Source: Marsupella aquatica (lineage: Eukaryota > Plantae > Marchantiophyta). From it: 64,000 nt of DNA. Made by a program: the position numbers and the translations under genes. Under the pieces are notes generated by a model that did not search any database, was not told where the DNA came from, and was given only the letters and a program-made list of their open reading frames with translations. The DNA lies in the NCBI GenBank assembly GCA_973895155.1, contig OZ316896.1, positions 186,001 through 250,000 on the forward strand, in the 5' to 3' direction. Of the stretch, positions 1 through 64,000 are shown piece by piece (the first letter of the stretch is position 1; every line of letters starts with the position of its first letter).

Positions 1-2510
1 ACCATATGTCATCCCACATAGATTTAATTATAGTCAGGTCATACCATTTGAAACCATTACTGAGTATTCCATCATTATTCCTGCCCCCATTTAGACACCA
101 TGAAGCGCGCCCCAGCCCCATTCAACTGCAAAAAGGATTTGTCAAAGCTTGCTAACCTAACTTAATGCTTTTTGTAGTCAATCTCTAATTTTTCTATCGC
201 CGTCTTCTGGTCGTGCCAAAAAGGTGCTTAATTATCACCCAATTTCAGCCTCACATATGTAGCTAGGTTGGGTTTACTTATTGCCATGCCCCATAAACCT
301 TCATGTTTCCCATGCCCCCTTCATATATGACAACCAATGCATGGTTCATGTTCAATATAAGTCCAACTTAAATGTCCAACTTAAATATATATGATCAGCT
401 CTTCACTACCCCAACCCTAAAAAAGTGTACTTATCATAATGGTAATGTGGGGTCATATATACCTGACTATTTGGCCACATTTTCACCAAAGGGGGTGGTT
501 CAAAGTTGTGACTAACCACTCACCCCACATATAACTATTGCGTAAGTCCTTTGGTTTCAAAGGAAAAAACTAATTAGGCAAATCATAGACTTTTGTGTCT
601 CTTTTGTGCTTTCAATGTCTCCACTTCAATGTGCGTGAGTGTGCCTTTGGACACAAGTTTAGGGTGCGCGGGTTTCGTTTAACACGGCAGCAGAGTGCAA
701 AGTTGAGTTGAATGTGCGCGGGAACTCGGTTTAGGGAAAAACTAGCTTGTCCATTCTGCTGTCGGCCGGGGACATTCATCGTGCTTGAAGGTTTTGTGAA
801 GGGTTTTGTGCGAGGAGCTTTACGGACTTCACTCTCGCTTGAGAGATGGTGATGGTAGGCAGGTGCAACAGCAGTGCTTGATCAAGGCTAGACTTTATTG
901 CGTAAGTCCCTGCTCGTCGTCTGGATATGTCATTGTTGTCGGGGTCTTCATGCTCGTCTGATTTGTCTTTTGCTCTTTGTGGCCGAGAGTCGACTACCTC
1001 ACTCACTGACTTCTTGTCCAATGCATACCACAACCCTATTCCTCGTTCTCAGTCTACGAATTGTTTCCAAAACTATTCGGAGAAACTGAGTCAAAGTGTC
1101 GTTCGTTGAGTGTTGACAGTGTCGCTCTTTGGCAAGCAGGAAGGTGCTTTTTCCGGGTTTCCATCGTAAGGTTACGAGCTTCTGTTGTTGCAGCTGTGAC
1201 CGACAACTGAGGAGCTACAACCAAGAGCTTATTGATTTGCAGCACTGCCATGGACGAGGAGCTGTGGAGGGCCGGGGAGCTGCAAGAAAGTGGGGAGTGA
1301 TCTTGAAGGCCAACTATCTAGCGTGAGGTGGATCATCGTGGCTGCAACATTGACCGGGCCTTTTTTTGCGTTGGGCACTGTGAGTAAGGCAATCTACGGA
1401 GGCGCGAAAGAGTCACGAGGAGTCGAGTTCAGCTACGGCAGTATTCACTTCAATTGTCCCAATGTGGTTGGCGTGAGCTGCAGGTGAGCTTAGTTGTGTG
1501 CACATTTCATGTAAGTCAAGTGGTCGGTGTTTTAGGCATTGCGGAACTTGATTGACCACCCCATGGCTAAGGTTTAAGGTGCGGACTACAACAAATATGT
1601 GTTGTTGCTGAAAGTGTTGGTGGTGAGCGACAACTGGTATTGTTTCAGCTAAAGGGAGCACATTGGAGCTTGTGTATCCATGACCTGCGACCGATTGCGG
1701 CTGCCTGTTGTTACAATCGCCGAATCAATCACGCACCCAATCTTGCGGGCAGAAACAACTTTGCGGGAGTGTTGAAGGTTTAGGGTGAGCAACAGCGGAG
1801 AGCTCATTGCTTGGTGGCAGGGTTGAAGGTGGATGATCGGGCTGCAAGGCCAACCGGGGACTTGTTTTGCATTGAGCGATTGCTGCGGATTGCTATGCAG
1901 CTTCAGTTAGGGCGGCTTGGTGCTACATCGGCACAGGTAAGGCTGCAATCCCCTATCGACGCGGACTCACCTCGTGACTGCAAGTATAGTTGTCTAGGTG
2001 ATGTATGCATTGCGTGTTTAGGGTCTAGGTGACATCGCTTCTAAGCAAAATTTGTGAGCTGCCTAGGTCCATTGCTGAATGTTGCTTCCTTTAAATTACC
2101 TGGTGCCTGCTGTTACAATCGCCTGCTCAATCATGCACCCAATCGCCTGGAGCTCATTTGCCTGGAGCTTCATCCATCAGATTCAAACTGTTATTGTTGC
2201 TCTGCCCTTTTGCCATGGGTTGCCGGCCTACCGGATGCTATCAACAGATTAAGAACAAGTCATATCCTAAGTCCCGGTGTTGCAGTGATGTCCCCGACCC
2301 TAAGATGCTTTCCGAACTCATCTTTCTTGTTTCCTGTTGCTACTGATGTATGTATGTTCTCCCCTATTTTTGCTTACAGATTGGTCTCTCCACACTTCTT
2401 GCTTGACATGATTGTTTTGCTCCTCCCTGTATCAGAACATGCCTTGTGCCCGGCGGTGGGGTGGGGGGGTGAACAGACGACCTTAAGGTTCACTACATTT
2501 CTAGGAACTG

Positions 2511-2672
2511 TGCATCTTTCAGCTGATTTTAGCCGCAAGTTCCCTTGCTTTCCCCTATTTTTGCTAAGATCCCTCCCACTAATCACATGCATCTTTCAGC
2601 TGATTTTAGCCGCAAGTTCCCTTGCTTTCCCCTGCTTTTGCTAAGATCCCTCCCCACTAATGACATGCATCC
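2511..2672. repeat. 77-bp tandem duplication (2 copies plus start of a third)
   Basis: TGCATCTTTCAGCTGATTTTAGCCGCAAGTTCCC...CCCACTAAT starts at 2511 and again at 2588. Confidence 0.9.
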
Positions 2673-3857
2673 TTTACTTTTCTCGGTGGCCCGTGCGCCT
2701 GCCTTCCTACTTTCGTTCTTATGGACTCTCCTTAGGTTTTCATTCACCTGGTTTTGGACTTTTTGCTCCGGTGGAATCTGTCTTGACAACTTGTGTTTGT
2801 TCTAATTGTTAATATCTCAAGAGGGTCGTCAACTAAGCTGAAAGGAGTCAAAGCTAACTACAAGCTAGCAAATACAGAGAATGCTCCCAAGTCGAGTCAG
2901 GAGGAAGTTACTAAAACTAGACCTTCACAACTCTCGAAACTGGAAAGTGAAATTCAGCGTGAGACACGTAGCTGAAGGCCACAAGGATAACTATATGGCC
3001 ATGCTGTCCCCCATTCAAGTCCAAAGTCCTCTTCAGATTGTCTGAACTCCTATTGAATGTATTGAATAATTATTTCATCACAGAAATTTTCAGAACAAAC
3101 ACGGAAGCACCAGGGGGCTGAGGATTGGATATTGAGGCTGAAGACATTGAGGTAATAAACTAGGTGTGGTTCGGGTGACAATGTTAGCAACTGATGCTTC
3201 TTCAGGGGAACTTCCCATGTGCAGTTTATCCACACATGATTGACTTTGGTTCTTGCTGTTTTTCTTTTGGTGTACTCTTGAGTTTGGTGTCACTCTATCC
3301 TTTCCTGTAGCCTCGAAATAGGAACACACCTGCTTAGTGGTCCCCAATCGCCCAATGATTTATAATGACTGTGTCTAGGTGATGTATGCATTGCGTGTTC
3401 ATTCCAGAAGAATGAATATGTACACTTTGCACAAACCTGGACAGATTTTGAATGTTATTTATCTGAGTTTCTGTTTGTGAGCTCTGACTTGGAGCCTTAA
3501 CATTTGTGTTTCTGTGGGGCTGAGCAGAGTTTGTTCCGTCTAGAAGCTGCTGTACTGAAGTGATCAGCCTCCGGCTTGGAGGTGAATCTTCAATTTTTTG
3601 TGGATCCGAGTGACTTCTGTCCAGCTGAGTTTTGCTTTGTCGGGACGATTGTGTTTGGCTAAGATGCTAGATTGTGGCTTGTCTTCTTGCTTCCAGCTTG
3701 TGTATTTTCAATTAATAGAAGTTGGGAACGAAGTGATAATTGAATTTCCTTATATTAAGCATCTTCACCTAGAAACTCAATACATAAACTCCAGGATTCC
3801 CTCGGGACATAAAATGAGCCAAATTGTCTCAAAATTGGGAACCTGCACCCGCACTAC

Positions 3858-4150
3858 TCAAACAATTGTGTTGGGCTTGGTGGCCTTGTAAGTCGTCTTT
3901 AGCTTTCGCAATGGAGGTTGAATCTTGCAGTACGTCAAGGGGAACTTGATCTTTGAATCATGGAACTGCTTGGTACTTTCTCGCTTGCACAGAGAGACAG
4001 GGACTGTCGTAGTCTTCATGATCTGGATGCAAGGGAACCAAACTCTATGACAAGAAGCCATCTCATCATACATCTGCTCTGCAGCTCCGTTTCTTGTGGT
4101 ATCACAATATTCCTTGTACATGTTGTGATAACCTGTACGACTCTGATACG
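3858..4150 (-). pseudogene. RPL18A: 60S ribosomal protein L18a (eL20) C-terminal fragment captured in the CACTA
   Basis: [43 protein letters not shown]....[31 protein letters not shown] matches plant L18a; N-terminal half absent; several R>C/W-type substitutions. Confidence 0.92.
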
Positions 4151-5208
4151 TGGACCCAGATACCGAAGTTCTTAATTGTGGTGGGCTTCTTTTCGAAGAT
4201 CTGGTAGACACATTATTCAGCATTTGCTAACTTCAAAACTAGAAGGGTAACACATTAAACAACAGAGAAACTCACAACATCCTCCTTTGGTCCTTCAGAG
4301 TCTGTACTTTGATTCTGAAGTTTGACTGAGTTTTTGTTTACTAAAAGAATGTGACTGTGTAAGAGTTCCGTTTGGCAGTGGATTGGTTGAAGCACTTCAT
4401 GCTAGTGTGTTTTCCACAGCTCTTCAACCAGCTTTCGTCTTCCTTGTCTTTCACCACTTACGATGACATCAATTCAGCTAAGACCATAGAAGGTTCCAAA
4501 ACATCTAACTTGTAAAATCGCATTCTGTTACATCAAGGACTAAGGTGTTGGGTGCCAAAGGAGACAACACAACAAACACGCTGAAAAGACTTTAGGACTG
4601 GGTTCAACAAGGTAGTGAAGGTGCTTAGAGCCATAGTAAGTATGCATTCTGTATCTTTCTCTGTTGATGTGAGCTTGTGCATAATGGGAGTTGTAGTTGG
4701 CAAGAGTTCCAAATATGAATAGATCCAGAAGTATGTGATCATGTACTTGCTCTATAAAGTTCTGAAGATATAAGCATTTTCTGTTAGACCAAGCAACTTG
4801 GGAGTTGGTAAGTGTCACCTGCATCTGAGGGGCTACACCGGGGCATCAGTGGAGGTTCACTTGCACAACACGACAACCAGTGAATTTTCTCTTTGCTGCA
4901 ACCTGCAAGGTGAGACTTTCGGTCTTTCTGGATGAAAAAACAGGAGTTTAATATGATTGATATACATGTCCGTCGAGAATATGGGTTTATCACCAAGCTC
5001 TTTGTCTTAGGAAACTCATAAACTCAGAATCAAATATGTACTATGCACGTTTCATGCTATGTGTATACTATGACCTGTAGTTGGAACCAAGACAATGAGT
5101 GGGAACTGATTAGTTTAGGTGGTTGCTGTTGGCGAGGCAAGTCGACCTCGTGCTCACCTTGCTCATCAAAGGACGTGAACAGAGGACATCACAACGAAAG
5201 CAACACTT

Positions 5209-5658
5209 GTGGTGAGGACCCGCAACGCTGAACATGTGCGACTTGCACGCAAGGCAGAGATGTTGCGCCTTGAGTATGTCAGACTTGGGATCCTTCCAGC
5301 CCAGTCTACATGGTACTTTGAGTACCCTGTTGTTTCCAGGAACAACTACAGCCGGCCTCTACCTGCTTCAGTACCCTTCCCGACATCCTTGGTATTTGTG
5401 TCTCTTGTACATGACCCGCCACAAATTAGGTGCCAAGGGTGTGTACACAGTTGCCAATATGACTGTCTTGCCTGTAGGGCTTCTGGCCCAGAATTGGATG
5501 ACCATTCTCTTGGATGCCGATTTTTGCACAGAGCACAATGTATCATCTGGAACCACTCGCCATCCTGCAGTGTGCCTGGTGATGTCACTTGTCCTGCCCT
5601 CCCAGACCCCACCACTGGTGACTTTGGTGTCTACACATGTTTGGATCACATGCTCTAG
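5209..5658 (+). CDS. Cys/His-rich ORF, possible degenerate PHD-like zinc finger
   Basis: CQGC..CLAC..C.FLHRAQC..YTCLDH spacing; no ATG at the ORF-track start, so it may be an exon. Confidence 0.35.
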   Translation: MVRTRNAEHVRLARKAEMLRLEYVRLGILPAQSTWYFEYPVVSRNNYSRPLPASVPFPTSLVFVSLVHDPPQIRCQGCVHSCQYDCLACRASGPELDDHSLGCRFLHRAQCIIWNHSPSCSVPGDVTCPALPDPTTGDFGVYTCLDHML

Positions 5659-6273
5659 AGGACCACTTGTCACACCGCATGCACAGACCAGATACCATTG
5701 ACCTATAGCTTAACACTCTGACTTCAACATAGAGGATATTTACTTAAAATTTTGATGTATGAGCAATTTTGGGTCCAGGGATTAGGGTCAACAGTACATA
5801 ACTTATATCCTATTATGCCTGCATTAAGCAAAATATCCTAATTTAAGAGGCTAGCAAACTCGCATAAAAGTCTCTATTGAAAGACTGCTTTCATGACTGC
5901 TTTAACCTGGTGAACATTGCAACGTTGAATGAATTAATGGGCCATGTGATAATATGCAAAATGATTTATGCCTCACTTATTTGTCTCAGCCACTATCATA
6001 ACCTATTTAGGATGTATAAATTTCAACCCTTATGACACTGCTTCATACCAATCCTCTTCGAAGAATGCCTGTTTTACATGTCACGACTATTGTATGTGAT
6101 TCAAATGCATGAAATGTTGTTGCAGATCTCCTTTGGTGAATCATAGCCACAATTAAAATTGAGGTGTTGGTGGAGAAATTGTATTAGGGGATCAGTTTTG
6201 TGTGTGGGCTCAACATACCAAAAGTATGTGTGCTCTGCATCCTTGTGTGGCCATTCCAATTCATTGCAGTAGC

Positions 6274-6417
6274 AAATGCCTTTGTACCTTAAATGCTAAA
6301 TATATTTTACTTTCTGTGCAGTCTGCTAAATTGTAGAGTCTATCTAAATGCCTTTGTACCTTAAATGCTAAATATATTTTACTTTCTGTGCAGTCTGCTA
6401 AATTGTAGAGTCTATCT
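6274..6417. repeat. 72-bp perfect tandem duplication including a splice-acceptor-like TTTCTGTGCAG
   Basis: AAATGCCTTTGTACC...AGTCTATCT at 6274 and 6346, ending just upstream of the PHD ORF ATG. Confidence 0.9.
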
Positions 6418-6428
6418 CATGCGCAGGC

Positions 6429-7109
6429 ATGGCACGGCCTAAAATTCAAGCCAAAAAGCGTGTGACAGAGGTGAGAAACACAGGTGTACTTGGGGCAGAT
6501 GCTACTAACTTCTCTGCAAGTCAGATTTTCCAGAAGGCAGCTCATTGTTGTGCCATTTGTGACGATGGTGGGGGCCTGGTCATTTGTGAGGGCCCTTGCA
6601 TGAGGCATTTCCACCTCAACCCGGAGTTTGACCTTGCTGCAGAAAACAACTGTCCAGGGGTGGGCCTCCTGTCAACACACCAGGGAGACTGGATGTGCAC
6701 TGATTGTTTGGAGAAGCAGGCTAAGTGTGCACAGTGTGGGAAGTTGGGGTCCTATGAGGGCTCTGTTGATGCTACAGCAAATGTTAGGAAATGTCCAGAC
6801 CGTTTTTGTGTGAGATTTTTCTGTTTTGAGTGTTTGCCTGCTCATGCCACAGCTTGCCCACTTCATAGGTGCAAGGCATGTGGTGAGCATGATGATGACT
6901 ACTGGACTGACATAGTCCACTGTGCTAGGTGTCCCACTATGTGGCACTATCATTGCCTGAAAGATCATCAAGTAGAGGGTTATGCTTGTGACAGAGAAAT
7001 CTATGATCACTCTGCACATGGTGTTGATCGATGGATATTTTATTGTCATCGCCATGCCATTGATCCTACCTTGCGCACTCCTGTGAGAGATCACATATCT
7101 TGGCTGTGA
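6429..7109 (+). CDS. EDM2-like: EDM2-like composite (NSD-type) PHD-finger protein, 226 aa, intronless transposon cargo
   Basis: CAICDDGG.LVICEGPCMRHFH...WMCTDC...KCAQCGKLGS...CPLHRCKACG...HCARCPTMWHYHCL...FYCHRH.ID..L.TPVRDH follows the EDM2 PHD cassette motif for motif, including the terminal TPVRDH. Confidence 0.88.
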   Translation: MARPKIQAKKRVTEVRNTGVLGADATNFSASQIFQKAAHCCAICDDGGGLVICEGPCMRHFHLNPEFDLAAENNCPGVGLLSTHQGDWMCTDCLEKQAKCAQCGKLGSYEGSVDATANVRKCPDRFCVRFFCFECLPAHATACPLHRCKACGEHDDDYWTDIVHCARCPTMWHYHCLKDHQVEGYACDREIYDHSAHGVDRWIFYCHRHAIDPTLRTPVRDHISWL

Positions 7110-7701
7110 AGCTGAACATTGTACATGCACAGTGCACCTGATGTGGATGTACTATTTTTTGAGATTGCAGAGATTCCAATTTTGAAAAGGAGTTGGGTAG
7201 GCGAGTTTATATAGGCAGCACTTATCTTGTGCTCTGGCGTCAGTGGCTGGGTACATGCCTATACAAACTTATCCTTACAAGCCTTCTTGGAAGTATTTAG
7301 GCTGAGTGGTCATTTTCATAAACACTTTCATCAGACTGCTAAATTAAAACAGGACTTCTAAGTTGTAAGCGTATAAATTATCAGGCATGCAATTAATCAA
7401 ATTGCCCTATAAGTTTGTCATTGAATGTATCCTCCTTTACAACAAAATATGTATGTGCCATGACAAGTTGGTTGCACTTCATTTCACCACGGATATGGAT
7501 TTTGTAGTATATATTCAAACAATGTCCTGCATCCGTGCAGGTGCCTAGTACGTATTGTTCACATATCCCTTGTACCTATCAAAATCGGACCTGAGCACCA
7601 GTGGGCCAGATCAACTCAAAAAGCAGGAATTTTGTTGTCCTTGTATTGTCAGGTGAACCCATTCTTCCAAAATTCACTGTCATCACGTAGGGTGTGTGTA
7701 C

Positions 7702-8574
7702 ATGGAGCCTGGTAAACGTAGAAAGTGTGACCACCCAGCAGTGTTTACAGGGGTCAGAGCGATTTTGGTCCATGGCCAGCATGGGTTGACCAAAGTGCAT
7801 TGGCCAACTGTACAGAAACGATTCTCTGAGCTCCATGGCACTGTAGTTCAGGACATCACTCCAGAGACTACACATGTTGTTGCAGGGACATGGCTATCAG
7901 TGATAAAGAAGTGGTCATGGTCCTACATGAATTCTGCAATTACTAAGCAAGGCCTAAAAGTAGTTGAGGCCTCTTGGATCACAGATTCCATAGCACATAA
8001 GATTGTACAGGATACTGAGCAATATGAGTTGTGGGAGGATGAAGAAGCTACTGCATCAGCTTGGGCTGAACAAGAAGTCTGGGAAGCAAAGGCACGGCTT
8101 GCTGATCTCCAATATGGACCTGTACTCAACAAAGGACAGAGCTCTACAAGGCTGAAGAGTATGTTGGCTGAGGAGACGAAGCAACCAACCCCCATTCTGA
8201 AAGGGCTGAGCATGGTATTTGTGGAGGCGGGAATTGGAGAGGTTAAGTGCAAAGTGTACAAGTCCACAGTGCTTGACCTAGGTGGGACAGTGGAGGAGAA
8301 TATAACAGAGGACACCACTCATGTCATTACTAAGTCATATCCCAAAGCCTGCCGCAAGTTTGGGAAGGGAGACATTCGCTTTTATGTCATGTCCCATAAT
8401 GTGTTTGTGGTTTCATATGCTTGGCTTGTGGAATCAGTAGCAGCTGGGAAGCGTCAAAACCCAATGGACTATGATCTTTTTGAGGCCTGGCCACGGAAGG
8501 GTCAGGATCCTTACAGAGAGGACTATGAGACAACAAGTGAGGAATGGGTCATTAGCGATTCTGAATCAGAGTGA
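7702..8574 (+). CDS. Tandem two-BRCT-domain protein (~290 aa), transposon cargo
   Basis: Two BRCT repeats: FTGVRAILV..LHGTVVQDITPETTHVVA..VVEASWITDSI..QYEL and LKGLSMVFV..LGGTVEENITEDTTHVIT..VVSYAWLVESV..DYDL; acidic tail. Confidence 0.88.
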   Translation: MEPGKRRKCDHPAVFTGVRAILVHGQHGLTKVHWPTVQKRFSELHGTVVQDITPETTHVVAGTWLSVIKKWSWSYMNSAITKQGLKVVEASWITDSIAHKIVQDTEQYELWEDEEATASAWAEQEVWEAKARLADLQYGPVLNKGQSSTRLKSMLAEETKQPTPILKGLSMVFVEAGIGEVKCKVYKSTVLDLGGTVEENITEDTTHVITKSYPKACRKFGKGDIRFYVMSHNVFVVSYAWLVESVAAGKRQNPMDYDLFEAWPRKGQDPYREDYETTSEEWVISDSESE

Positions 8575-9061
8575 GGAGTAGTAGCATCAGTTTGGACACA
8601 AGTTTTTTTGTATAAATCAGATCATTGAAATAAATGTGATCTTTGAACTAATGTACCTTGTTATGGTTGGTGGCAGTTGGGCTTATTTTACTGTTGGCGG
8701 ATTGTTGTTTCCTGCTGCCTGGGGGTGTCACTGTAAACGTACATGCAGAGGCGGTACATTTGAGGACAGCGGAGGAGGTGGTGACACCCTCCAACATTTA
8801 GGAATTTTGTGTCATTCACTTGACAATAGGTACACTACTTGCGAACCTGTTTTTTTCTTTTGGGGTGGTTTAGGGTTTGTGAGAATTTAGTACACGTTAT
8901 GTTAACTCTTTTGGCAGATACAGTCAGGGATATATGGAACACAAATACCACCATTAGGCATCCTTGTTCACTGCTGTCCATGACTGCAGAGCTCCCAGCC
9001 TGTTACAATGCACCCTGGTCACCACCCTCCCCAGACCCAGCCCAGGGCATAGGCACTGCCT

Positions 9062-12000
9062 TTGCATCATCCCACAAGGATATCACGCCATGATAATAAG
9101 CTTTGGCAGCGTGAAAGGTTACGAACCAGACTTTCAGGAGCCAGTAGGATGAGATGTCCTTGTGCAATCTGCCAAGGATCCCGTACCAGGGGTCTGAATG
9201 AGGTTTGGCGGCATATCGCGGTTCATGGAAGAGATCCACGACATCGAGTTTGGAATGATCCTGCAGAGGAAGATTCTTCCGACGAGGAGTGGAGGTTAGA
9301 ATTTGATGCTGCCAATGCTGCAAGACGGGCAAGTGAGGTTCTGCCTGGTGCATTTGAAAATGTTGTAGCTAGTCTCTGTGGGTTGTCAGCTCTCCAACGG
9401 GATGGTGCTCAGGCAGCACCACGTGACAAAGGAATTCATGTGGAAGAGATGGTGAGAGACATCTTCCAAGACTTGGATGCATTTCATGATGGGCTGGACA
9501 ACGAAGAGGATACGGCTGCAGATGCAAGTGTGCCCCCTGTCGAAGAGCCTCTTGATGAGTTTGAGATAGGGCAGGAAACCCCTGGGCATGATGGGATGTT
9601 TGGCTCTCCCCTGCAAATACAGGAAGGCAGGAAGTCTTTGTACCCTGGTAGCAAATGTTCTAAACTGGGATTTGTCATCATGTTCCTGAACATTTGCGGC
9701 AACCACAATGTCCCCAACGTTTTGGTTTCTGAGTTGTTGGCATTCTTGCGAACAACTGTGCTACCAGATGGTAATATTTTGCCCAAGAACATGTACGAGG
9801 CAAAAAGATGCATATCTAATCTTGGATTGAACTATGATTTGATCCATGCCTGTCCTGATGGGCATGTTCTTTTCAGAAAGGAGTATAAAGAATCGTTGAC
9901 ATGCCCTAAGTGTGGGAAGCACAGGTATCGGAACTCAGGAAAGTCTATGGTTCCCGCCAAGGTACTTCGTCATTTTCCACTCATTCCCAGACTTCAGCGG
10001 ATGTTCAGAAGCCGTGCCATCTCGGAGATGATGACTTGGGCAACTGACAAGAAAAGTGATGATGGGCTACAACGACATGCTGCAGATTCAAGGCAATGGA
10101 AACTCATAGATGAGATGTATCCCGAATTTGCTGCTGAGCCGAGGAATGTCAGACTTGGGCTGTCATTGGATGGGGTAAACCCATTTGGAGACAAGAACAA
10201 CAAATTTTCGTGCTGGCCTGTAACTATTTTGAATTATAACCTTCCTCCTTGGATGACTACAAAGCAATTTTTTGTTCTCATGGTCCTACTGATACCAGGA
10301 CCAGACAATGCTGTATCTGCCAACATAGATGTGTTTCTGGCTCCCCTAGTGGAGGAATTGAGAAAGCTTTGGGAGGAAGGAGTTCTCACATATGATGTCC
10401 TACAGAGGCTTGGGAGGTTAAACCCATTCATCCTTAGAGCCATTGTCATTCTGACTATAGCTGACTACCCAGCCCATGGGATGATATCAGGCCAAACAAC
10501 AAAAGGATATTGTGCTTGTACTATCTGTGGGCGCAATGTCACCAGTGAGTACTCCAGAGCCCTGCAGAAAGTGATATACATGGGCCATCGTCATTTTCTG
10601 AAGGCAGATCACCCTTACAGAGAAAGATAGGCATTGATTGCACACTTTGGCAATAAGATTGAGCAACGTGGACCCCCGACACGAGTGACCAAAGAGGAGA
10701 TCAGGCAGTGGGGAGCACTGAGGGATGACTATATCAAACGAGGGGGCAGGGAAGATGGAGTGAGTGATCCAATAAAGCGATATGGTGTAAAAAGACTGAG
10801 CATATTGGACTTGGAGCTCAAGTACTGGAGGGTAAGCCTCTTGGAGTTGATGCTAATTGGGATACATGTTTTGGTTCAGAGCATGTGCATTCATTTTGAA
10901 GAGAGAGACTAAACTTGAGGCATTTCCTGACGCTTTTGCATTGCAACGATGCAGGAGTTTGAGCCAAGCAAACATAACATTGATGTTATGCACATTGAAA
11001 AGAATATTTGTGAGAGTCTACTCAGATTCTTGTGTGGAGAGAAAGACACTGGTTCAGTGAGATTGGATCTTGAACAGAGGGGAATGAAACCCCATCTTTG
11101 GTTGAGGCCACATGCCCACAGAGCTGATGTGCTCTTGAAGTACCAAGCGCCCTATGTTCTGACAGACACAGAGTGGGAACTATTTGTGCAGAGGTTGAGT
11201 TCTTTGAAGGTTCCTTCAAACTATGGCAGTGCTTTCAAGAAGCATATCATGACTAGAAAGCTTGGTAGTATGAAAAGCCATGACTACCATATGTTGATGC
11301 AACAGGTGTTGCCTTTATGCCTGAGGGGCCTGTTGCAGAAGCCTGTTCGTACTGTGATCATGTGACTCAGTGATGTGTTTCATCGTATTTGTGTGAAGGT
11401 TTGGGATGAAACACACTTCCCACAACTGACAGAAGATGTCGCTCAGGTGCTGTGTGACCTGGAGATTTATTTTCCTCCCGCATTTTTTGATGTCATGACC
11501 CACCTACTTGTCCATGTTGTGGAAGAGCTACACCAATTTGGGCCTGTGAGTGCTCGTTAGTTGTACCCTTTGGAACGGTACACGAAGCTACTCAAAGGTC
11601 ACGTGAGAACATATTACAAACCTGAAGCAAGCATGGCTAAAGGTTACATCAAGGATGAGACTCTGGGATTTCTGACCGAATACATAGCACAATATGAGCA
11701 TGTGAAGACCAGGGTGTGGAATTCTCATGAGGAGGAAGGGGTGATAGGTGAAGTACTGGAAGGGGCTGCAACCACAAAGAACCTGACCATATCTATGAGA
11801 GACTTGGCACATGACTTTGTATTGCACAACACTGTGGTGATGGAACCCTGGATACAGTGAGTGCATACATGTGCTATAATCCAGTTCATGAGCTTAAATG
11901 TTGTGTTCGTGTGGTTTTCTCCTTCAGCCTGTTCATGTTTACCCAAGCTAATGCTGTGTGGTTGTTTGTTCAGGGAGTATGAGTCATTGAAGGCGGCCCA

Positions 12001-12739
12001 TCCCACTGCAGGAACAACTTTTCTAGGTTTCATGGAGTGGATCAGAGTGGCAATTAGAGAGCATCACGAGACCCACCCAGACATGGATGCAGATGTTTAC
12101 CTACTGTCTAATGCCCCTAGCCTGAAAGTGAAGACTTACAAACGGATGAGAGCATATGGGAATCACTTCCGAGTGAAGGATGGTGACAGTGCCTACAGGG
12201 TGACGAATGACTGCGGGCTCATCACTGTATTTGAGCAACAGAGCCACAATCACGACAGGGCCTGGATGGAGATGGGATATGTGGGAGAATTAGTTGACAT
12301 ATGGGCTCTAGACTATGGGGCGGTGTCCAGTCCTGTGATTCTTATGAAAGGTTCATGGGTGCGGCAGGATTGGCTTGGTAACAGGGCTACCATGAAGAGA
12401 GACAACGACGGTTTCTTGCTGGCCAATTTCAGAGGGAAATTGCCTGAATGGTCTGAGCCATTTGTGTTTCCTAGTCAAGTGGAGCAAGCTTTCTTCCTGG
12501 ATGTGGAAGACTCCCCAGGTTGGCGTGTAGTGTGTCATAAACAGGCCAGGCAACGTCGGATGGAAGGATCAAACCTTGAGTTTCATTTACACTCTCATAG
12601 TGCCTTTGATCGTCGGCGTTCAGACCAAGTGCCTGTAGTTCATGATAGCGGGGACTTCATTCCTGTGACAAGGGTAGATGCATTTGCTGAAGGAGGCGAA
12701 TTCAGAGATGTAGATGCCAACAGTGTGCCTGTGCCATGA
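9062..12739 (+). pseudogene. CACTA TnpD/Tnp2-type transposase (Transposase_21, DUF4218/DUF4216-like), intron-containing, with premature stops
   Basis: Motifs IHACPDGHVLF, KVLRHFPLIPRLQRMF, EPRNVRLGLSLDGVNPF, DVMHIEKNICE, MKSHDYH, FPPAFFDVMTHLLVH, YPLERY, EPFVFPSQVEQAFF. Probable introns ~10832-10954 and ~11857-11973. Stops at 10628, 11363 and 11558. Confidence 0.93.
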
Positions 12740-12895
12740 GTAATGTGAATTTTTTGCATGGACATTAGTGAGGGGAAGGATGTGTAATAAAGTAATTCTG
12801 AAGCAACACAGATGTATGGATGGATGCCTGGTGATTGTGGTTGCATTGTGTTATACGGGGTGACCATAGATGACATGTTTTTGTGGTCCAGTAGG

Positions 12896-15800
12896 ATGGA
12901 ACAGAGTGACACAGAGATGTGTGAGTATGAAAGGAAAGCTATGGAACAACGAGCATACGTGAAAGCCAAAATCGCAGAACTGGATCTGGAAAAGGATGTG
13001 GCTGAATTGTAAGGGAACGATTCTCAACTACACCCCTCCGCTGAGTTTGTGTGACATGAATAGTTCAATGTGGCACTGAAATTGTGACTGTATTCTCATA
13101 TTGGAATGTCGCAGAGCCACAGCATTTTCAAAGAAACAAAAGGAGTACGCAAGAAGGGTGACCAGCACTATCTCTGGGCCTGTGCGTCGGAGTGACAGGT
13201 TGAGCAAGAAGGTCGTACCTACAATGGCAGAATGTGGAGATGACATTGATGCTGCACAGGTGGGTGCAGACACTAGACAAGAAGATGCAGATGATGAGTA
13301 TTTTCCAGAGGAAATGGATGAGGATGGGGGTTATGAAGATGAATACATTGCAGAGCAGCCCCAAAAGAAACATGTAAGTAGTTTTTCCAACAAGGTTTTG
13401 AGTTAAAAACTCTTGTTTAGAGGTTTTATATGTTCAGTACTACACATATGTACCTTGCTTAGTTCCTGACATTGTAGTTGGTGATGTGATGCAGCGTCCT
13501 GCCAGTTCTGTTTTGCCTTCGAAGCCTGTGCATGCACCATACCAGCAGGGGGGCTGACCTCTGATCAAGGTTGGCAAGGTGGTAGTAGTGGTAGATCCCA
13601 GGCTGGTGCCCAATACTATGGCAGGGGGCAAGCTCTAGGTTATGCCCGTGGTAGAGGCAGAGCAGGTCCAAACCCACAATCTCGTGGGTATGGACGTCCA
13701 CCTCAACCATGGGGATGTGAGTATATATCTATATGCCAGTTCTTTGTGAAGGCATGGCACTCCTGAATTTCAGACTGCATATCAATTTTTGACATTGTTT
13801 GGGATGTATTGGATTCAGACAACATGAAATTCTGTCCACCTGCCATTGCATGCAGATTCTGCCCAACCTGATTGGGCAAATGCTAGTAATGATCAGTTCC
13901 AATGTCCACAAGGACAGACATGGGTTGAACCAGGTTGGGAGGATGGTGGTGGGTCGTGGAATGAACAAGGTTGGGAAGGTGGTGAAGGTAATTGGCAGGG
14001 ATATCAAAATTCAGTACCTACAAACGCTGGAAGAGGAGCAGGTAATGTCTGATCTTGTTAGCAATGGAAGAACTCATTATATGTGGAGTCCATTCACGTG
14101 GGGGGGACTCTGCACATGTATAATGATAGAAAATGTATGTGTGCAGGTTGGACAGTCGAACCATCGACTCAAGTATTCACTAATGCCCCTATGCAGATGC
14201 AGCACGGAAGGGGGACAGGTATGTCGGTGAATGTTCAGTTGTTTTCCTACAGTTTGTACTTAGTTTTCAGTACATATGTTTGCACACACATACCTAGAAA
14301 GTGACATCATCCGGCCCCTGTACTAGGCTGGACAGGTGGTCCAGGGTCGCAACAATTTCAGAGTGCAGTCCCTGCACAGGCATCTACAGGCAGAGCTACA
14401 GGTATGTATGTTTGAAGAATTTTTCTTGAAGTGAAGCATTGAATGTTGCCGTCATCCATTCTGCTATATGTAGTTCTCAAGCATGAATGGCATTGTATTT
14501 TCCCAGGTGGCTTCAGAACCCCAGGTAGGGTGAATGAAGGGGTGGCCAATACAACGCCCAGTACTACCGAGAGCAGTGCACGAGGGGAGGTGACAAAGAA
14601 AGGGAACGTAAAGTTGAATGAGAGACAATGGGTGGATGCTGAGTGTCCTCGCAAGAACCGATGGCATGCTGATTTGAAAGCTGAAGTATTGCGTTGGTTA
14701 GATGTGAGTGTTATTAATTTTAAAAAACAGCATCCAAAAGATTGGAAGACTGTATGTGAAAATGTTGCTGCCAAATGGAATTATGTGGGCAGTGATGATG
14801 GCGTGGACATAGGTTGCCTAGAGAGTACAACAGGTAAAATTATCAAGCAAGAGAGGTGGAGAATGCATAAGGCTTGGAAGGAAGGTGGGGAGAAGCCAGA
14901 TATGCCTCCACCAGCCAGTTGTGATGATAAAGTGTGGGCAAGGTTAGTAGCTTATTTTGTAACAGATGCTTCAAAAAAGAAGAGTTCACAGATGACCGAG
15001 GCCAGGTTGAGTGTTCAGAACCCTAATCTGACAGGAAGGACCGGCACTGCACCGACAGCTAAACGTTTGGTAAGAATGAATGGCCTAGCTATGTAATTTA
15101 TGCTACACTATGTACTATTTTTTAGTGTAAACCCATACATGTAAACTTTGTTTTTTAGTGTACGTTCCCTGAATATTGATCGATAACTTGTGTTTGCCAT
15201 GCATGTGCAGAAAGCCCAATTGGGGCAAAGCCCTTCAAAAGAAGAGTTGAGGGCTGAAATTGTGAACACCCGGGCTCAAGAGGGTGCATCTGAATCCTCC
15301 AAGCATGTAAGTTATATGAGTTCTGATTGGTAATTGAATGACCTGCGTTGAATTTCAGGTGTACACTGTATATAACATTGATTGTGCATATATTGCCCAA
15401 CATTTCATATGGAGTGATTGAACCTATACCCCTGTGTCATGTAGGGAGGTGGATCTTCACTTACAGAGATAAGTGGTCATTTGAAGGCTGTCGAAACATG
15501 TCTTCCAGAGATCAATGAACGTTTGAATTCATTGACTGACTTGTTCCATGTGAACTTCAAGACATTAATGGAAGCTGTTGTGTCGGTGAGAGATAAAATT
15601 GATTCCAATTCTGCAGGAGTTCCACCATCACCACTTGAGGTGACAAAGTCGATGCACTCTTCTGGCATGCCAACGACATGTAGGCTTGAAGGTAAGGCCT
15701 TTACAACTGTGTGGGATATGATTATTAAATGTATAGTTTGAATTGACATTGTTTGTTGAATGTGTTATTTTCAGTAACATATATTGTGGTTATTGTGTCC

Positions 15801-16601
15801 ATAGAGAATAAGACAGGTGCTACAGAGAAGAAGTATGAGAACCTGGCAAATACTCGTTGTAATTTAGAGGCAACAAAGTTGTAGTCTGTACAAGCAACTT
15901 GTTTGACAGAGGGCAGTCAACCATGTTTGGATGAGGATGACATTGGCAAGGGAGTGGATGATATCAATGTTGGGGCAAATGAGGATATCAGCAAGCATGA
16001 CAATGATACCATTGAGCCAGATTCATGCTATGTAGATCTTGACTCCATTGTAGAGATAAATGATTTGTAGAATGTATCATTCTCAATGACAGGTGTGCCT
16101 CTTGTTGAGATAAATCCAACCAAAGAGTTAGTTGGTATGACACTCCCAGGTGATGAACCTGCTACTGTGACAGTCCTAACAGAGGAACCTACTGAGCCTA
16201 GCTTCACTACTGTGAAGAGAGGAAGCATGCGCACACGAAGCAAGTCTGCTGGTGGGAGCAGAGCCACGTCAAAGGTTTCATACAAACCTCCAAGAACAGT
16301 GCTGGCAGAAAGATCTAAGGTGGAAGTGGGGAAAGCACCTAATGCTGAGGGACAAAGTGGCTTGTTAGCTGTTGATGAGAGTGGAACACGAGTAGGATTT
16401 GCCAGAGTGCAGGTTGGTTCCACAACGTTCCATGGCAAGAGGATTCCCCTAGGTTATTCAGTAGTGTTAGTCACATTACTAGTGAAACCTAAAGCTGTCC
16501 TTCCCATTCCAAACACAAATGATAATCCTCCTCAAAAGACACTTGGAGATGCTGCAGGTTCTTTGGTATTATGGCCAAGCAAGTTCATAGAGGATCCATA
16601 A
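12896..16601 (+). CDS. TnpA-like multi-exon CACTA accessory gene (Ptta/En/Spm-like and Tnp1-like C-terminal domains), possibly degraded
   Basis: Exon ~14507-15069 WARLVAYF..KKKSSQMTEARLSV.NP..TGRTG; last exon ..FHGKRIPLGYSVVLV..LPIP...TLGDAAGSLVLWPSKFI; many small GT-AG exons; exact model uncertain. Confidence 0.75.
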
Positions 16602-17099
16602 CAATGTCATGCCATTATTTGTTTGTAGTGTGAGTCATGTTATGTAGATTTTAGATGTCAAGAAGCAGTACAAGAATCATGTCCTCTTGGAGATTCATAG
16701 TATCATGCATGTGCTTTCAGTTATCTCATCCTACAGTCATCAATTATGAGTTCCTGTTTTGTCTAAATTACATTGATCACATTGTAAACTATTCCATTGG
16801 AATTCAAATGATCTTCATTTTTTAGCAAGATTGTGATTGTGTTTAATTCTTATGAATGTTTTATGTAGGATCTGCTTATATGATGCTTTGTTTCATGTGG
16901 ATGTCATTCATGCTATGTTCATTTCTTGTATTCAATGTGTTATATTTCTAAAGTTAGAACATCAGGTTTCTATGTATTGTAATGTCGAGTGCTCTCTCTC
17001 CTTATGAACTGTCCCTCTGTGTTCATTAGTCATGGTTATAACTTGCATGTGAACCTTATTAGTTATAAACATGAGTATATAGAGTCCCAAAATGGTTCT

Positions 17100-17457
17100 G
17101 TTGTGTGACGCGGGCCAGGGTCTCCATTGGTCTCTCCTGTGACACTAAATAGTCACACGCTAGTCGTTGTTGAATGCGGGTAAGTCATGTATGTGACTTA
17201 CGATGTGACTCGCTAAAGTCATATTGCAGTCACATCGAAACAAGACTAGACTCCACAATAAAGTCACAGATCACTCACAAATGGGTATCAAGCAAGTTGC
17301 AAAGCCCAGTATCAATAGTGACTTCCATTTTTTGGTCTCAACTTTTGCAACTCCAAGGGTCACAGCGTGGGTCAAGTCACGTTGAGTCACAATGAAGTCA
17401 CATGAGCCAAAATGAGTCATATATTGCGGTCTCAGTTCACCTCGGATTCTTCTAGTG
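17100..17457. repeat. CACTA subterminal repeats and right TIR
   Basis: About a dozen AGTCA(C/T)/GTGACT motifs in both orientations, then TTCTTCTAGTG. Confidence 0.85.
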
Positions 17458-19266
17458 AAGAGAATGCCTTTGGTGTATCCCGAGAGACAACTGAGGTGCC
17501 TACCATACTCCAGAGGATCCCCACGCCAAGCTGAGCTGATAGAGGTTACCCAGAACCGAATTGTTACCCTTGTGGAGTTACTGGAACCAGACGACATCCG
17601 ACAGCAAGCTTGAAGAAGTCTTTAAGTGTTCTTAGTTAGTTTTTAGAGTAGTACATCTTATCTGATTTTTAGAAATGCGTTCTAGAGCTTTGGAAGCTGT
17701 CATACTTCTTTAGTGTATAGTCTGTACCTAGGAAAACCTCCCGGCAAAATCTCAGAGTTTTCTGACTTATAGTTAGGAAGTTAAAAATAGTTGAATTCAT
17801 CAAGTCTTTACTTTACCGCGGTTACGAGTTACGACTTAGCTTTTACTAGTTTAAGAGTTACTAGTTTCCGATTACGAGTTCCGATAGACAGCCGATTACG
17901 AGTTAATAGTTACTAGTTACGAGTTCATACTTAGCCATTTTTCCGGCTTTTCACTTACTGAATCGCCATTTTAAAATTTTGAAGGGTATGAAGAGGCATG
18001 TCTCTTCGACCCTGTGACCTCTTACTCTGTAGATTTTTACTATAAGACCCCTCCACCACTAGTGTAGATGATGGTTAAGTTATGCATTTTTGCCTTTTCC
18101 TTGTGTTAAACTATGTAAGTAGTGGGTAATTCCAAAAGCATGAAGAAACTGAAAATTTTTAAATTTTGTACGGTGTTTAGACTGCAATTATTGCTAACTG
18201 TAACTGAAACAACATTCAAGGTTACTAAGTTCCTAAGTTACAAGTAAACTCAGTTTATGAGTTTACTAGTTCACTGCTTTACGAGTTACGCTTTACGATT
18301 TGGCGACCCTGTGATCGTGACATCTTACAACTAGTTCAACGGGACTCCACAACGGATGAAGAGGTCACCTTGAAAGGGAAGGAATGCAAGACATAGGCGC
18401 TCATTACTGACTTCTCTTCCACCTTACCTCTCAAACTCTGCCCAGCTTCAACCGGTATTTCAGAGATGTCAAATGGAGACTTCGACCTTTCTATTCTAGG
18501 ATGATGAGTAGTGATGAGTTCCTGTTTCATTATCCCCAAGTATATGCTGCTACCTATAACAACTATGATGTGATCGGGATGTACAGAGAAGCTCTTCGTA
18601 TAGATTCATGTTATTTGATGAAGAGAATGCCTCTGATGTATTCTAAGAGACAACTGAGATGCCTACCTTACTCCAGAGGATCCCCACGCCAAGCTGAGCT
18701 GATAGAGGTTACCCAAAACCGAATTGTTACCCTTGTGGAGTTACTAGAACCATAGGACATCCGACAGCAAGCTTGAAGAAGTCTCTAAGTGTTCTTAGTT
18801 AGTTTTTAGAGTAGTGCATCTTATCTGATTTTTAGAAATGCATTCTAGAGCTTTGGAAGTTGTCATACTTCTTTAGTGTATAGTCTGTACCTAGGAAAAC
18901 CTCCTGGCAAAATCTCAGAGTTTTCTGACTTATAGTTAGGAAGTTAAAAATAGTTGAATTCCCTAAGTCTTTAACAATATCGCAATTACGAGTTACGACT
19001 TAGCTTTTACTAGTTTAAGAGTTACTAGTTTCCGATTACGAGTTCCGATAGACAGCCGATTACGAGTTAATAGTTACTAGTTACGAGTTCATACTTAGCC
19101 ATTTTTCCAGCTTTTCACTTACTGAATCGCCATTTTAAAATTTTGAGGGGTATGAAGAGGCATGTCTCTTCGACCCTGTGACCTCTCACTCAGTAGATTT
19201 TTACTATAAGACCCCTCTACCACTAGTGTAGATGATGGTAAAGTTTAGCAATTTTTGCCTTTCCTT
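17458..19266. repeat. Direct repeat with ~1163-bp period (17458-~18102 matches 18621-~19266)
   Basis: AAGAGAATGCC...GGATCCCCACGCCAAGCTGAGCTG...TATAAGACCCCT occurs twice; internal GAGTTAC/ACTAG microrepeats. Confidence 0.9.
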
Positions 19267-19277
19267 GGTGTTCTGCC

Positions 19278-20735
19278 AGTTGATCATGAATGTTAAGAGT
19301 TCGAGATCAAGCTTGACACCAGGAGAAGACTTTCCTCCTTCTTGTGGTTTAATCCTTTGAATAAATCATGGGAAGTAAAATCCCAATTGTGTAAATCTTA
19401 TGAGATGTGATGACAGATTCCTCTTTGGTGACTCATTACAATCTCCTGAGTTCTTAGAGTTAACTCACTGAGTTTAAGTCTTATTTGAAAGTGATGGATT
19501 TTCTTTCATGTTGCTTAGTACCATCTAAATGTTGAAGTAGACCCTTTTAAGATCTTATCTGAGTACCATTTAGAAAGAAAGGATAAGACATGTTGACGGC
19601 ATTTTAAAAGAGTACTCTAGTAAGCAATTTAGATCTGAAAAGCAATATGGATTTGAATCCTTAAGTCTTTTCATTTTGATTTATGTCTAAGGAGTAACCT
19701 TGGTCTATTCCAAACTCCCTTAGCATACTTTGAGATATTTTTCCTTGTGTTTTGTTAATCATTTCCTTTTCATTAATTTATAGTTACATGATGTTGAGTT
19801 GTCATTAAAAACCACTCACCGCTGTGGAGCGATCTTCAAAATACCTTAGTAAAGTAATCAATCCTGATTACTATGTGTTAAAGAGAGTCTTTAAACTCTC
19901 ATTTGTGTTTTTATGTATCAAATCAACTCCATCTTGTTCTTTACGGGAACGAATACCGAGTTTGAAGACCTATAAATGTGTTTTTGGTTCTTCATAGCAA
20001 ACTACAAACTAGTTGATCATGAATCTATGAGTTCGAGATCAGGTTTAACATTTGGAGAGACTTACCTCCTTCTTGTGTTTTTACCTATGATTATAAACAC
20101 AGGAAGTAAAATTCCTTTTGTGCAAATCTTTTGAGTTGTAATGATAGATTCCTTGTTGGTGACTCATTGCAATCTCTTGAGTTCTTAAAGTTAACTCATT
20201 GAGTTTAAGTCACATTGAAATTGATGGATTTTCTTTCGTGTTGCTTAGTACCATCTAAATGTTGAAGTAGCTACCTTTTAGATCTTATCTGAGTACCACT
20301 TAGAAAGAAAGGGTAAGACATGTTGACGGCATTTTAAAAGGTACTCTAGTAAGCAATTTAGATATGAAAAGCAATATGGATTTGTATCCTTAAGTCTTTT
20401 CATTTTGACTTATGTCTAAGGAGTAACCTTGGTCTATTCCAGACTCCCTTAGCATACTTTAAGATATACTTTCCTGTGTTTTGTTAATCATCCCTTTTTA
20501 TTAATTTACGTTTACACAATGTCGAGTTATCATTGAAAACTACTCACCGCTGTGGAGCGATCTTCAAAATACCTTATTAAAGTAATCAATCCTGATTACT
20601 ATGTGTTAAAGAGAGTTCTTAAACTCTCATTTGTGTTTTTATGTATCAAATCAACTCCATCTTGTTCTTTACGGGAACGAATACCGAGTTTGAAGACCTT
20701 TAAGTACGTTTTTGGTTATTCGTAGCAAACTACAT
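19278..20735. repeat. ~730-bp tandem duplication
   Basis: GTTGATCATGAAT...GAGTTTGAAGACC...TAGCAAACTACA starting at ~19279 and ~20012. Confidence 0.9.
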
Positions 20736-20738
20736 GAT

Positions 20739-20856
20739 CCGCTGTTGCGCTTTCGCTCTGTTGCGCCTTTGCTCCGTTGCGCTTTTCCGCCAAGACGCCG
20801 TTGCGCTTTCACTCCAAAGCGCCGTTGCGCTTTTACGCCAAAATGCTCTTTGCGCC
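20739..20856. repeat. Short degenerate tandem array of C(C/T)GTTGCGC(T/C)TT(T)
   Basis: About six GTTGCGCTTT-like units with 16-24 bp spacing. Confidence 0.8.
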
Positions 20857-21093
20857 CTCGGTCAAACTTGGCAGCACCAATCTTCCTTTCGCACTTCGAG
20901 AACATCGATAGTAGTTTCTTCTTACTCGTCTCACCCCTACCTAATTACTCAGGGTGTTATCCATTAATCTGCCTAACTTAAGTCTTAACCTTACTTATAT
21001 CTGAAAGTAGATTAATTGGCTATGTTTAATCTATTTCTAACTATCAAAAATTTTAAATTTTTTCATTATTTCTAAGTTTCTAATTTAGACAGC

Positions 21094-24000
21094 TATTACA
21101 CCTGGTAACTGGGTTCCCCCAATTGGAGTTGAACCTGATGAAGCCAAGCATTTAAATACTACGACTTGTGTCTTCAGCCGCTCCGTTTGGTTGTCGGCCC
21201 GCCGCTGTAGGTTCTCCATCTTCCTCGTGATTTCCTCCAACTCCTCTTGGGTCTCGTCCAGGTCCTTGCGTGCCTCCTCCAGCTCCTTATTGGCTTCCTC
21301 CAATTCTTTCTTTAAGGTAGCCCTCTCCTCCTGGGTTGCTCTTAGCTCCTTGTCGAGCTCTGCTACGACCACAGACTCCATCTTATTCATCTTGGCATAA
21401 GTCTGGTCGAGCTGGTCGTCCTTTTCACGCAGGTCGGCCTTGAAGCTGGCCGTTAGGGACGCAAGCTCCTGCTGTAGCACAATAATCCCTTGATAGGATT
21501 TCCCTAACTCTGCTTCCTTCTGCTCAAGGGCTCCGCGGATATCTTTGAGCTCTCCTTTCAACGCCCTCTCCCTTCTCTGGTTCTCCGCCATGGCCCGATT
21601 GTTGGTTGCTAAGTGGGCCTCCTCTGCATCCCTTAGCTCCTGCTTCCATTTCTCTCTTTCCTTGACTGCGCCGGCCAACTCTCCTTGGGTCCGAGTCAGT
21701 TTATCTTTGATAATCTGATTGTCAGACTGAGCGGTATCCAGCTGCCCCTGCATGATGTTTAGCTCATGCCGCTTAATCCGCAGCTCATCTTGGGCTTTCT
21801 TGGCCATCTGGAGGACTTCCGCCTTGGCTTCCTTCTCCCTAAGCCGCCGGATGACCTCGTCCTTCTTGCTTCTCTCCAAAGCCACCGCTTCTTCTAATCG
21901 GTGCTTTTCCAACATCTCCCTCTGGAAAAAGGGTCCCTGCTCCAACTCCTCCCCAAAGATGCTGAGCGCCAGGTCCCCACACATCTCCCCGTACTCCATG
22001 GCTCTATCCTTAGCATAGGTGGAGTAACTAGAAGTCATCGGCATCAACCACCGCGGCCTCTGCTCCCAAGCCGCCTTGCGGATTTCTTCTATGGTGGCAA
22101 GAGGGTTGCTTCTTTTTTCGGCAAGCCGCCTGATATCCTCCGGTCAATCTCCTCCTAGTAATTCTTTCTCCCTAGCTAGGGCTGTTTTCTCTTCCTCCCT
22201 AAGTTGCTCCTGAAATTCTTGTGCCGTCTGCTTTATGTCGTCAAAGCTCGGGGGAGCAACCTCTGGTGGGGGAGACTCGGGGCTACTCTGCTGGGTGGGG
22301 TCCCCTCGAACTACTCTTGGAAGCGTGGGGATAAATCGGCCACAGGTCCTTACTCCTGGAACATGATGATCCGACCCATAGCCGGAGTTATCATTGCTAT
22401 AGTCCTCCACCGCCTCCTCCACTGATTGGACTCCCGGCTTCCCCCTCTGTTCCCCTGGTCCTGCCGTGAAAATGGCCTCACAGATCACGGGCTCTTGTTC
22501 CTCCTCTGGTTTCCAGGCTGTCCTCTCCCTCTGCTTTCCGCGGGAAGGAGCCTTAGGCTGCTCTGCCTCCGATTCGGGGCTTGAGGCTCCCACATACATT
22601 TGAACTCCCGGCTTGTGTTCAGGCCTCCCTCTCTCCTTGGCGCCGGTAAAGGGGTCTTCCCTTCTGAGTCGGCTTAGGCCGACCTCTGGGGCAGCGTCTT
22701 GTATCAGTGCCGTTGCCGTTGCCGTTCTCTTTTCCTTCTCCAGCAATTTCAGCAGATTTTGCATGCCTGGTTGCTGCATCGGCAAGTCTTCTTTCCTTGG
22801 CCAAAACACCTGCTCGATCGTTGGACTGTCGGGCTGGTTGGGCTTCTCTGGTGCCGGCCCCTGCTCTGGAACGTCCTCCGGTGCCCTTGCCGATAGGGGA
22901 AGTACTGGGGCAAAGATTTGACTTCTGGCATACCGGCACAACAGCGGCATGTGATAGCCAAGCCGGGACACGCTTCCCACGCCAATCACCTGCTGTTCCT
23001 CCTTCAAGATCTTCTTCAGTTGGTTGAGGAGGTACCCGTTGTAATCCCGGCGTGGGTCTGGCCTTTCTGCCAGGTAGACCTGAGCCTTGCCGATCTTTGC
23101 CCTCGGCAAGTTACAATGCATGGTCACCCGCAAGAAATCGATCATCTCTCCGATGTGTGGGTTGGTGCAGGTGTTTCGGAAGAAGCCATTCTTTGTTGAT
23201 GGTCCTGGGAACGACCAGAACTCCTTGTCAGGTAAGGTCTTCCTGGTATCAACCTTGGTCTTATTACCCATCGGCAAGCCAAACACCTCGGCAATCACCC
23301 GGGGAGTGAGATAGAAATCCTTCCTATACACCCTCGTGGAATTGGTCTCGGGTTCCCATGATCCCACGAATTCTAATAAGTCTGAGTCCGGCACCTCCGG
23401 CTTCAGCCATGGTAATCTTACGAAGGCTTCCAAGCCGGATCCGGCCATGAAGCCCTGGTACTTCTTGGTCTGCATGGCCGTAAAGCATGCATCCTCCCGT
23501 GCAAAGTGTAATTGCACTTCCTCCGGTAGGGTCGCCACCCAGCCTTTCCAGGTGTCATCGTTTGTTGGAATGGCATTGATGGGATCGACCTCTTCCTCTT
23601 CGGCTTCTCCATGCCTCCTGCTTTGCTGCTCTGCTAGCTTCCTTGGTGCCGCCGACCTCGTTCTTTTTGCCGGGGTGGCCTCTTCGTTGTTGTTTCCTTT
23701 CCTCTTCATCTCGGCTGCCGTGGATGTTTCTCCTAGCAAGGTTGCCTTCGTCCACCCCTCCGTGTTACCCTTCAACTCCCAGTGTAGGTCGTTGCAGCGA
23801 TTGATGGCTTCCAGGATGCCGACGATTCTGTTTTCGCAAAACAGAAGGTCGTCGAGCTGATTGGCAGTAGGAGTCCACAAGAACTCGGCCTTGATAAGTT
23901 CTCCTCCTAAGAAAGCCGTCTTCTGCAGTTCCCAGAGCCGAGCGAGCTCCTGCCATTCTCGAGCTGCTCTCTCCGATTCTTCATCCTCGTAAGTCCTGAC

Positions 24001-24371
24001 GTACTCACCTGCCCGTTCGAACAGGCATCCCCAAAAATGTGCCGCAAGGTTGCCTTCGTCCACCCCTCCGTGTTACCCTTCAACTCCCAGTGTAGGTCGT
24101 TGCAGCGATTGATGGCTTCCAGGATGCCGACGATTTTGTTTTCGCAAAACAGAAGGTCGTCGAGCTGATTGGCAGTAGGAGTCCACAAGAACTCGGCCTT
24201 GATAAGACCTCCTCCTAAGAAAGCCATCTTCTGCAGTTCCCAGAGCCGAGCGAGCTCCTGCCATTCTCGAGCTGCTCTCTCCGATTCTTCGTCCTCGTAA
24301 GTCCTGACGTACTCACCTGCCCGTTCGAACAGGCATCCCCAAAAATGTGCCGCTTGATTGACGTTGCTCAT
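21094..24371 (-). pseudogene. LTR-encoded large ORF, copy 1 (frameshifted by a 308-bp duplication, stop at 22144, truncated)
   Basis: ORF pieces 23907..24371, 22144..24063 and 21085..22047 join into MSNVNQAAHFWGCLFE...FVRLPW...coiled coil. Confidence 0.85.
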
Positions 24372-24747
24372 ACCCTCCTTGAGTTGATCGTTGGTATTTG
24401 TTCCAACCCCGAGTGCTTGCCTAAGCAGCTGACAGCATTTGGCCTTCCGTAGTCGTCTGCCCAGTTCGTTCTTGCAAATGAGCCACTATTCCTCGCGAGC
24501 GGTCCTTACCCCTCTCCTCCTCTTCTTCCCTCCCGTTGGTCACCCCTAGCCACCGATGCTAAGCGCGCCCTAACCCTAATTGTGTTCTCTCCCCCGGCGT
24601 CCTTAATTCCTGCCTCGGCCCGGGTTCCATAGTCACCCTTAATTGTTTATATTTTCCTTTGTTTTTGTTCCTATACTAAGGTGTTTCTAGGGTACACTCC
24701 TGCTTTACCATGTAAACCGGCCTAGTGATTCCTGGCTAGGCATCACA
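21094..24747 (-). repeat. 3' LTR (truncated distally) of element 1
   Basis: Begins TGTGATGCCTAGCCAGGAATCAC at 24747 on the - strand, 3 nt after the PPT; collinear with the other LTR copies. Confidence 0.92.
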
Positions 24748-27700
24748 TGGCTCCCCACTTAATTGTGAAGCATCCTCGCGAACAACTTCATCTTCGTCCA
24801 TATAGTATTTCTTGAGGCGGTCGTAATGGATGCAAACTGGGTACACCTCTCCAATAATGTTGGCCAATTGCACGGAGCCATTGGAGAACTTCATGGTTAC
24901 TCTGAAGGGTACTAACCAGCGCGTGTAAAGTTTACCTGGAAACCTATTATACCTACTGTCATAAAGTAATACAAGATCTTCTGTGTGAATACTAACTGGT
25001 TTCAACTTCTTATCATACTGTTGCTTCATGGTATTCTGTCTATATTCTACTCTCTCAGCTGAAATCATTCTTGCCTCTTCTAAAGCTTCTAACCTATACT
25101 CTCGCTCCTTTAGGCTTTCCTCCACTGAAGATCTCTCCTCAATTGTAACTTGAAATGTAGGAATCTCAAGTTGCATTGGTACCAGGGCTTCCTGTCCAAA
25201 GGTTAAGAAAAAAGGTGTATGACCGGGAGTGGATTTATAGGCTAAATTGTAAGCAAAAACAGCAGCAAACAATTTATCATCCCAATCGAGTTTGTTCTGA
25301 GCTACGGTTTTGTTCAATATCTTTCCTATAATTCCATTGGCTCGTTCTGTCAACCCATTTGCCTTTGGGTGGTAGGGAGTAGTAGGCCTATGTCTAACTA
25401 AATACTGCTCATTTAAACGACTAATTATATCATTCAGAAAATGGGTTCCTCTATCACTAACTAATTCTAAGGGTGCGCCATACCTGGTGAAGATCTGCTC
25501 ATACATGAATCGAGCCGTAGTAATTGCATCATCCTTCATTGTCGGCCTGGCCTCTACCCACTTAGTTGCATAATCCGTGGCCAAGATTATGTACTTGTTT
25601 CTTCGAGGATGAGTCAATGGTTTCAGAGGTCCGATGTAATCAATACCCCACTTCTCAAATGGTGCCAGAGGTAGAATAGGGTGCAGTGGATGTCTTGTGG
25701 GCGCCCTTGGTCCTCCCGCTCACTGACAAGGATCGCATTGTTTGATAAACTTATAGACATCTTTGTGCAAGGTGGGCCACCAGTAACCGGCATTTAATAT
25801 CTTTTTAGAAGTGGTTATTGGAGCGAAATGCCCCCCGGCCTCCTCCCCGTGCATAGCTCGTAAGACTCATTTTACTTCTCCCTCCTCCAAACACCTTTGA
25901 ATCGTGCCACTGATTCCATGCCTGTGTAGTACGCCCTTAATGCACTGATATCGTCTGACCTTCCGCAGAAAGACTACGGCTTGCTCTCGGCTTAGTCCGG
26001 GCTGTAATCTGGAAGTGCTGAGAAATTGTAAAATCTCAGGGTACCATGTATCAGCTATTTCCACAATAAATAGCTCCTCGTCGGGAAATCGATCGTCGAT
26101 GCAATCCGTTGCAGGTTCACCTGTGATCCTTGAAAAGAAGTCGGCATTGGCGTGTTGCTTTCCGACTTGATTTTTAGCTCGTAGTCAAACTCCTGTAATA
26201 GCAAAATCCATCTTGCTACCCTGCCTGTAAGGTCCGGTTTATTTACTAGGTACTTCAAACTTTCATGATTAGTATGAAAGATTACCTTGTACCCTAGTAG
26301 ATAATGCCTAAACTTTTTACATGAATAAATGACTCCTAATGCTTCTCTTTCTATGGTGGAGTAGTTTCGTTCGGCATCGGCAAGCTGGCGGCTTGCAAAG
26401 TATATGGGATGGTCCCTTCCTTTCTCATCCAACTGACTTAGTACTGAGCCAATACAGAAGCCTGAGACATCTACAAAGACATGAAAATCCTTGTTCCAGT
26501 CTGGTGCTATCATGACTGGGGCCTCTACTAACATCTGCTTCAATTCCACTACTACTGTTACTCGTTCTGGTGTGGGTTCGAAGTCTGCACCTGCCTTGAG
26601 CATGTTGGTTAATGGTAAAGCTAGCTTGGCAAAATCCTTGCTGAACCGACGATAATAACCAATGCACCCCAAGAAGGATCTCACATCTTTTATGTTCTTA
26701 GGTTGCATAATATCTAGCCATACTGCTAGCTTACCTTTATCAATCTCAATGCCCTTCTTTGATACCTTGTGACCTAGTAGCACACCCTCTGTTACTCCAA
26801 AGAAACATTTATCGGGGTGTAACTTGAGACCTACCTCTCTGCATCTCATGAAGGTTTTCCTGAGGTATTTAGCATGTTTCGATGCCTTCCCAAATACTGC
26901 AAAGTCATCAATGAAGATTTCCATGAATTTTCTCAAGTAGTCATGAAAAATGTTCACCATTAATCGTTGGAACATAGCTGGTGCGTTACATAGTCCAAAC
27001 GGCATACGATTGAAGACATAGATCCCCCATTCCGTGATGAAGGCTGTCTTGATTTGGTCCTCCTGCCTAATCCTGATTTGGTTATAACCAGAGTACCCAT
27101 CTATGAATGAGTATAGTTCATGACTGGCTACCATGTCTAACACCATATCAGTAAAGGGTAAAGGAAAATGATCTTTCAATGTAGCCTCATTCAACTTCCT
27201 GTAATCCTGACAAACACGGATCTTTGGTTTACCATCAGGTCCAGCTTTCTTGGGAACTATCACAATTGGAGACACCCAGTCTGAATGCAGGACTGGAGTG
27301 ATGAATCCGGCTTCCACTAGTTTATCGATTTCAGCCTTGACCATCAGAGAATACTTGGGGTTCATCCTTCAAATCGGTTGTCGAAATGATTTGGCCCCTA
27401 ACATGAGATCAATTCGGTGTTCTCCTAGTTTTGGGTCTACTCCCTTCAGATCTTGGTGACTCCATGCGAACACATCCTGAAATTCAATTAGTAATTCGCT
27501 GATCTCTTTCTCAAGCTCAGGTGCTAGGTCCCGCCCCAAGTTCAGTTCCCTTCCTTCTCCTAAGTCGAGCTTCCGGTATTGCCGTGCTTGGATCATATTA
27601 ATCTGCTTCTTCAAATTCGGGTCCAACGCGGCCTCCAGCCTCTCCAGTCTCATACCTCCATAGACTGGAATCTCGGCGGTACTAGCCGAATTGGTTGACT

Positions 27701-27815
27701 GGAGTTCTCCCTGGATATTAACAGACTGTTCCCTTACCGTTCTGCTTGGTTTTGCATTGGTTGTCGGCTCCCCTTCCTGACTCGGCTCTGGTTTCTTCCC
27801 GTGCATCTTATCCAT
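24736..27815 (-). pseudogene. pol: pol: reverse transcriptase, RNase H, integrase (frameshifts and stops)
   Basis: RT: WVSPIVIVPKK, CQDYRKLN, DGYSGYNQI, MPFGLCNAPA, FIDD. RNase H: VFVDVS..ERNYSTIEREAL. Integrase: HHCC region ~25730-25860, DYATKWVEA, SDRGTHF, PYHPKANGLTER. No chromodomain. Confidence 0.95.
24751..24762 (-). promoter_or_regulatory. Polypurine tract (AAGTGGGGAG) inside the integrase coding end
   Basis: Purine run 3 nt before the LTR start TG; the same arrangement recurs at 63310-63320. Confidence 0.75.
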
Positions 27816-27917
27816 TCCTGCTTCCCTGAGGGTCAGGCCATCGTGCTCTTCCGGCTTCTAGTAGGGCCTCAATTTGTTCTGCCCTTGTGATCGGCTTGTA
27901 AGCCGATCCTTTGGTAT

Positions 27918-30914
27918 TTAATTTGTTGCCGATGATAGACGGCGTTGTGGATCCTGTCGGCTCTGCCACAACGCCCGAGGAAAATCCACTGTCTCTGGTG
28001 TAGCTCCCCACCTAGCCGTTTCATCTAGCCGATCCGCCTCTTGTGTCTCCTCCAGAATTGAAGCTAAAAATGTTGACTCTATGGCAAAACAATCCTCGGT
28101 CTCTTCTTCACCTTCCTCCATGTTACTCTCCATATGTTCGTGCCATAGTCCGCTGGGGGGTACTTCCGGTCCAAACACACTTTCTTCGGTTAGGTCAGTG
28201 AGGCATTCTAACCAACGTACTTCATCGGCTGACTCGAGTCCACTGTCGTACCCATCTACTTCCCTGATGCTTTTCCTACAGTCATCCTTAGTGTCCCATG
28301 ATACCGTGATAGAGGGGGTCCCAAAAGTGAACTCCTTCTTACCCCAATCTTCTATTACCTTGGCTAGGTACAACCATGGCCTGCCAATTAATAGTCGAAA
28401 CGACATAGGGTTTACTGGCTTCATCACTACATAGTTAATGCTAAAGAAAATACCTCCTATCTCAGTTTTGATGCCGGTTAACACCCCCGTGGGAATGACC
28501 TGATACCCATTGGCCATGTTTAACACTCTTCCAGTCATCTCCGGCGTTAGACCCCATCCTTTTGTTGTTGAATCAATCATAATACATACCCTGGATCCTC
28601 CATCAATGGGTACTCGCAATAATACTTCTCCTTGAATCATTAATGGTAATGCTGGGGCTCCTTGATCTTCTTCTATCATCAGCACATCGGATCTGGTTGC
28701 TACCTTGGGTAATCTCGGTTTGCCGAGAATTGCCTTCCTTAACTGCTTCCGGAAGTACGGGCTATTTTTCAATAGTTGACCTACGGTTGCCGAGACTCTA
28801 GATTCTAGCACATCTTTAGCCAGGTCATAGGGAACTATCGGCTTCTCTTCTGGCGGTGTCTTCATCTTGGCTTTGGTCTGTTTCTTCACGCTGGTTTCCA
28901 CAGTCGTTGGATCCTCCGAAGCAAATAGTGCTTTTGCTCGTTCCACATCCTTGGCTATGGCTTCGGTATTCTCCAGGGTTTCTAATTCTCGCAGTTGTTC
29001 CTTAACACTAGCCGTAATAGCGGGGTAGAACAACTTAGGGTGATCTCGATTGAAATCGCTGTCCTGTGAAGGATTGGGGTCACTGGTGAGCTCATGGCTT
29101 ACCTGTGTTGTCGGCGCCTTTCCTTCCCCTTCCATCGACGTTGACGAAGAGTCGATTCTTTCTTCCTTATCCTTCCCTTTATTTTTGGCCAGCCCATCCC
29201 ACCTTTCCTTCCTTCTGGTGGATCGAATAGAGACCCGGTAGCAATCATGATCCAAATCTTCTTCTGAAAATGTTGATAAGGCCTCGGCCTCATCATCAGA
29301 TGGTCCGAACTCTGCCTCGGCATCCGTTTGCCATCCGAGTTTGATGTGGTTGATTTGAACTCCTCCGGGGGTAGTACCTAGTAGTAAAACTTTGACTAGC
29401 AAGAGCTTATGATTTGCGGCCAGGCCTGCCAACCAAGTAGGACATTGTCCTAGCATGTGACCCTCCTGTCGGCATCCCATACATAGCTGAGCTGGTTGTC
29501 CATCACCTTGTTTGCGTGACGCATTCGGGCATTCTCTAGCAAAATGACCAGGTTGACCACAATTATAGCATGCCGCAAATCTTTGCATATTCAGCCTAGG
29601 AGGTACTGACGGATTTTGAATAATCCGAGGATACATCTCTCCCGGATTGTTCCTTAATCCTGACCAGAGAGATGCAGGTCTGTTGGATAAGTCTCGTGCT
29701 CCAGTCTCACTAATGCCGAAAACACTATCAGCAGCATCCCCTAAAAAGTACTCTATTTCTCCCTGACATGGTCTAGCCTCAGTCACATGCCGAACATTAC
29801 TAGTATTAAGTTTAGGACACGCATCTTTATGGTGTCCGGTTTATAACATAAGGCACACCATACAGAGCTATCCTCCTGTACTACCTTCTTCTTTGGTTTT
29901 ACCTCTGCTATTATAGCCTTAAGCTGCTGGGTAAGAGCTACGAGATTATCTGGCATTTTAGCCTCTAGTTTGACTTTCAACTTCCCCCTCCTTCTGCCCT
30001 TCTTTTTCCTAGTTTTCTTCTTCTTCAGAACTAGAAGATGACTCACTCTTGCTACTTCCACTATTCGAGCTTGAGTTATCACTTCTTGACTTCTTAGAAT
30101 GTTTCTTTTTCTTATCTTTTTTCTTATGGGGTGATCCTTCCTCCGATGAGGAACTCTCAGACTTAAGTTGTTTCTTCCGGCTTGTGATATCTGCATTAAT
30201 GTATAATTGAATATTCTTAATTGCCTCGGCTAAAGTCTCTGGGTTCTCCTTCCTAATTGCAAAACTCATCTTCTGTGGCAAAGCATTCACTAACCATTGA
30301 AGTTGCATACCTTCAGATGCATTGGTCTTTGTACGTCTTACCAACTTTTGGAAGCGTTGCAAGAACTTCCTGAAGGATTTGTTCTCCTTGAACCGAAGTT
30401 GTCCCAACTTCAGCACTGCTAACTCTGAAGTTCCAATGGGTCGAAACTCCTTGACAAATAATGGTCTGAAAGTATTCCATATGGCTTGATCTTCCACGTC
30501 CAAGGCTCTATACCAAGGCCTAGCCTCACCTTTGAACAGGCCGGGAAGAATTTGCATCTTGATGGCCGATTCTCCATTTGCTGCAGTAGTTCCTTCGAAG
30601 TCATCCAACCATTTGTCCGGATCCTCATCTCCTCTACCATGAAAGGCCTTGTAATGAATACGTGACCGTTGGCTCAGTCTGGTCCCTGGCCTCTCGTCTG
30701 GCCGTGCCTCTGGTTCCCCCATGTCGGTTGGAGACTCACTTCTCCTTACTGACCCTTCTTCTGGTATGTCTTCTTCGATGCCACTTTCAGTTACGGAGCT
30801 ACTAGCTCTTTCTGCCCCTCTCAGTCGCTGTGTATCATGCCACCCGGCGAGCTGCTGCAAACGAGCTCTCTCCCGTTGAATCGCTCTTTCCTCCCTCGGC
30901 ATAGGTTCAGTCAT
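27918..30914 (-). pseudogene. gag: gag (capsid plus three CCHC zinc knuckles) and aspartic protease, frameshifted
   Basis: FHGRGDEDPDKWLDDFE capsid motif; knuckles CALCYKPGHHKDAC (after frameshift repair at ~29835), CYNCGQPGHFAREC and CMGCRQEGHMLGQC; protease IDGGS...LLIGRPWL. Confidence 0.9.
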
Positions 30915-30960
30915 TACCTACGCTTCCTTCCTAGCTTCATATCTCACGGCTTAAGAAATG

Positions 30961-30983
30961 CCCCCTCCATCTAGCGCCAAAAA
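30961..30983 (-). promoter_or_regulatory. Primer binding site
   Basis: On the - strand, LTR end CACCACA is followed by TTTTTGGCGCTAGATGGAGGGGG, a TGGCGC-type PBS as in plant non-chromovirus gypsy elements. Confidence 0.8.
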
Positions 30984-33900
30984 TGTGGTGCGTCCCATGG
31001 CTCCCCAAACCCAAGAAACCCCCCCCGCACAAGCCGATTCCTGCAGGTTTGGTGCTCGGCGAGGCCGTTTCCGCGGCTTAGCGGCATGGGACGCTGCTAA
31101 CCTCCTTTCTACTACTACTATTAACATTTTACACACATATACTGGACAGATCCTTCATCGGGTCATGAGATACGCAGTCGGCCTAATCTAGGCCTTCTCT
31201 TGTCTTTCCCTCCTGTTGGTTAGGTATATTTGGATTCCGCCGCCGGAATGATCCCCAATTGGTTTGGTTAAGCCGCTAAGACCTCTCTCAGCTCGACACA
31301 TCCAACTCTCACTCCCTTGCTTACTTCCCTTCTACTTGTTGATGTGGGCACTCTTCACACAAGTTAATGCAACACACAAATAGCAAAATGACTCCTTCTG
31401 ACTGAGTTATACCATGCACTTGCAATACAAACAGTACATCTCATACACAAGCTCTGCGAACTAAGCCGTGAGGCCAACTCGATTCAGTTCTTAGGTATGA
31501 GGAAACATGAATATACACAAGGGTCACTGTATGACTAACCGAGAGCTTCTCTTACTACTTGATCCCAGCCCTGCTGGTGCAACTAAAAACTTGCTAAAGA
31601 AGAGGCCCTGAACTCCCCGCAGCCCAGGTACTTATCCTGGTTGTGGATCCGCCTGATTCCTTGCAGCGTAAGCCTAATCTACCTACTGTAATCTACCTAA
31701 CTGTAATCTACCTATGTACAGCGAGGTAGGAGCACAAGTGTCGTCCTCACCCGTGGATCCAAAATCCCACTAATCTAAGTGTCACGGCCGTCTCCTGGTC
31801 CTGATCCTAAGTCTAAACTTGGAGATCAGCGCCCGCCCTGCCCACTCACGCCTCCTACCTCCACGTCCGCCCTCCCTAAAAGGGACGGCGCCCTTACACC
31901 GTCATGACACCGGTGGCTGGTCCTCAATGGACGCCCCCAACGCTTCCTCCGCAGCCACTGCCGTTGGTCCCTCCTCTGACAGATTACCTGCCCCTGACCG
32001 AGTCAACTCTTCATCGGCCTGACTGGGTCCACCCTCGGCTTCGGCCTCTGATATGGCTACGGCCTCTAATATGGCTATGGTCTCCCCGGCATGTCCTAGT
32101 GGAGGATCCGGTACCTCGGCAGCATTACTGGTTCTCCCGGCCTCGGCCTTGCTATCTCCACTCCCTAGGATCGGTGGATCCACCGCCATGCCGATGCCGG
32201 AGATTGGTGCCGGGTTTATCTTCTTGGTCATAATGGCTTGAGAAGCCGTATAACTCCCAGACCTAGAAGGTTTCCGCTTCTTCTTCTTCCCTATTTTGAC
32301 AGCCGGTTCCTTCCCCTTGCCACTTACCTTTGGCACCGGGGTGAGTGTTTCGGCTTGTCCTTCGGCCAATACTACCCCTGGTAACTGGGTTTCCCCAATT
32401 GGAGTTGGACCTGATGAAGCCAAGCATTTAAATACTACGGCTTGTGTCTTCAGTCGCTACGTTTGGTTGTCGGCCCGCCGCTGTAGGTTCTCCATCTTCC
32501 TTGTGATTTCCTCCAACTCCTCCTGGGTCTCGTCCAGGTCCTTGCGTGCCTCCTCCAGCTCCTTATTGGCTTCCTCCAATTCTTTCTTTAAGGTAGCCCT
32601 CTCCTCCTGGGTTGCTCTTAGCTCCTTGTCGAGCTCTGCTACGACCACAGACTCCATCTTATTCATCTTGGCATAAGTCTGGTCGAGCTGGTCGTCCTTT
32701 TCACGCAGGTCGGCCTTGAAGCTGGCCGTTAGGGACGCAAGCTCCTGCTGTAGCACAATAATCCCTTGATAGGATTTCCCTAACTCTGCTTCCTTCTGCT
32801 CAAGGGCTCTGCGGATATCTTTGAGCTCTCCTTTCAACGCCCTCTCCCTTCTCTGGTTCTCCGCCATGGCTCGATTGTTGGTTGCTAAGTGGGCCTCCTA
32901 TGCATCCCTTAGCTCCTGCTTCCATTTCTCTCTTTCCTTGACTGCGCCGACCAACTCTCCTTGGGTCCGAGTCAGTTTATCTTTGATAATTTGATTGTCA
33001 GACTGAGCGGTATCCAACTGCCCCTGCATGATGTTTAGCTCATGCCGCTTAATCCGCAGCTCATCTTGGGCTTTCTTGGCCACCTACAGGACTTCCGCCT
33101 TGGCTTCCTTCTCCCTAAGCCGCTGGATGACCTCGTCCTTCTTGCTTCTCTCCAAAGCCACCGCTTCTTCTAATCGGTGCTTTTCCAACATCTCCCTCTG
33201 GAAAAAGGGTCCCTGCTCCAACTCCTCCCCAAAGATGCTGAGCGCCAGGTCCCCACACATCTCCCCGTACTCCATGGCTCTATCCTTAGCATAGGTGGAG
33301 TAACTAGAAGTCATCGGCATCAACCACCGCGGCCTCTGCTCCCAAGCCGCCTTGCGGATTTCTTCTATGGTGGCAAGAGGGTTGCTTCTTTTTTCGGCAA
33401 GCCGCCTGATGTCCTCCGGCCAATCTCCTCCTAGTAATTCTTTCTCCCTAACCAGGACTGCTTTCTCTTCCTCCCTAAGTTGCTCCTGAAATTCTTGTGC
33501 CGTCTGCTTTATGCCGTCAAAGCTCGGGGGAGCAACCTCTGGTGGGGGAGACTCGGGGCTACTATGCTGGGTGGGGTCCCCTCGCACTACTCTTGGAAGT
33601 GTGGGGATAAATCGGCCACAGGTCCTTACTCCTGGAACATGATGATCCAACCCATAGCCAGAGTTATCATTACTATAGTCCTCCACCGCCTCCTCCACTA
33701 CTTGGACTCTCGGCTTCTCCCTTTGTTCCCTTGGTCCTGTCGTGCAAACGGCCTTACCGATCACGGGCTCTGGTTCCTCTTGTTTCCAAGCTATCGTCTC
33801 CCTCTGCTCTCCACGGGAAGGAGCCTTAGGCTGCTCTGCCTCTGATTCAGGGCTTGAGGCTCCCACGTACATTTGTACTCCCGGCTTGTGTTCCGGCCTC

Positions 33901-34341
33901 CCTCCTCCTTGGCTCCGGTAAAGGGGTCTTCCCTTCTGAGTTGGCTTAGGCCGACCTCTGGGGCAATGTCTTGTATCAGTACCGTTGCCATTGCCGTTGC
34001 CGTTCTCTTTTCCTTCTCCAGCAATTTCAGCAGATTTTGCATGCCTGGTTGCTGCATCGGCAAGTCTTCTTTCCTTGGCCGAAACACCTGCTCGATCGTC
34101 GGACTGTCGGGCTGGTTGGGCTTCTCTGGTGCCGGCCCCTGGTCCGGAACCTCCTCCGGTGCCCTTGCCGATAGGGGAAGTACTGGGGCAAAGATTTGAC
34201 TTCTGGCATACCGGCACAACAGCGGCATGTGATAGCCAAGCCGGGACACGCTTTCCACGCCGATCACCTGCTGTTCCTCCTTCAAGATCTTCTTCAGTTG
34301 GTTGAGGAGGTACCCGTTGTAATCCCGGCTTGGGTCTGGCC

Positions 34342-37300
34342 TGTGGTGCGTCCCATGGCTCCCTGAACCCAAGAAACCCCCCAGCTCAAGCCGATTCCCG
34401 CAGGTTTCGCGCTTGGCGAGGCCATTTCCGCGGCTTAGCGGCATGGGACGTTGCTAACCTTCTACTACTACTATTAACATTTTACACACATATACTGGAC
34501 AGATCCTTCATCGGGTCATGAGATACGTAGCCGGCCTAATCTAGGCCTTCCCTCGTCTTCCCCTCCGTCTTGTTAGGTATGTTTGGATTCTGCCGCCGGA
34601 ATGATCTCCAATAGGCTTGGTTAAGTCGCTAAGACCTCTCTCAGCTCGACACATCCAACTCTCACTCCCCTGCTTACTTTCCTTCCTTCTAGTTGATGTG
34701 GGCACTCTTCACACAAGTTAATGCAACACACAAATAGCAAAATGACTCATTCTGACTGAGTCATACCATGCACTTGCCATACAAACAGTACATCTCATAC
34801 ACAAGCTCTGCGAACTAAGCCGTGAGGCCAACTCTATTCAGCTCTTAGGCATGAGGAAACATGAATATACACAAGGGTCACTGTATGACTAACCGAGAGC
34901 TTCTCTTACTACTTGATCCCAGCCCTGCTGGTGCAAACTAAAAACTTGCTAAAGAAGAGGCCCTTAGCTCCCCGCTGCCCAGGTACTTATCCTGGTAGTG
35001 GATCCGCCTAATTCTTTGCAGCGTAAGCCTAATCTACCTAACAGTAATCTACTTGCCCGGATCTACCTATGTACAGCAAGGCAGGAGCACAAGTGTTGCT
35101 CCTACCAGTGGAACCGCAATCCCACTAAGCTATGTGTCAGGGCCGCTCCTGGTCCTAATCCTAATCCTAAACTTGGAGATCAGCGCCCGCCCTGCCCACT
35201 CACGCCTCCTCCCTCCACGTCCGCCCTTCCTAAAAGGAACGGCGCCCTTGCACCGTCACGACACTGGTGGTGGATCCTCAATGGACGCCCCCAACGCTTC
35301 CTCCTCAGCCACTGCCGTAGGTTCGTTTTCTGACAGATTACCTGCCCTTGACTGAGTCAACTCTCCATCGGCCTGACTGGGTCCACCATCAGCGTCGGCA
35401 TCGGCTCGGGAATCATTCTTGGCTACGGCCTCAGCCTCGGCTACGGTTTCCCCGGCTTGCTCAAGAGGCGGATCTGGGATACCGGCCTCATGATTGAGTA
35501 GTTCGGCTTGGGCCGCACCTTCCCCACCCTTGGTGATAGCGGGATCTATTGCCGTGTTCATGCCGGAGGTTAGTGCTGGGTCTACCTCCTTGGTCACCAC
35601 GGCCAATGGAGTCGTATTACTCCTTGACCCTGAAGGTTTCCGCTTCTTCTTCTTTTCTGGTTCGGCAGCTGGTCCCTTCCCCTTCCCACTTACTTCCGGC
35701 ACTGGTGCAGGTGGCGCGGCTTTTTCTTCGGCCAGTACCACTCCTGGTAATTTGGTTGCCCCAATTGGAGTTGGGCCTGATGAAGACAAGCACTTAAATA
35801 CTGCGGCTTGTTTCTTCAGCCGCTCTGTTTGGTTGTCGGCCCGCCGCTGGAGGTTCTCCATCTTCCTCGTGATTTCCTCCAACTCCTCCTGGGTCTCATC
35901 CAGGTCCTTGCGCGCCTCCTCTAGTTCCTTCTGGGCTTCCTCCCGTTCTTTCTTCAAGGTAGCCCTCTCCTCCCGGGTTGCTCTTAGCTCTTTGTCGAGC
36001 TCTGCAATGATGACAGACTCCATCTGATTCATCTTTGTGTAAGTCTGATCGAGCATCTCGTCCTTCTCCCTTAGGTCGGCCTTGAAGCTGGCCGTTAGGG
36101 ACGCAAGCTCCTGCTGCAGCGCCATAATCCCTTGATAGGATTTTCCTAACTCGGCCTCCTTCTGCTCAAGGGCTCCGCGGATTTTCTCGAGCTCCCCCTT
36201 CAACGCCCATTCCTTTCTTTGGGTCTCCGCCATGGCCCGGCTGTTGGCTGTTATGTGGGCCTCCTCTGCATTCCTCAGCTCTCGCTTCCACTTCTCCCTC
36301 TCTTTAATCGTATCGGCCAACTCTCCCTGCGTCTGAGTCAGTTTATCCTTGATATTCTGATTATCAGCCTGCACGGTGTCCAATTGCCCCTACATGATGT
36401 TCAGCTCATGCCGTTTAATCCACAGTTCATCTTGGGCTTTCTTGGCCGCCCTTAGATCTTCAATCTCGGCTTCCATCCTCCTAAGCCGTCGAATGACCTC
36501 GTCCTTCTTGCTTCTCTCTAAAGCCACCACTTCTTCTAACTGGTGCTTCTCCAACTGCTCCCTATGGAAAAAGGGTCCTACCTCCAACTCCTCTCCAAAG
36601 ATGCCGAGCGCAAGTTCCCCACACATCTCACCATACTCCATGGCTCTATTCTTAGCGTCGGTGGAGTAAGTAGAAGTGATCGGCATCGCCCATCGCGGCC
36701 TCTGCTCCCAAGCCGTCTTGCGGATCTCTTCAATCGTGGCTAGAGGTTTGCTTCCTTTTTCGGCTAGCCGCCTGATTTCCTCCGGCCAATCTCCTCTTGG
36801 CAAATCCTTTTCTCTAGCCAGGGCTGCCTCCTCTTCCTGCCTGATTCGCTCCTGAAATTCCTGCGCCGTCTGTTTTATGCCGTCAAAGCTCGGGGAAGCA
36901 ACATCTGGTGGGGGAGACTCAGGGCTACTCTGCTGGTTGGGGTCCCCTCGTACTACCCTTGGAAGTGTGGGGACAAACCGGCCACAGGTCCTTACTCCTG
37001 GAACGTGATGGTCTGACCCATAGCCGGAGTTATCATGGCTGCAGTCCTCCACTGCCTCCTCTACTTCTTGGACTTCCGGCTTCTCCCTCTCCTCTTCGTC
37101 CGTAGGAGCTTCAGGCAATTCAGCCTCAGATTTAGAGCTTGAGACTCCCACATACATTCGAACACCTAGCTTGGATTCCGGCCTGATTCTCTCCTTGTCT
37201 CCAGCAAAGGGGTTTTCTCTTGTGAGCCGGTGTAGGCCTACCTCTGGAGTAGTGTCCTGCATTATTGCCGTTGCCGTTGTCGTTGCCGATGCCGATCTCT

Positions 37301-39032
37301 TTTCTTTCTCCAGTAGTTTCAGCAGACTCTGCATGCCTGGTTGCTGCATCGACAAGTCCTCCTTCCTTGGCCTAAACACCTGCTCGATCGTAGGGCTAAC
37401 AGGTGGTTGAGGCTTCTCTGCTACCGGCCTCGGTGCTGGAGCTTCCTCGGGTGCCCTTACCTGCAGGGGAAGTACTGGGGCAAAAGTCTGACCTCTGGCA
37501 TACCGGCACAACAGCGGCATGTGATAGCCAAGCCGCGACACGCTCCCCATGCCGATTACCTGCTGCTCCTCCTTTAAGATTTTCTTCAATTGGTTGAGGA
37601 GGTACCCGTTGTAGTCCCGGCTTGGGTCTGGCCTCTCTGCCAGATAGACCTGTGCCTTGCCGATCTCTGCCCTCGGCAAGTTACAATGCATGGTCACCCG
37701 CAAGAAGTGGTCATCTCTCCTATGTGCATGGTCATCTCTCCTATGTGCGGGTTGGTGCAGGTGTTCCGGAAGAAGCCATTCTTCGTTGATGGCCCGGGGA
37801 ACGACCGGAACTCCTTGTCAGGCAAGGTCTTCCTGGTATCAACTTTGGTCTTATTGCCTATCGGCAAGCCAAACACTTCGGCAATCACTTTGGGAGTAAG
37901 ATAGAAATCCTTCCCATATATCCTCGTGCAATTGGTCTCGGGTTCCCATGACCCCACGAATTCTAATAGGTCTGACTCCGGTACCTCCGGCTTCAGCCAT
38001 GGTAATCTTACAAAGGCCTCTAAGCCGGATCCGGCCATGAAGCCTTGGTACTTCTTGGTCTGCATGGCCGTAAAGCATGCATCCTCCTCCCGTGCAAAAT
38101 GTAGTTGCACCTCCACTGGTAGGGTTGCCGCCCATCCCTTCCAGGTGTCATCCCTAGTTGGAATGGCCTTGATGGGATCAACCTCCTCCTCTTCGGCTTC
38201 TCCCTGCCTCCTGCTCTGCTGCTCGGCTGGCTTCTTTGGTGCCGCCGACCTCGTTCTTTTTGCCGGGGTGGCTTCATCATTGACGGCTCCCTTCCTCTTC
38301 ATCTCTGCTGCCGTGGAGGTTTCTTCTAGCACCGTTGCCTGGGTCCACCTTTCCGTGCTACCCTTCAATTCCCAGTGTATGTCGTGGCAGTTCTTGATGG
38401 CCTCTCGGATGCCGACGACGCTGTCTTTGCAAAAGAGAAGATCGTCGAGCTGATTGGAAGTAGGAGTCCACAAGAACTTGTCCTTGATGAGTTCGCCTCC
38501 TAAGAAAGCCGTCTTCTGCAGCTCCCACAATCGAGCGAGCTCCTGCCATTCTCGAGCTGCCCTTTCTGATTCCTCGTCCTCGTAAGTCTTGATGTACTCA
38601 GTTGCCCGTTCGAACAGGCATCCCCAGAAATGTGCTGCTTGATTGACGTTGCTCATACCCTCCTTAGGTCGATCGTCGGTATCTACTCTCTCCCCGAGTG
38701 CTTGCCTAAGCAGCTGTCAGTAGTTGGCCTCCCGTAGTCGTCTGCCTAGTTCGTGCTCACAAATGAGCCACTATCTCCTGCAAGCGCTCCTTACCCCTCT
38801 CCTCTTCCGGTCCTTCCTCCCGTTGATCCTTCCTAGCCGCCGACGCTTAACGCGCCCTAACCCTAATCGAGTTTTTACCCCCAGCATCCTTACCCCCGGC
38901 CTCGGCCCGGGTTCCATAGTCGCCCCTAATTGTTTATATTTTCCTTGTTTTGTCCCTATACTAAAGTGTTTCTAGGGTGCATTCCTGCTTTACCCACTTC
39001 ACTGGCCGAGTGATTCCTGGCTAGGCATCACA
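34342..39032 (-). mobile_element. Complete 4,691-bp solo LTR of the ORF-bearing family (subfamily B)
   Basis: TGTGGTGCG...GGCATCACA flanked by a perfect 5-bp TSD TGGCC (34337-34341 and 39033-39037). Confidence 0.96.
35256..38656 (-). pseudogene. LTR-encoded large ORF, near-complete copy (~1,125 aa; 20-bp duplication frameshift at ~37710-37748, one stop at 36390)
   Basis: ORFs 37694..38656, 36390..37703 and 35256..36383 are collinear with the other copies. Confidence 0.88.
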
Positions 39033-39221
39033 TGGCCTTTCTGCCAGGTAGACCTGAGCCTTGCCGATCTTTGCCCTCGGCAAGTTACAATGCATGGTCA
39101 CCCGCAAGAAATCGATCATCTCTCCGATGTGTGGGTTGGTGCAGGTGTTTCGGAAGAAGCCATTCTTCGTTGATGGTCCTGGGAACGACCAGAACTCCTT
39201 GTCAGGTAAGGTCTTCCTGGT

Positions 39222-39817
39222 GGGTCTCACTTTTATGGGCACTCTCAATTGGCAACAGGTTGATCTCTTCACCACTTTGGAGCTTCAAGGGAGCGATGGA
39301 GTGGCGAAGTCCCTCAAAATCTTCATGATTTTTCACTCTTTGTGGGCACTATGGCTTGCAAGGAACGAACAAGTTTTTAATTCTAAGCAAACCAGATCTT
39401 TTAACATGAATCTGGTCTTGTCAGAACTTCTAGACTCTCTTCACGGCCTATGCGAGGCTTCAGGTCCTAGCAGGAAACATACTAGACTTCTCCGAATTAA
39501 AGAGCTAGTAAGTAAAGAGAGAGTAATCTGGTTGACACGTGCAGATGCTAGACTCTATAGTTGAGCACTCTTCACCATTTTTAGTATTAGGAAAGTGGCT
39601 CATGTACCCCTTCAGAGTGAGGTCTTCTAGTCCCGGTTCCTTTTATCTTTTGGTCCAGACTCCTTTTACACCCGCTCTTTACTGCTTGGACTAGGAGTTT
39701 AGGTTCCTTGCTATTACGGACCCATTGTCTTTTTGACTTTTTCTGTCTTTTTCATTTGCCTTGTATGGCTTTGGCCCCCTTCCCATGGATTTTCGCGGGT
39801 TTTATTAAAAAAAAAAA
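39222..39817 (+). mobile_element. 5'-truncated L1-type LINE 3' end with poly(A)
   Basis: HSLWALWLARNEQVFN motif typical of plant L1 ORF2 C-termini, stop at 39564, 3' UTR, A11 tail at 39807-39817. Confidence 0.75.
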
Positions 39818-40708
39818 TAGTTGGCAAATAGTATTATGCATATATTATATGGTAAGTAAGGTAGCAATAACGACTCCAAAGCCAATTACAACGGGCTAGG
39901 GGAGTTGAAGGTGGTCATATAAAATCAACGGACAACAACAAGTAGGATTAGGGTTCTGACCTAATCCAGGCCAGATTATGCAAGCCCCTAAGTGGTAGCT
40001 TTGCGAGGGAGGGGACCGATACTCTGTCAATCACGCATTTCCGTGTACGCTGTCTTGACCTTGTGAGGGGGGGCGACTGTCAGTCGATTGAAGGTGGTGG
40101 GTAGGAAGATTGCGTAGCTCATTTCAATCGGTGGAATGACCACGGTGATAGGAAAGTTTTGGGGCTGTTTGTTTGAAGAAGCACGACAGCTCATACCCAC
40201 TTACAAAGACAAAGAGCCGGAACGCGCAGCTAGGGAACGAGCGGAGCTTGCACGATTGTGGGAATTCATAAGACAACATTCATAGGCACTGAGGAAGTGT
40301 TGGAAAAGTTTTTGTGGATTTCCACCAGTGCTAAGCTTGACAAATTGCTGATTAGGGAGAATCGCGTCGTTGGAATTCGGGAGGCAATCAAGAACGCAGG
40401 ACAGCCAGTGTGGGAATTAAAGGGTCACACTGCGGCGTGGACTAAGGAAGCTATTCTTGGAGAGTATTCAGGATCAGAAGTAGACAGGTTATCTGCCGAT
40501 TTGCAACTGCAATTTGCATGGGAGGAGTATGATGTCTTCAGTGCTGTCCAAGATAACAAGTATTCTGGATATATGAATAACATTGGTTTGGACGGATTCG
40601 TCCGGCTGCCTTGGAGGTTAGTTGATATACCAGACAAAGATCTGTTAGACTTTGTAGGATGCTGGGAGGCTTTTTCCAACATGACACTAATGTATGGGAA
40701 GGTTGTAG

Positions 40709-43156
40709 TGTGACGCCGATGACATGGTCCTTATTCTATAATCTGAGTAACTAGGTTGCTGTATGCAAGGAGTAGCTATTGATACCGCATAACAATTAGC
40801 AAGATGGCAAGAATAAGGGCAATCATGGCGTTAAGAGTAGGGAAATAAAAGCTATGTCGCGGGTGGTCGGTGACCATATCTCTTTCAATATGTCACCAAA
40901 TCCGGATCTGTAAAGAGCATTGGAAAGATCTGGTCAAGGCGAGTAAAATCGATATAAAACACTCGGGAAACAAAGGTGTATTAAGGAAGATACGGCCTGA
41001 TTAGTGTAACGGGTTAACTTGTGGCCGGAATTGGCGGGTTCGGCTTCAGTTTCGGGTTAACCCAAGCTCGGCCACGGCTTAGCTTAGGTAAGCACGCCTT
41101 CAGCTTATCTCAGGTAAGCACGGCTTCAGCTTATCTCAGGTAAGCACGGCTTCAGCTTAGCTCAAGTAAGCACAGCTTCAGCTTAGGCTTAACCCGGGTT
41201 CGGATTAGATTGATCCCGGGTTAGACTTAACTCGGGTTAGCCTAAACTCGGGCTCAGGTTAGCATAGGTAAGCTCGGGTTCGGGCTCAGCTTAGGCTAGG
41301 TTAGCGGATAGCAGATAGCGGGTAGCAGCCTAACCCAAGACCACGGGTTAGCTCTACTCGGGTTAGATAGGATAGCTAGATTAGCCGAACTCGGGTTAGC
41401 TATGTAACTCGGGTTAGTGCAGCAGTGAGTACCCCCTCTCGGTTGCGGGGGCATAATTCTCTATGTATTTGACCAAATCGGCTATAATTGACCTCGTTGG
41501 AAAGAGGAGCTCAAGCCGCTTCCAACGCTGCTATCCACGCAGCAAATGGTTGAATAGAGAAATTGGGAGAGGAGGCGCAAGCTCGCAAAAACCATGGAGG
41601 AGGGCCAAATCCGAAGTACATAGCCAATTCGAGATAGAAATAAAGTTGCGAGTTAGGGTTCAGTAGTTAGAGATAGTGACGGCTTTGTTAGGGCTGGGAT
41701 GGGGCTCCAGCAACGTAGCATCCACCCATTTGGGCTCAATGAGAGAGTATATAGAGCAGCCCCCCGGTAGAGGCAGGGGGGACTTCAGTTGTGTGATCTC
41801 ACTTAGACTAAGCAGCAAGGAGGAGCTCTGTGCAAGCAAGGCTGGACTTGGACGCTGCGTGTTGGGGAGAGCTTGGTTGTGCTATTACTCAGGGAGTAGT
41901 CAGCCAAGCTTCACAACAACGGGTTGCTAGGTTTGCGAGTTGGATTGTGGCTCTTTCTAGTGGGCAGCACAACTGGGTTCTTTTCCCCTGATACAGAGCC
42001 TTGGTGATAGGTGATGTATTGGTGATTGTAAACTGTGGGGAGGATTTCAATTCGATTTGTGGTGAGCACATTAGGGAGGCTGAGACACTGATTGAGGGGC
42101 AGTAGGAGGAGCATTTATAGTTCAGTCTGGCAAGGCTACGTGATCCATGGGGAGTCCCGGCCTTTGTCTGGTAGAGAGCACTAAGGGATTTATGGCCAGA
42201 GCTGAGCTTGCAGGGCAAGCGTAAGGCCGGGCCTCATTGCAGTCTGGGATAGATCGTCGTTAGGCCTGGTACCAGCTTTGAAGTCGAGTCAACTATGCAT
42301 GCGTAACTTGATGTTCTGAATTGGAGGACCGGTGTGAGATCTGTATGTGCCCCCAAGAATGAAGTGCAGTGAAGGAGGTTGAGTTCAGGATTGAGTTTGC
42401 AAGGCAAGTACGGGATTGGTTTGAGTCCAATCTACCGTCGCAATCTGGAGTGAGCCGGGCTCAGGTTCAGGATTGAGCTTGCATGGCAAGCATGGGGCTT
42501 GCAGGGCAAGCACGTCACAATCTGGAGGAGACAGCCTTCGGCCCTAGTGTTCGGATCAAGTGTTCTCAGTGAACTATTGTGTGAATCTAATTGAGTTTTC
42601 CTCTCAGGCCTCATTTCTCTCATGGATGTGTGTGTGTGTGAGGCAATCTGAGTGTATGATGGGACTAGCAGCGCCACTGAGAGGTGTACAGGGTGCATTG
42701 AAGCGGGCTGGGTAAGGACTGTCATAGCTCTGATTGCTGAGAGTGGAATGGCAGAGTGGTGGGGCAATGGCTTAGAAGTCCCTAAGCCGGGAATCAGTCA
42801 GGAGTCACTGGTTTATGGGTACATTCCGGCGGCGGAATAGAAACATACCTATGATAGTAAGCATACGTATAGACCTATGCGCACCGTAGCGCTAGGCCCT
42901 GTGGGTACGGGCCCGATATGAAGACCCCTTCTCACCAGAACTATCATGAGCGCAGATCTGATCCCCAACCTTGGTTCCTTGGGATTGAGCTTGGGTGATG
43001 TGTGATAGAGTTTTGCTATGATAGTCTGGTGTTAAGGGCATAAATTGGTGTTTACCGGCCTTCACAACATCCCTTCGTGATCCTCAAGTACAAGGAGATG
43101 GTTTTGGCACCCATAGTGACATTTTTGGTGTTAAGACCCATGTCAATCGCGTGACA
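40709..43156. mobile_element. Solo LTR (2,448 bp) of a second family
   Basis: TGTGACGCC...GCGTGACA with TSD TGTAG (40704-40708 and 43157-43161); the host ORF reads YGKVV|ELTP across it. Confidence 0.92.
41030..41420. repeat. Degenerate tandem repeats within the solo LTR (26-bp GGCTTCAGCTTATCTCAGGTAAGCAC units, CTCGGGTTAG motifs)
   Basis: Visible reiteration. Confidence 0.8.
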
Positions 43157-44542
43157 TGTAGAACTAACACCAGCGCTAATCAAAGTCGTCTTTGCTTTAC
43201 CACAAGGAAACAAGACCAAGGTGGAGCAGAGGAAGACGTTACCAGATAATCAGTTTTGATCGTTTCCAGGGCCCTCCACTAAGAACGGGTTCTTTAGAAA
43301 TCAATGTACTAATCCACATATGGGGCAGTTGATTGATTTTCTAAGAGTAACGCTACACTGTACATTGCCGAGGGCAGAAATTGGCAAGGCCCAGGTGTTT
43401 TTAGTCGAGAATATCGACTCAAGCCATGATTACAATGGCTATCTGTTAAGGCAATTGAAGAAGGCAAGAGAAAAATCCGGCAACACAGGGAAGGGAGAAT
43501 TCCCCATCATGGAGCCAAAGGTGGTAACACTGGATGTGGTGAGGAATCCGTTGCGACGGCCTACTTGAAATAACCCATACGCAAGCATTTACCTGATCGA
43601 GAGGAAGATGACTGCCGAAGAAAGAAAGAAGCATGACGAGCAGATGGATTCAGAGTTGGAGGATGGAAGCCAAGGCCGAAGCCAGGAGAGGTTGGTACTT
43701 AGAGCTTCTGGTTGGGTTCAAGTTAGTAGAAGAACCTGTGGAGGATAGTCAGCCAGCGGCAGCCAGGCAATACTCGGAGGAGGAGATTGGGGGCTTTGTA
43801 GAAGAAGTAGGCATACATAGTAGTCAGGTTAATGTGGAGGACTATGATGAAGAATATGTTGATCATGGGGAGAGGCCAGTGCCAGGTGTTAGGACGTTGG
43901 GAAGATTTTGTAGAAGACTTCCATCGGTCTTCTATGGCAGGCCAGAAGACCAAAAAACCCCAAAGTCTCCTCCACCGGATGTAACACCAAGGGAGTTCAA
44001 CAGAATGAAGGAGGCCGAGGCAGGAATTCAAGAGAAACTCAAGGAGTGGGAGGCCCGGAATGAAATGCAAGAACGACAACTACCAGGAGGAGATTGGTCG
44101 AAAGAAATAAAACGGCTTAGTGAGAAGCAGGCCGAGCCTCTCACTGACTTTGATCAACTACGGGCGGAGGCTTGGGAGAAATGACCTCAATGGCAGATGC
44201 CAATATCACCTAGGAGGTCAAATTACGCAAGAGATTGGGCTAAGGAGTATGGAGACATGTGTGGACTCTTAGCCTTAGAAATTTTTGGCAATGAGTTAGA
44301 ATCTGGGCCATTTCTTAGAAAGGAAATGGCTGATCAAACAAGGTTGGAGGAGGCAATGACATTGGAGCAACTGAAGAAAGAGGAAATAATCGATTGGCTT
44401 CCCAGGATGGAAGCCAAAGTTGCTAAGACGAGGATTGATCGGCAGATTCAGCAAGATCTGTTGGCTAAGCAACAAGAGTTGGAGGTTGCGAACGACCAAT
44501 TGGAAAGTTACCAATTGGACAACCAGCGGATCAAGGAAAAAT

Positions 44543-44863
44543 GGGTATAGCAACGGAGACAGGAAACAAGTAAACATGAATTTTTTTCCTGTTTTTAATA
44601 TGCTGTTACTAGGAAAAAATCACTCTTACCAGGAAAAATGACAATTTAAAAATGTCTCCTTAAACATGTTATTTCCAAAAAAAATTAACAATGCAACATT
44701 TTTGGCTAGCTTTGGGCGCTAGCAAAAAAACTGGTCGACCAAAAAAAAACTTTTTTTTCCTCAAAAAAAAATTCCACCCATTTTCCTGTTACCAGTTTTT
44801 TTCCTGTTACGAGTTTCTGTTATTAAATCATGTTTCTTGTTTGTTGTCGTTTGTAAACACCTC
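44543..44863. mobile_element. 321-bp MITE (Mutator- or hAT-like) inserted in the old LTR ORF
   Basis: AT-rich; imperfect TIRs (..AAACAAGTAAACATGA versus TCATGTTTCTTGTTT..); ~8-bp TSD GGAAAAAT/AGAAAAAT; the host codons KEK|LTK rejoin on removal. Confidence 0.75.
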
Positions 44864-47800
44864 AGAAAAATTGACCAAGGTACAGCTAGAGTTAGCCAAT
44901 ACAAAGGAAGAAGTACAGGGCCTTAATCGGCAAGTTGAGAGACTCAGATCAAAGGCTAAGGAGCAGCTCACTCAGAGTAATAAAGCCTTGGCAGAATCCC
45001 AGAGGAAGCAAAACAAGCTACTCGACCGGCTAGAGGCCATGCGTGAAAAGCATGAGGAGACAACTTGTACAACTGCCAATGACCACCTAAACCGAGTACA
45101 ACAAATATGGAAGGAGCTTCAGGTGGAGTTAACAAAGACAAAGGAGGCATGGACGGATGAGGTCACAAAGTTGGAGGCCATCAACGACTCGCAGAAAGCA
45201 GCTTTAGATAAGAAGGAGTTTGAGATTGTGCAAATCTTAAATGAGGAGCTAAAGGCCGCCAAGGAAGAGATATTGCGGCTTAACGATGAAGTAGAAGACT
45301 TATCTCAGGAGTTGGAGGAGGCCAAGGATAAGATGGTCGGGTTGCAGAGGCATGCTGACAATCAAATTGAGAAGCTAAAGAAGTATGCCAAAGTGGGACA
45401 AGGGTCACCGACTGGAAGGCTTCCCGTTAGTGGCATGGTAGTCGGAAATACTGCGATGCCAAAGCCGAGCTCAATGTTGTTAGAGGTGACTGGGGGAAAG
45501 CAATGCAGTTGGTGGCGGATCTGGCAAAAACATTCATGGGGCCAGCAGGTAATAATGGAATGCCCCTTTAGGCCATGCCAGAAGAGGTCAACATCATGGC
45601 CGCTCACATTTGTGGTACTGTAGTTGTGAAGGCAACTGTGGTAGAGGTAAGTAATGCGGATCAACTTGGAGCTGCGGTGACAGGTTCTGACACTAGTACT
45701 GCTTCCATGGATTACAAGAACATGAAACCGTGGGTGATCGAGACCGAGCGCATTGGGGAGCAAGCTTGGATAGAGGAAGTGAAGGCCAATGCTATCCAAT
45801 GAGGATGTTGCCAATGCCGCAAAACTGGAACCCAAAGCCAAAGCAAAGGAAGCCAAGGGGAGCAAGCCAAAGCCGGATGCAGAGGAATGCGCGCAGAGTC
45901 GAAAGGTTCGGGATTGCCTCCGGTCATCTGACAATTAAGGCGGGCCAGTCGTCAGTTGGAAGGAGGACGTGGCGAAAGGAGAAGGACTTGGGCTAGAAGA
46001 GCGCGGCCGTTGTAGGATTTGGACAAGGCAAGTAGCGCTCTATCGGCTTATATTGCTTAGATAGTATTAGGAGTCCGGGTCCCTCAGGTTCCGGCTTAGT
46101 CAGGTTGAATTTGTTTTAGATTAATAAACAAGAATATCACGGTGGAAGGTCGTGATTGAGTGGTTAGGATTTCCGCGGTTCTTTGAGGTTACGTTGCAAG
46201 GATAAAAACCTAGACAGCGTGGCTTGGGGGCTTTTTCTTAGTCAAGACTTTAGTGTAAATTTGTATTATTGTGAGCACAGGAAGTGTGATGCCTAGCCAG
46301 GAATCATTAGGCCAGTGTAAATAGTAAAATCAGGAGTGTACCCTAGGAAACACCTTAGTATAGTAACAAAAACAGGGAAATATAAACAATTAAGGGTGAC
46401 TATGGAACCCGAGCCAAGGCTGAAAGTAAGGACGTTGGGGGAGGGAACACAATTAGGGTTAGGGCGCGCTAAGTACCGGCGGCTATGGGTAACCAACGGA
46501 AAGGAAGACCAGCCCAAAGGGGGGGGTAAGGACCAAGCGCAAAGAATGGCGGCTCATTTGCAAGCACAAACCAAGCGGACAACTACGGGAGGCCAACTGC
46601 TGTCCGCTACTCAGGCAAGCACTCGGGGTGGAAGCAGATACCGACAATCAACTCAAGAAGGGTATGAGCAACGTCAATCAAGCTGCTCATTTTTGGAGAT
46701 GCCTGTTAGAACGGGCAACTGAGTACATTGGGACCTACCAGGACAAAGAATTGAGAGAGAGCGGCTCGAGAACGGTAGGAGCTTGCTCGACTGTGGGAGC
46801 TGCAGAAGTTTGCTTTCTTAGGAGGAGAACTCATTACGGCTGAATTCTTGTGGACGCCTACTGCCGACGAACTCGACGATCTTCTATTTTGTGAGAACAA
46901 AATAGTCGGCATCCGGGAGGCCATCAACCATTGCAATGACATACACTGGGAGTTGAAGGGTAGCACAGAGGGGTGGACGAAGGCAACCGTGCTAGGAGAA
47001 ACATCCACGGCAGCCGCTATGAAGAGGAAAGGGAACAACAATAAAGAAGCCACCCCTGCAAAAAGAACGAGCTTGGCGACACCTAGGAAACCAGCAGAGC
47101 AGGGAAGCAGGAAGCAGGAGGCAGGCGGAAGCCAAAGAGGAGGAGGTCAACCCCATCAATGTCGTTCCAACAAGAGATGACACCTGGAAAGGCTGGGCGG
47201 CGACCCTCCCCGAGGAGGAGCAATTACACTTTGCACGGGAAGAGGATGCATGCTTTACGGCTATGCAGACTCGGAAATACCAAGGCTTCATGGCCGGATC
47301 CGGCTTGGAAGCCTTCGTAAAGTTACCATGGCTGAAACCGGAGGTGCCGGATTCAGACTAACTAGAATTTGTGGGATCATGGGAGCCCGAGACCAATTCC
47401 ACAAGGGTATATGGGAAGGATTTCTATCTCACTCCCCGGGTGATTGCCGAAGTGTTTGGCTTGCCGATGGGCAATAAGACCAAAGTAGATACCAGGAAGA
47501 CCTTGCCAGACAAGGAGTTTTGGTTGTTTCCAGGGCCATCAACAAAGAATGGCTTCTTCCAAAACACCTGCACCAACCCGCACATAGGAGAAATGATCAA
47601 TTTCTTGCGGGTGACCATGCATTGTAACTTGCCAAAGGCAGAGATCGGCAAGGCACAGGTCTATCTGGCGGAGAGGCCAGACCCAAGCCGAGACTACAAT
47701 GGGTACCTCCTCACCCAACTAAAGAAGATCTTGAAGGAGGAACAACTGGTGATCGACATGGGAAGCGTGTCCCGGCTTGGTTATCATATGCCGTTGTTGT

Positions 47801-48921
47801 GCCGGTATGCCCGAAGTCAGATATTCGCCCCGGTACTACCCCTGCAAGCAAGAGCACCAGAGGAGGTTCCGGAACCAAGGCCGGCAACAGAGGAACCGAC
47901 CCAGCCCGACAGTCCTACAATCAAGCAGGTGTTTAGGCCGAGGAAGGAGGACTTGCCAATGCAGCAACCAGGCATGCAGAATCTGCTGGAGAAGGAAAGG
48001 AGAACGGCAACGGCAACCGGACCGGTACAGAATACTGCTCCCAAAGTCGGTCTTAGCCAACTTACCAGGGAAAACCCCTTTACCGGGGTCAAGGAGAGAA
48101 GGAGGCCGGAACACGAGCCGGGAGTCCGAATGTATGTAGGAGCTTCAAGTCCCAAAGCCGAGGAAAAGTAGCCCCAAGCTCCGGGTCACGACAGGGAGAA
48201 GATGAGATCAACGTGGAAGCCAGAGGAACCAGGACCTGTGATCTGTGAGGCCGTGTTCACGGCAAGACCAAGATAGTAGCGGGGGGAGCCGGTAGTCCAA
48301 GCCAAGGAGGAGGCGGTAGAAGGCTACGACAATGATGACTCCGGCTACGGGTCGGACCATCATGTTCCAGGAATAAGGACCTATGGCAGGTTCATCCCCA
48401 CTCTTCCAAGAGTAGTTCGATGGGACCCGACCCAGCAGAGCAGCCCCGAGTCTCCCCCACCAGATGTCGCTCCCCCGAGCTTCGACGACATAAAACAAAC
48501 GGCACAGGAATTTCAAGAACGACTCAGGGAGGAAGAAGAGGCAGCCCTGGCTAGGGAGAAGGATTTACCAGGAGGAGAATGGCCAGAGGACATCAGGCGG
48601 CTTGCAGAAAAACAAAGCAGCCCTCCAGCCACGTTAGAAGAAATTCGCAAGACGGCTTGGGAATAAAGGCCGTATGGATGATGCCAATGACTTCTACTCA
48701 CTCTGCCTATGCTAAAGAACGAGCCATGGAGTACGGGGAGATGTGTGGGGAACTTGCGCTCGGCATCTTTGGGGAGGAGTTGGAGCAGGGACCTTTTTTC
48801 CAGAGGGAAATGTTGGAGAAGCGCCGATTAGAAGAAGCGGTGGCTTTGGAGAGAAGCAAGAAGGACAAGGGCATCTGTCGGCTTAGGGCAAGGGAAGCCA
48901 AGGTAGAAGATCTGAAGGCGG

Positions 48922-50045
48922 TGTCCGGGTGACCGTGTTTTCTGGAAAGAGCATGTTGGCTCTTTTGAAGTTAACCTTGCATGCTCATAAGTTCTACACT
49001 AAAATCAAAATGATAATTCTAGTAACAAGGGTAGTGGGTATTAAGAAAGGTTCAGGTGAAACTAAAATACTGTTAAACCCTACTTCACCATACTTGCGGA
49101 CCAACACAACACGAAAATTAGTTTTCTTACGACATATGATCCTAATATCTCCAAGAGAAAATGAAACAGGAATATCATCCAGACTCCTATTTAGATCCAT
49201 GACTTCAATAAAGGACAAAGATGATGCACTCCCACTCCTCTCAGTACGACACCACTGGGTATATTATTGGCTCATTAGAAACCATAACAGCAGTTGCAAA
49301 CTGAGCTCCAAAATGATAAGTTAGATGTTGCCTCATAGATGGTTTGTCTAAAAGATGGACTCTAATCAAAAACGGATTACAAAGGGGAAGATCAGGGATA
49401 ACTCTCTCTCCTGGATTCATGATGGCTCTCCTATTCCTTTGCTATCCGGGCCAAAGGACGCCCCACTACTATGTTCAAGGCACAAAAGAGCTTCACAACC
49501 TTGAATGATAAACACTGCGGAATGAGGGGAGAGTGCCCCTCACCACTTTATTTATAGTGCACACCAAGTGGGCATGGATCAAGCCCAAGCACTTGGATGA
49601 AGGCCAAGTGTCAAACATCTAATACCTAAGAGTGTGCTAGTACTGTTCATAGTTGGTGAAACTACTTTTAGTAGGTGGAACTACCATGCATTGGTGGAAC
49701 TACTGTGCGTTGGTGGAACTACTATGCGTTGGTGGACCTACTATGCGTTGGTGGACCTACTATGCGTTGGTGGACCTACTGTGCGTTGGTGGACTTACTA
49801 TGCGTTGATAAAACTACTATGCGCTGGTGGACCTACTGTGTGTTGGTAGAACTACTGTGCGTTAGTGAATATTATTGTAGTTGATAGAACTACTCATATG
49901 CATTGGTGGAACTACTATAGTCCGTTAATATAGCTAAAGAAGTTTAATAAAGTCAAAATTTAATAATCTAACTACTAAATTACTTATATAATCTATAGCA
50001 TATTAAAACAAACAATTTTTTATAACTTAAGAGAAAATCACGACA
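48922..50045. mobile_element. 1,124-bp TG..CA insertion (probable solo LTR) with a 4-bp TSD
   Basis: TGTCCGGG...CACGACA flanked by GCGG on both sides; the host ORF rejoins as ..KAAKKAQ.. Confidence 0.8.
49650..49920. repeat. 20-bp minisatellite TGGTGGA(A/C)CTACT(A/G)TGCGT, ~12 units
   Basis: Direct tandem units with no unique spacers. Confidence 0.9.
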
Positions 50046-51917
50046 GCGGCCAAGAAAGCCCAAGATGAGCTGCGGATTAAGCGGCATGAGCTCAACATCA
50101 TGCAGGGGCAATTGGATACCGCGTAGTCTGATAATCAGATTATCAAGGATAAATTGACTCGGACCCAGGATGAGCTGGCCGATTCGATCAAGGAGAAGGA
50201 GAAGTGGAAGCGAGAGCTGAGAGACGCAGAGGAGGCCCACATAGCAGCCAACAATCGGGCCATGGCAGAAACTCAGAGAAGGGAAAGGGCGCTGAAGGGG
50301 GAACTTGAGGATATCCGCGGAGCCCTTGAGCAAAAGGAAGCCGAGTTAGGAAAATCCTATCAGACGATCATTGTGCTATGGCAGGAGCTCGCATCCATGA
50401 CGGCCAGCTTCAAGGCCGACCTCCGTGAGAAAGACAACCAGCTTGATCAGACTTATGCCAAGATGAATAAAATGGAGTCTGAAGTCGTTACGAAGCTCGA
50501 CAAGGAGCTGAGAGCAACCCAAGAGGAGAGGGCTACCTTAAAGAAGGAATTGGAGGAAGCCCAAAAGGAGCGGGAGGAGGTGTGCAAGGACCTGGATGAA
50601 TTGCAGGAGGAGTTGGAGGAAAGCACGTGGAAGATGGAGAACTTACAGCGGCGAGCCGACAACCAAACGGAGCGGCTGAAAAAATAGGCCGCAGTATTTA
50701 AGTGCTTGGCTTCCTCAGGTCCAACTCCAATTGGGGCAACCAAGTTGCCAGGAGTAGTACTGGCCGAAGGATAAGCCGAGACACTTGCACCGGTGCAGGA
50801 GGTAAGTGGCAAGGGGAAGGGGCCAGCTGCCGAAGCAAAGAAGAAGAAGAAGCGGAAACCTTCTGGGTCAGGGAGTAATACGGCTCCTCAAGCCGTTGTG
50901 ACCAAGGAGGTAAACCCAACACCAACCTCCGGCAGGGTCACGGTAGAGGATCCAATTGCCCTAGAAGGCGGGGATGGCAAAACCGAGGCCAGGATACTCG
51001 GTGATGAAGCCAGGGTACCGAATCCACCACTAGAGCATGTCAGGGAGGCCGTGGCCGATGCTGAGGCCGAAGCCAAGGGTGGACCCAGTCAGGCCGATGA
51101 AGAGTTGACTTGGTCCGGAGCAGGTAATCTGTCAGAGGATGGACCTACGGTAGTGGTTGCGGAGGAAGTGTTGGGGGCATCCGATCCATTGAGGACCAGA
51201 CACCGTTGTCATGATGGTGGTGGAGGGCCGCTCCTTTTAAGGAGGGCGGACGTGGAGGGAGGAGGCGTGAGTGAGTAGGGCGGGCTCAGATCTCCAAGCT
51301 TAGATTAGGATCAGGACCAAGGGGCGGCCCTGACACTTAGCTTAGTGGGATTGCGGATCCACTGGTAAGAGCAACACTTGTGCTCCTGCCTCGCTGTACA
51401 TAGATAGATTACAGTTAGGTAGATTAGGCTTACGCTGCAAGGAATTAGGCGGATCCACTACTAGGATAAGTACCTGGGCAGTGGGGAGTTTAGGGCCTTC
51501 TTCCTTAGCAAGTTTTTAGTGCATTAGGGATCAAGTAGTTAAAGAAGCTATCGGTTAGTTATACTGTGACCCTTGTGTATATTCATGTTTCCTCATACCT
51601 AAGAGATGAATAGAGTTGGCCTCACAGCTTAGTTTGCAGATCTTGTATATGAGAAGTACTGTTTGTATGGCAAGTGCATGGTATAACTCACTCAGAAGGA
51701 GTCATTTTGCTGTTTGTGTGTCACATTAACCTGTTTGAAGATTGCCCACATCAACCAAGAAGGGAGTAAGCAAGGTAGTAAGAGTTGGATGTGTCGAGCT
51801 GAGAGAGGTCTTAGCGGCTTACCCAAACCAGTTGGGGATGATTCCGGCGGCGGAATCCAAACATACCTAAAGGAAAACCAAGAGAGGAGGACAAGGGAAG
51901 GCCTAGAATAGGCCGGC

Positions 51918-53262
51918 TATCAACAACTTGCATGAGAACTAATGAGTTATTTACCACTAAATATCTTATAATACTGTCCTTTAATGTCAACCAGGTCCTA
52001 TTGGGGGGTCCTCCTTGGGCATTTATTGCTATCATGTCAAAATACTCACACTCATAGGTAGTTTGGTTTCCGCCACCAGAAATTTAGATTATGCTTGAAA
52101 CTACCTTCAACTCACACACTCTCAACTCTCATCCTTCTCCCATAAAACCCAAATATTCATAGCTGTCACCTATGAACCATCTTCCTTCCCTACCCTAATC
52201 AATGACCTTAGTACTCACTTAAACTTCTTTCATCCCCAAGTCTAACCGATGAGTCTTGACTTGCCTCAAGCTCCTGCCCAAGATCTTCAACCACACATCT
52301 CTAGCTTGTGACCAACTCAATATCTAAGCTTTCTCTTATCACTAACAAAACACTATTAATAACACAACTTCAAAATGCACAATCTTCCACCTCTCAACTT
52401 CAACATAACAAATGCCAAGGCCTTAGATCTTCATCCACTTCTCCATTGGAGCACAATCAACAACCTAGCTTCCTTCAACATAGGTGCATGTACACATCAA
52501 GGTGTGGTTTCAAAGTAAAAGCATTTTACTACACACACAATGAGGTTCATACATGGCACAAACTCCCCATCCAAGCACTACTCCTCAAGCTAGAGCAAGT
52601 ATGTGCAAGAACACAATGGAGGAATGGACATTGGCCTCAAGGAAAACTTCACTTCTTATACAATTCCTACTAAGCTACTACCCCACAAAGTCCAAAATAG
52701 TGGTGTGCACCAAGGCCCAAGTCCACAAAGACCAAAGACCAAGGACCAAGGACCAGGTAGTAGATAGCCCACCAAGGACAAGGTAGTAGATAGCCCACCA
52801 AGGACCAAGGACCCAAGTAGCTCGGTCAATTGGTGAAGTCTTTGCCACCTACCTACCTAGTTAACTTTTAACTATGGTAATTTCATGTTTTTACCTTTTC
52901 TCTAATATCTTGGAAATCTGAAAATATAATGGCTTGAATTATTTTCCTATCCATTGCTATAAGATATTTTCCCTATATTTTGGCATCAAAATTTATTTAT
53001 AGCTATAACTCCTCAACCCTAAGCCAAATTATTATTTTTAGTACATATATTTTCTTGCCCAAGTAAGGTCTAGTTTTGGGTCGGAGGATTCCTGAAATGG
53101 TGTCATCATTTCAAAAATATATTTTTTAAGTCCACAAACTCATAAGAGGCCATATAAACCTTCTCTAACTACTATTTTAACTCTTTATCTACCTTGGACC
53201 TAGAGAGAAAGCACTCACAGTTACTATAAAATTATTGTTTTTAGGTTTTTAGAGGTCTCACA
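51918..53262 (-). mobile_element. Solo LTR (1,345 bp) of another family, chromovirus-like termini
   Basis: On the - strand TGTGAGACC...GTTGATA (terminal CA mutated to TA); TSD CCGGC at 51913-51917 and 53263-53267. Confidence 0.8.
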
Positions 53263-54032
53263 CCGGCTACGTATCTCATGACCCGATGAAGGATCTGTCT
53301 AGTATATGTGAGTAAAGTGTTAATAGTAATAGTAGTAGAAGGAAATTAGCAGCGTCCCATGCCGCTAAACCTCAAAATCGGCCTTGCCAAGAGCAAAACC
53401 TACGAGAATTGGCTTGTGCAGAGGGGTTTCTTGGGTTTAGGGAGCCATGGGATGCACCACAGGAAGCTCTCGGCTAAATCTAGACCGCGGGGTATTAGTA
53501 AATCACAAGTTCCCATGGATTTATGTGCAATTGTTTGAATTGAGTTGGCCTTGTTGCCTAGTTCGCAGACTCTTGCCAACCAAGAAGTTGTGTGTTGTGA
53601 TATTTGTTGCTTGATCGATTTAAGTCAGATAGAGTGAAATTGTTGAGCAAAGTATGATCTCATTGTCTTGATTGGATACTGCCAAATCAAACTCTGAGAG
53701 AAAAGTGAGGTATTGAGAGTGTTAGTCGGTTAAAGTGTGGGTTGAGTCAGTCTAAGAAAGACATTCAGCCAACTTAAGAAATTAAGCCGTAGAGGTACAT
53801 TTTGGGGCGGAATACAAATATACCCGACAAAGTTAAGGAGAAATTAGGTGTCTCTGTAGTGCACGATTCACAAGTCCAGTGAAAGAATTGGTCGAGCCAA
53901 GTGTGGATCAAAGGGTAGGCCGCGTTTCCAAGCCGGATAGCTGCCAAACTCCTAGAAGCCGGACATAAATAAGTGGTTTATGATCGGTTGCTGGTAGTTC
54001 TTGGGGTTAGAGGTGCCAGGAAATGTGCCACA

Positions 54033-54188
54033 GACCCTCTATGGACTAAGCTCAATGAACAGTTTGAGCAAGAGTGTGCTGCATCAGAGGAGTTCAAAGT
54101 CCTTAAGGACAAGATGTTTTGGGTTTTTGATGGAAACCACAGATACACAGCTTGGTCCATAGCTGCTTCTGAGTATCCAGATCAATTG
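54033..54188 (+). pseudogene. Coding fragment with a ParB/Sulfiredoxin-like DGNHR motif
   Basis: DPLWTKLNEQFEQEC..EEFKVLKDKMFWVFDGNHRYTAW, bounded by LTR insertions on both sides. Confidence 0.55.
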
Positions 54189-55049
54189 TGTGACGCCGCC
54201 AACACAATTGGTGATCAGAAATATGGCTTAATCCATATTTAGCACGTACAAATTAGATGTAGGAATCCGTAGTTATTAGCGTAACAATACAATATTAGGT
54301 AGTCATAATGCTTAGGACAGGTTTGGCAATAATGGGAGTTTATGCTTGGGTTGGCGGCGCGGCACCTGACATACCGCCGGATTAGGAGTGCACGCGTTAT
54401 GGCTGTCAGCCTCGAGTCCGTATAACAATGCCAATATCAAATCTCTGCCATGCTCTGACCCGGACTGGAGGAGTGATCGATAAGCCTCAGGCGTGATAAG
54501 CTTAGCCTATCACAAGCAAGAGGGGCCGATCGATCGATGCACGGCAGGGGTATAAAAGGTGAGCTCATCCCCATCTTTGTTTTACCAGTTCTCTCCTCGC
54601 GCAAGCTTTGAGCTCATCCCCTCTGCACACTTAGTGATTCAGCCAACCCTCGACATCTTGCCATATGTCTATCACGGTTATGTCCAGTTTTGCTATCCGC
54701 TTCTGGTACCAATTCTTATGCATTGGTAATCATCTTGCGGCCTCACTTGCCAAGCACAACCTGCAACAATACAAAGCCATAAGGCATTACAAATGGCTTA
54801 TCCATTTGAACAAGCGCTCTCATTACGGGTCTCATTACAACAACAACGGCCTCAACCTTCCATTTGAGAGCAAGTACTGCCAAGAGGCAGAGATTTCTAG
54901 ATTCTTCTTTGAGGGAACTAAGTACCTCAATTTGGAAAGACGCTCCTCCGACTCCCGGATAAGATTTTCAAGATCCCTAACATAGTGGACTTACAGCGAC
55001 ATCACTTTGTAAAGTGGTGCAAGGATCGATTTACTTTGTAAAGTGGTTA
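54189..55049 (+). mobile_element. Probable LTR fragment, interrupted by a CACTA end
   Basis: Starts TGTGACGCC like the 40709 solo LTR; TATAAAAG at 54551; no matching end seen. Confidence 0.45.
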
Positions 55050-58000
55050 CACTAGTAGAAACCGGGGCCATTTAGACCATACCTTATAGGACTAAGCCCA
55101 CTAAGTCCTTTTTCCATACTTGAAACGACTCGCTCCCATTGTGCCGGTTTTGTTGAAGACTACAAAAGACTATTAGTGTTATATGGTTCTCTAAAAGACT
55201 ATGAGAAGGGTCCTTGCTACTTTGTGAACGGTGAATAGTCTAGCACTACATGGGTAATGTTCACTTATGTTGAAGAGGGTTAATTCTATAAAGATGGTGA
55301 TAGCAAGGGGCATAACTCATTAGATGGCCTTATTTGTGACCAAAAAGGTTCATGGTTCCAATTACTCCATTGGCCCACTTTCTCCATGGTCCCTTAAATA
55401 CTAAATTTCACAAAGTTCACATGAGGAGTTACATTATAATAACAGACCATGGAACCCCCAACAACATGCAATGTGGGTGAAATGAAAACATTTAGGCTCT
55501 TAATGAACATGGTTGGGCACAAGTGACTACATTGGGCCTAAGTTGTTAGGAGTTGTTTTGTACTTGGGGTAGGAGAGTGGATGTTATGTGCACCACATCC
55601 AAGTTTAGGGATGAGGGTAAATATGCCAACCCTTCAAAAATGTCTTGTCCCCTTGTGTCTCATATAGTACCCAACTATGTCCATGTGGATTTTGAATGAG
55701 TGATGCTTGACTTAATTACATTGGCCCCGTCTTCTCCATGGTCCCTTTACTTCTGATTATCTTTCAACTCTCAAAACAGGTCACAATTTACCACAATTCA
55801 TTTTGCCTAAATGAATTTTTGGGGTCACACTTAATGCCTCGCCCCACTCAACGGCTCACCCCAACGGTCAATCCTTTTGCCCACATTTTGGCATAGGGTC
55901 CCCTCATTCTCTCTGTAGGGGCACTAACACAACAGCCGGAGGGAGTTTAGGGTCGCACAGTTTAGGGAGACGGGGTGGGAGGATCGGGGTTTTGCAAAGG
56001 GTTTTGCGAGGGAAACGGGGGATTCTTACAAACTTGACCCTCGGTTGTCCTCTGCCAAGCTACAATCAGTGTCTACGGATCGCGAGCTGCTGAGGAGACG
56101 GCCACACTAAGTCTTGGTTTAGTGAGTGTTGGTTAGGGTAGAGCATCGAATGCCTGTCAAATGTTGAGGTTTTGCGCGGCTGCGTACTGTTCCAAGGCTT
56201 TTACAGTCGCAGGACTCTTTGCTTCCGATCTGAGTTGCCCCATTGTTCATTGTCGAGGGCACTCCTGAGTGCTTAGGTTTTGAGTGAGTTGCAGTTCGGG
56301 AGGAGCTGTGATCTGGGGACTGAGGTGCTGAGGGTTTAGCTGAAGGGAGCAGCTGTGATCTGGGAAGGTGTTGCGGTGCCAAGGTCTATCGTAAGGTGAG
56401 GCGATTGCTGCGGAAGTTTAATTGTAGTGTGTCCTTAAGGTTGCCGAGGCATTCAAAGGAGGCGTGAGCAGGGTGGCAATCATTTGCTGCTGCGGAAGGT
56501 GGACATTGGAGTTGTGAAGGCACTGTGGAAGGCAACCACTGCGGAAGGTGGACATTGGAGTTGTGAAGGAGGTCGTGGAGCTTAAAGAGCAGTTGCAGAA
56601 TCGGGAGCCGGTTGTTTGTTAGGAGGAAGCAGTTGACAGTGCTGCCATTGGTTATCAGTGTCATCAGCCAAAGGTTAGTCCCGGCCATGCAGCTGAAAGT
56701 GCGCTTCTTTCAGGTGTCGTAGCATTCTGCCAGCCGGGTGCTTGGACTGCAGAGAAGAGCAGCCACAGTCATTCAGTTCTTCTCCTAGCTCAGCTGCGCA
56801 TTGTCAACCATCGAGCGCTGCTGCGCGCTAGCTGTGAACCCCAAGAGGAGCTGCGACAAGGAGGAGATGCAACCAAGAGGAGATGCAACCAAGAGGAGGA
56901 GATGCGACGAAGAGGAGGTTATTTGGTCTTTTGAAAGACTGTTGTGGGTCCAGGCGGTAACGAGGGGCAGTGAGTGAAACCAGATCGGATGTTCTTGGCT
57001 CAGCGTTGTGAGTTGTGACCTTGCAAGAATGAAATTGCAATATCTTGATATGGAATTTGACCAACGAGGGAGAATTAAAGTAGCGTGAATTATCATTTAG
57101 GACAGAGATGAAATTCTGCTCTCCAAGAATGAGACTGCTGATTTAGGGTTATAAGGCTGCGGTTGTGTCTGGGAAGGAGATTCTGATGCAGGAAGAGAGT
57201 CGTTGAAGCAGCATGTTTGCGTAGGCTGCCAATTGCGTCTAATTGCGCAGACTCTTTACAATTTGTGTCTCTTTATTGTTAGATGGATGGAGCAACATTT
57301 CGAAATGTTAGCAATGTAAGCTCAATTCATCAGTAGCAAAATGATGTCCTCGATCCGGTCCGTACCTTGTTGGGAGGTCTCTTCACGATGATCCTCTAGG
57401 GAATGCCTTGTTCATAGCGGTCTTGTTCTTATTGGTTGTTGGTTTTGGTTCAGGTGAAAAGTGGAGCCCACTTTGGTTGCCGCAAGGTTTTAGGGTCCTT
57501 TTGTGAAAGCAGACAAGCTTTCCTCGCTGAGAGATAACCAGACTTCGTTCAGGTATCGTTTTTCTAGTTTTTTAGAAGGATACGGATTTCACTAGTTGCA
57601 GACGCTTCTGAATCTGTCCTTTTGCTTGTTGGTCACGCCAGCTACGCTCTATGGCTTTTTTTCAACTCATGCTCATATTAGATATTGTAGCTGCAACAGG
57701 GTTCCTCTGAGGTTGTATGTTCATAGAATGAAGACTTAGGCAGTGAAAAATTAATCCGGCAGGCGAGCATTCCCATTCGCGCAGTACTGCCACCAGAAAG
57801 AATTCCTGTCGCGCAGGTTTTTGGTAGGAGGGGATTCAAGAAGTGGGTATGCGAGCTTATACACTGGTGTCTTTGGATTATGGAGTACGTGCTGGAATTG
57901 GAGAAATCAGAAGACGACGTGCAAGATGAGCCACCTACTCGTGTCCCCCTGCGCATCACCGAGCTCAAGATTTCTTCTCGTCGAAACAGCCTTGTATGTT

Positions 58001-58680
58001 GTGTATTTACAATCAATCGGCTTCCGAATTGCAAACCTAAGTAGTTGCTTGTTTTCTTGATGGCAATCTAGGATTGCCTGCCATGGCATATGCTTCCTTA
58101 TATAGCCTATTTTTGTTCCCATATCTCCTGAGGAGGGTTTAAGGGACGACATTGAGCAAACTCATCGTAGGGTGGGTTGGAGATTTGTCATTTGCATAAA
58201 CGTCTGTTCTTTCTCTGGAAGTTATTGATGCCATCCCTCGTCCTAGACCTGTCCTGCCAAGGCGTTGTGCTTGTAGGCTATGACTGACGGCTCACAATGC
58301 GGGATTTTCAAAACTATGAATTCATACGTTCCCGACTTGGCGCTCATGGAACTTGCTCCATTAGCTGTGGACCTTGAAGTCAATTCTAGGGTAAAAACCT
58401 CTGATTTTCTCAACCTGGTCCTTTCTGTTGGATTGTGCTAGCAGGATTCACCAAGGCGGAGAATCGCCACCATTGGTCAGACTGCTCGCCACCCGGATGT
58501 CTACGAGCCGTGTGACGATTCATTTGCTTTAGTGGATGCCCTCTTGGCTGACAAGGTGAACCTCGTGGAGCGGCAACCAAATTTGTGTTTGGAGGTCGGC
58601 TGTGGCAGCGGATATGTAATCACATCGTTAGCCCTGTTGATGGGGTCAGAGTGCAATGCTCACTTTCTAGCCACGGACAT
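55050..58680 (+). mobile_element. Left end of a second CACTA element, possibly Pack-type with captured gene pieces
   Basis: CACTAGTAGAAACCGG at 55050 followed by AAGACTA(C/T) subterminal-like repeats; right end not in window. Confidence 0.6.
58457..58680 (+). pseudogene. N6AMT1: N6AMT1/HemK2/MTQ2 (eRF1 methyltransferase) N-terminal fragment, cut by an LTR insertion
   Basis: RIATIGQTARHPDVYEPCDDSFALVDALLADKVNLVERQPNLCLEVGCGSGYVITSLALL..HFLATDI (VYEP.DDSF plus SAM motif I EVGCGSG). Confidence 0.9.
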
Positions 58681-61600
58681 TGTGGTGCGTCCCATGGCTC
58701 CCTAAACCCAAGAAACCCCCCAGCTCAAGCCGATTCCCGCAGGTTTCGTGCTTGGCGAGGCCGTTTCCGCGGCTTAGCGGCATGGGACGCTGCTAACCTT
58801 CTACTACTACTATTAACATTTTACACACATATACTGGACAGATCCTTCATCGGGTCATGAGATACGTAGCCGGCCTAATATAGGCCTTCCCCTGTCTTCC
58901 CCTGTCTTCTTGTTAGGTATGTTTGGATTCCGCCGCCGGAATGATCCCCAATAGGCTTGGTTAAGCCGCTAAGACCTCTCTCAGCTCGACACATCCAACT
59001 CTCACTCCCCTGCTTACTTTCCTTCCTTCTGTTGATGTGGGCACTCTTCACACAAGTTAATGCGACACACAAATAGCAAAATGACTCATTCTGACTGAGT
59101 CATACCATGCACTTGCCATACAAACAGTACATCTCATACACAAGTTCTGCGAACTAAGCCGTGAGGCCAACTCTATTCAGCTCTTAGGCATGAGGAAACA
59201 TGAATATACACAAGGGTCACTGTATGACTAACCGAGAGCTTCTCGTACTACTTGATCCCAGCCCGGCTGGTGCAAACTAAAAACTTGCTAAAGAAGAGGC
59301 CCTGAGCTCCCCGCTGCCCAGGTACTTATCCTGGTAGTGGATCTGCCATTCTTTGCATCGTAAGCCTAAACTACTTAACAGTAATCTACTTGCCCGAATC
59401 TACCTATGTACAGCAAGGCAGGAGCACAAGTGTTGCTCCTACCAGTGGGACCGCAATCCCACTAAGCTAAGTGTCAGGGCTGCTCCTGGTTCTGATCCTA
59501 ATCCTAAACGTGGAGATCCGCGCCCGCCCTGCCCACTCACGCCTCCTCCCTCCACGTCCGCCCTCCCCAAAAGGAACGGCGCCCTTGCACCGTCACGACA
59601 CCGGTGGTGGATCCTCAATGGACGCCCCCAACACTTCCTCCTCAGCCACTGCCGTTGGTCTGCCTACTGACAGATTACCTGCCCTTGACCGAGTCAACTC
59701 TCCATCGGCCTGACTGGGTCCACCTTCGGCTTCAGCCTCGACACCGGCCTCGGCAATACCCACGGCTTCGGCCTCAGCCACTCCCACGGCTTCGGCCTCC
59801 CCTTCCCCTAGGGTAGTTGGATCCTTAGCCGTGACCCTGTCTGGGGTCGGTGCTGGGTCTACCTCCTTGATCACCACGGCCTGTGAAGTCGTATTACTCC
59901 TTGACCCTGAAGGTTTCCGCTTCTTCTTCGTTGGTGGCTCGGCAGCTGGTCCCTTCCCCTTCCCACTTACTTCCGGCACTGGTGCAGTTGACGCGGCTTG
60001 TCCTTCGGCAATTACCACCCCTGGTAACTGGTTTGTCCCAACGGGAGATGGACCTGCTGCAACTAAGCTTTTAAATACTGCGGCTTGTTTCTTCAGCCGC
60101 TCTGTTTGGTTGTCGGCCCGCCGCTGTAGGTTCTCCATCTTCCTCGTGATTTCCTCCAACTCCTCTTGGGTTTCATCCAGGTCCTTACGTGCCCCCTCCA
60201 GCTCGTTTTTGGCCTCCTCCTGCTCCCTGTGGGCTTCCTCCAATTCCTTCTTCAAGGTAGCCCTCTCCTCCTGGGTTGCTCTTAGCTCCTTGTCGAGCTC
60301 TGCAATGATGACAGACTCCATCTGGTTCATCTTGGCGTAAGTCTGTTCGAGCATCTCGTCCTTCTCCCTTAGGTTGGCCTTGAAGCTGGCCGTCAGGGAC
60401 GCAAGCTCCTGCTGCAGCGCCATAATCCCTTGATAGGATTTCCCTAACTCGACCTCCTTCTGCTCAAGGGCTCCGCGGATTTTCTCGAGCTCCCCTTTCA
60501 ACGCCCATTCCTTTCTTTGGGTCTCCGCCATGGCCCGGCTGTTGGCTGTTATGTGGGCCTCCTCTGTATTCTTCAGCTCTTGCTTCCACTTCTCCCTCTC
60601 TTTGATCGTGTCGGCCAACTCTTCCTGCGTCTGAGTCAGTTTATCCTTGATATTCTGATTATCAGCCTGCGCGGTGTCCAACTACCCCTGCATGATGTTC
60701 AGCTCATGTCGTTTAATCCGCAGTTCATCTTGGGCTTTCTTGGCCGCCCTTAGATCTTCAATCTCGGCTTCCATCCTCCTAAGCCGCCGAATGACCTCGT
60801 CCTTCTTGCTTCTCTCTAAAGCCACCGCTTCTTCTAATTGGTGCTTCTCCAACTGCTCCCTATGGAAAAAGGGTCCTACCTCCAACTCCTCTCCAAAGAT
60901 GCCAAGCGCAAGTTCCCCACACATCTCACCATACTCCATGGCTCTATTCTTAGCGTAGGTGGAGTAAGTAGAAGTGATCGGCATCGCCCATCGTGGCCTC
61001 TGCTCCCAAGCCGTCCTGCGGATCTCTTCAATTGTGGCTAGAGGTTTGCTTCCTTTTTCGGCTAGCCGCCTGATGTCCTCCGGCCAATCTCCTCCTGGTA
61101 AATCCTTTTCCTTAGCCAGGGCGGCCTCTTCCTCCTGCTTGATTCGCTCCTGAAATTCCTGCACCGTCTGTTTTATGCCGTCGAAGCTCGGGGGAGCAAC
61201 ATCTGGTGGGGGAGACTCAGGGCTACTCTGCTGGTTGGGGTCCCCTCGCACTACCCTTGGAAGTGTGGGGACAAACCGGCCACAGGTCCTTACTCCTGGA
61301 ACGTGATGGTCCGACCCATAGCCGGAATTATCATGGCTGCAGTCCTCCACTGCCTCCTCTACCTCTTGGGTTTCCGGCTTCTCCCTCTCCTCTTCGTCGG
61401 TAGGAGCTTCAGGCAATTCTGCCTCAGATTCGGAGCTTGAGGTTCCCACGTACATTCGAACACCTGGCTTGGATTCCGGCCTGATTCTCTCCTTGTCTCC
61501 AGCAAAGGGGTTTTCTCTTGTGAGCCGGTGTAGGCCTACCTCTGTAGTAGTGTCCTGCATTGTTGCCGTTGCCGTTGTTGTTGCCGATGCCGATTTCTTT

Positions 61601-63306
61601 TCTTTCTCCAATAGTTTCAGCAGACTCTGCATGCCTGGTTGCTGCATCGGCAAGTCCTCCTTCCTGGGCCTAAACACCTGCTCGATCGTAGGACTAACAG
61701 GTGGTTGAGGCTTCTCAGCCAACGGCCTCGGCGTTGGAGCTTCCTCGGGTGCCCTTACCTGCAGGGGAAGTACCGGGGCAAAAGTCTGACCTCTGGCATA
61801 CCGGCACAACAGCGGCATGTGATAGCCAAGCCGCGACACGCTCCCCATGCCGATTACCTGCTGCTCCTCCTTTAAGATCTTCTTCAATTGGTTGAGGAGG
61901 TACCCGTTGTAGTCCCGGCTTGGGTCTGGCCTTTCTGCCAGATAGACCTGTGCCTTGCCGATCTCTGCCCTCGGCAAGTTACAATGCATGGTCACCCGCA
62001 AGAAGTCGATCATCTCTCCTATGTGCGGGTTGGTGCAGGTGTTCCGGAAGAAGCCATTCTTCGTTGATGGCCCGGGGAACGACCGGAACTCCTTGTCAGG
62101 CAAGGTCTTCCTGGTATCAACTTTGGTCTTATTGCCTATCGGCAAGCCAAACACTTCGGCAATTACCTTGGGAGTAAGATAGAAATCCTTCCCTATATCC
62201 TCGTGCAATTGGTCTCGGGTTCCCATGACCCCACGAATTCTAATAGGTCTGACTCCGGTACCTCCGGCTTCAGCCATGGTAATCTTACAAAGGCCTCCAA
62301 GCCGGATCCGGCCATGAAGCCTTGGTACTTCTTGGTCTGCATGGCCGTAAAGCATGCATCCTCCTCCCGTGCAAAATGTAGTTGCACCTCCACCGGTAGG
62401 GTTGCCGCCCAGCCCTTCCAGGTGTCATCCCTGGTTGGAATGGCCTTGATGGGATCGACCTCCTCCTCTTCGGCTTCTCCCTGCCTCCTGCTCTGCTGCT
62501 CGGCTGGCCTCTTTGGTGCCGCCGACCTCGTTCTTTTTGCCGGGGTGGCTTCATCGTTGACGGCCCCCTTCTTCTTCATCTCTGCTGCCGTGGAGGTTTC
62601 TCCTAGCACCGTTGCCCGGGTCCACCTTTCCGTGCTACCCTTTAATTCCCAGTGTATGTCGTTGCAGTTCTTGATGGCCTCTCGGATGCCGACGACGCTG
62701 TCTTTGCAAAACAGAAGATCGTCGAGTTGATTGGAAGTAGGCGTCCACAGGAACTCGTCCTTGATGAGTTTGCCTCCTAAGAAAGCCGTCTTGTGCAGCT
62801 CCCACAATCGAGCGAGCTCCTGCCGTTCTCAAGCTGCCCTTTCTGACTCCTCGTCCTCGTAAGTCTTGATGTACTCAGTTGCCCGTTCGAACAGGCATCC
62901 CCAAAAATGTGCCGCTTGATTGACGTTGCTCATACCCTCCTTAGGTCGATCGTCGGTATCTACTCTCTCCCCGAGTGCTTGCCTAAGCAGCTGACAGTAG
63001 TTGGCCTCCCGTAGTCGTCTGCCTAGTTCGTGCTCGCAAATGAGCCACCATCTCCTGCAAGCGCTCCTTACCCCTCTCCTCTGCCGGTCCTTCTTCCCGT
63101 TGATCCTTCCTAGCCGCCGACGCTTAACGCGCCCTAACCCTAATCGGGTTTTCACCCTCAGCCTTACCTCCGGCCTCTGCCCGGGTTCCATGGTTGCCCC
63201 TAATTGTTTATATTTTCCTTGTTTTGTCACTATACTAAGGTGTTCCTAGGGTGCCTTCCTGCTTTACCCACTTAACCGGCCGAGTGATTCCTGTCTAGGC
63301 ATCACA
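58681..63306 (-). repeat. Complete 4,626-bp 3' LTR (subfamily B) of an element continuing beyond the window
   Basis: TGTGGTGCG...GGCATCACA adjoining the PPT and integrase end; left flank GACAT is the predicted TSD. Confidence 0.95.
59593..63191 (-). pseudogene. LTR-encoded large ORF, near-complete copy (stops at 62829 and 60682, 1-bp frameshift at ~62195)
   Basis: MEPG.. (63191) is in frame with MSNVNQ (62933); pieces 62193..62807, 60682..62355 and 59593..60681. Confidence 0.88.
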
Positions 63307-64000
63307 TAGCTCCCCACTTAATTGTGAAGCGTCCTCGCGAACAACTTCATCTTCGTCCATATAGTATTTCTTGAGGCGGTCATAATGGATGCGAACTGGA
63401 TATACTTCTCCCGTAATGTTGGCCAATTGTACGGAGCCATTGGGGAACATCATGGTTACTCTAAAGGGTCCTAACCAGCGAGTGTAAAGCTTTCCTGGAA
63501 ACCTACTATACCTACTGTCATAAAGTAGCACAAGATCACCGGTATGAATACTAACTACTTTTAACCTTTTATCATACTGCTGCTTCATGATATTGTCTAT
63601 ATTCTACTCTCTCGGCTGAAATCATTCTCGCTTCCTCTAAAGCTTCTAACCTATATTCTCGCTCCTTTAGGCTCTCCTCCGCTGAGGCTCTTTCCTCAAT
63701 TGTAACTTGAAATGTCGGTATCTCAAGTTGCATGGGTACCAGGGCTTCTTGTCCAAAGGTTAAGAAGAAGGGTGTATGACCGGTAGTGGATTTATAGGCA
63801 AGATTGTAAGCAAAAACAGCAGCAAACAATTTATCATCCCAATCGAGTTTGTTCTGAGCTACTGTCTTGTTCAATATCTTTCCTATGATTCCGTTTGCTC
63901 GTTCTGTCAACCCGTTTGCCTTTGGATGGTAGGGAGTAGTAGGCCTATGTTTAACTAAATACTGCTCATTTAAACGACTAATTATATCATTCAAAAAATG
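63295..64000 (-). pseudogene. pol: Integrase C-terminal part of a second gypsy element of the family
   Basis: PYHPKANGLTERANG, WLGPFRV; near-identical to 24736-25440; frameshift at ~63590. Confidence 0.93.

Follow-up and report, generated by a model that had tools for sequence, protein, structure and literature searches.

In plants and green algae, EDM2 and the EDM2-like proteins carry a cassette of three zinc fingers that closes with a TP-x-RDH motif. In the available sections of one report, the PHD fingers of EDM2 bind to H3K9me2, among other marks, as part of the ASI1-AIPP1-EDM2 (AAE) complex, which promotes distal polyadenylation over intronic heterochromatin (PMC7472560), and the excerpt of a second lists RFD, acidic, PGR, ELP methyltransferase-like and proline-rich regions as further parts of the protein (PMC7529245). 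NSD1, NSD2 and NSD3 contain PHD arrays with the same Pfam trio as the locus described here, in addition to SET and PWWP domains and a catalytic part. Stand-alone EDM2-like genes that are likewise short and consist mostly of the cassette occur in grasses (rice Os03g0266600, wheat, finger millet), and three of them start with M-A-R-x-K. CACTA/En-Spm transposons, Pack-type elements included, have a CACTA terminal inverted repeat (TIR), subterminal repeats, Transposase_21 and TnpA-like genes and captured host fragments in common, and a 3-bp target-site duplication is a feature of the superfamily. Few cases are known in which plant DNA transposons escape or exploit heterochromatin; VANC is one example and maize TnpA is another. 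As far as the accessible part of the source goes, VANC of VANDAL/Hiun elements, an anti-silencing protein, and the PHD of Rehavkus are comparable element-encoded, chromatin-directed proteins; both belong to Mutator-related elements, however, VANC is not described there as having a PHD, and in Rehavkus the PHD belongs to the transposase rather than to a gene of its own (PMC6446971).

The window (the whole stretch of 64,000 nucleotides of Marsupella aquatica DNA that was analysed) contains a CACTA transposase gene and, upstream of it, such a cassette as a separate gene. At 6429-7109 on the plus strand, 226 codons from ATG to TGA encode a basic N-terminus and a stand-alone EDM2/NSD-type triple zinc-finger (PHD) array, in agreement with a sequence-only reading that had described an intact ORF of this length with an EDM2-type cassette and a short basic N-terminus. 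When the surrounding 3.2 kb (5701-8900) were shuffled 500 times, a stop-free run of this length never arose. Along the protein, Pfam places PHD-1st_NSD, then PHD_NSD and then PHDvar_NSD, none of which reaches its curated cut-off, and a profile search found EDM2 cassettes of land plants and algae. All 24 zinc-ligand Cys/His sites are kept over the three fingers, one of them as a His-to-Cys exchange in the RFFCFEC motif of finger 2. The linker, also rightly recognised as shortened, has 7 residues, whereas 107 other proteins have 10-55, with a median of 27. Absence of the other EDM2 domains could equally be confirmed, as the ORF stops at the cassette: the N-terminal RFD (no Pfam match to DNMT1-RFD, which angiosperm EDM2 proteins do have), the acidic, PGR and proline-rich regions and the C-terminal ELP methyltransferase-like region are all missing. 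Further differences from EDM2 are the loss of an acidic patch and the probable location in a transposon, and compared with NSD1/2/3 the SET and PWWP domains and the whole catalytic part are lacking. By its sequence, the protein is EDM2-derived, but no EDM2 itself.

Structural comparisons lead to the same group of proteins. The best PDB sequence matches were NSD2 (E 0.0035) and AIRE, and an AlphaFold model built from an 18-row alignment was confident across most of the cassette (mean pLDDT 75.6), with values below 50 at residues 1-26 and 221-226. The top matches of a structure search with this model were PHD arrays, headed by the PHDvC5HCH tandem of NSD2 with a middling score (Z 5.0, rmsd 2.6, 75 aligned residues); no EDM2 entries of the PDB were returned by either the sequence or the structure searches. 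Residues 1-26 form a tail that is predicted to be disordered, and with its low confidence there the single-chain model speaks neither for nor against tail docking. Three histidines outside the canonical ligand set (His39, His194 and His222) are nearly invariant in the family and could possibly form an extra metal site.

The coding frame of the PHD gene is intronless, as had been claimed, but this applies to the ORF itself. An exact 72-bp tandem duplication and a pyrimidine-rich stretch (6274-6428, plus strand) lead to a 3'-splice-site-like AG at 6425-6426, two bases before the ATG, and an exon (and intron) upstream of the start codon is therefore likely. Similarly, the gene does lie about 2 kb upstream of the transposase and is co-oriented with it, but the gap is filled by a second intact and intronless ORF (7702-8574, plus strand; 290 aa) with two BRCT domains and an acidic tail, which the sequence-only reading had overlooked together with the H3-like N-terminus of the PHD protein discussed below. 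The ATG of the BRCT ORF is also preceded by a splice-acceptor-like AG. Two of 1261 candidates in a search with this ORF were full-length relatives (60% and 54% identity), which share its start, its pair of BRCTs and its acidic tail and come from raw assemblies only. Its two BRCT domains align to each other without gaps (44 bits, 25% identity) and likely arose through internal duplication, to judge from this alignment. Phosphopeptide-binding tandem BRCTs of the BRCA1/MDC1 type form a closely packed pair with a phosphate pocket; here some 50 residues separate the two domains, and each is the other's nearest match. PDB matches of the BRCT protein were weak only and its structure model reached a pLDDT of 36.5. 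The BRCT of plant DNA polymerase lambda is a possible lead for a resemblance, the match to the human domain having an E of only 1.1. The observed/expected CpG ratio is 0.20-0.23 in the PHD and BRCT ORFs versus 0.22-0.42 in the transposase.

The transposase itself (9149-12739, plus strand, with an approximate start) contains Transpos_assoc, Transposase_21 (PF02992, E 2e-66, above cut-off) and DUF4216 in GT-AG-bounded exons at about 9149-10831, 10955-11857 and 11975-12739. In-frame stops at 10628, 11363 and 11558 suggest that this copy is probably dead. At the same rate (3 stops in 1116 codons), 1.6 stops would be expected in the PHD and BRCT ORFs and the probability of finding none is 0.19, so that their intactness in this copy is not significant alone. 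Downstream, a putative exon of a TnpA-like gene is found at 14443-15096 (plus strand; Transposase_24, a weak match with E 1.5e-4, below cut-off), and the gene probably extends over about 13100-16600. The right end of the element (17000-17457, no strand assigned) consists of a cluster of short subterminal repeats (17000-17450) and a TIR (17443-17457) that reads CACTAGAAGAATCCG on the minus strand and begins with CACTA. Relative to known CACTA/En-Spm elements, two extra conserved and intact genes, the PHD cassette and the double BRCT, are placed upstream of the transposase. No CACTA/EnSpm element with PHD, EDM2 or BRCT genes is described in the portion of the literature searched, and repeat-library annotations in supplements could already list elements of this kind.

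A left TIR, which should match CACTAGAAGAA, was not found in the 64-kb window. The 650 bases to the right of the right TIR match a repeat at 18619-19272 with 94% identity; the upstream half of this repeat, seen at 18540-18620, is present only there and absent from 1-17457, and it should abut the left TIR. Because 1-17457 contains neither this half nor a left TIR, the left end is placed beyond base 1, and positions 1-1800 (no strand assigned) would represent the subterminal and promoter region on the left side. A related CACTA element starts at 55050, and the TIR of its left end is identical to that of the first element in 13 of 15 positions. In a comparison of 4-mer likeness over 99 windows, the terminal 900 bases of this end were closest to 1-600 and the next 1200 bases to 1201-1800 and 601-1200; the ranking is weak evidence, since alignment of 1-5000 with the 55050 end revealed no similarity. 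Alternatively, the left end could possibly have been deleted, with host DNA in its place. The claim that a CACTA transposon carries the PHD ORF is inferred, with the right TIR inside the window but not the left one; the ORF lies very probably inside the element. The right end of the element is flanked by direct repeats in two pairs (17456-20734), one of about 650 bp with 94% identity and one of 730 bp with 89%, and the CACTA is inserted in the first.

Between the presumed left end and the PHD gene lies a decayed fragment of a 60S ribosomal protein L18a/eL20 gene (3858-4226, minus strand), a frameshifted 3' part that is still near host proteins. It is probably passive cargo of the same CACTA element, but may just as well be a sign of host DNA. 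The 5' edge of the fragment has a splice-acceptor-like site, which points to a genomic rather than a processed capture. Further on, an ORF at 5179-5658 was dropped as a gene, with no Pfam match and only sub-threshold atlas matches (best 0.80). The Cys-rich frame at 5120-5658 (plus strand), which follows a splice-acceptor-like site and has one upstream stop, may be what is left of a third accessory gene.

Relatives of the PHD ORF form a family of their own. A word-based search identified five relatives of similar length among 85 candidates (37-81% identity), and a search for longer homologues via shared words gave one match among 2993 candidates, an insect NSD, where an HMM search found EDM2 proteins instead. 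In a profile search of a 50%-cluster library with 1.8 billion representatives, the best 150 of 565 matches were listed; among these, short proteins stood at the top, interleaved with and then followed by EDM2 and EDM2-like proteins, the latter from liverworts, a moss, a lycophyte, a fern, angiosperms and green algae. The short family, with members assigned by eye and by profile, comprises at least 22 proteins including that of the window. Its members are 36-81% identical to the PHD ORF, and among the nine that span the full length, pairwise identities run from 36 to 91%. Host EDM2 cassettes among the matches listed reach 35-42% at best (liverwort, lycophyte and fern), all of them from organisms other than that of the window. 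The ORF is thus no single neutral capture nearly identical to a host EDM2, but a member of a diverged family. In a metagenome scan none of 11 loci belonged to this family (seven were grass-type EDM2/EDM2-like and four short or unrelated PHD matches), and two scans of viral contigs returned no relative of the PHD or the BRCT ORF.

The 13 members of sufficient length formed a single clade in a FastTree analysis of 141 rows (support 1.0), as did 11 members in an IQ-TREE analysis of 48 rows (SH-aLRT 98), on a stem of 0.93 changes per site. Of the 24 ligand columns, 19 show no variation among the 11 longer members, and this implies that the stand-alone protein has long been under purifying selection. 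The His-to-Cys exchange, which had been taken as a feature of this ORF, is not peculiar to this copy: it occurs in 15 of 15 members with the motif versus one of 114 other proteins among the matches listed, that of the green alga Ostreobium. The 7-residue linker is present in all 12 members in which it was scored. Both are old fixed traits of the family and not signs of decay. The candidate sister group in the 48-row tree were green-algal proteins (SH-aLRT 88); after removal of four long-branch or compositionally odd rows it was a liverwort paralogue with a C-terminal cassette (support 86). Canonical liverwort EDM2 as sister was not rejected (p-AU 0.31), and the grass stand-alone genes were rejected (p-AU 0.004). 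The latter nest with angiosperm EDM2 (SH-aLRT 93) and keep the His and the longer linker, so their stand-alone state is of independent origin.

Several side observations concern these host relatives. The liverwort paralogue belongs to a second EDM2-like type found liverwort-wide in Marchantia, Riccia and Calypogeia with the cassette near the C-terminus (P0015, P0018, P0020, P0025, P0029 and P0060), and it is a candidate donor of the transposon gene. The grass cassette genes (L002-L007, P0034, P0040, P0044 and P0053) have a short C-terminal motif in common, and some start with M-A-R-x-K. The sequence-only reading had also proposed that the ORF might be a relic of the transposon-host exchange that produced EDM2. 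This idea is not supported: hosts ranging from green algae to angiosperms have the cassette in long proteins, NSD proteins have it too, and in the trees the short family occupies a single long and derived branch. Transfer from host to element would be the simpler direction.

After the initiator Met, the PHD protein starts with Ala-Arg-Pro-Lys-x-x-Ala-x-Lys and equals histone H3 at positions 1, 2, 4, 7 and 9 (shuffle p = 0.002 for this protein); its start codon was set by comparison with homologues. The Lys4/Ala7/Lys9 register is found in both main branches of the short family, while the remaining tail varies. In the available text on H3 N-terminal mimics (H3TMs), these are defined by the pattern iM-small-R-x-K, H3 residues 1-4 and 7-10 are given, and 48 of 20,996 human proteins start with M-small-R-x-K (PMC8166343). 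The PHD protein shares this start, on a tail predicted to be disordered; H3TMs are described there from the human proteome (PMC8166343), whereas here the motif would belong to a transposon protein with PHD fingers. Nine of the 19 short-family members with an N-terminus have M-small-R-x-K at residue 1 (10 if one internal Met is counted) and are spread over both main branches, the members being non-independent samples for such counts, compared with three of 155 other proteins among the matches listed, all three of them short grass-type cassette proteins. Ala7 and Lys9 are each present in 6 of the 10 members with an H3-like start. The start is missing in P0004, the second-closest relative with 73% identity, in P0005 and P0009 and in the subgroup of P0010, P0158 and P0159. 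Liverwort and algal host EDM2-like proteins likewise start with M-A-R, and the basic tail may serve no more than nuclear localisation.

The residues that would read a histone tail are altered as well. In AIRE, according to the accessible part of the source, D297 binds H3K4 and D312 binds H3 Arg2 (PMC2261226). Set against such AIRE/BHC80-type readers of H3K4me0, the PHD protein has kept the acid for Arg2 (Glu54 aligns with D312) but lost that for Lys4, as His39 aligns with D297 just before the first Cys. The 12 residues preceding this Cys contain 0-2 acids in 17 of 17 family members scored, compared with a median of five in 62 host proteins. With both the K4-binding acid and the acidic patch gone, canonical H3K4 reading is doubtful, and the family-wide loss of the patch before the first PHD means that the mark specificity of EDM2 is not assumable for this protein. 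The earlier transfer of H3K9me2 reading from EDM2 to the PHD protein is weakened to that extent.

Both the PHD and the BRCT ORF are intact, co-oriented, directly upstream of the transposase and represented by diverged full-length stand-alone relatives, and a transposon-maintained pair of a chromatin reader and a BRCT accessory protein in CACTA is the likely interpretation on present sequence comparisons. As both have distant and well-conserved relatives, they were likely kept by the element for handling host chromatin rather than picked up as junk, and we regard them as probable element-maintained accessory genes of a CACTA lineage. A plant CACTA lineage would have taken the two genes from its host long ago and maintained both since, with the EDM2-like gene trimmed to its start and the zinc-finger cassette. 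Each ATG follows a splice-acceptor-like AG, and the two genes may for this reason share a leader further upstream, to which each is joined by alternative splicing. The cassette is predicted to bind H3 tails on the chromatin of the element in competition with host readers such as EDM2, as a decoy that would work without the other EDM2 domains; the tail with Ala1-Arg2-x-Lys4, Ala7 and Lys9 could be mistaken for H3 by host readers or writers of H3K4/H3K9 or by the protein's own PHD, and the BRCT protein would serve as a docking point for DNA-repair factors where the element excises or inserts. If the genes are indeed maintained by the element, such a shield or decoy seems somewhat easier to defend than pure targeting. 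The account as a whole, i.e. an old host-derived accessory pair with the PHD protein as predicted chromatin shield or decoy, is put forward as a tentative one that may well need revision.

Should it hold, a trimmed host reader of transposon chromatin and a BRCT adaptor would constitute a new strategy of counter-silencing or targeting, built from the host's own parts. Both ORFs give small, soluble proteins that are open to direct testing, and the short family offers a set of natural variants of the EDM2 cassette (His-to-Cys, short linker and lost acidic patch) for the study of histone-mark reading. A bolder version, which we consider unlikely, assigns a whole chromatin toolkit to a CACTA clade of non-seed plants, made up of an EDM2-derived reader with an H3-tail mimic, which would bait or block the H3K4/H3K9 machinery of the host, and a duplicated BRCT adaptor, which would recruit DNA repair. 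Histone mimicry is known from viruses; in this version it would serve as counter-defence of a plant transposon.

Alternatively, the genes could be maintained by the element with the PHD protein as a tether: by reading a histone state it would direct the transposase (or TnpA) either to donor ends or to preferred target chromatin. End-joining repair would be recruited by the BRCT protein, and the basic N-terminus would be nothing more than a nuclear localisation signal or DNA-binding arm. This explanation draws on the same family and position evidence as the shield or decoy, the pairing with a BRCT protein points to a step at DNA breaks, and about half of the members lack the H3-like start. The chromodomains of chromovirus integrases are a precedent for chromatin readers on mobile elements. 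The PHD of Rehavkus is another (PMC6446971, in the part available), and the copy studied here has landed in a repeat-rich region full of retrotransposons. On the other hand, none of the 173 proteins examined matches the element outside the PHD and BRCT ORFs, and among them neither a PHD-BRCT or PHD-transposase fusion nor an interaction surface for the transposase was found; a single site does not allow a preference in insertion to be deduced, and the two main branches of the family have the Lys4/Ala7/Lys9 register in common while the rest of the tail varies. A tether is rather unlikely, but a close rival of the shield or decoy.

Another possibility is that the ORFs belong to a lineage-specific family of small host genes, a non-seed-plant parallel of the grass EDM2-like genes, with the present copy outside the element or only recently swept up with its neighbours. 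No left TIR is seen in the window, a host L18a fragment lies 2 kb upstream, grasses independently possess stand-alone cassette genes of which three start with M-A-R-x-K, and purifying selection per se is silent on who benefits. However, seven of the 22 short-family members depart from homology and continue with 14-79 unrelated residues, so that they look frameshifted; six are partial and some have Cys-to-Tyr changes. The 11 members of known source all derive from raw assemblies (Logan, JGI) and none from annotated proteomes, though Marchantia, Riccia, Calypogeia, Sphagnum, Ceratopteris and Diphasiastrum are present in the data through EDM2-like proteins. In terms of sequence, these frameshifts and the raw-assembly origin fit a transposon gene with many dead copies. 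In addition, the grass genes are rejected as sister group, the ORFs are intronless, co-oriented and CpG-depleted like the transposase, and the absent first half of the target repeat puts the left end of the element beyond base 1, all of which makes a host gene quite improbable. Neutral Pack-CACTA cargo, i.e. processed or partial host fragments that are passive and intact by chance, is very improbable: host captures do occur (L18a here, N6AMT1/HemK2 in a second element), the absence of stops is not significant (P = 0.19) and a fast-evolving donor is conceivable with the host's own EDM2 outside the comparison, but the L18a cargo is still near host proteins and frameshifted, unlike the PHD ORF, which is only 35-42% identical to host cassettes, has its start, stop and zinc ligands kept in relatives down to 36% identity and carries fixed family-specific changes.

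The surroundings of the element contain further mobile DNA. The second, related CACTA left end (55050-58681, plus strand) terminates in part of an N6AMT1/HemK2 (KMT9) methyltransferase gene (58493-58681), cut where a retrotransposon-derived repeat starts, and no partnering right end was found in the window. This fragment is a second chromatin- or translation-related capture. The region from 21085 to 64000 is a nest of Ty3-type retrotransposon pieces and includes at least five copies, 80-96% similar, of a region that encodes a long coiled-coil protein and another uncharacterised ORF.

Follow-up and report, generated by a model that had tools for sequence, protein, structure and literature searches.

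The stretch of DNA analysed here (the window), 64,000 nucleotides of Marsupella aquatica contig OZ316896.1, carries several copies of a 4,691-bp unit together with the coding region of a Ty3/gypsy retrotransposon (Table 1). On the minus strand, copy A of the unit begins with TGTGATGC and ends with GCACCACA, and these TG...CA termini show an inverted match at 7 of 8 positions. The unit is confirmed as the element's long terminal repeat (LTR), as the first-pass annotation had proposed for 34342-39032: the primer-binding site (PBS) is adjoined by copy B at 30983, a polypurine tract (PPT) is adjoined by copy E at 24748 and again by copy D at 63307, and both solo copies are flanked by perfect 5-bp target-site duplications (TSDs), TGGCC for A and GGAAG for C. 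A comparison of the five LTR copies, which that annotation had advised, gave identities between A and D of 92.6% (over 4,713 columns), between A and B or E of 85-86%, and between A and C of 80-84%. B and E differ at 68 of 1,966 sites, 21 of which fall within one 200-bp bin, and the element that they bracket lacks both outer ends. Insertions at about 48922-50045 and 51920-53262 break up copy C. The copies are also nested, A inside B and C inside a sixth, diverged copy (F), a feature absent from the earlier annotation. Copy F contains the same ORF as copy A, with 30-79% amino-acid identity by block, and is split by a different LTR element at about 40709-43069; its tail aligns to the A tail with a score of 96 (best of 200 shuffles, 49), and no PBS follows it at 54033.

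Table 1. Retrotransposon features of the window, in window coordinates.
Feature	Position	Strand	Remarks
3' LTR E	21094-24747	-	truncated at 21094; carries a tandem duplication of 308 bp; identity to B 96.5%
Internal region, 6,236 bp, decayed	24748-30983	-	gag (Retrotrans_gag, zf-CCHC), RT, RNase H, integrase (Pfam)
PPT (AAGTGGGGAGCCA)	24748-24760	-	adjoins LTR E; the integrase frame overlaps it at its end
PBS region	30965-30983	-	TTTT then TGGCGCTAGA...
5' LTR B, main piece	30984-34341	-	adjoins PBS
LTR copy A, solo, 4,691 bp	34342-39032	-	nested in LTR B; TSD TGGCC at 34337-34341 and 39033-39037
Non-coding 3' tail of LTR A, 914 bp	34342-35255	-	purine cassette resembling a PPT at its start, about 35255-35205
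LTR-borne ORF in copy A	35256-38656	-	about 1,130 codons, three open pieces
Predicted VANC21-like core domain, copy A	37482-38146	-	frameshift-interrupted; modelled from open copy E, 22912-23556
Non-coding 5' part of LTR A	38657-39032	-
LTR B, piece beyond A insertion	39038-39221	-	truncated at 39221
Diverged sixth copy F, ORF part	about 39900-46284	+	ATG 40136, TATAAAA 39918; 5' end not visible
LTR copy C, solo	46285-53461	+	TSD GGAAG; nested in F
Diverged copy F, tail	53467-54033	+	aligns to A tail up to the same terminal CACA
3' LTR D of second element, complete, 4,626 bp	58681-63306	-
Second element, PPT and integrase end	63307-64000	-	91.6% identical to 24748-25443

The element is a non-chromovirus Ty3/gypsy retrotransposon. 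Pfam found the Ty3/gypsy domain order in the internal region, with the protease lacking a Pfam match, and the best solved relative of the reverse transcriptase (RT) was Ty3 RT (E 8e-66). There was no match to a chromodomain, the integrase ending at the PPT. The integrase frame reads across the PPT and reaches its stop 12 nt into the LTR, so that the internal region leaves no space for an extra ORF. In the 5 internal ORFs there was no match to the extra archaeal-type RNase H characteristic of Tat elements, and the unscanned gap of 335 bp contains the zinc-binding motif of the integrase. A viral scan with the RT gave 0 of 14. The named RT matches, at 47-58% identity, were Athila-like or from Riccia. 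In a quick tree of 66 rows, hand-chosen from 42 of 120 proteins and 23 of 79 loci and with clade labels assigned here instead of REXdb references, the window RT grouped with Riccia, the related locus L001 and environmental rows (SH-aLRT 99), apart from the 31 Athila-like rows; because two rows labelled Tat fell in the Athila clade, this tree contains no true Tat, Phygy or Selgy reference. Of the features of Athila (as defined in REXdb), the 5-bp TSD and the lack of an extra RNase H are present here and the placement of the RT within the Athila clade is not. The PBS reads TGGCGCTAGA, unlike the TGGCGCCG of L001 and of a further relative, L005; in Athila (REXdb) it is mostly complementary to tRNA-Asp/Asn.

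The LTR-borne ORF spans 38656-35256 in copy A, wholly inside the LTR, and makes up 72.5% of it, in agreement with the first-pass figure of about 72%. The single reading frame which had been described for copy A was not recovered: the frame there is split into three open pieces by a frameshift near 37,730-37,700, next to a 21-bp duplication, and by a stop at 36,392-36,390. The search for an unbroken copy suggested earlier failed within the window, the ORF being broken in all five copies A to E, at different places in each. The frame itself is under purifying selection. Ka/Ks was 0.16-0.34 in all ten copy pairs and 0.78-1.67 in the shifted and antisense frames of the same region; for the core domain it was 0.00-0.10 in nine pairs and 0.30 in the tenth. 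Since Ka/Ks is low in frame and about 1 off-frame, the ORF is a real gene under purifying selection; as it is broken in 5 of 5 copies, this selection may act only on master elements. The two in-frame stops of copy D are private, with more than 99% of the summed contig depth of public run X2 differing there. The ORF is conserved in copy F and in 28 outside homologs, of which the named ones are from the liverwort Calypogeia, the Calypogeia fissa accessions of interest for the ORF being CAM6122807, CAM6090539 and CAM6082161. Word-indexed searches with the ORF returned no matches, and a metagenome scan with the core domain gave 128 pattern matches of which none was confirmed. An upstream ATG at LTR +116 was rejected as the start: its spacing to the conserved ATG is 261, 258, 259 and 262 nt in four copies and third-position excess is absent.

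The position of the ORF inside the LTR borders means, as had been noted before, that each integration carries two copies of the gene. Solo-LTR formation is the usual host route to purge an element. The earlier proposal that it leaves the gene behind holds in that the ORF is retained in solos A and C, but both of these frames are broken. In the non-coding 5' part of the LTR, a TATAAA at +95, TTAGGGTTAGGG at about +167 and GGTAAGG at about +238, putative regulatory signals, are kept in all four aligned copies. The 3' tail is conserved beyond synonymous sites (A-C distance 0.11 versus a Ks of 0.52); its PPT-like purine cassette directly follows the ORF stop codon and is itself followed by TG.

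The encoded protein consists of an N-terminal conserved block, a VANC/PMD-like domain, an acidic/Pro linker, a helical block, a coiled coil and a C-tail with KKKKRK. No Pfam family, Transposase_32, ATHILA ORF-1, PMD and DUF1985 included, scored above cut-off in any of 5 window domain pieces or 28 homologs, and a sequence-profile search of the PDB gave 0 matches. An early model from a 10-row alignment was unusable (pLDDT 33.6), and the AlphaFold model of the copy E core domain reached a pLDDT of 84.9 and a pTM of 0.84. Among 48,161 chains, VANC21 was the only one with a Z of at least 5 (Z 8.2, rmsd 3.9, 202 of 215 residues; next 2.1), a value close to the 7-8 that the comparison tool states as its typical best for models without a clear match. 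Foldseek also placed VANC21 first of 36 (TM 0.49, E 0.4), with a sequence identity of 9-11%; a viral fold library gave no match at E ≤ 0.001. We predict a VANC21-like fold for the core domain with moderate confidence. A weaker link joins it to the extra ORFs of Athila type: its profile matched Transposase_32-type ORFs with an hhalign E of 0.0012 and a probability of 19% (reversed control, E 0.086; 20 shuffles, at least 0.43). With a profile built without L001, the L001 internal ORF came first of 2,236 ORFs (E 8.5e-6), followed by two Athila-clade ORFs. Embedding similarities in the Atlas (0.83-0.89) led both queries to Transposase_32/ATHILA and serve as leads only.

PMD and VANC are described as structurally akin (bioRxiv 2024.09.27.615353; PMC13547354). 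Since host PMD proteins promote the silencing of transposable elements (PMC5418596), a VANC/PMD fold leaves the direction of the effect unfixed. Our preferred reading, to which we give a probability of about one half, is that this non-chromovirus Ty3/gypsy element carries in its 4.7-kb LTR a selected frame of 1,130 codons which encodes a predicted DNA-binding coiled-coil factor of VANC/PMD fold, likely protecting the family from host silencing. The ORF would lie in U3, have a TATA promoter of its own at the LTR 5' end and be polyadenylated in the tail, where the genomic RNA would start. The nuclear protein would oligomerise, bind a family-specific DNA motif and keep the element's chromatin open. 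Every intact LTR, whether solo or part of an element, would then work in trans as an expression cassette complete in itself. That each LTR is a complete anti-silencing cassette, comprising promoter, gene and target of the VANC-like protein, so that solo-LTR formation would seed trans-acting protectors, is a tentative extension of which we are rather doubtful.

The relatives suggest how the ORF could have come to lie in the LTR. In L001 the order is integrase, purine cassette, ORF, PPT and then a 1-kb LTR, the homologous ORF being internal. Both L001 purine cassettes match the two of the window element (0 of 300 shuffles each), the cassettes having been chosen by eye before testing and standing in swapped order relative to L001. 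The window ORF may have had as its ancestor an internal 3' extra ORF in sense orientation, of Athila/Transposase_32 type, and may have entered the LTR when plus-strand priming, which would set the LTR 5' edge, shifted to a polypurine tract upstream of it; the PPT-like cassette just past its stop codon may have been left over from this shift or may serve for internal priming. L001 would in that case point to a five-fold growth of the LTR through a priming-site shift. L005, with a 1,267-aa ORF present twice in a 6,190-bp repeat, was rejected as a second case of an LTR-borne ORF. Its repeat resembles a contig overlap, starting about 100 bp past the integrase stop and ending short of the LTR end; a PPT and TG come after the ORF and the LTR lies at about 4888-6320. 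The L005 ORF, set directly against our alignment of the window ORF, gave no significant match (E 0.19).

An accessory factor of the same VANC/PMD fold could instead do something other than anti-silencing, for example anchor the integration complex to chromatin, aid nuclear import or act as a plain transactivator, and accessory roles like those in retroviruses have been proposed for extra ORFs in reviews (PMC7264820, PMC11963269). The targets of VANC proteins are short motifs in tandem arrays (PMC10398659), and the lack of such an array here speaks for a different job: no 6-8-mer was consistently enriched across the non-coding LTR DNA of four copy sets (best fractions 0.05-0.06, differing between sets), and the non-coding parts of the LTR hold no tandem array. 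The self-nesting of the family (A in B, C in F, and Logan joints ending at 58681, which are copies nested in their own family) could reflect targeting, but would also be expected of a very abundant family in repeat-rich DNA. As the only solved structural match is a DNA-bound anti-silencing factor, we consider a different job somewhat improbable.

We think it unlikely that the same gene lies within a giant R, the TATA at +95 being the sole promoter and the poly(A) site lying in the tail, with a U3 of about 0.1 kb and an R of about 4 kb. Early polyadenylation would then yield the ORF mRNA, and read-through, or splicing from the conserved GGTAAGG, would yield gag-pol. Such an arrangement is consistent with the retention in 4 of 4 copies of the TATAAA, the TTAGGG repeat and the donor-like GGTAAGG, with the TATAAAA at a similar offset in copy F, and with the tail, in which no second promoter was identified and no TATA as clear as that at +95 was seen by eye. 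It would however demand that the minus-strand strong-stop DNA be longer than 4 kb and that gag be translated from behind a 3.4-kb ORF. The tail, moreover, is constrained as described above and is as long as the whole 1-kb LTR of L001, which fits ordinary U3-R-U5 signals within it.

That the unit is no true LTR is very improbable and largely refuted, whether it is taken for a short LTR together with an ORF of the internal region, for a mini-element of the TRIM type or for a DNA transposon whose ends are TG...CA. The inverted match of its termini, the PPT-like cassette and TG past the stop codon, and the fact that none of the window's copies has both complete LTRs with a TSD around the whole element would suit it. 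Against it, the whole unit adjoins the PBS and two PPTs exactly, the TSDs of the two solos stand at its outer ends, and the ends of the 4,691-bp unit contain no internal direct repeats. In run X2, 42 public contigs leave the LTR 3' end at 58681 into mixed flanks (agreement 0.36), whereas the loose ends of contigs close to the inner cassette (59522, 59580) agree at 0.73-0.89, as for subfamily variants, and the depth of the LTR tail is similar to that of the core domain in both deep runs. Least credible are the views that the ORF encodes an env-like membrane protein or is a functionless passenger in decay: the sense orientation 3' of pol and the coiled coil recall env-like extra ORFs, and all window copies are broken, but for the whole lineage hydropathy (no hydrophobic segment in 5 of 5 open ORF pieces, maximum KD19 0.63-0.86) and the Ka/Ks refute them, and conservation in F and the 28 outside homologs also stands against them.

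A gene inside the LTR changes the meaning of a solo LTR. LTRs are treated as non-coding and surveys of extra ORFs centre on the internal region, so that a selected 3.4-kb LTR gene would escape the usual annotation. The product of MMTV sag is far shorter than that of the window ORF and unrelated to it, and belongs to an animal retrovirus. As an architectural precedent, for which it had been named at first, it stands: sag/naf is an ORF inside the LTR (U3) with its own LTR promoter (PMC9412291). In plants, Retrosat2/RIRE3/FRetro3 and OTA elements combine LTRs of more than 3 kb, up to about 5 kb, with an extra ORF; Retrosat2 ORF0 is described upstream of gag-pol, apart from the LTR, and these accounts describe no coding inside those LTRs (PMC3485330, PMC6317226). 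Our literature search found no plant precedent for a gene of this kind inside an LTR, which is in line, for the architecture though not for the protein, with the first-pass statement that no described plant family like this is known. The novelty of the ORF is likely its position and size and not the kind of protein, because the latter is probably a member of the VANC/PMD/Transposase_32 fold group, of which internal extra ORFs of plants already provide examples.

Phygy, Selgy and the aRH-less 'Tat zero' elements from non-seed plants are likewise non-chromoviruses without the extra RNase H, in which coding fills the internal region. Phygy and Selgy have 4-bp TSDs, measure 4.4-10 kb and lack extra ORFs (PMC6317226), whereas the window element has 5-bp TSDs (in both solos), an inferred length of about 15.6 kb and the ORF. 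The sense extra ORFs of Athila (Transposase_32, PF20167; ATHILA ORF-1, PF03078) and the PMD/TRP28 ORFs of Ogre/Retand share with the window ORF a place 3' of pol in non-chromovirus gypsy elements and a globular domain followed by low-complexity and coiled-coil regions, the profile and language-model links being weak. Described extra ORFs sit in the internal region (PMC7264820, PMC11963269), the layout also of L001 and L005; the window ORF instead lies inside both LTRs and survives in solo LTRs, and, in contrast to Athila, it has no Pfam match and travels with an RT outside the seed-plant Athila clade. VANC proteins (VANC21; DUF1985) resemble it in predicted fold (over the 202 residues aligned), in being transposon-encoded and in having a coiled coil (PMC13547354). 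They are called dicot-specific and are encoded by VANDAL Mutator-like DNA transposons (PMC13547354), whereas the window protein is carried by a retrotransposon, at the low identity given above and with neither a DUF1985 match nor a tandem target array. The fold match offers a testable answer to the role of plant gypsy extra ORFs, namely sequence-specific DNA binding of the predicted VANC/PMD type. If the 'env-like' ORFs of Athila type truly have a VANC fold, VANC-type anti-silencing would have existed in plant gypsy elements since early land plants, before the VANDAL transposons of dicots.

We put at about 95% the probability that the long LTRs of this window enclose a large ORF of ~1,130 codons. 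Self-comparison of the window yielded five copies, A to E, of a 4.6-4.7-kb unit with the termini TGTGATGC...GCACCACA; D is 92.6% identical to A along the entire unit, while the values are 85-86% for B and E and 80-84% for C. The first-pass annotation had read this unit as an LTR with perfect 5-bp TSDs at its two solo copies, A and C, and both points were confirmed: the unit is an LTR, as seen from its PBS and PPT junctions, the TSDs TGGCC (A) and GGAAG (C), and the mixed flanks (agreement 0.36) of the 42 contigs of the public run X2 that exit it at 58681. The PPT preceding E is the same as that preceding D, and no repeat of the unit's ends was found inside the unit by self-comparison. B and E are 96.5% identical, with one divergent patch; since both lack their outer ends, no complete element flanked by a TSD was seen in the window. 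Depth in X2, which the tool warns is not copy number, was higher in LTR bins (366k-1,285k) than in internal bins (131k-195k). In X2 and a second run, X3, several contig joints connect the LTR interior to its 3' end (58681), a pattern expected from self-nesting of the family. Since LTR D ends within a coding stretch, its insertion seems to have disrupted a host gene or a copy of one. The ORFs preceding the CACTA-like element possibly represent captured chromatin-reader domains or a neighbouring host gene.

Copies of the LTR unit and neighbouring features (window coordinates)
Feature	Position	Strand	Remarks
LTR copy A	34342-39032	-	inserted in B; TGGCC duplication
LTR copy B	30984-34341 + 39038-39221	-	ends at PBS
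LTR copy C	46285-53461	+	GGAAG duplication
LTR copy D	58681-63306	-	starts directly after PPT
LTR copy E	21094-24747	-	starts directly after PPT
Diverged copy F	about 39,900-46,284 + 53,467-54,033	+	same ORF protein, 30-79% identity by block
Other element	40709-43069	+	start TGTGACG (similar starts at 17104 and 54189); interrupts F's ORF
Fragment	39222-39820		terminal poly(A) run, LINE-like by eye; B and F both break off here
Coding stretch	58481-58680	+	LTR D ends in it; its translation resembles a HemK/N6AMT1-type methyltransferase
CACTA-like element	6402-15096	+	Transposase_21, DUF4216, Transposase_24; PHD-finger and BRCT matches in the ORFs ahead of it
Tandem array	49652-49918		19 bp, 13.9 copies; within insertion in LTR C
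Two local direct duplications	17456-20734		~650 and ~730 bp; outside the LTR family

The internal region between B and E (6,236 bp) encodes gag, RT, RNase H and integrase, and the integrase frame crosses the PPT to stop 12 nt into the LTR. Identity of the RT to environmental proteins is 74%, against 57-58% for Riccia sorocarpa and at most 50% for angiosperm proteins. In a quick tree that held no Tat, Phygy or Selgy references, it clustered with Riccia, environmental rows and L001, a related locus outside the window (SH-aLRT 99), apart from seed-plant Athila-like rows. Tat membership was rejected because the element has no extra RNase H; liverwort clades of this kind are described in sections of PMC13468544. 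Phygy and Selgy were rejected on the 5-bp TSDs, against the features tabulated in PMC6317226.

The ORF of A runs from 38656 to 35256 and covers 72.5% of the LTR. The location and the share of ~72% thus stand as first annotated; the claim of a single sense frame does not, because the reading frame of A shifts near 37,730-37,700 and meets a stop codon at 36,392-36,390. B, C, D and E are broken at other sites, and the search for an unbroken copy within the window found all five disrupted, both solo copies included. The two in-frame stops of D are private to it: 404,952 of 405,023 X2 depth units show another base at one of them and 415,816 of 418,488 at the other. Pairwise comparison of 1,123 codons in the frame of A, with stop codons left out, gave a Ka/Ks of 0.16-0.34 in all ten copy pairs. 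For the core domain, modelled from an open stretch of E, the ratio was 0.00-0.10 in nine pairs and 0.30 in the tenth (B-E); control frames (+1, +2 and antisense) gave 0.78-1.67. The sequence ahead of the conserved ATG is non-coding. Four of four copies share TATAAA at +95 there, together with TTAGGGTTAGGG and a GGTAAGG that resembles a splice donor; we infer the roles of these motifs. In the 914-bp LTR tail, conservation exceeds that of synonymous sites.

An exhaustive profile search of 1.84 billion proteins returned 28 homologs (best E 2e-40), none of which reached the Pfam cut-off; three of the ten looked up come from Calypogeia fissa, which makes a liverwort host likely. The ORF itself gave weak coiled-coil matches only in Pfam, no open piece of it holds a membrane segment, and the protein's C-tail carries a KKKKRK motif. 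The 215-residue core domain gave a confident fold model (pLDDT 84.9, pTM 0.84, 30-row alignment; three of five models near 80 or above). Among 48,161 solved chains, the sole one with a Z of at least 5 was DNA-bound VANC21, the anti-silencing protein of the DNA transposon VANDAL21 (Z 8.2, rmsd 3.9, 202 aligned; Z 8.1 on repeat), the next chain having a Z of 2.1. By the comparison tool's own remark, top hits often reach a Z of 7-8; the weight of this match therefore lies in the gap to the next chain and in its cover of the full domain. VANC21 was also top of 36 in Foldseek (E 0.4, TM 0.49). A profile made without L001 ranked the internal ORF of L001 first of 2,236 (E 8.5e-6), followed by ORFs of two other related loci, L040 (E 1e-4) and L030 (E 0.12); the L030 ORF matches Transposase_32 at E 3e-7, below the cut-off. 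Profile-profile comparison with Transposase_32-type ORFs gave E 0.0012 at a probability of only 19% (controls 0.086 and at least 0.43), and both Atlas queries returned Transposase_32 and ATHILA clusters at 0.83-0.89. These sequence-based results are independent hints pointing the same way as the VANC21 fold match, and structural kinship of PMD and VANC is reported in parts of bioRxiv 2024.09.27.615353 and PMC13547354. Judged from its model, the core domain is probably related to the VANC/PMD fold. Intact internal extra ORFs without Pfam match in L001 (4213-6447, 745 aa) and in another related locus, L005 (1037-4837, 1,267 aa), are likely further members of this fold group.

L001, whose RT is 61% identical to that of the window, has the order integrase, purine cassette, 745-aa sense ORF, PPT, TGTGATG, ~1 kb LTR, PBS. 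Its ORF is thus internal, whereas that of the window element lies within the LTR. The window PPT cassette matches the LTR-adjacent cassette of L001, and the purine cassette directly after the window ORF's stop matches the post-integrase cassette; each match was the best of 158 strands and neither score was attained in 300 shuffles, the motifs having been picked by eye beforehand. Since both cassettes match, two PPT-like cassettes flank the ORF in either element, and the LTR appears to start after the downstream cassette in L001 and after the upstream one in the window element. The LTR edge may therefore have shifted across an internal extra ORF, enclosing it. This leaves unexplained that the two cassette types stand in swapped order between the elements; alternatively, the ORF may have been inserted into the LTR. 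Short true LTRs with the ORF internal, named beforehand as the refuting case, were not seen: contig ends near the inner cassette look like subfamily variants rather than insertion flanks, so no short-LTR class is indicated among them. The tail of the diverged copy F aligns with that of A as far as the CACA that ends both, with a score of 96 against 49 at most in 200 shuffles. F shows an old ORF-tail-end order; because its 5' end is lost, it is by itself no proof that its LTR enclosed the ORF.

In reviews, the extra ORFs of plant elements are assigned to the internal region (sections of PMC7264820 and PMC11963269), and long-LTR elements with extra ORFs are already known (parts of PMC3485330 and PMC6317226). 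A precedent for a gene-bearing plant LTR was absent from the portions consulted of PMC11728184, PMC12844716 and PMC12885004, and no plant LTR encoding such a gene was found in literature whose coverage mostly stops short of subscription journals. As to function, the predicted VANC/PMD-like protein would enter the nucleus, oligomerise and bind DNA of its own family; coiled-coil oligomers are predicted for VANC and the Athila domain (part of PMC13547354). Once bound, it would counteract silencing. By analogy, we hold the chances of such a mechanism to be about even. No tandem target motif for the protein was found, which counts against it, as do the broken ORFs of both solo copies and the silencing role of host PMD proteins (part of PMC5418596); the protein may instead have a tethering role. 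The ORF would be located in U3 and driven by its own promoter, although a giant-R layout may apply instead. With the ORF in U3, the element would resemble MMTV, whose sag is a U3 gene with its own promoter (part of PMC9412291), and anti-silencing by its protein would proceed in the manner of VANC21, which counters silencing of VANDAL21 (part of PMC10398659).
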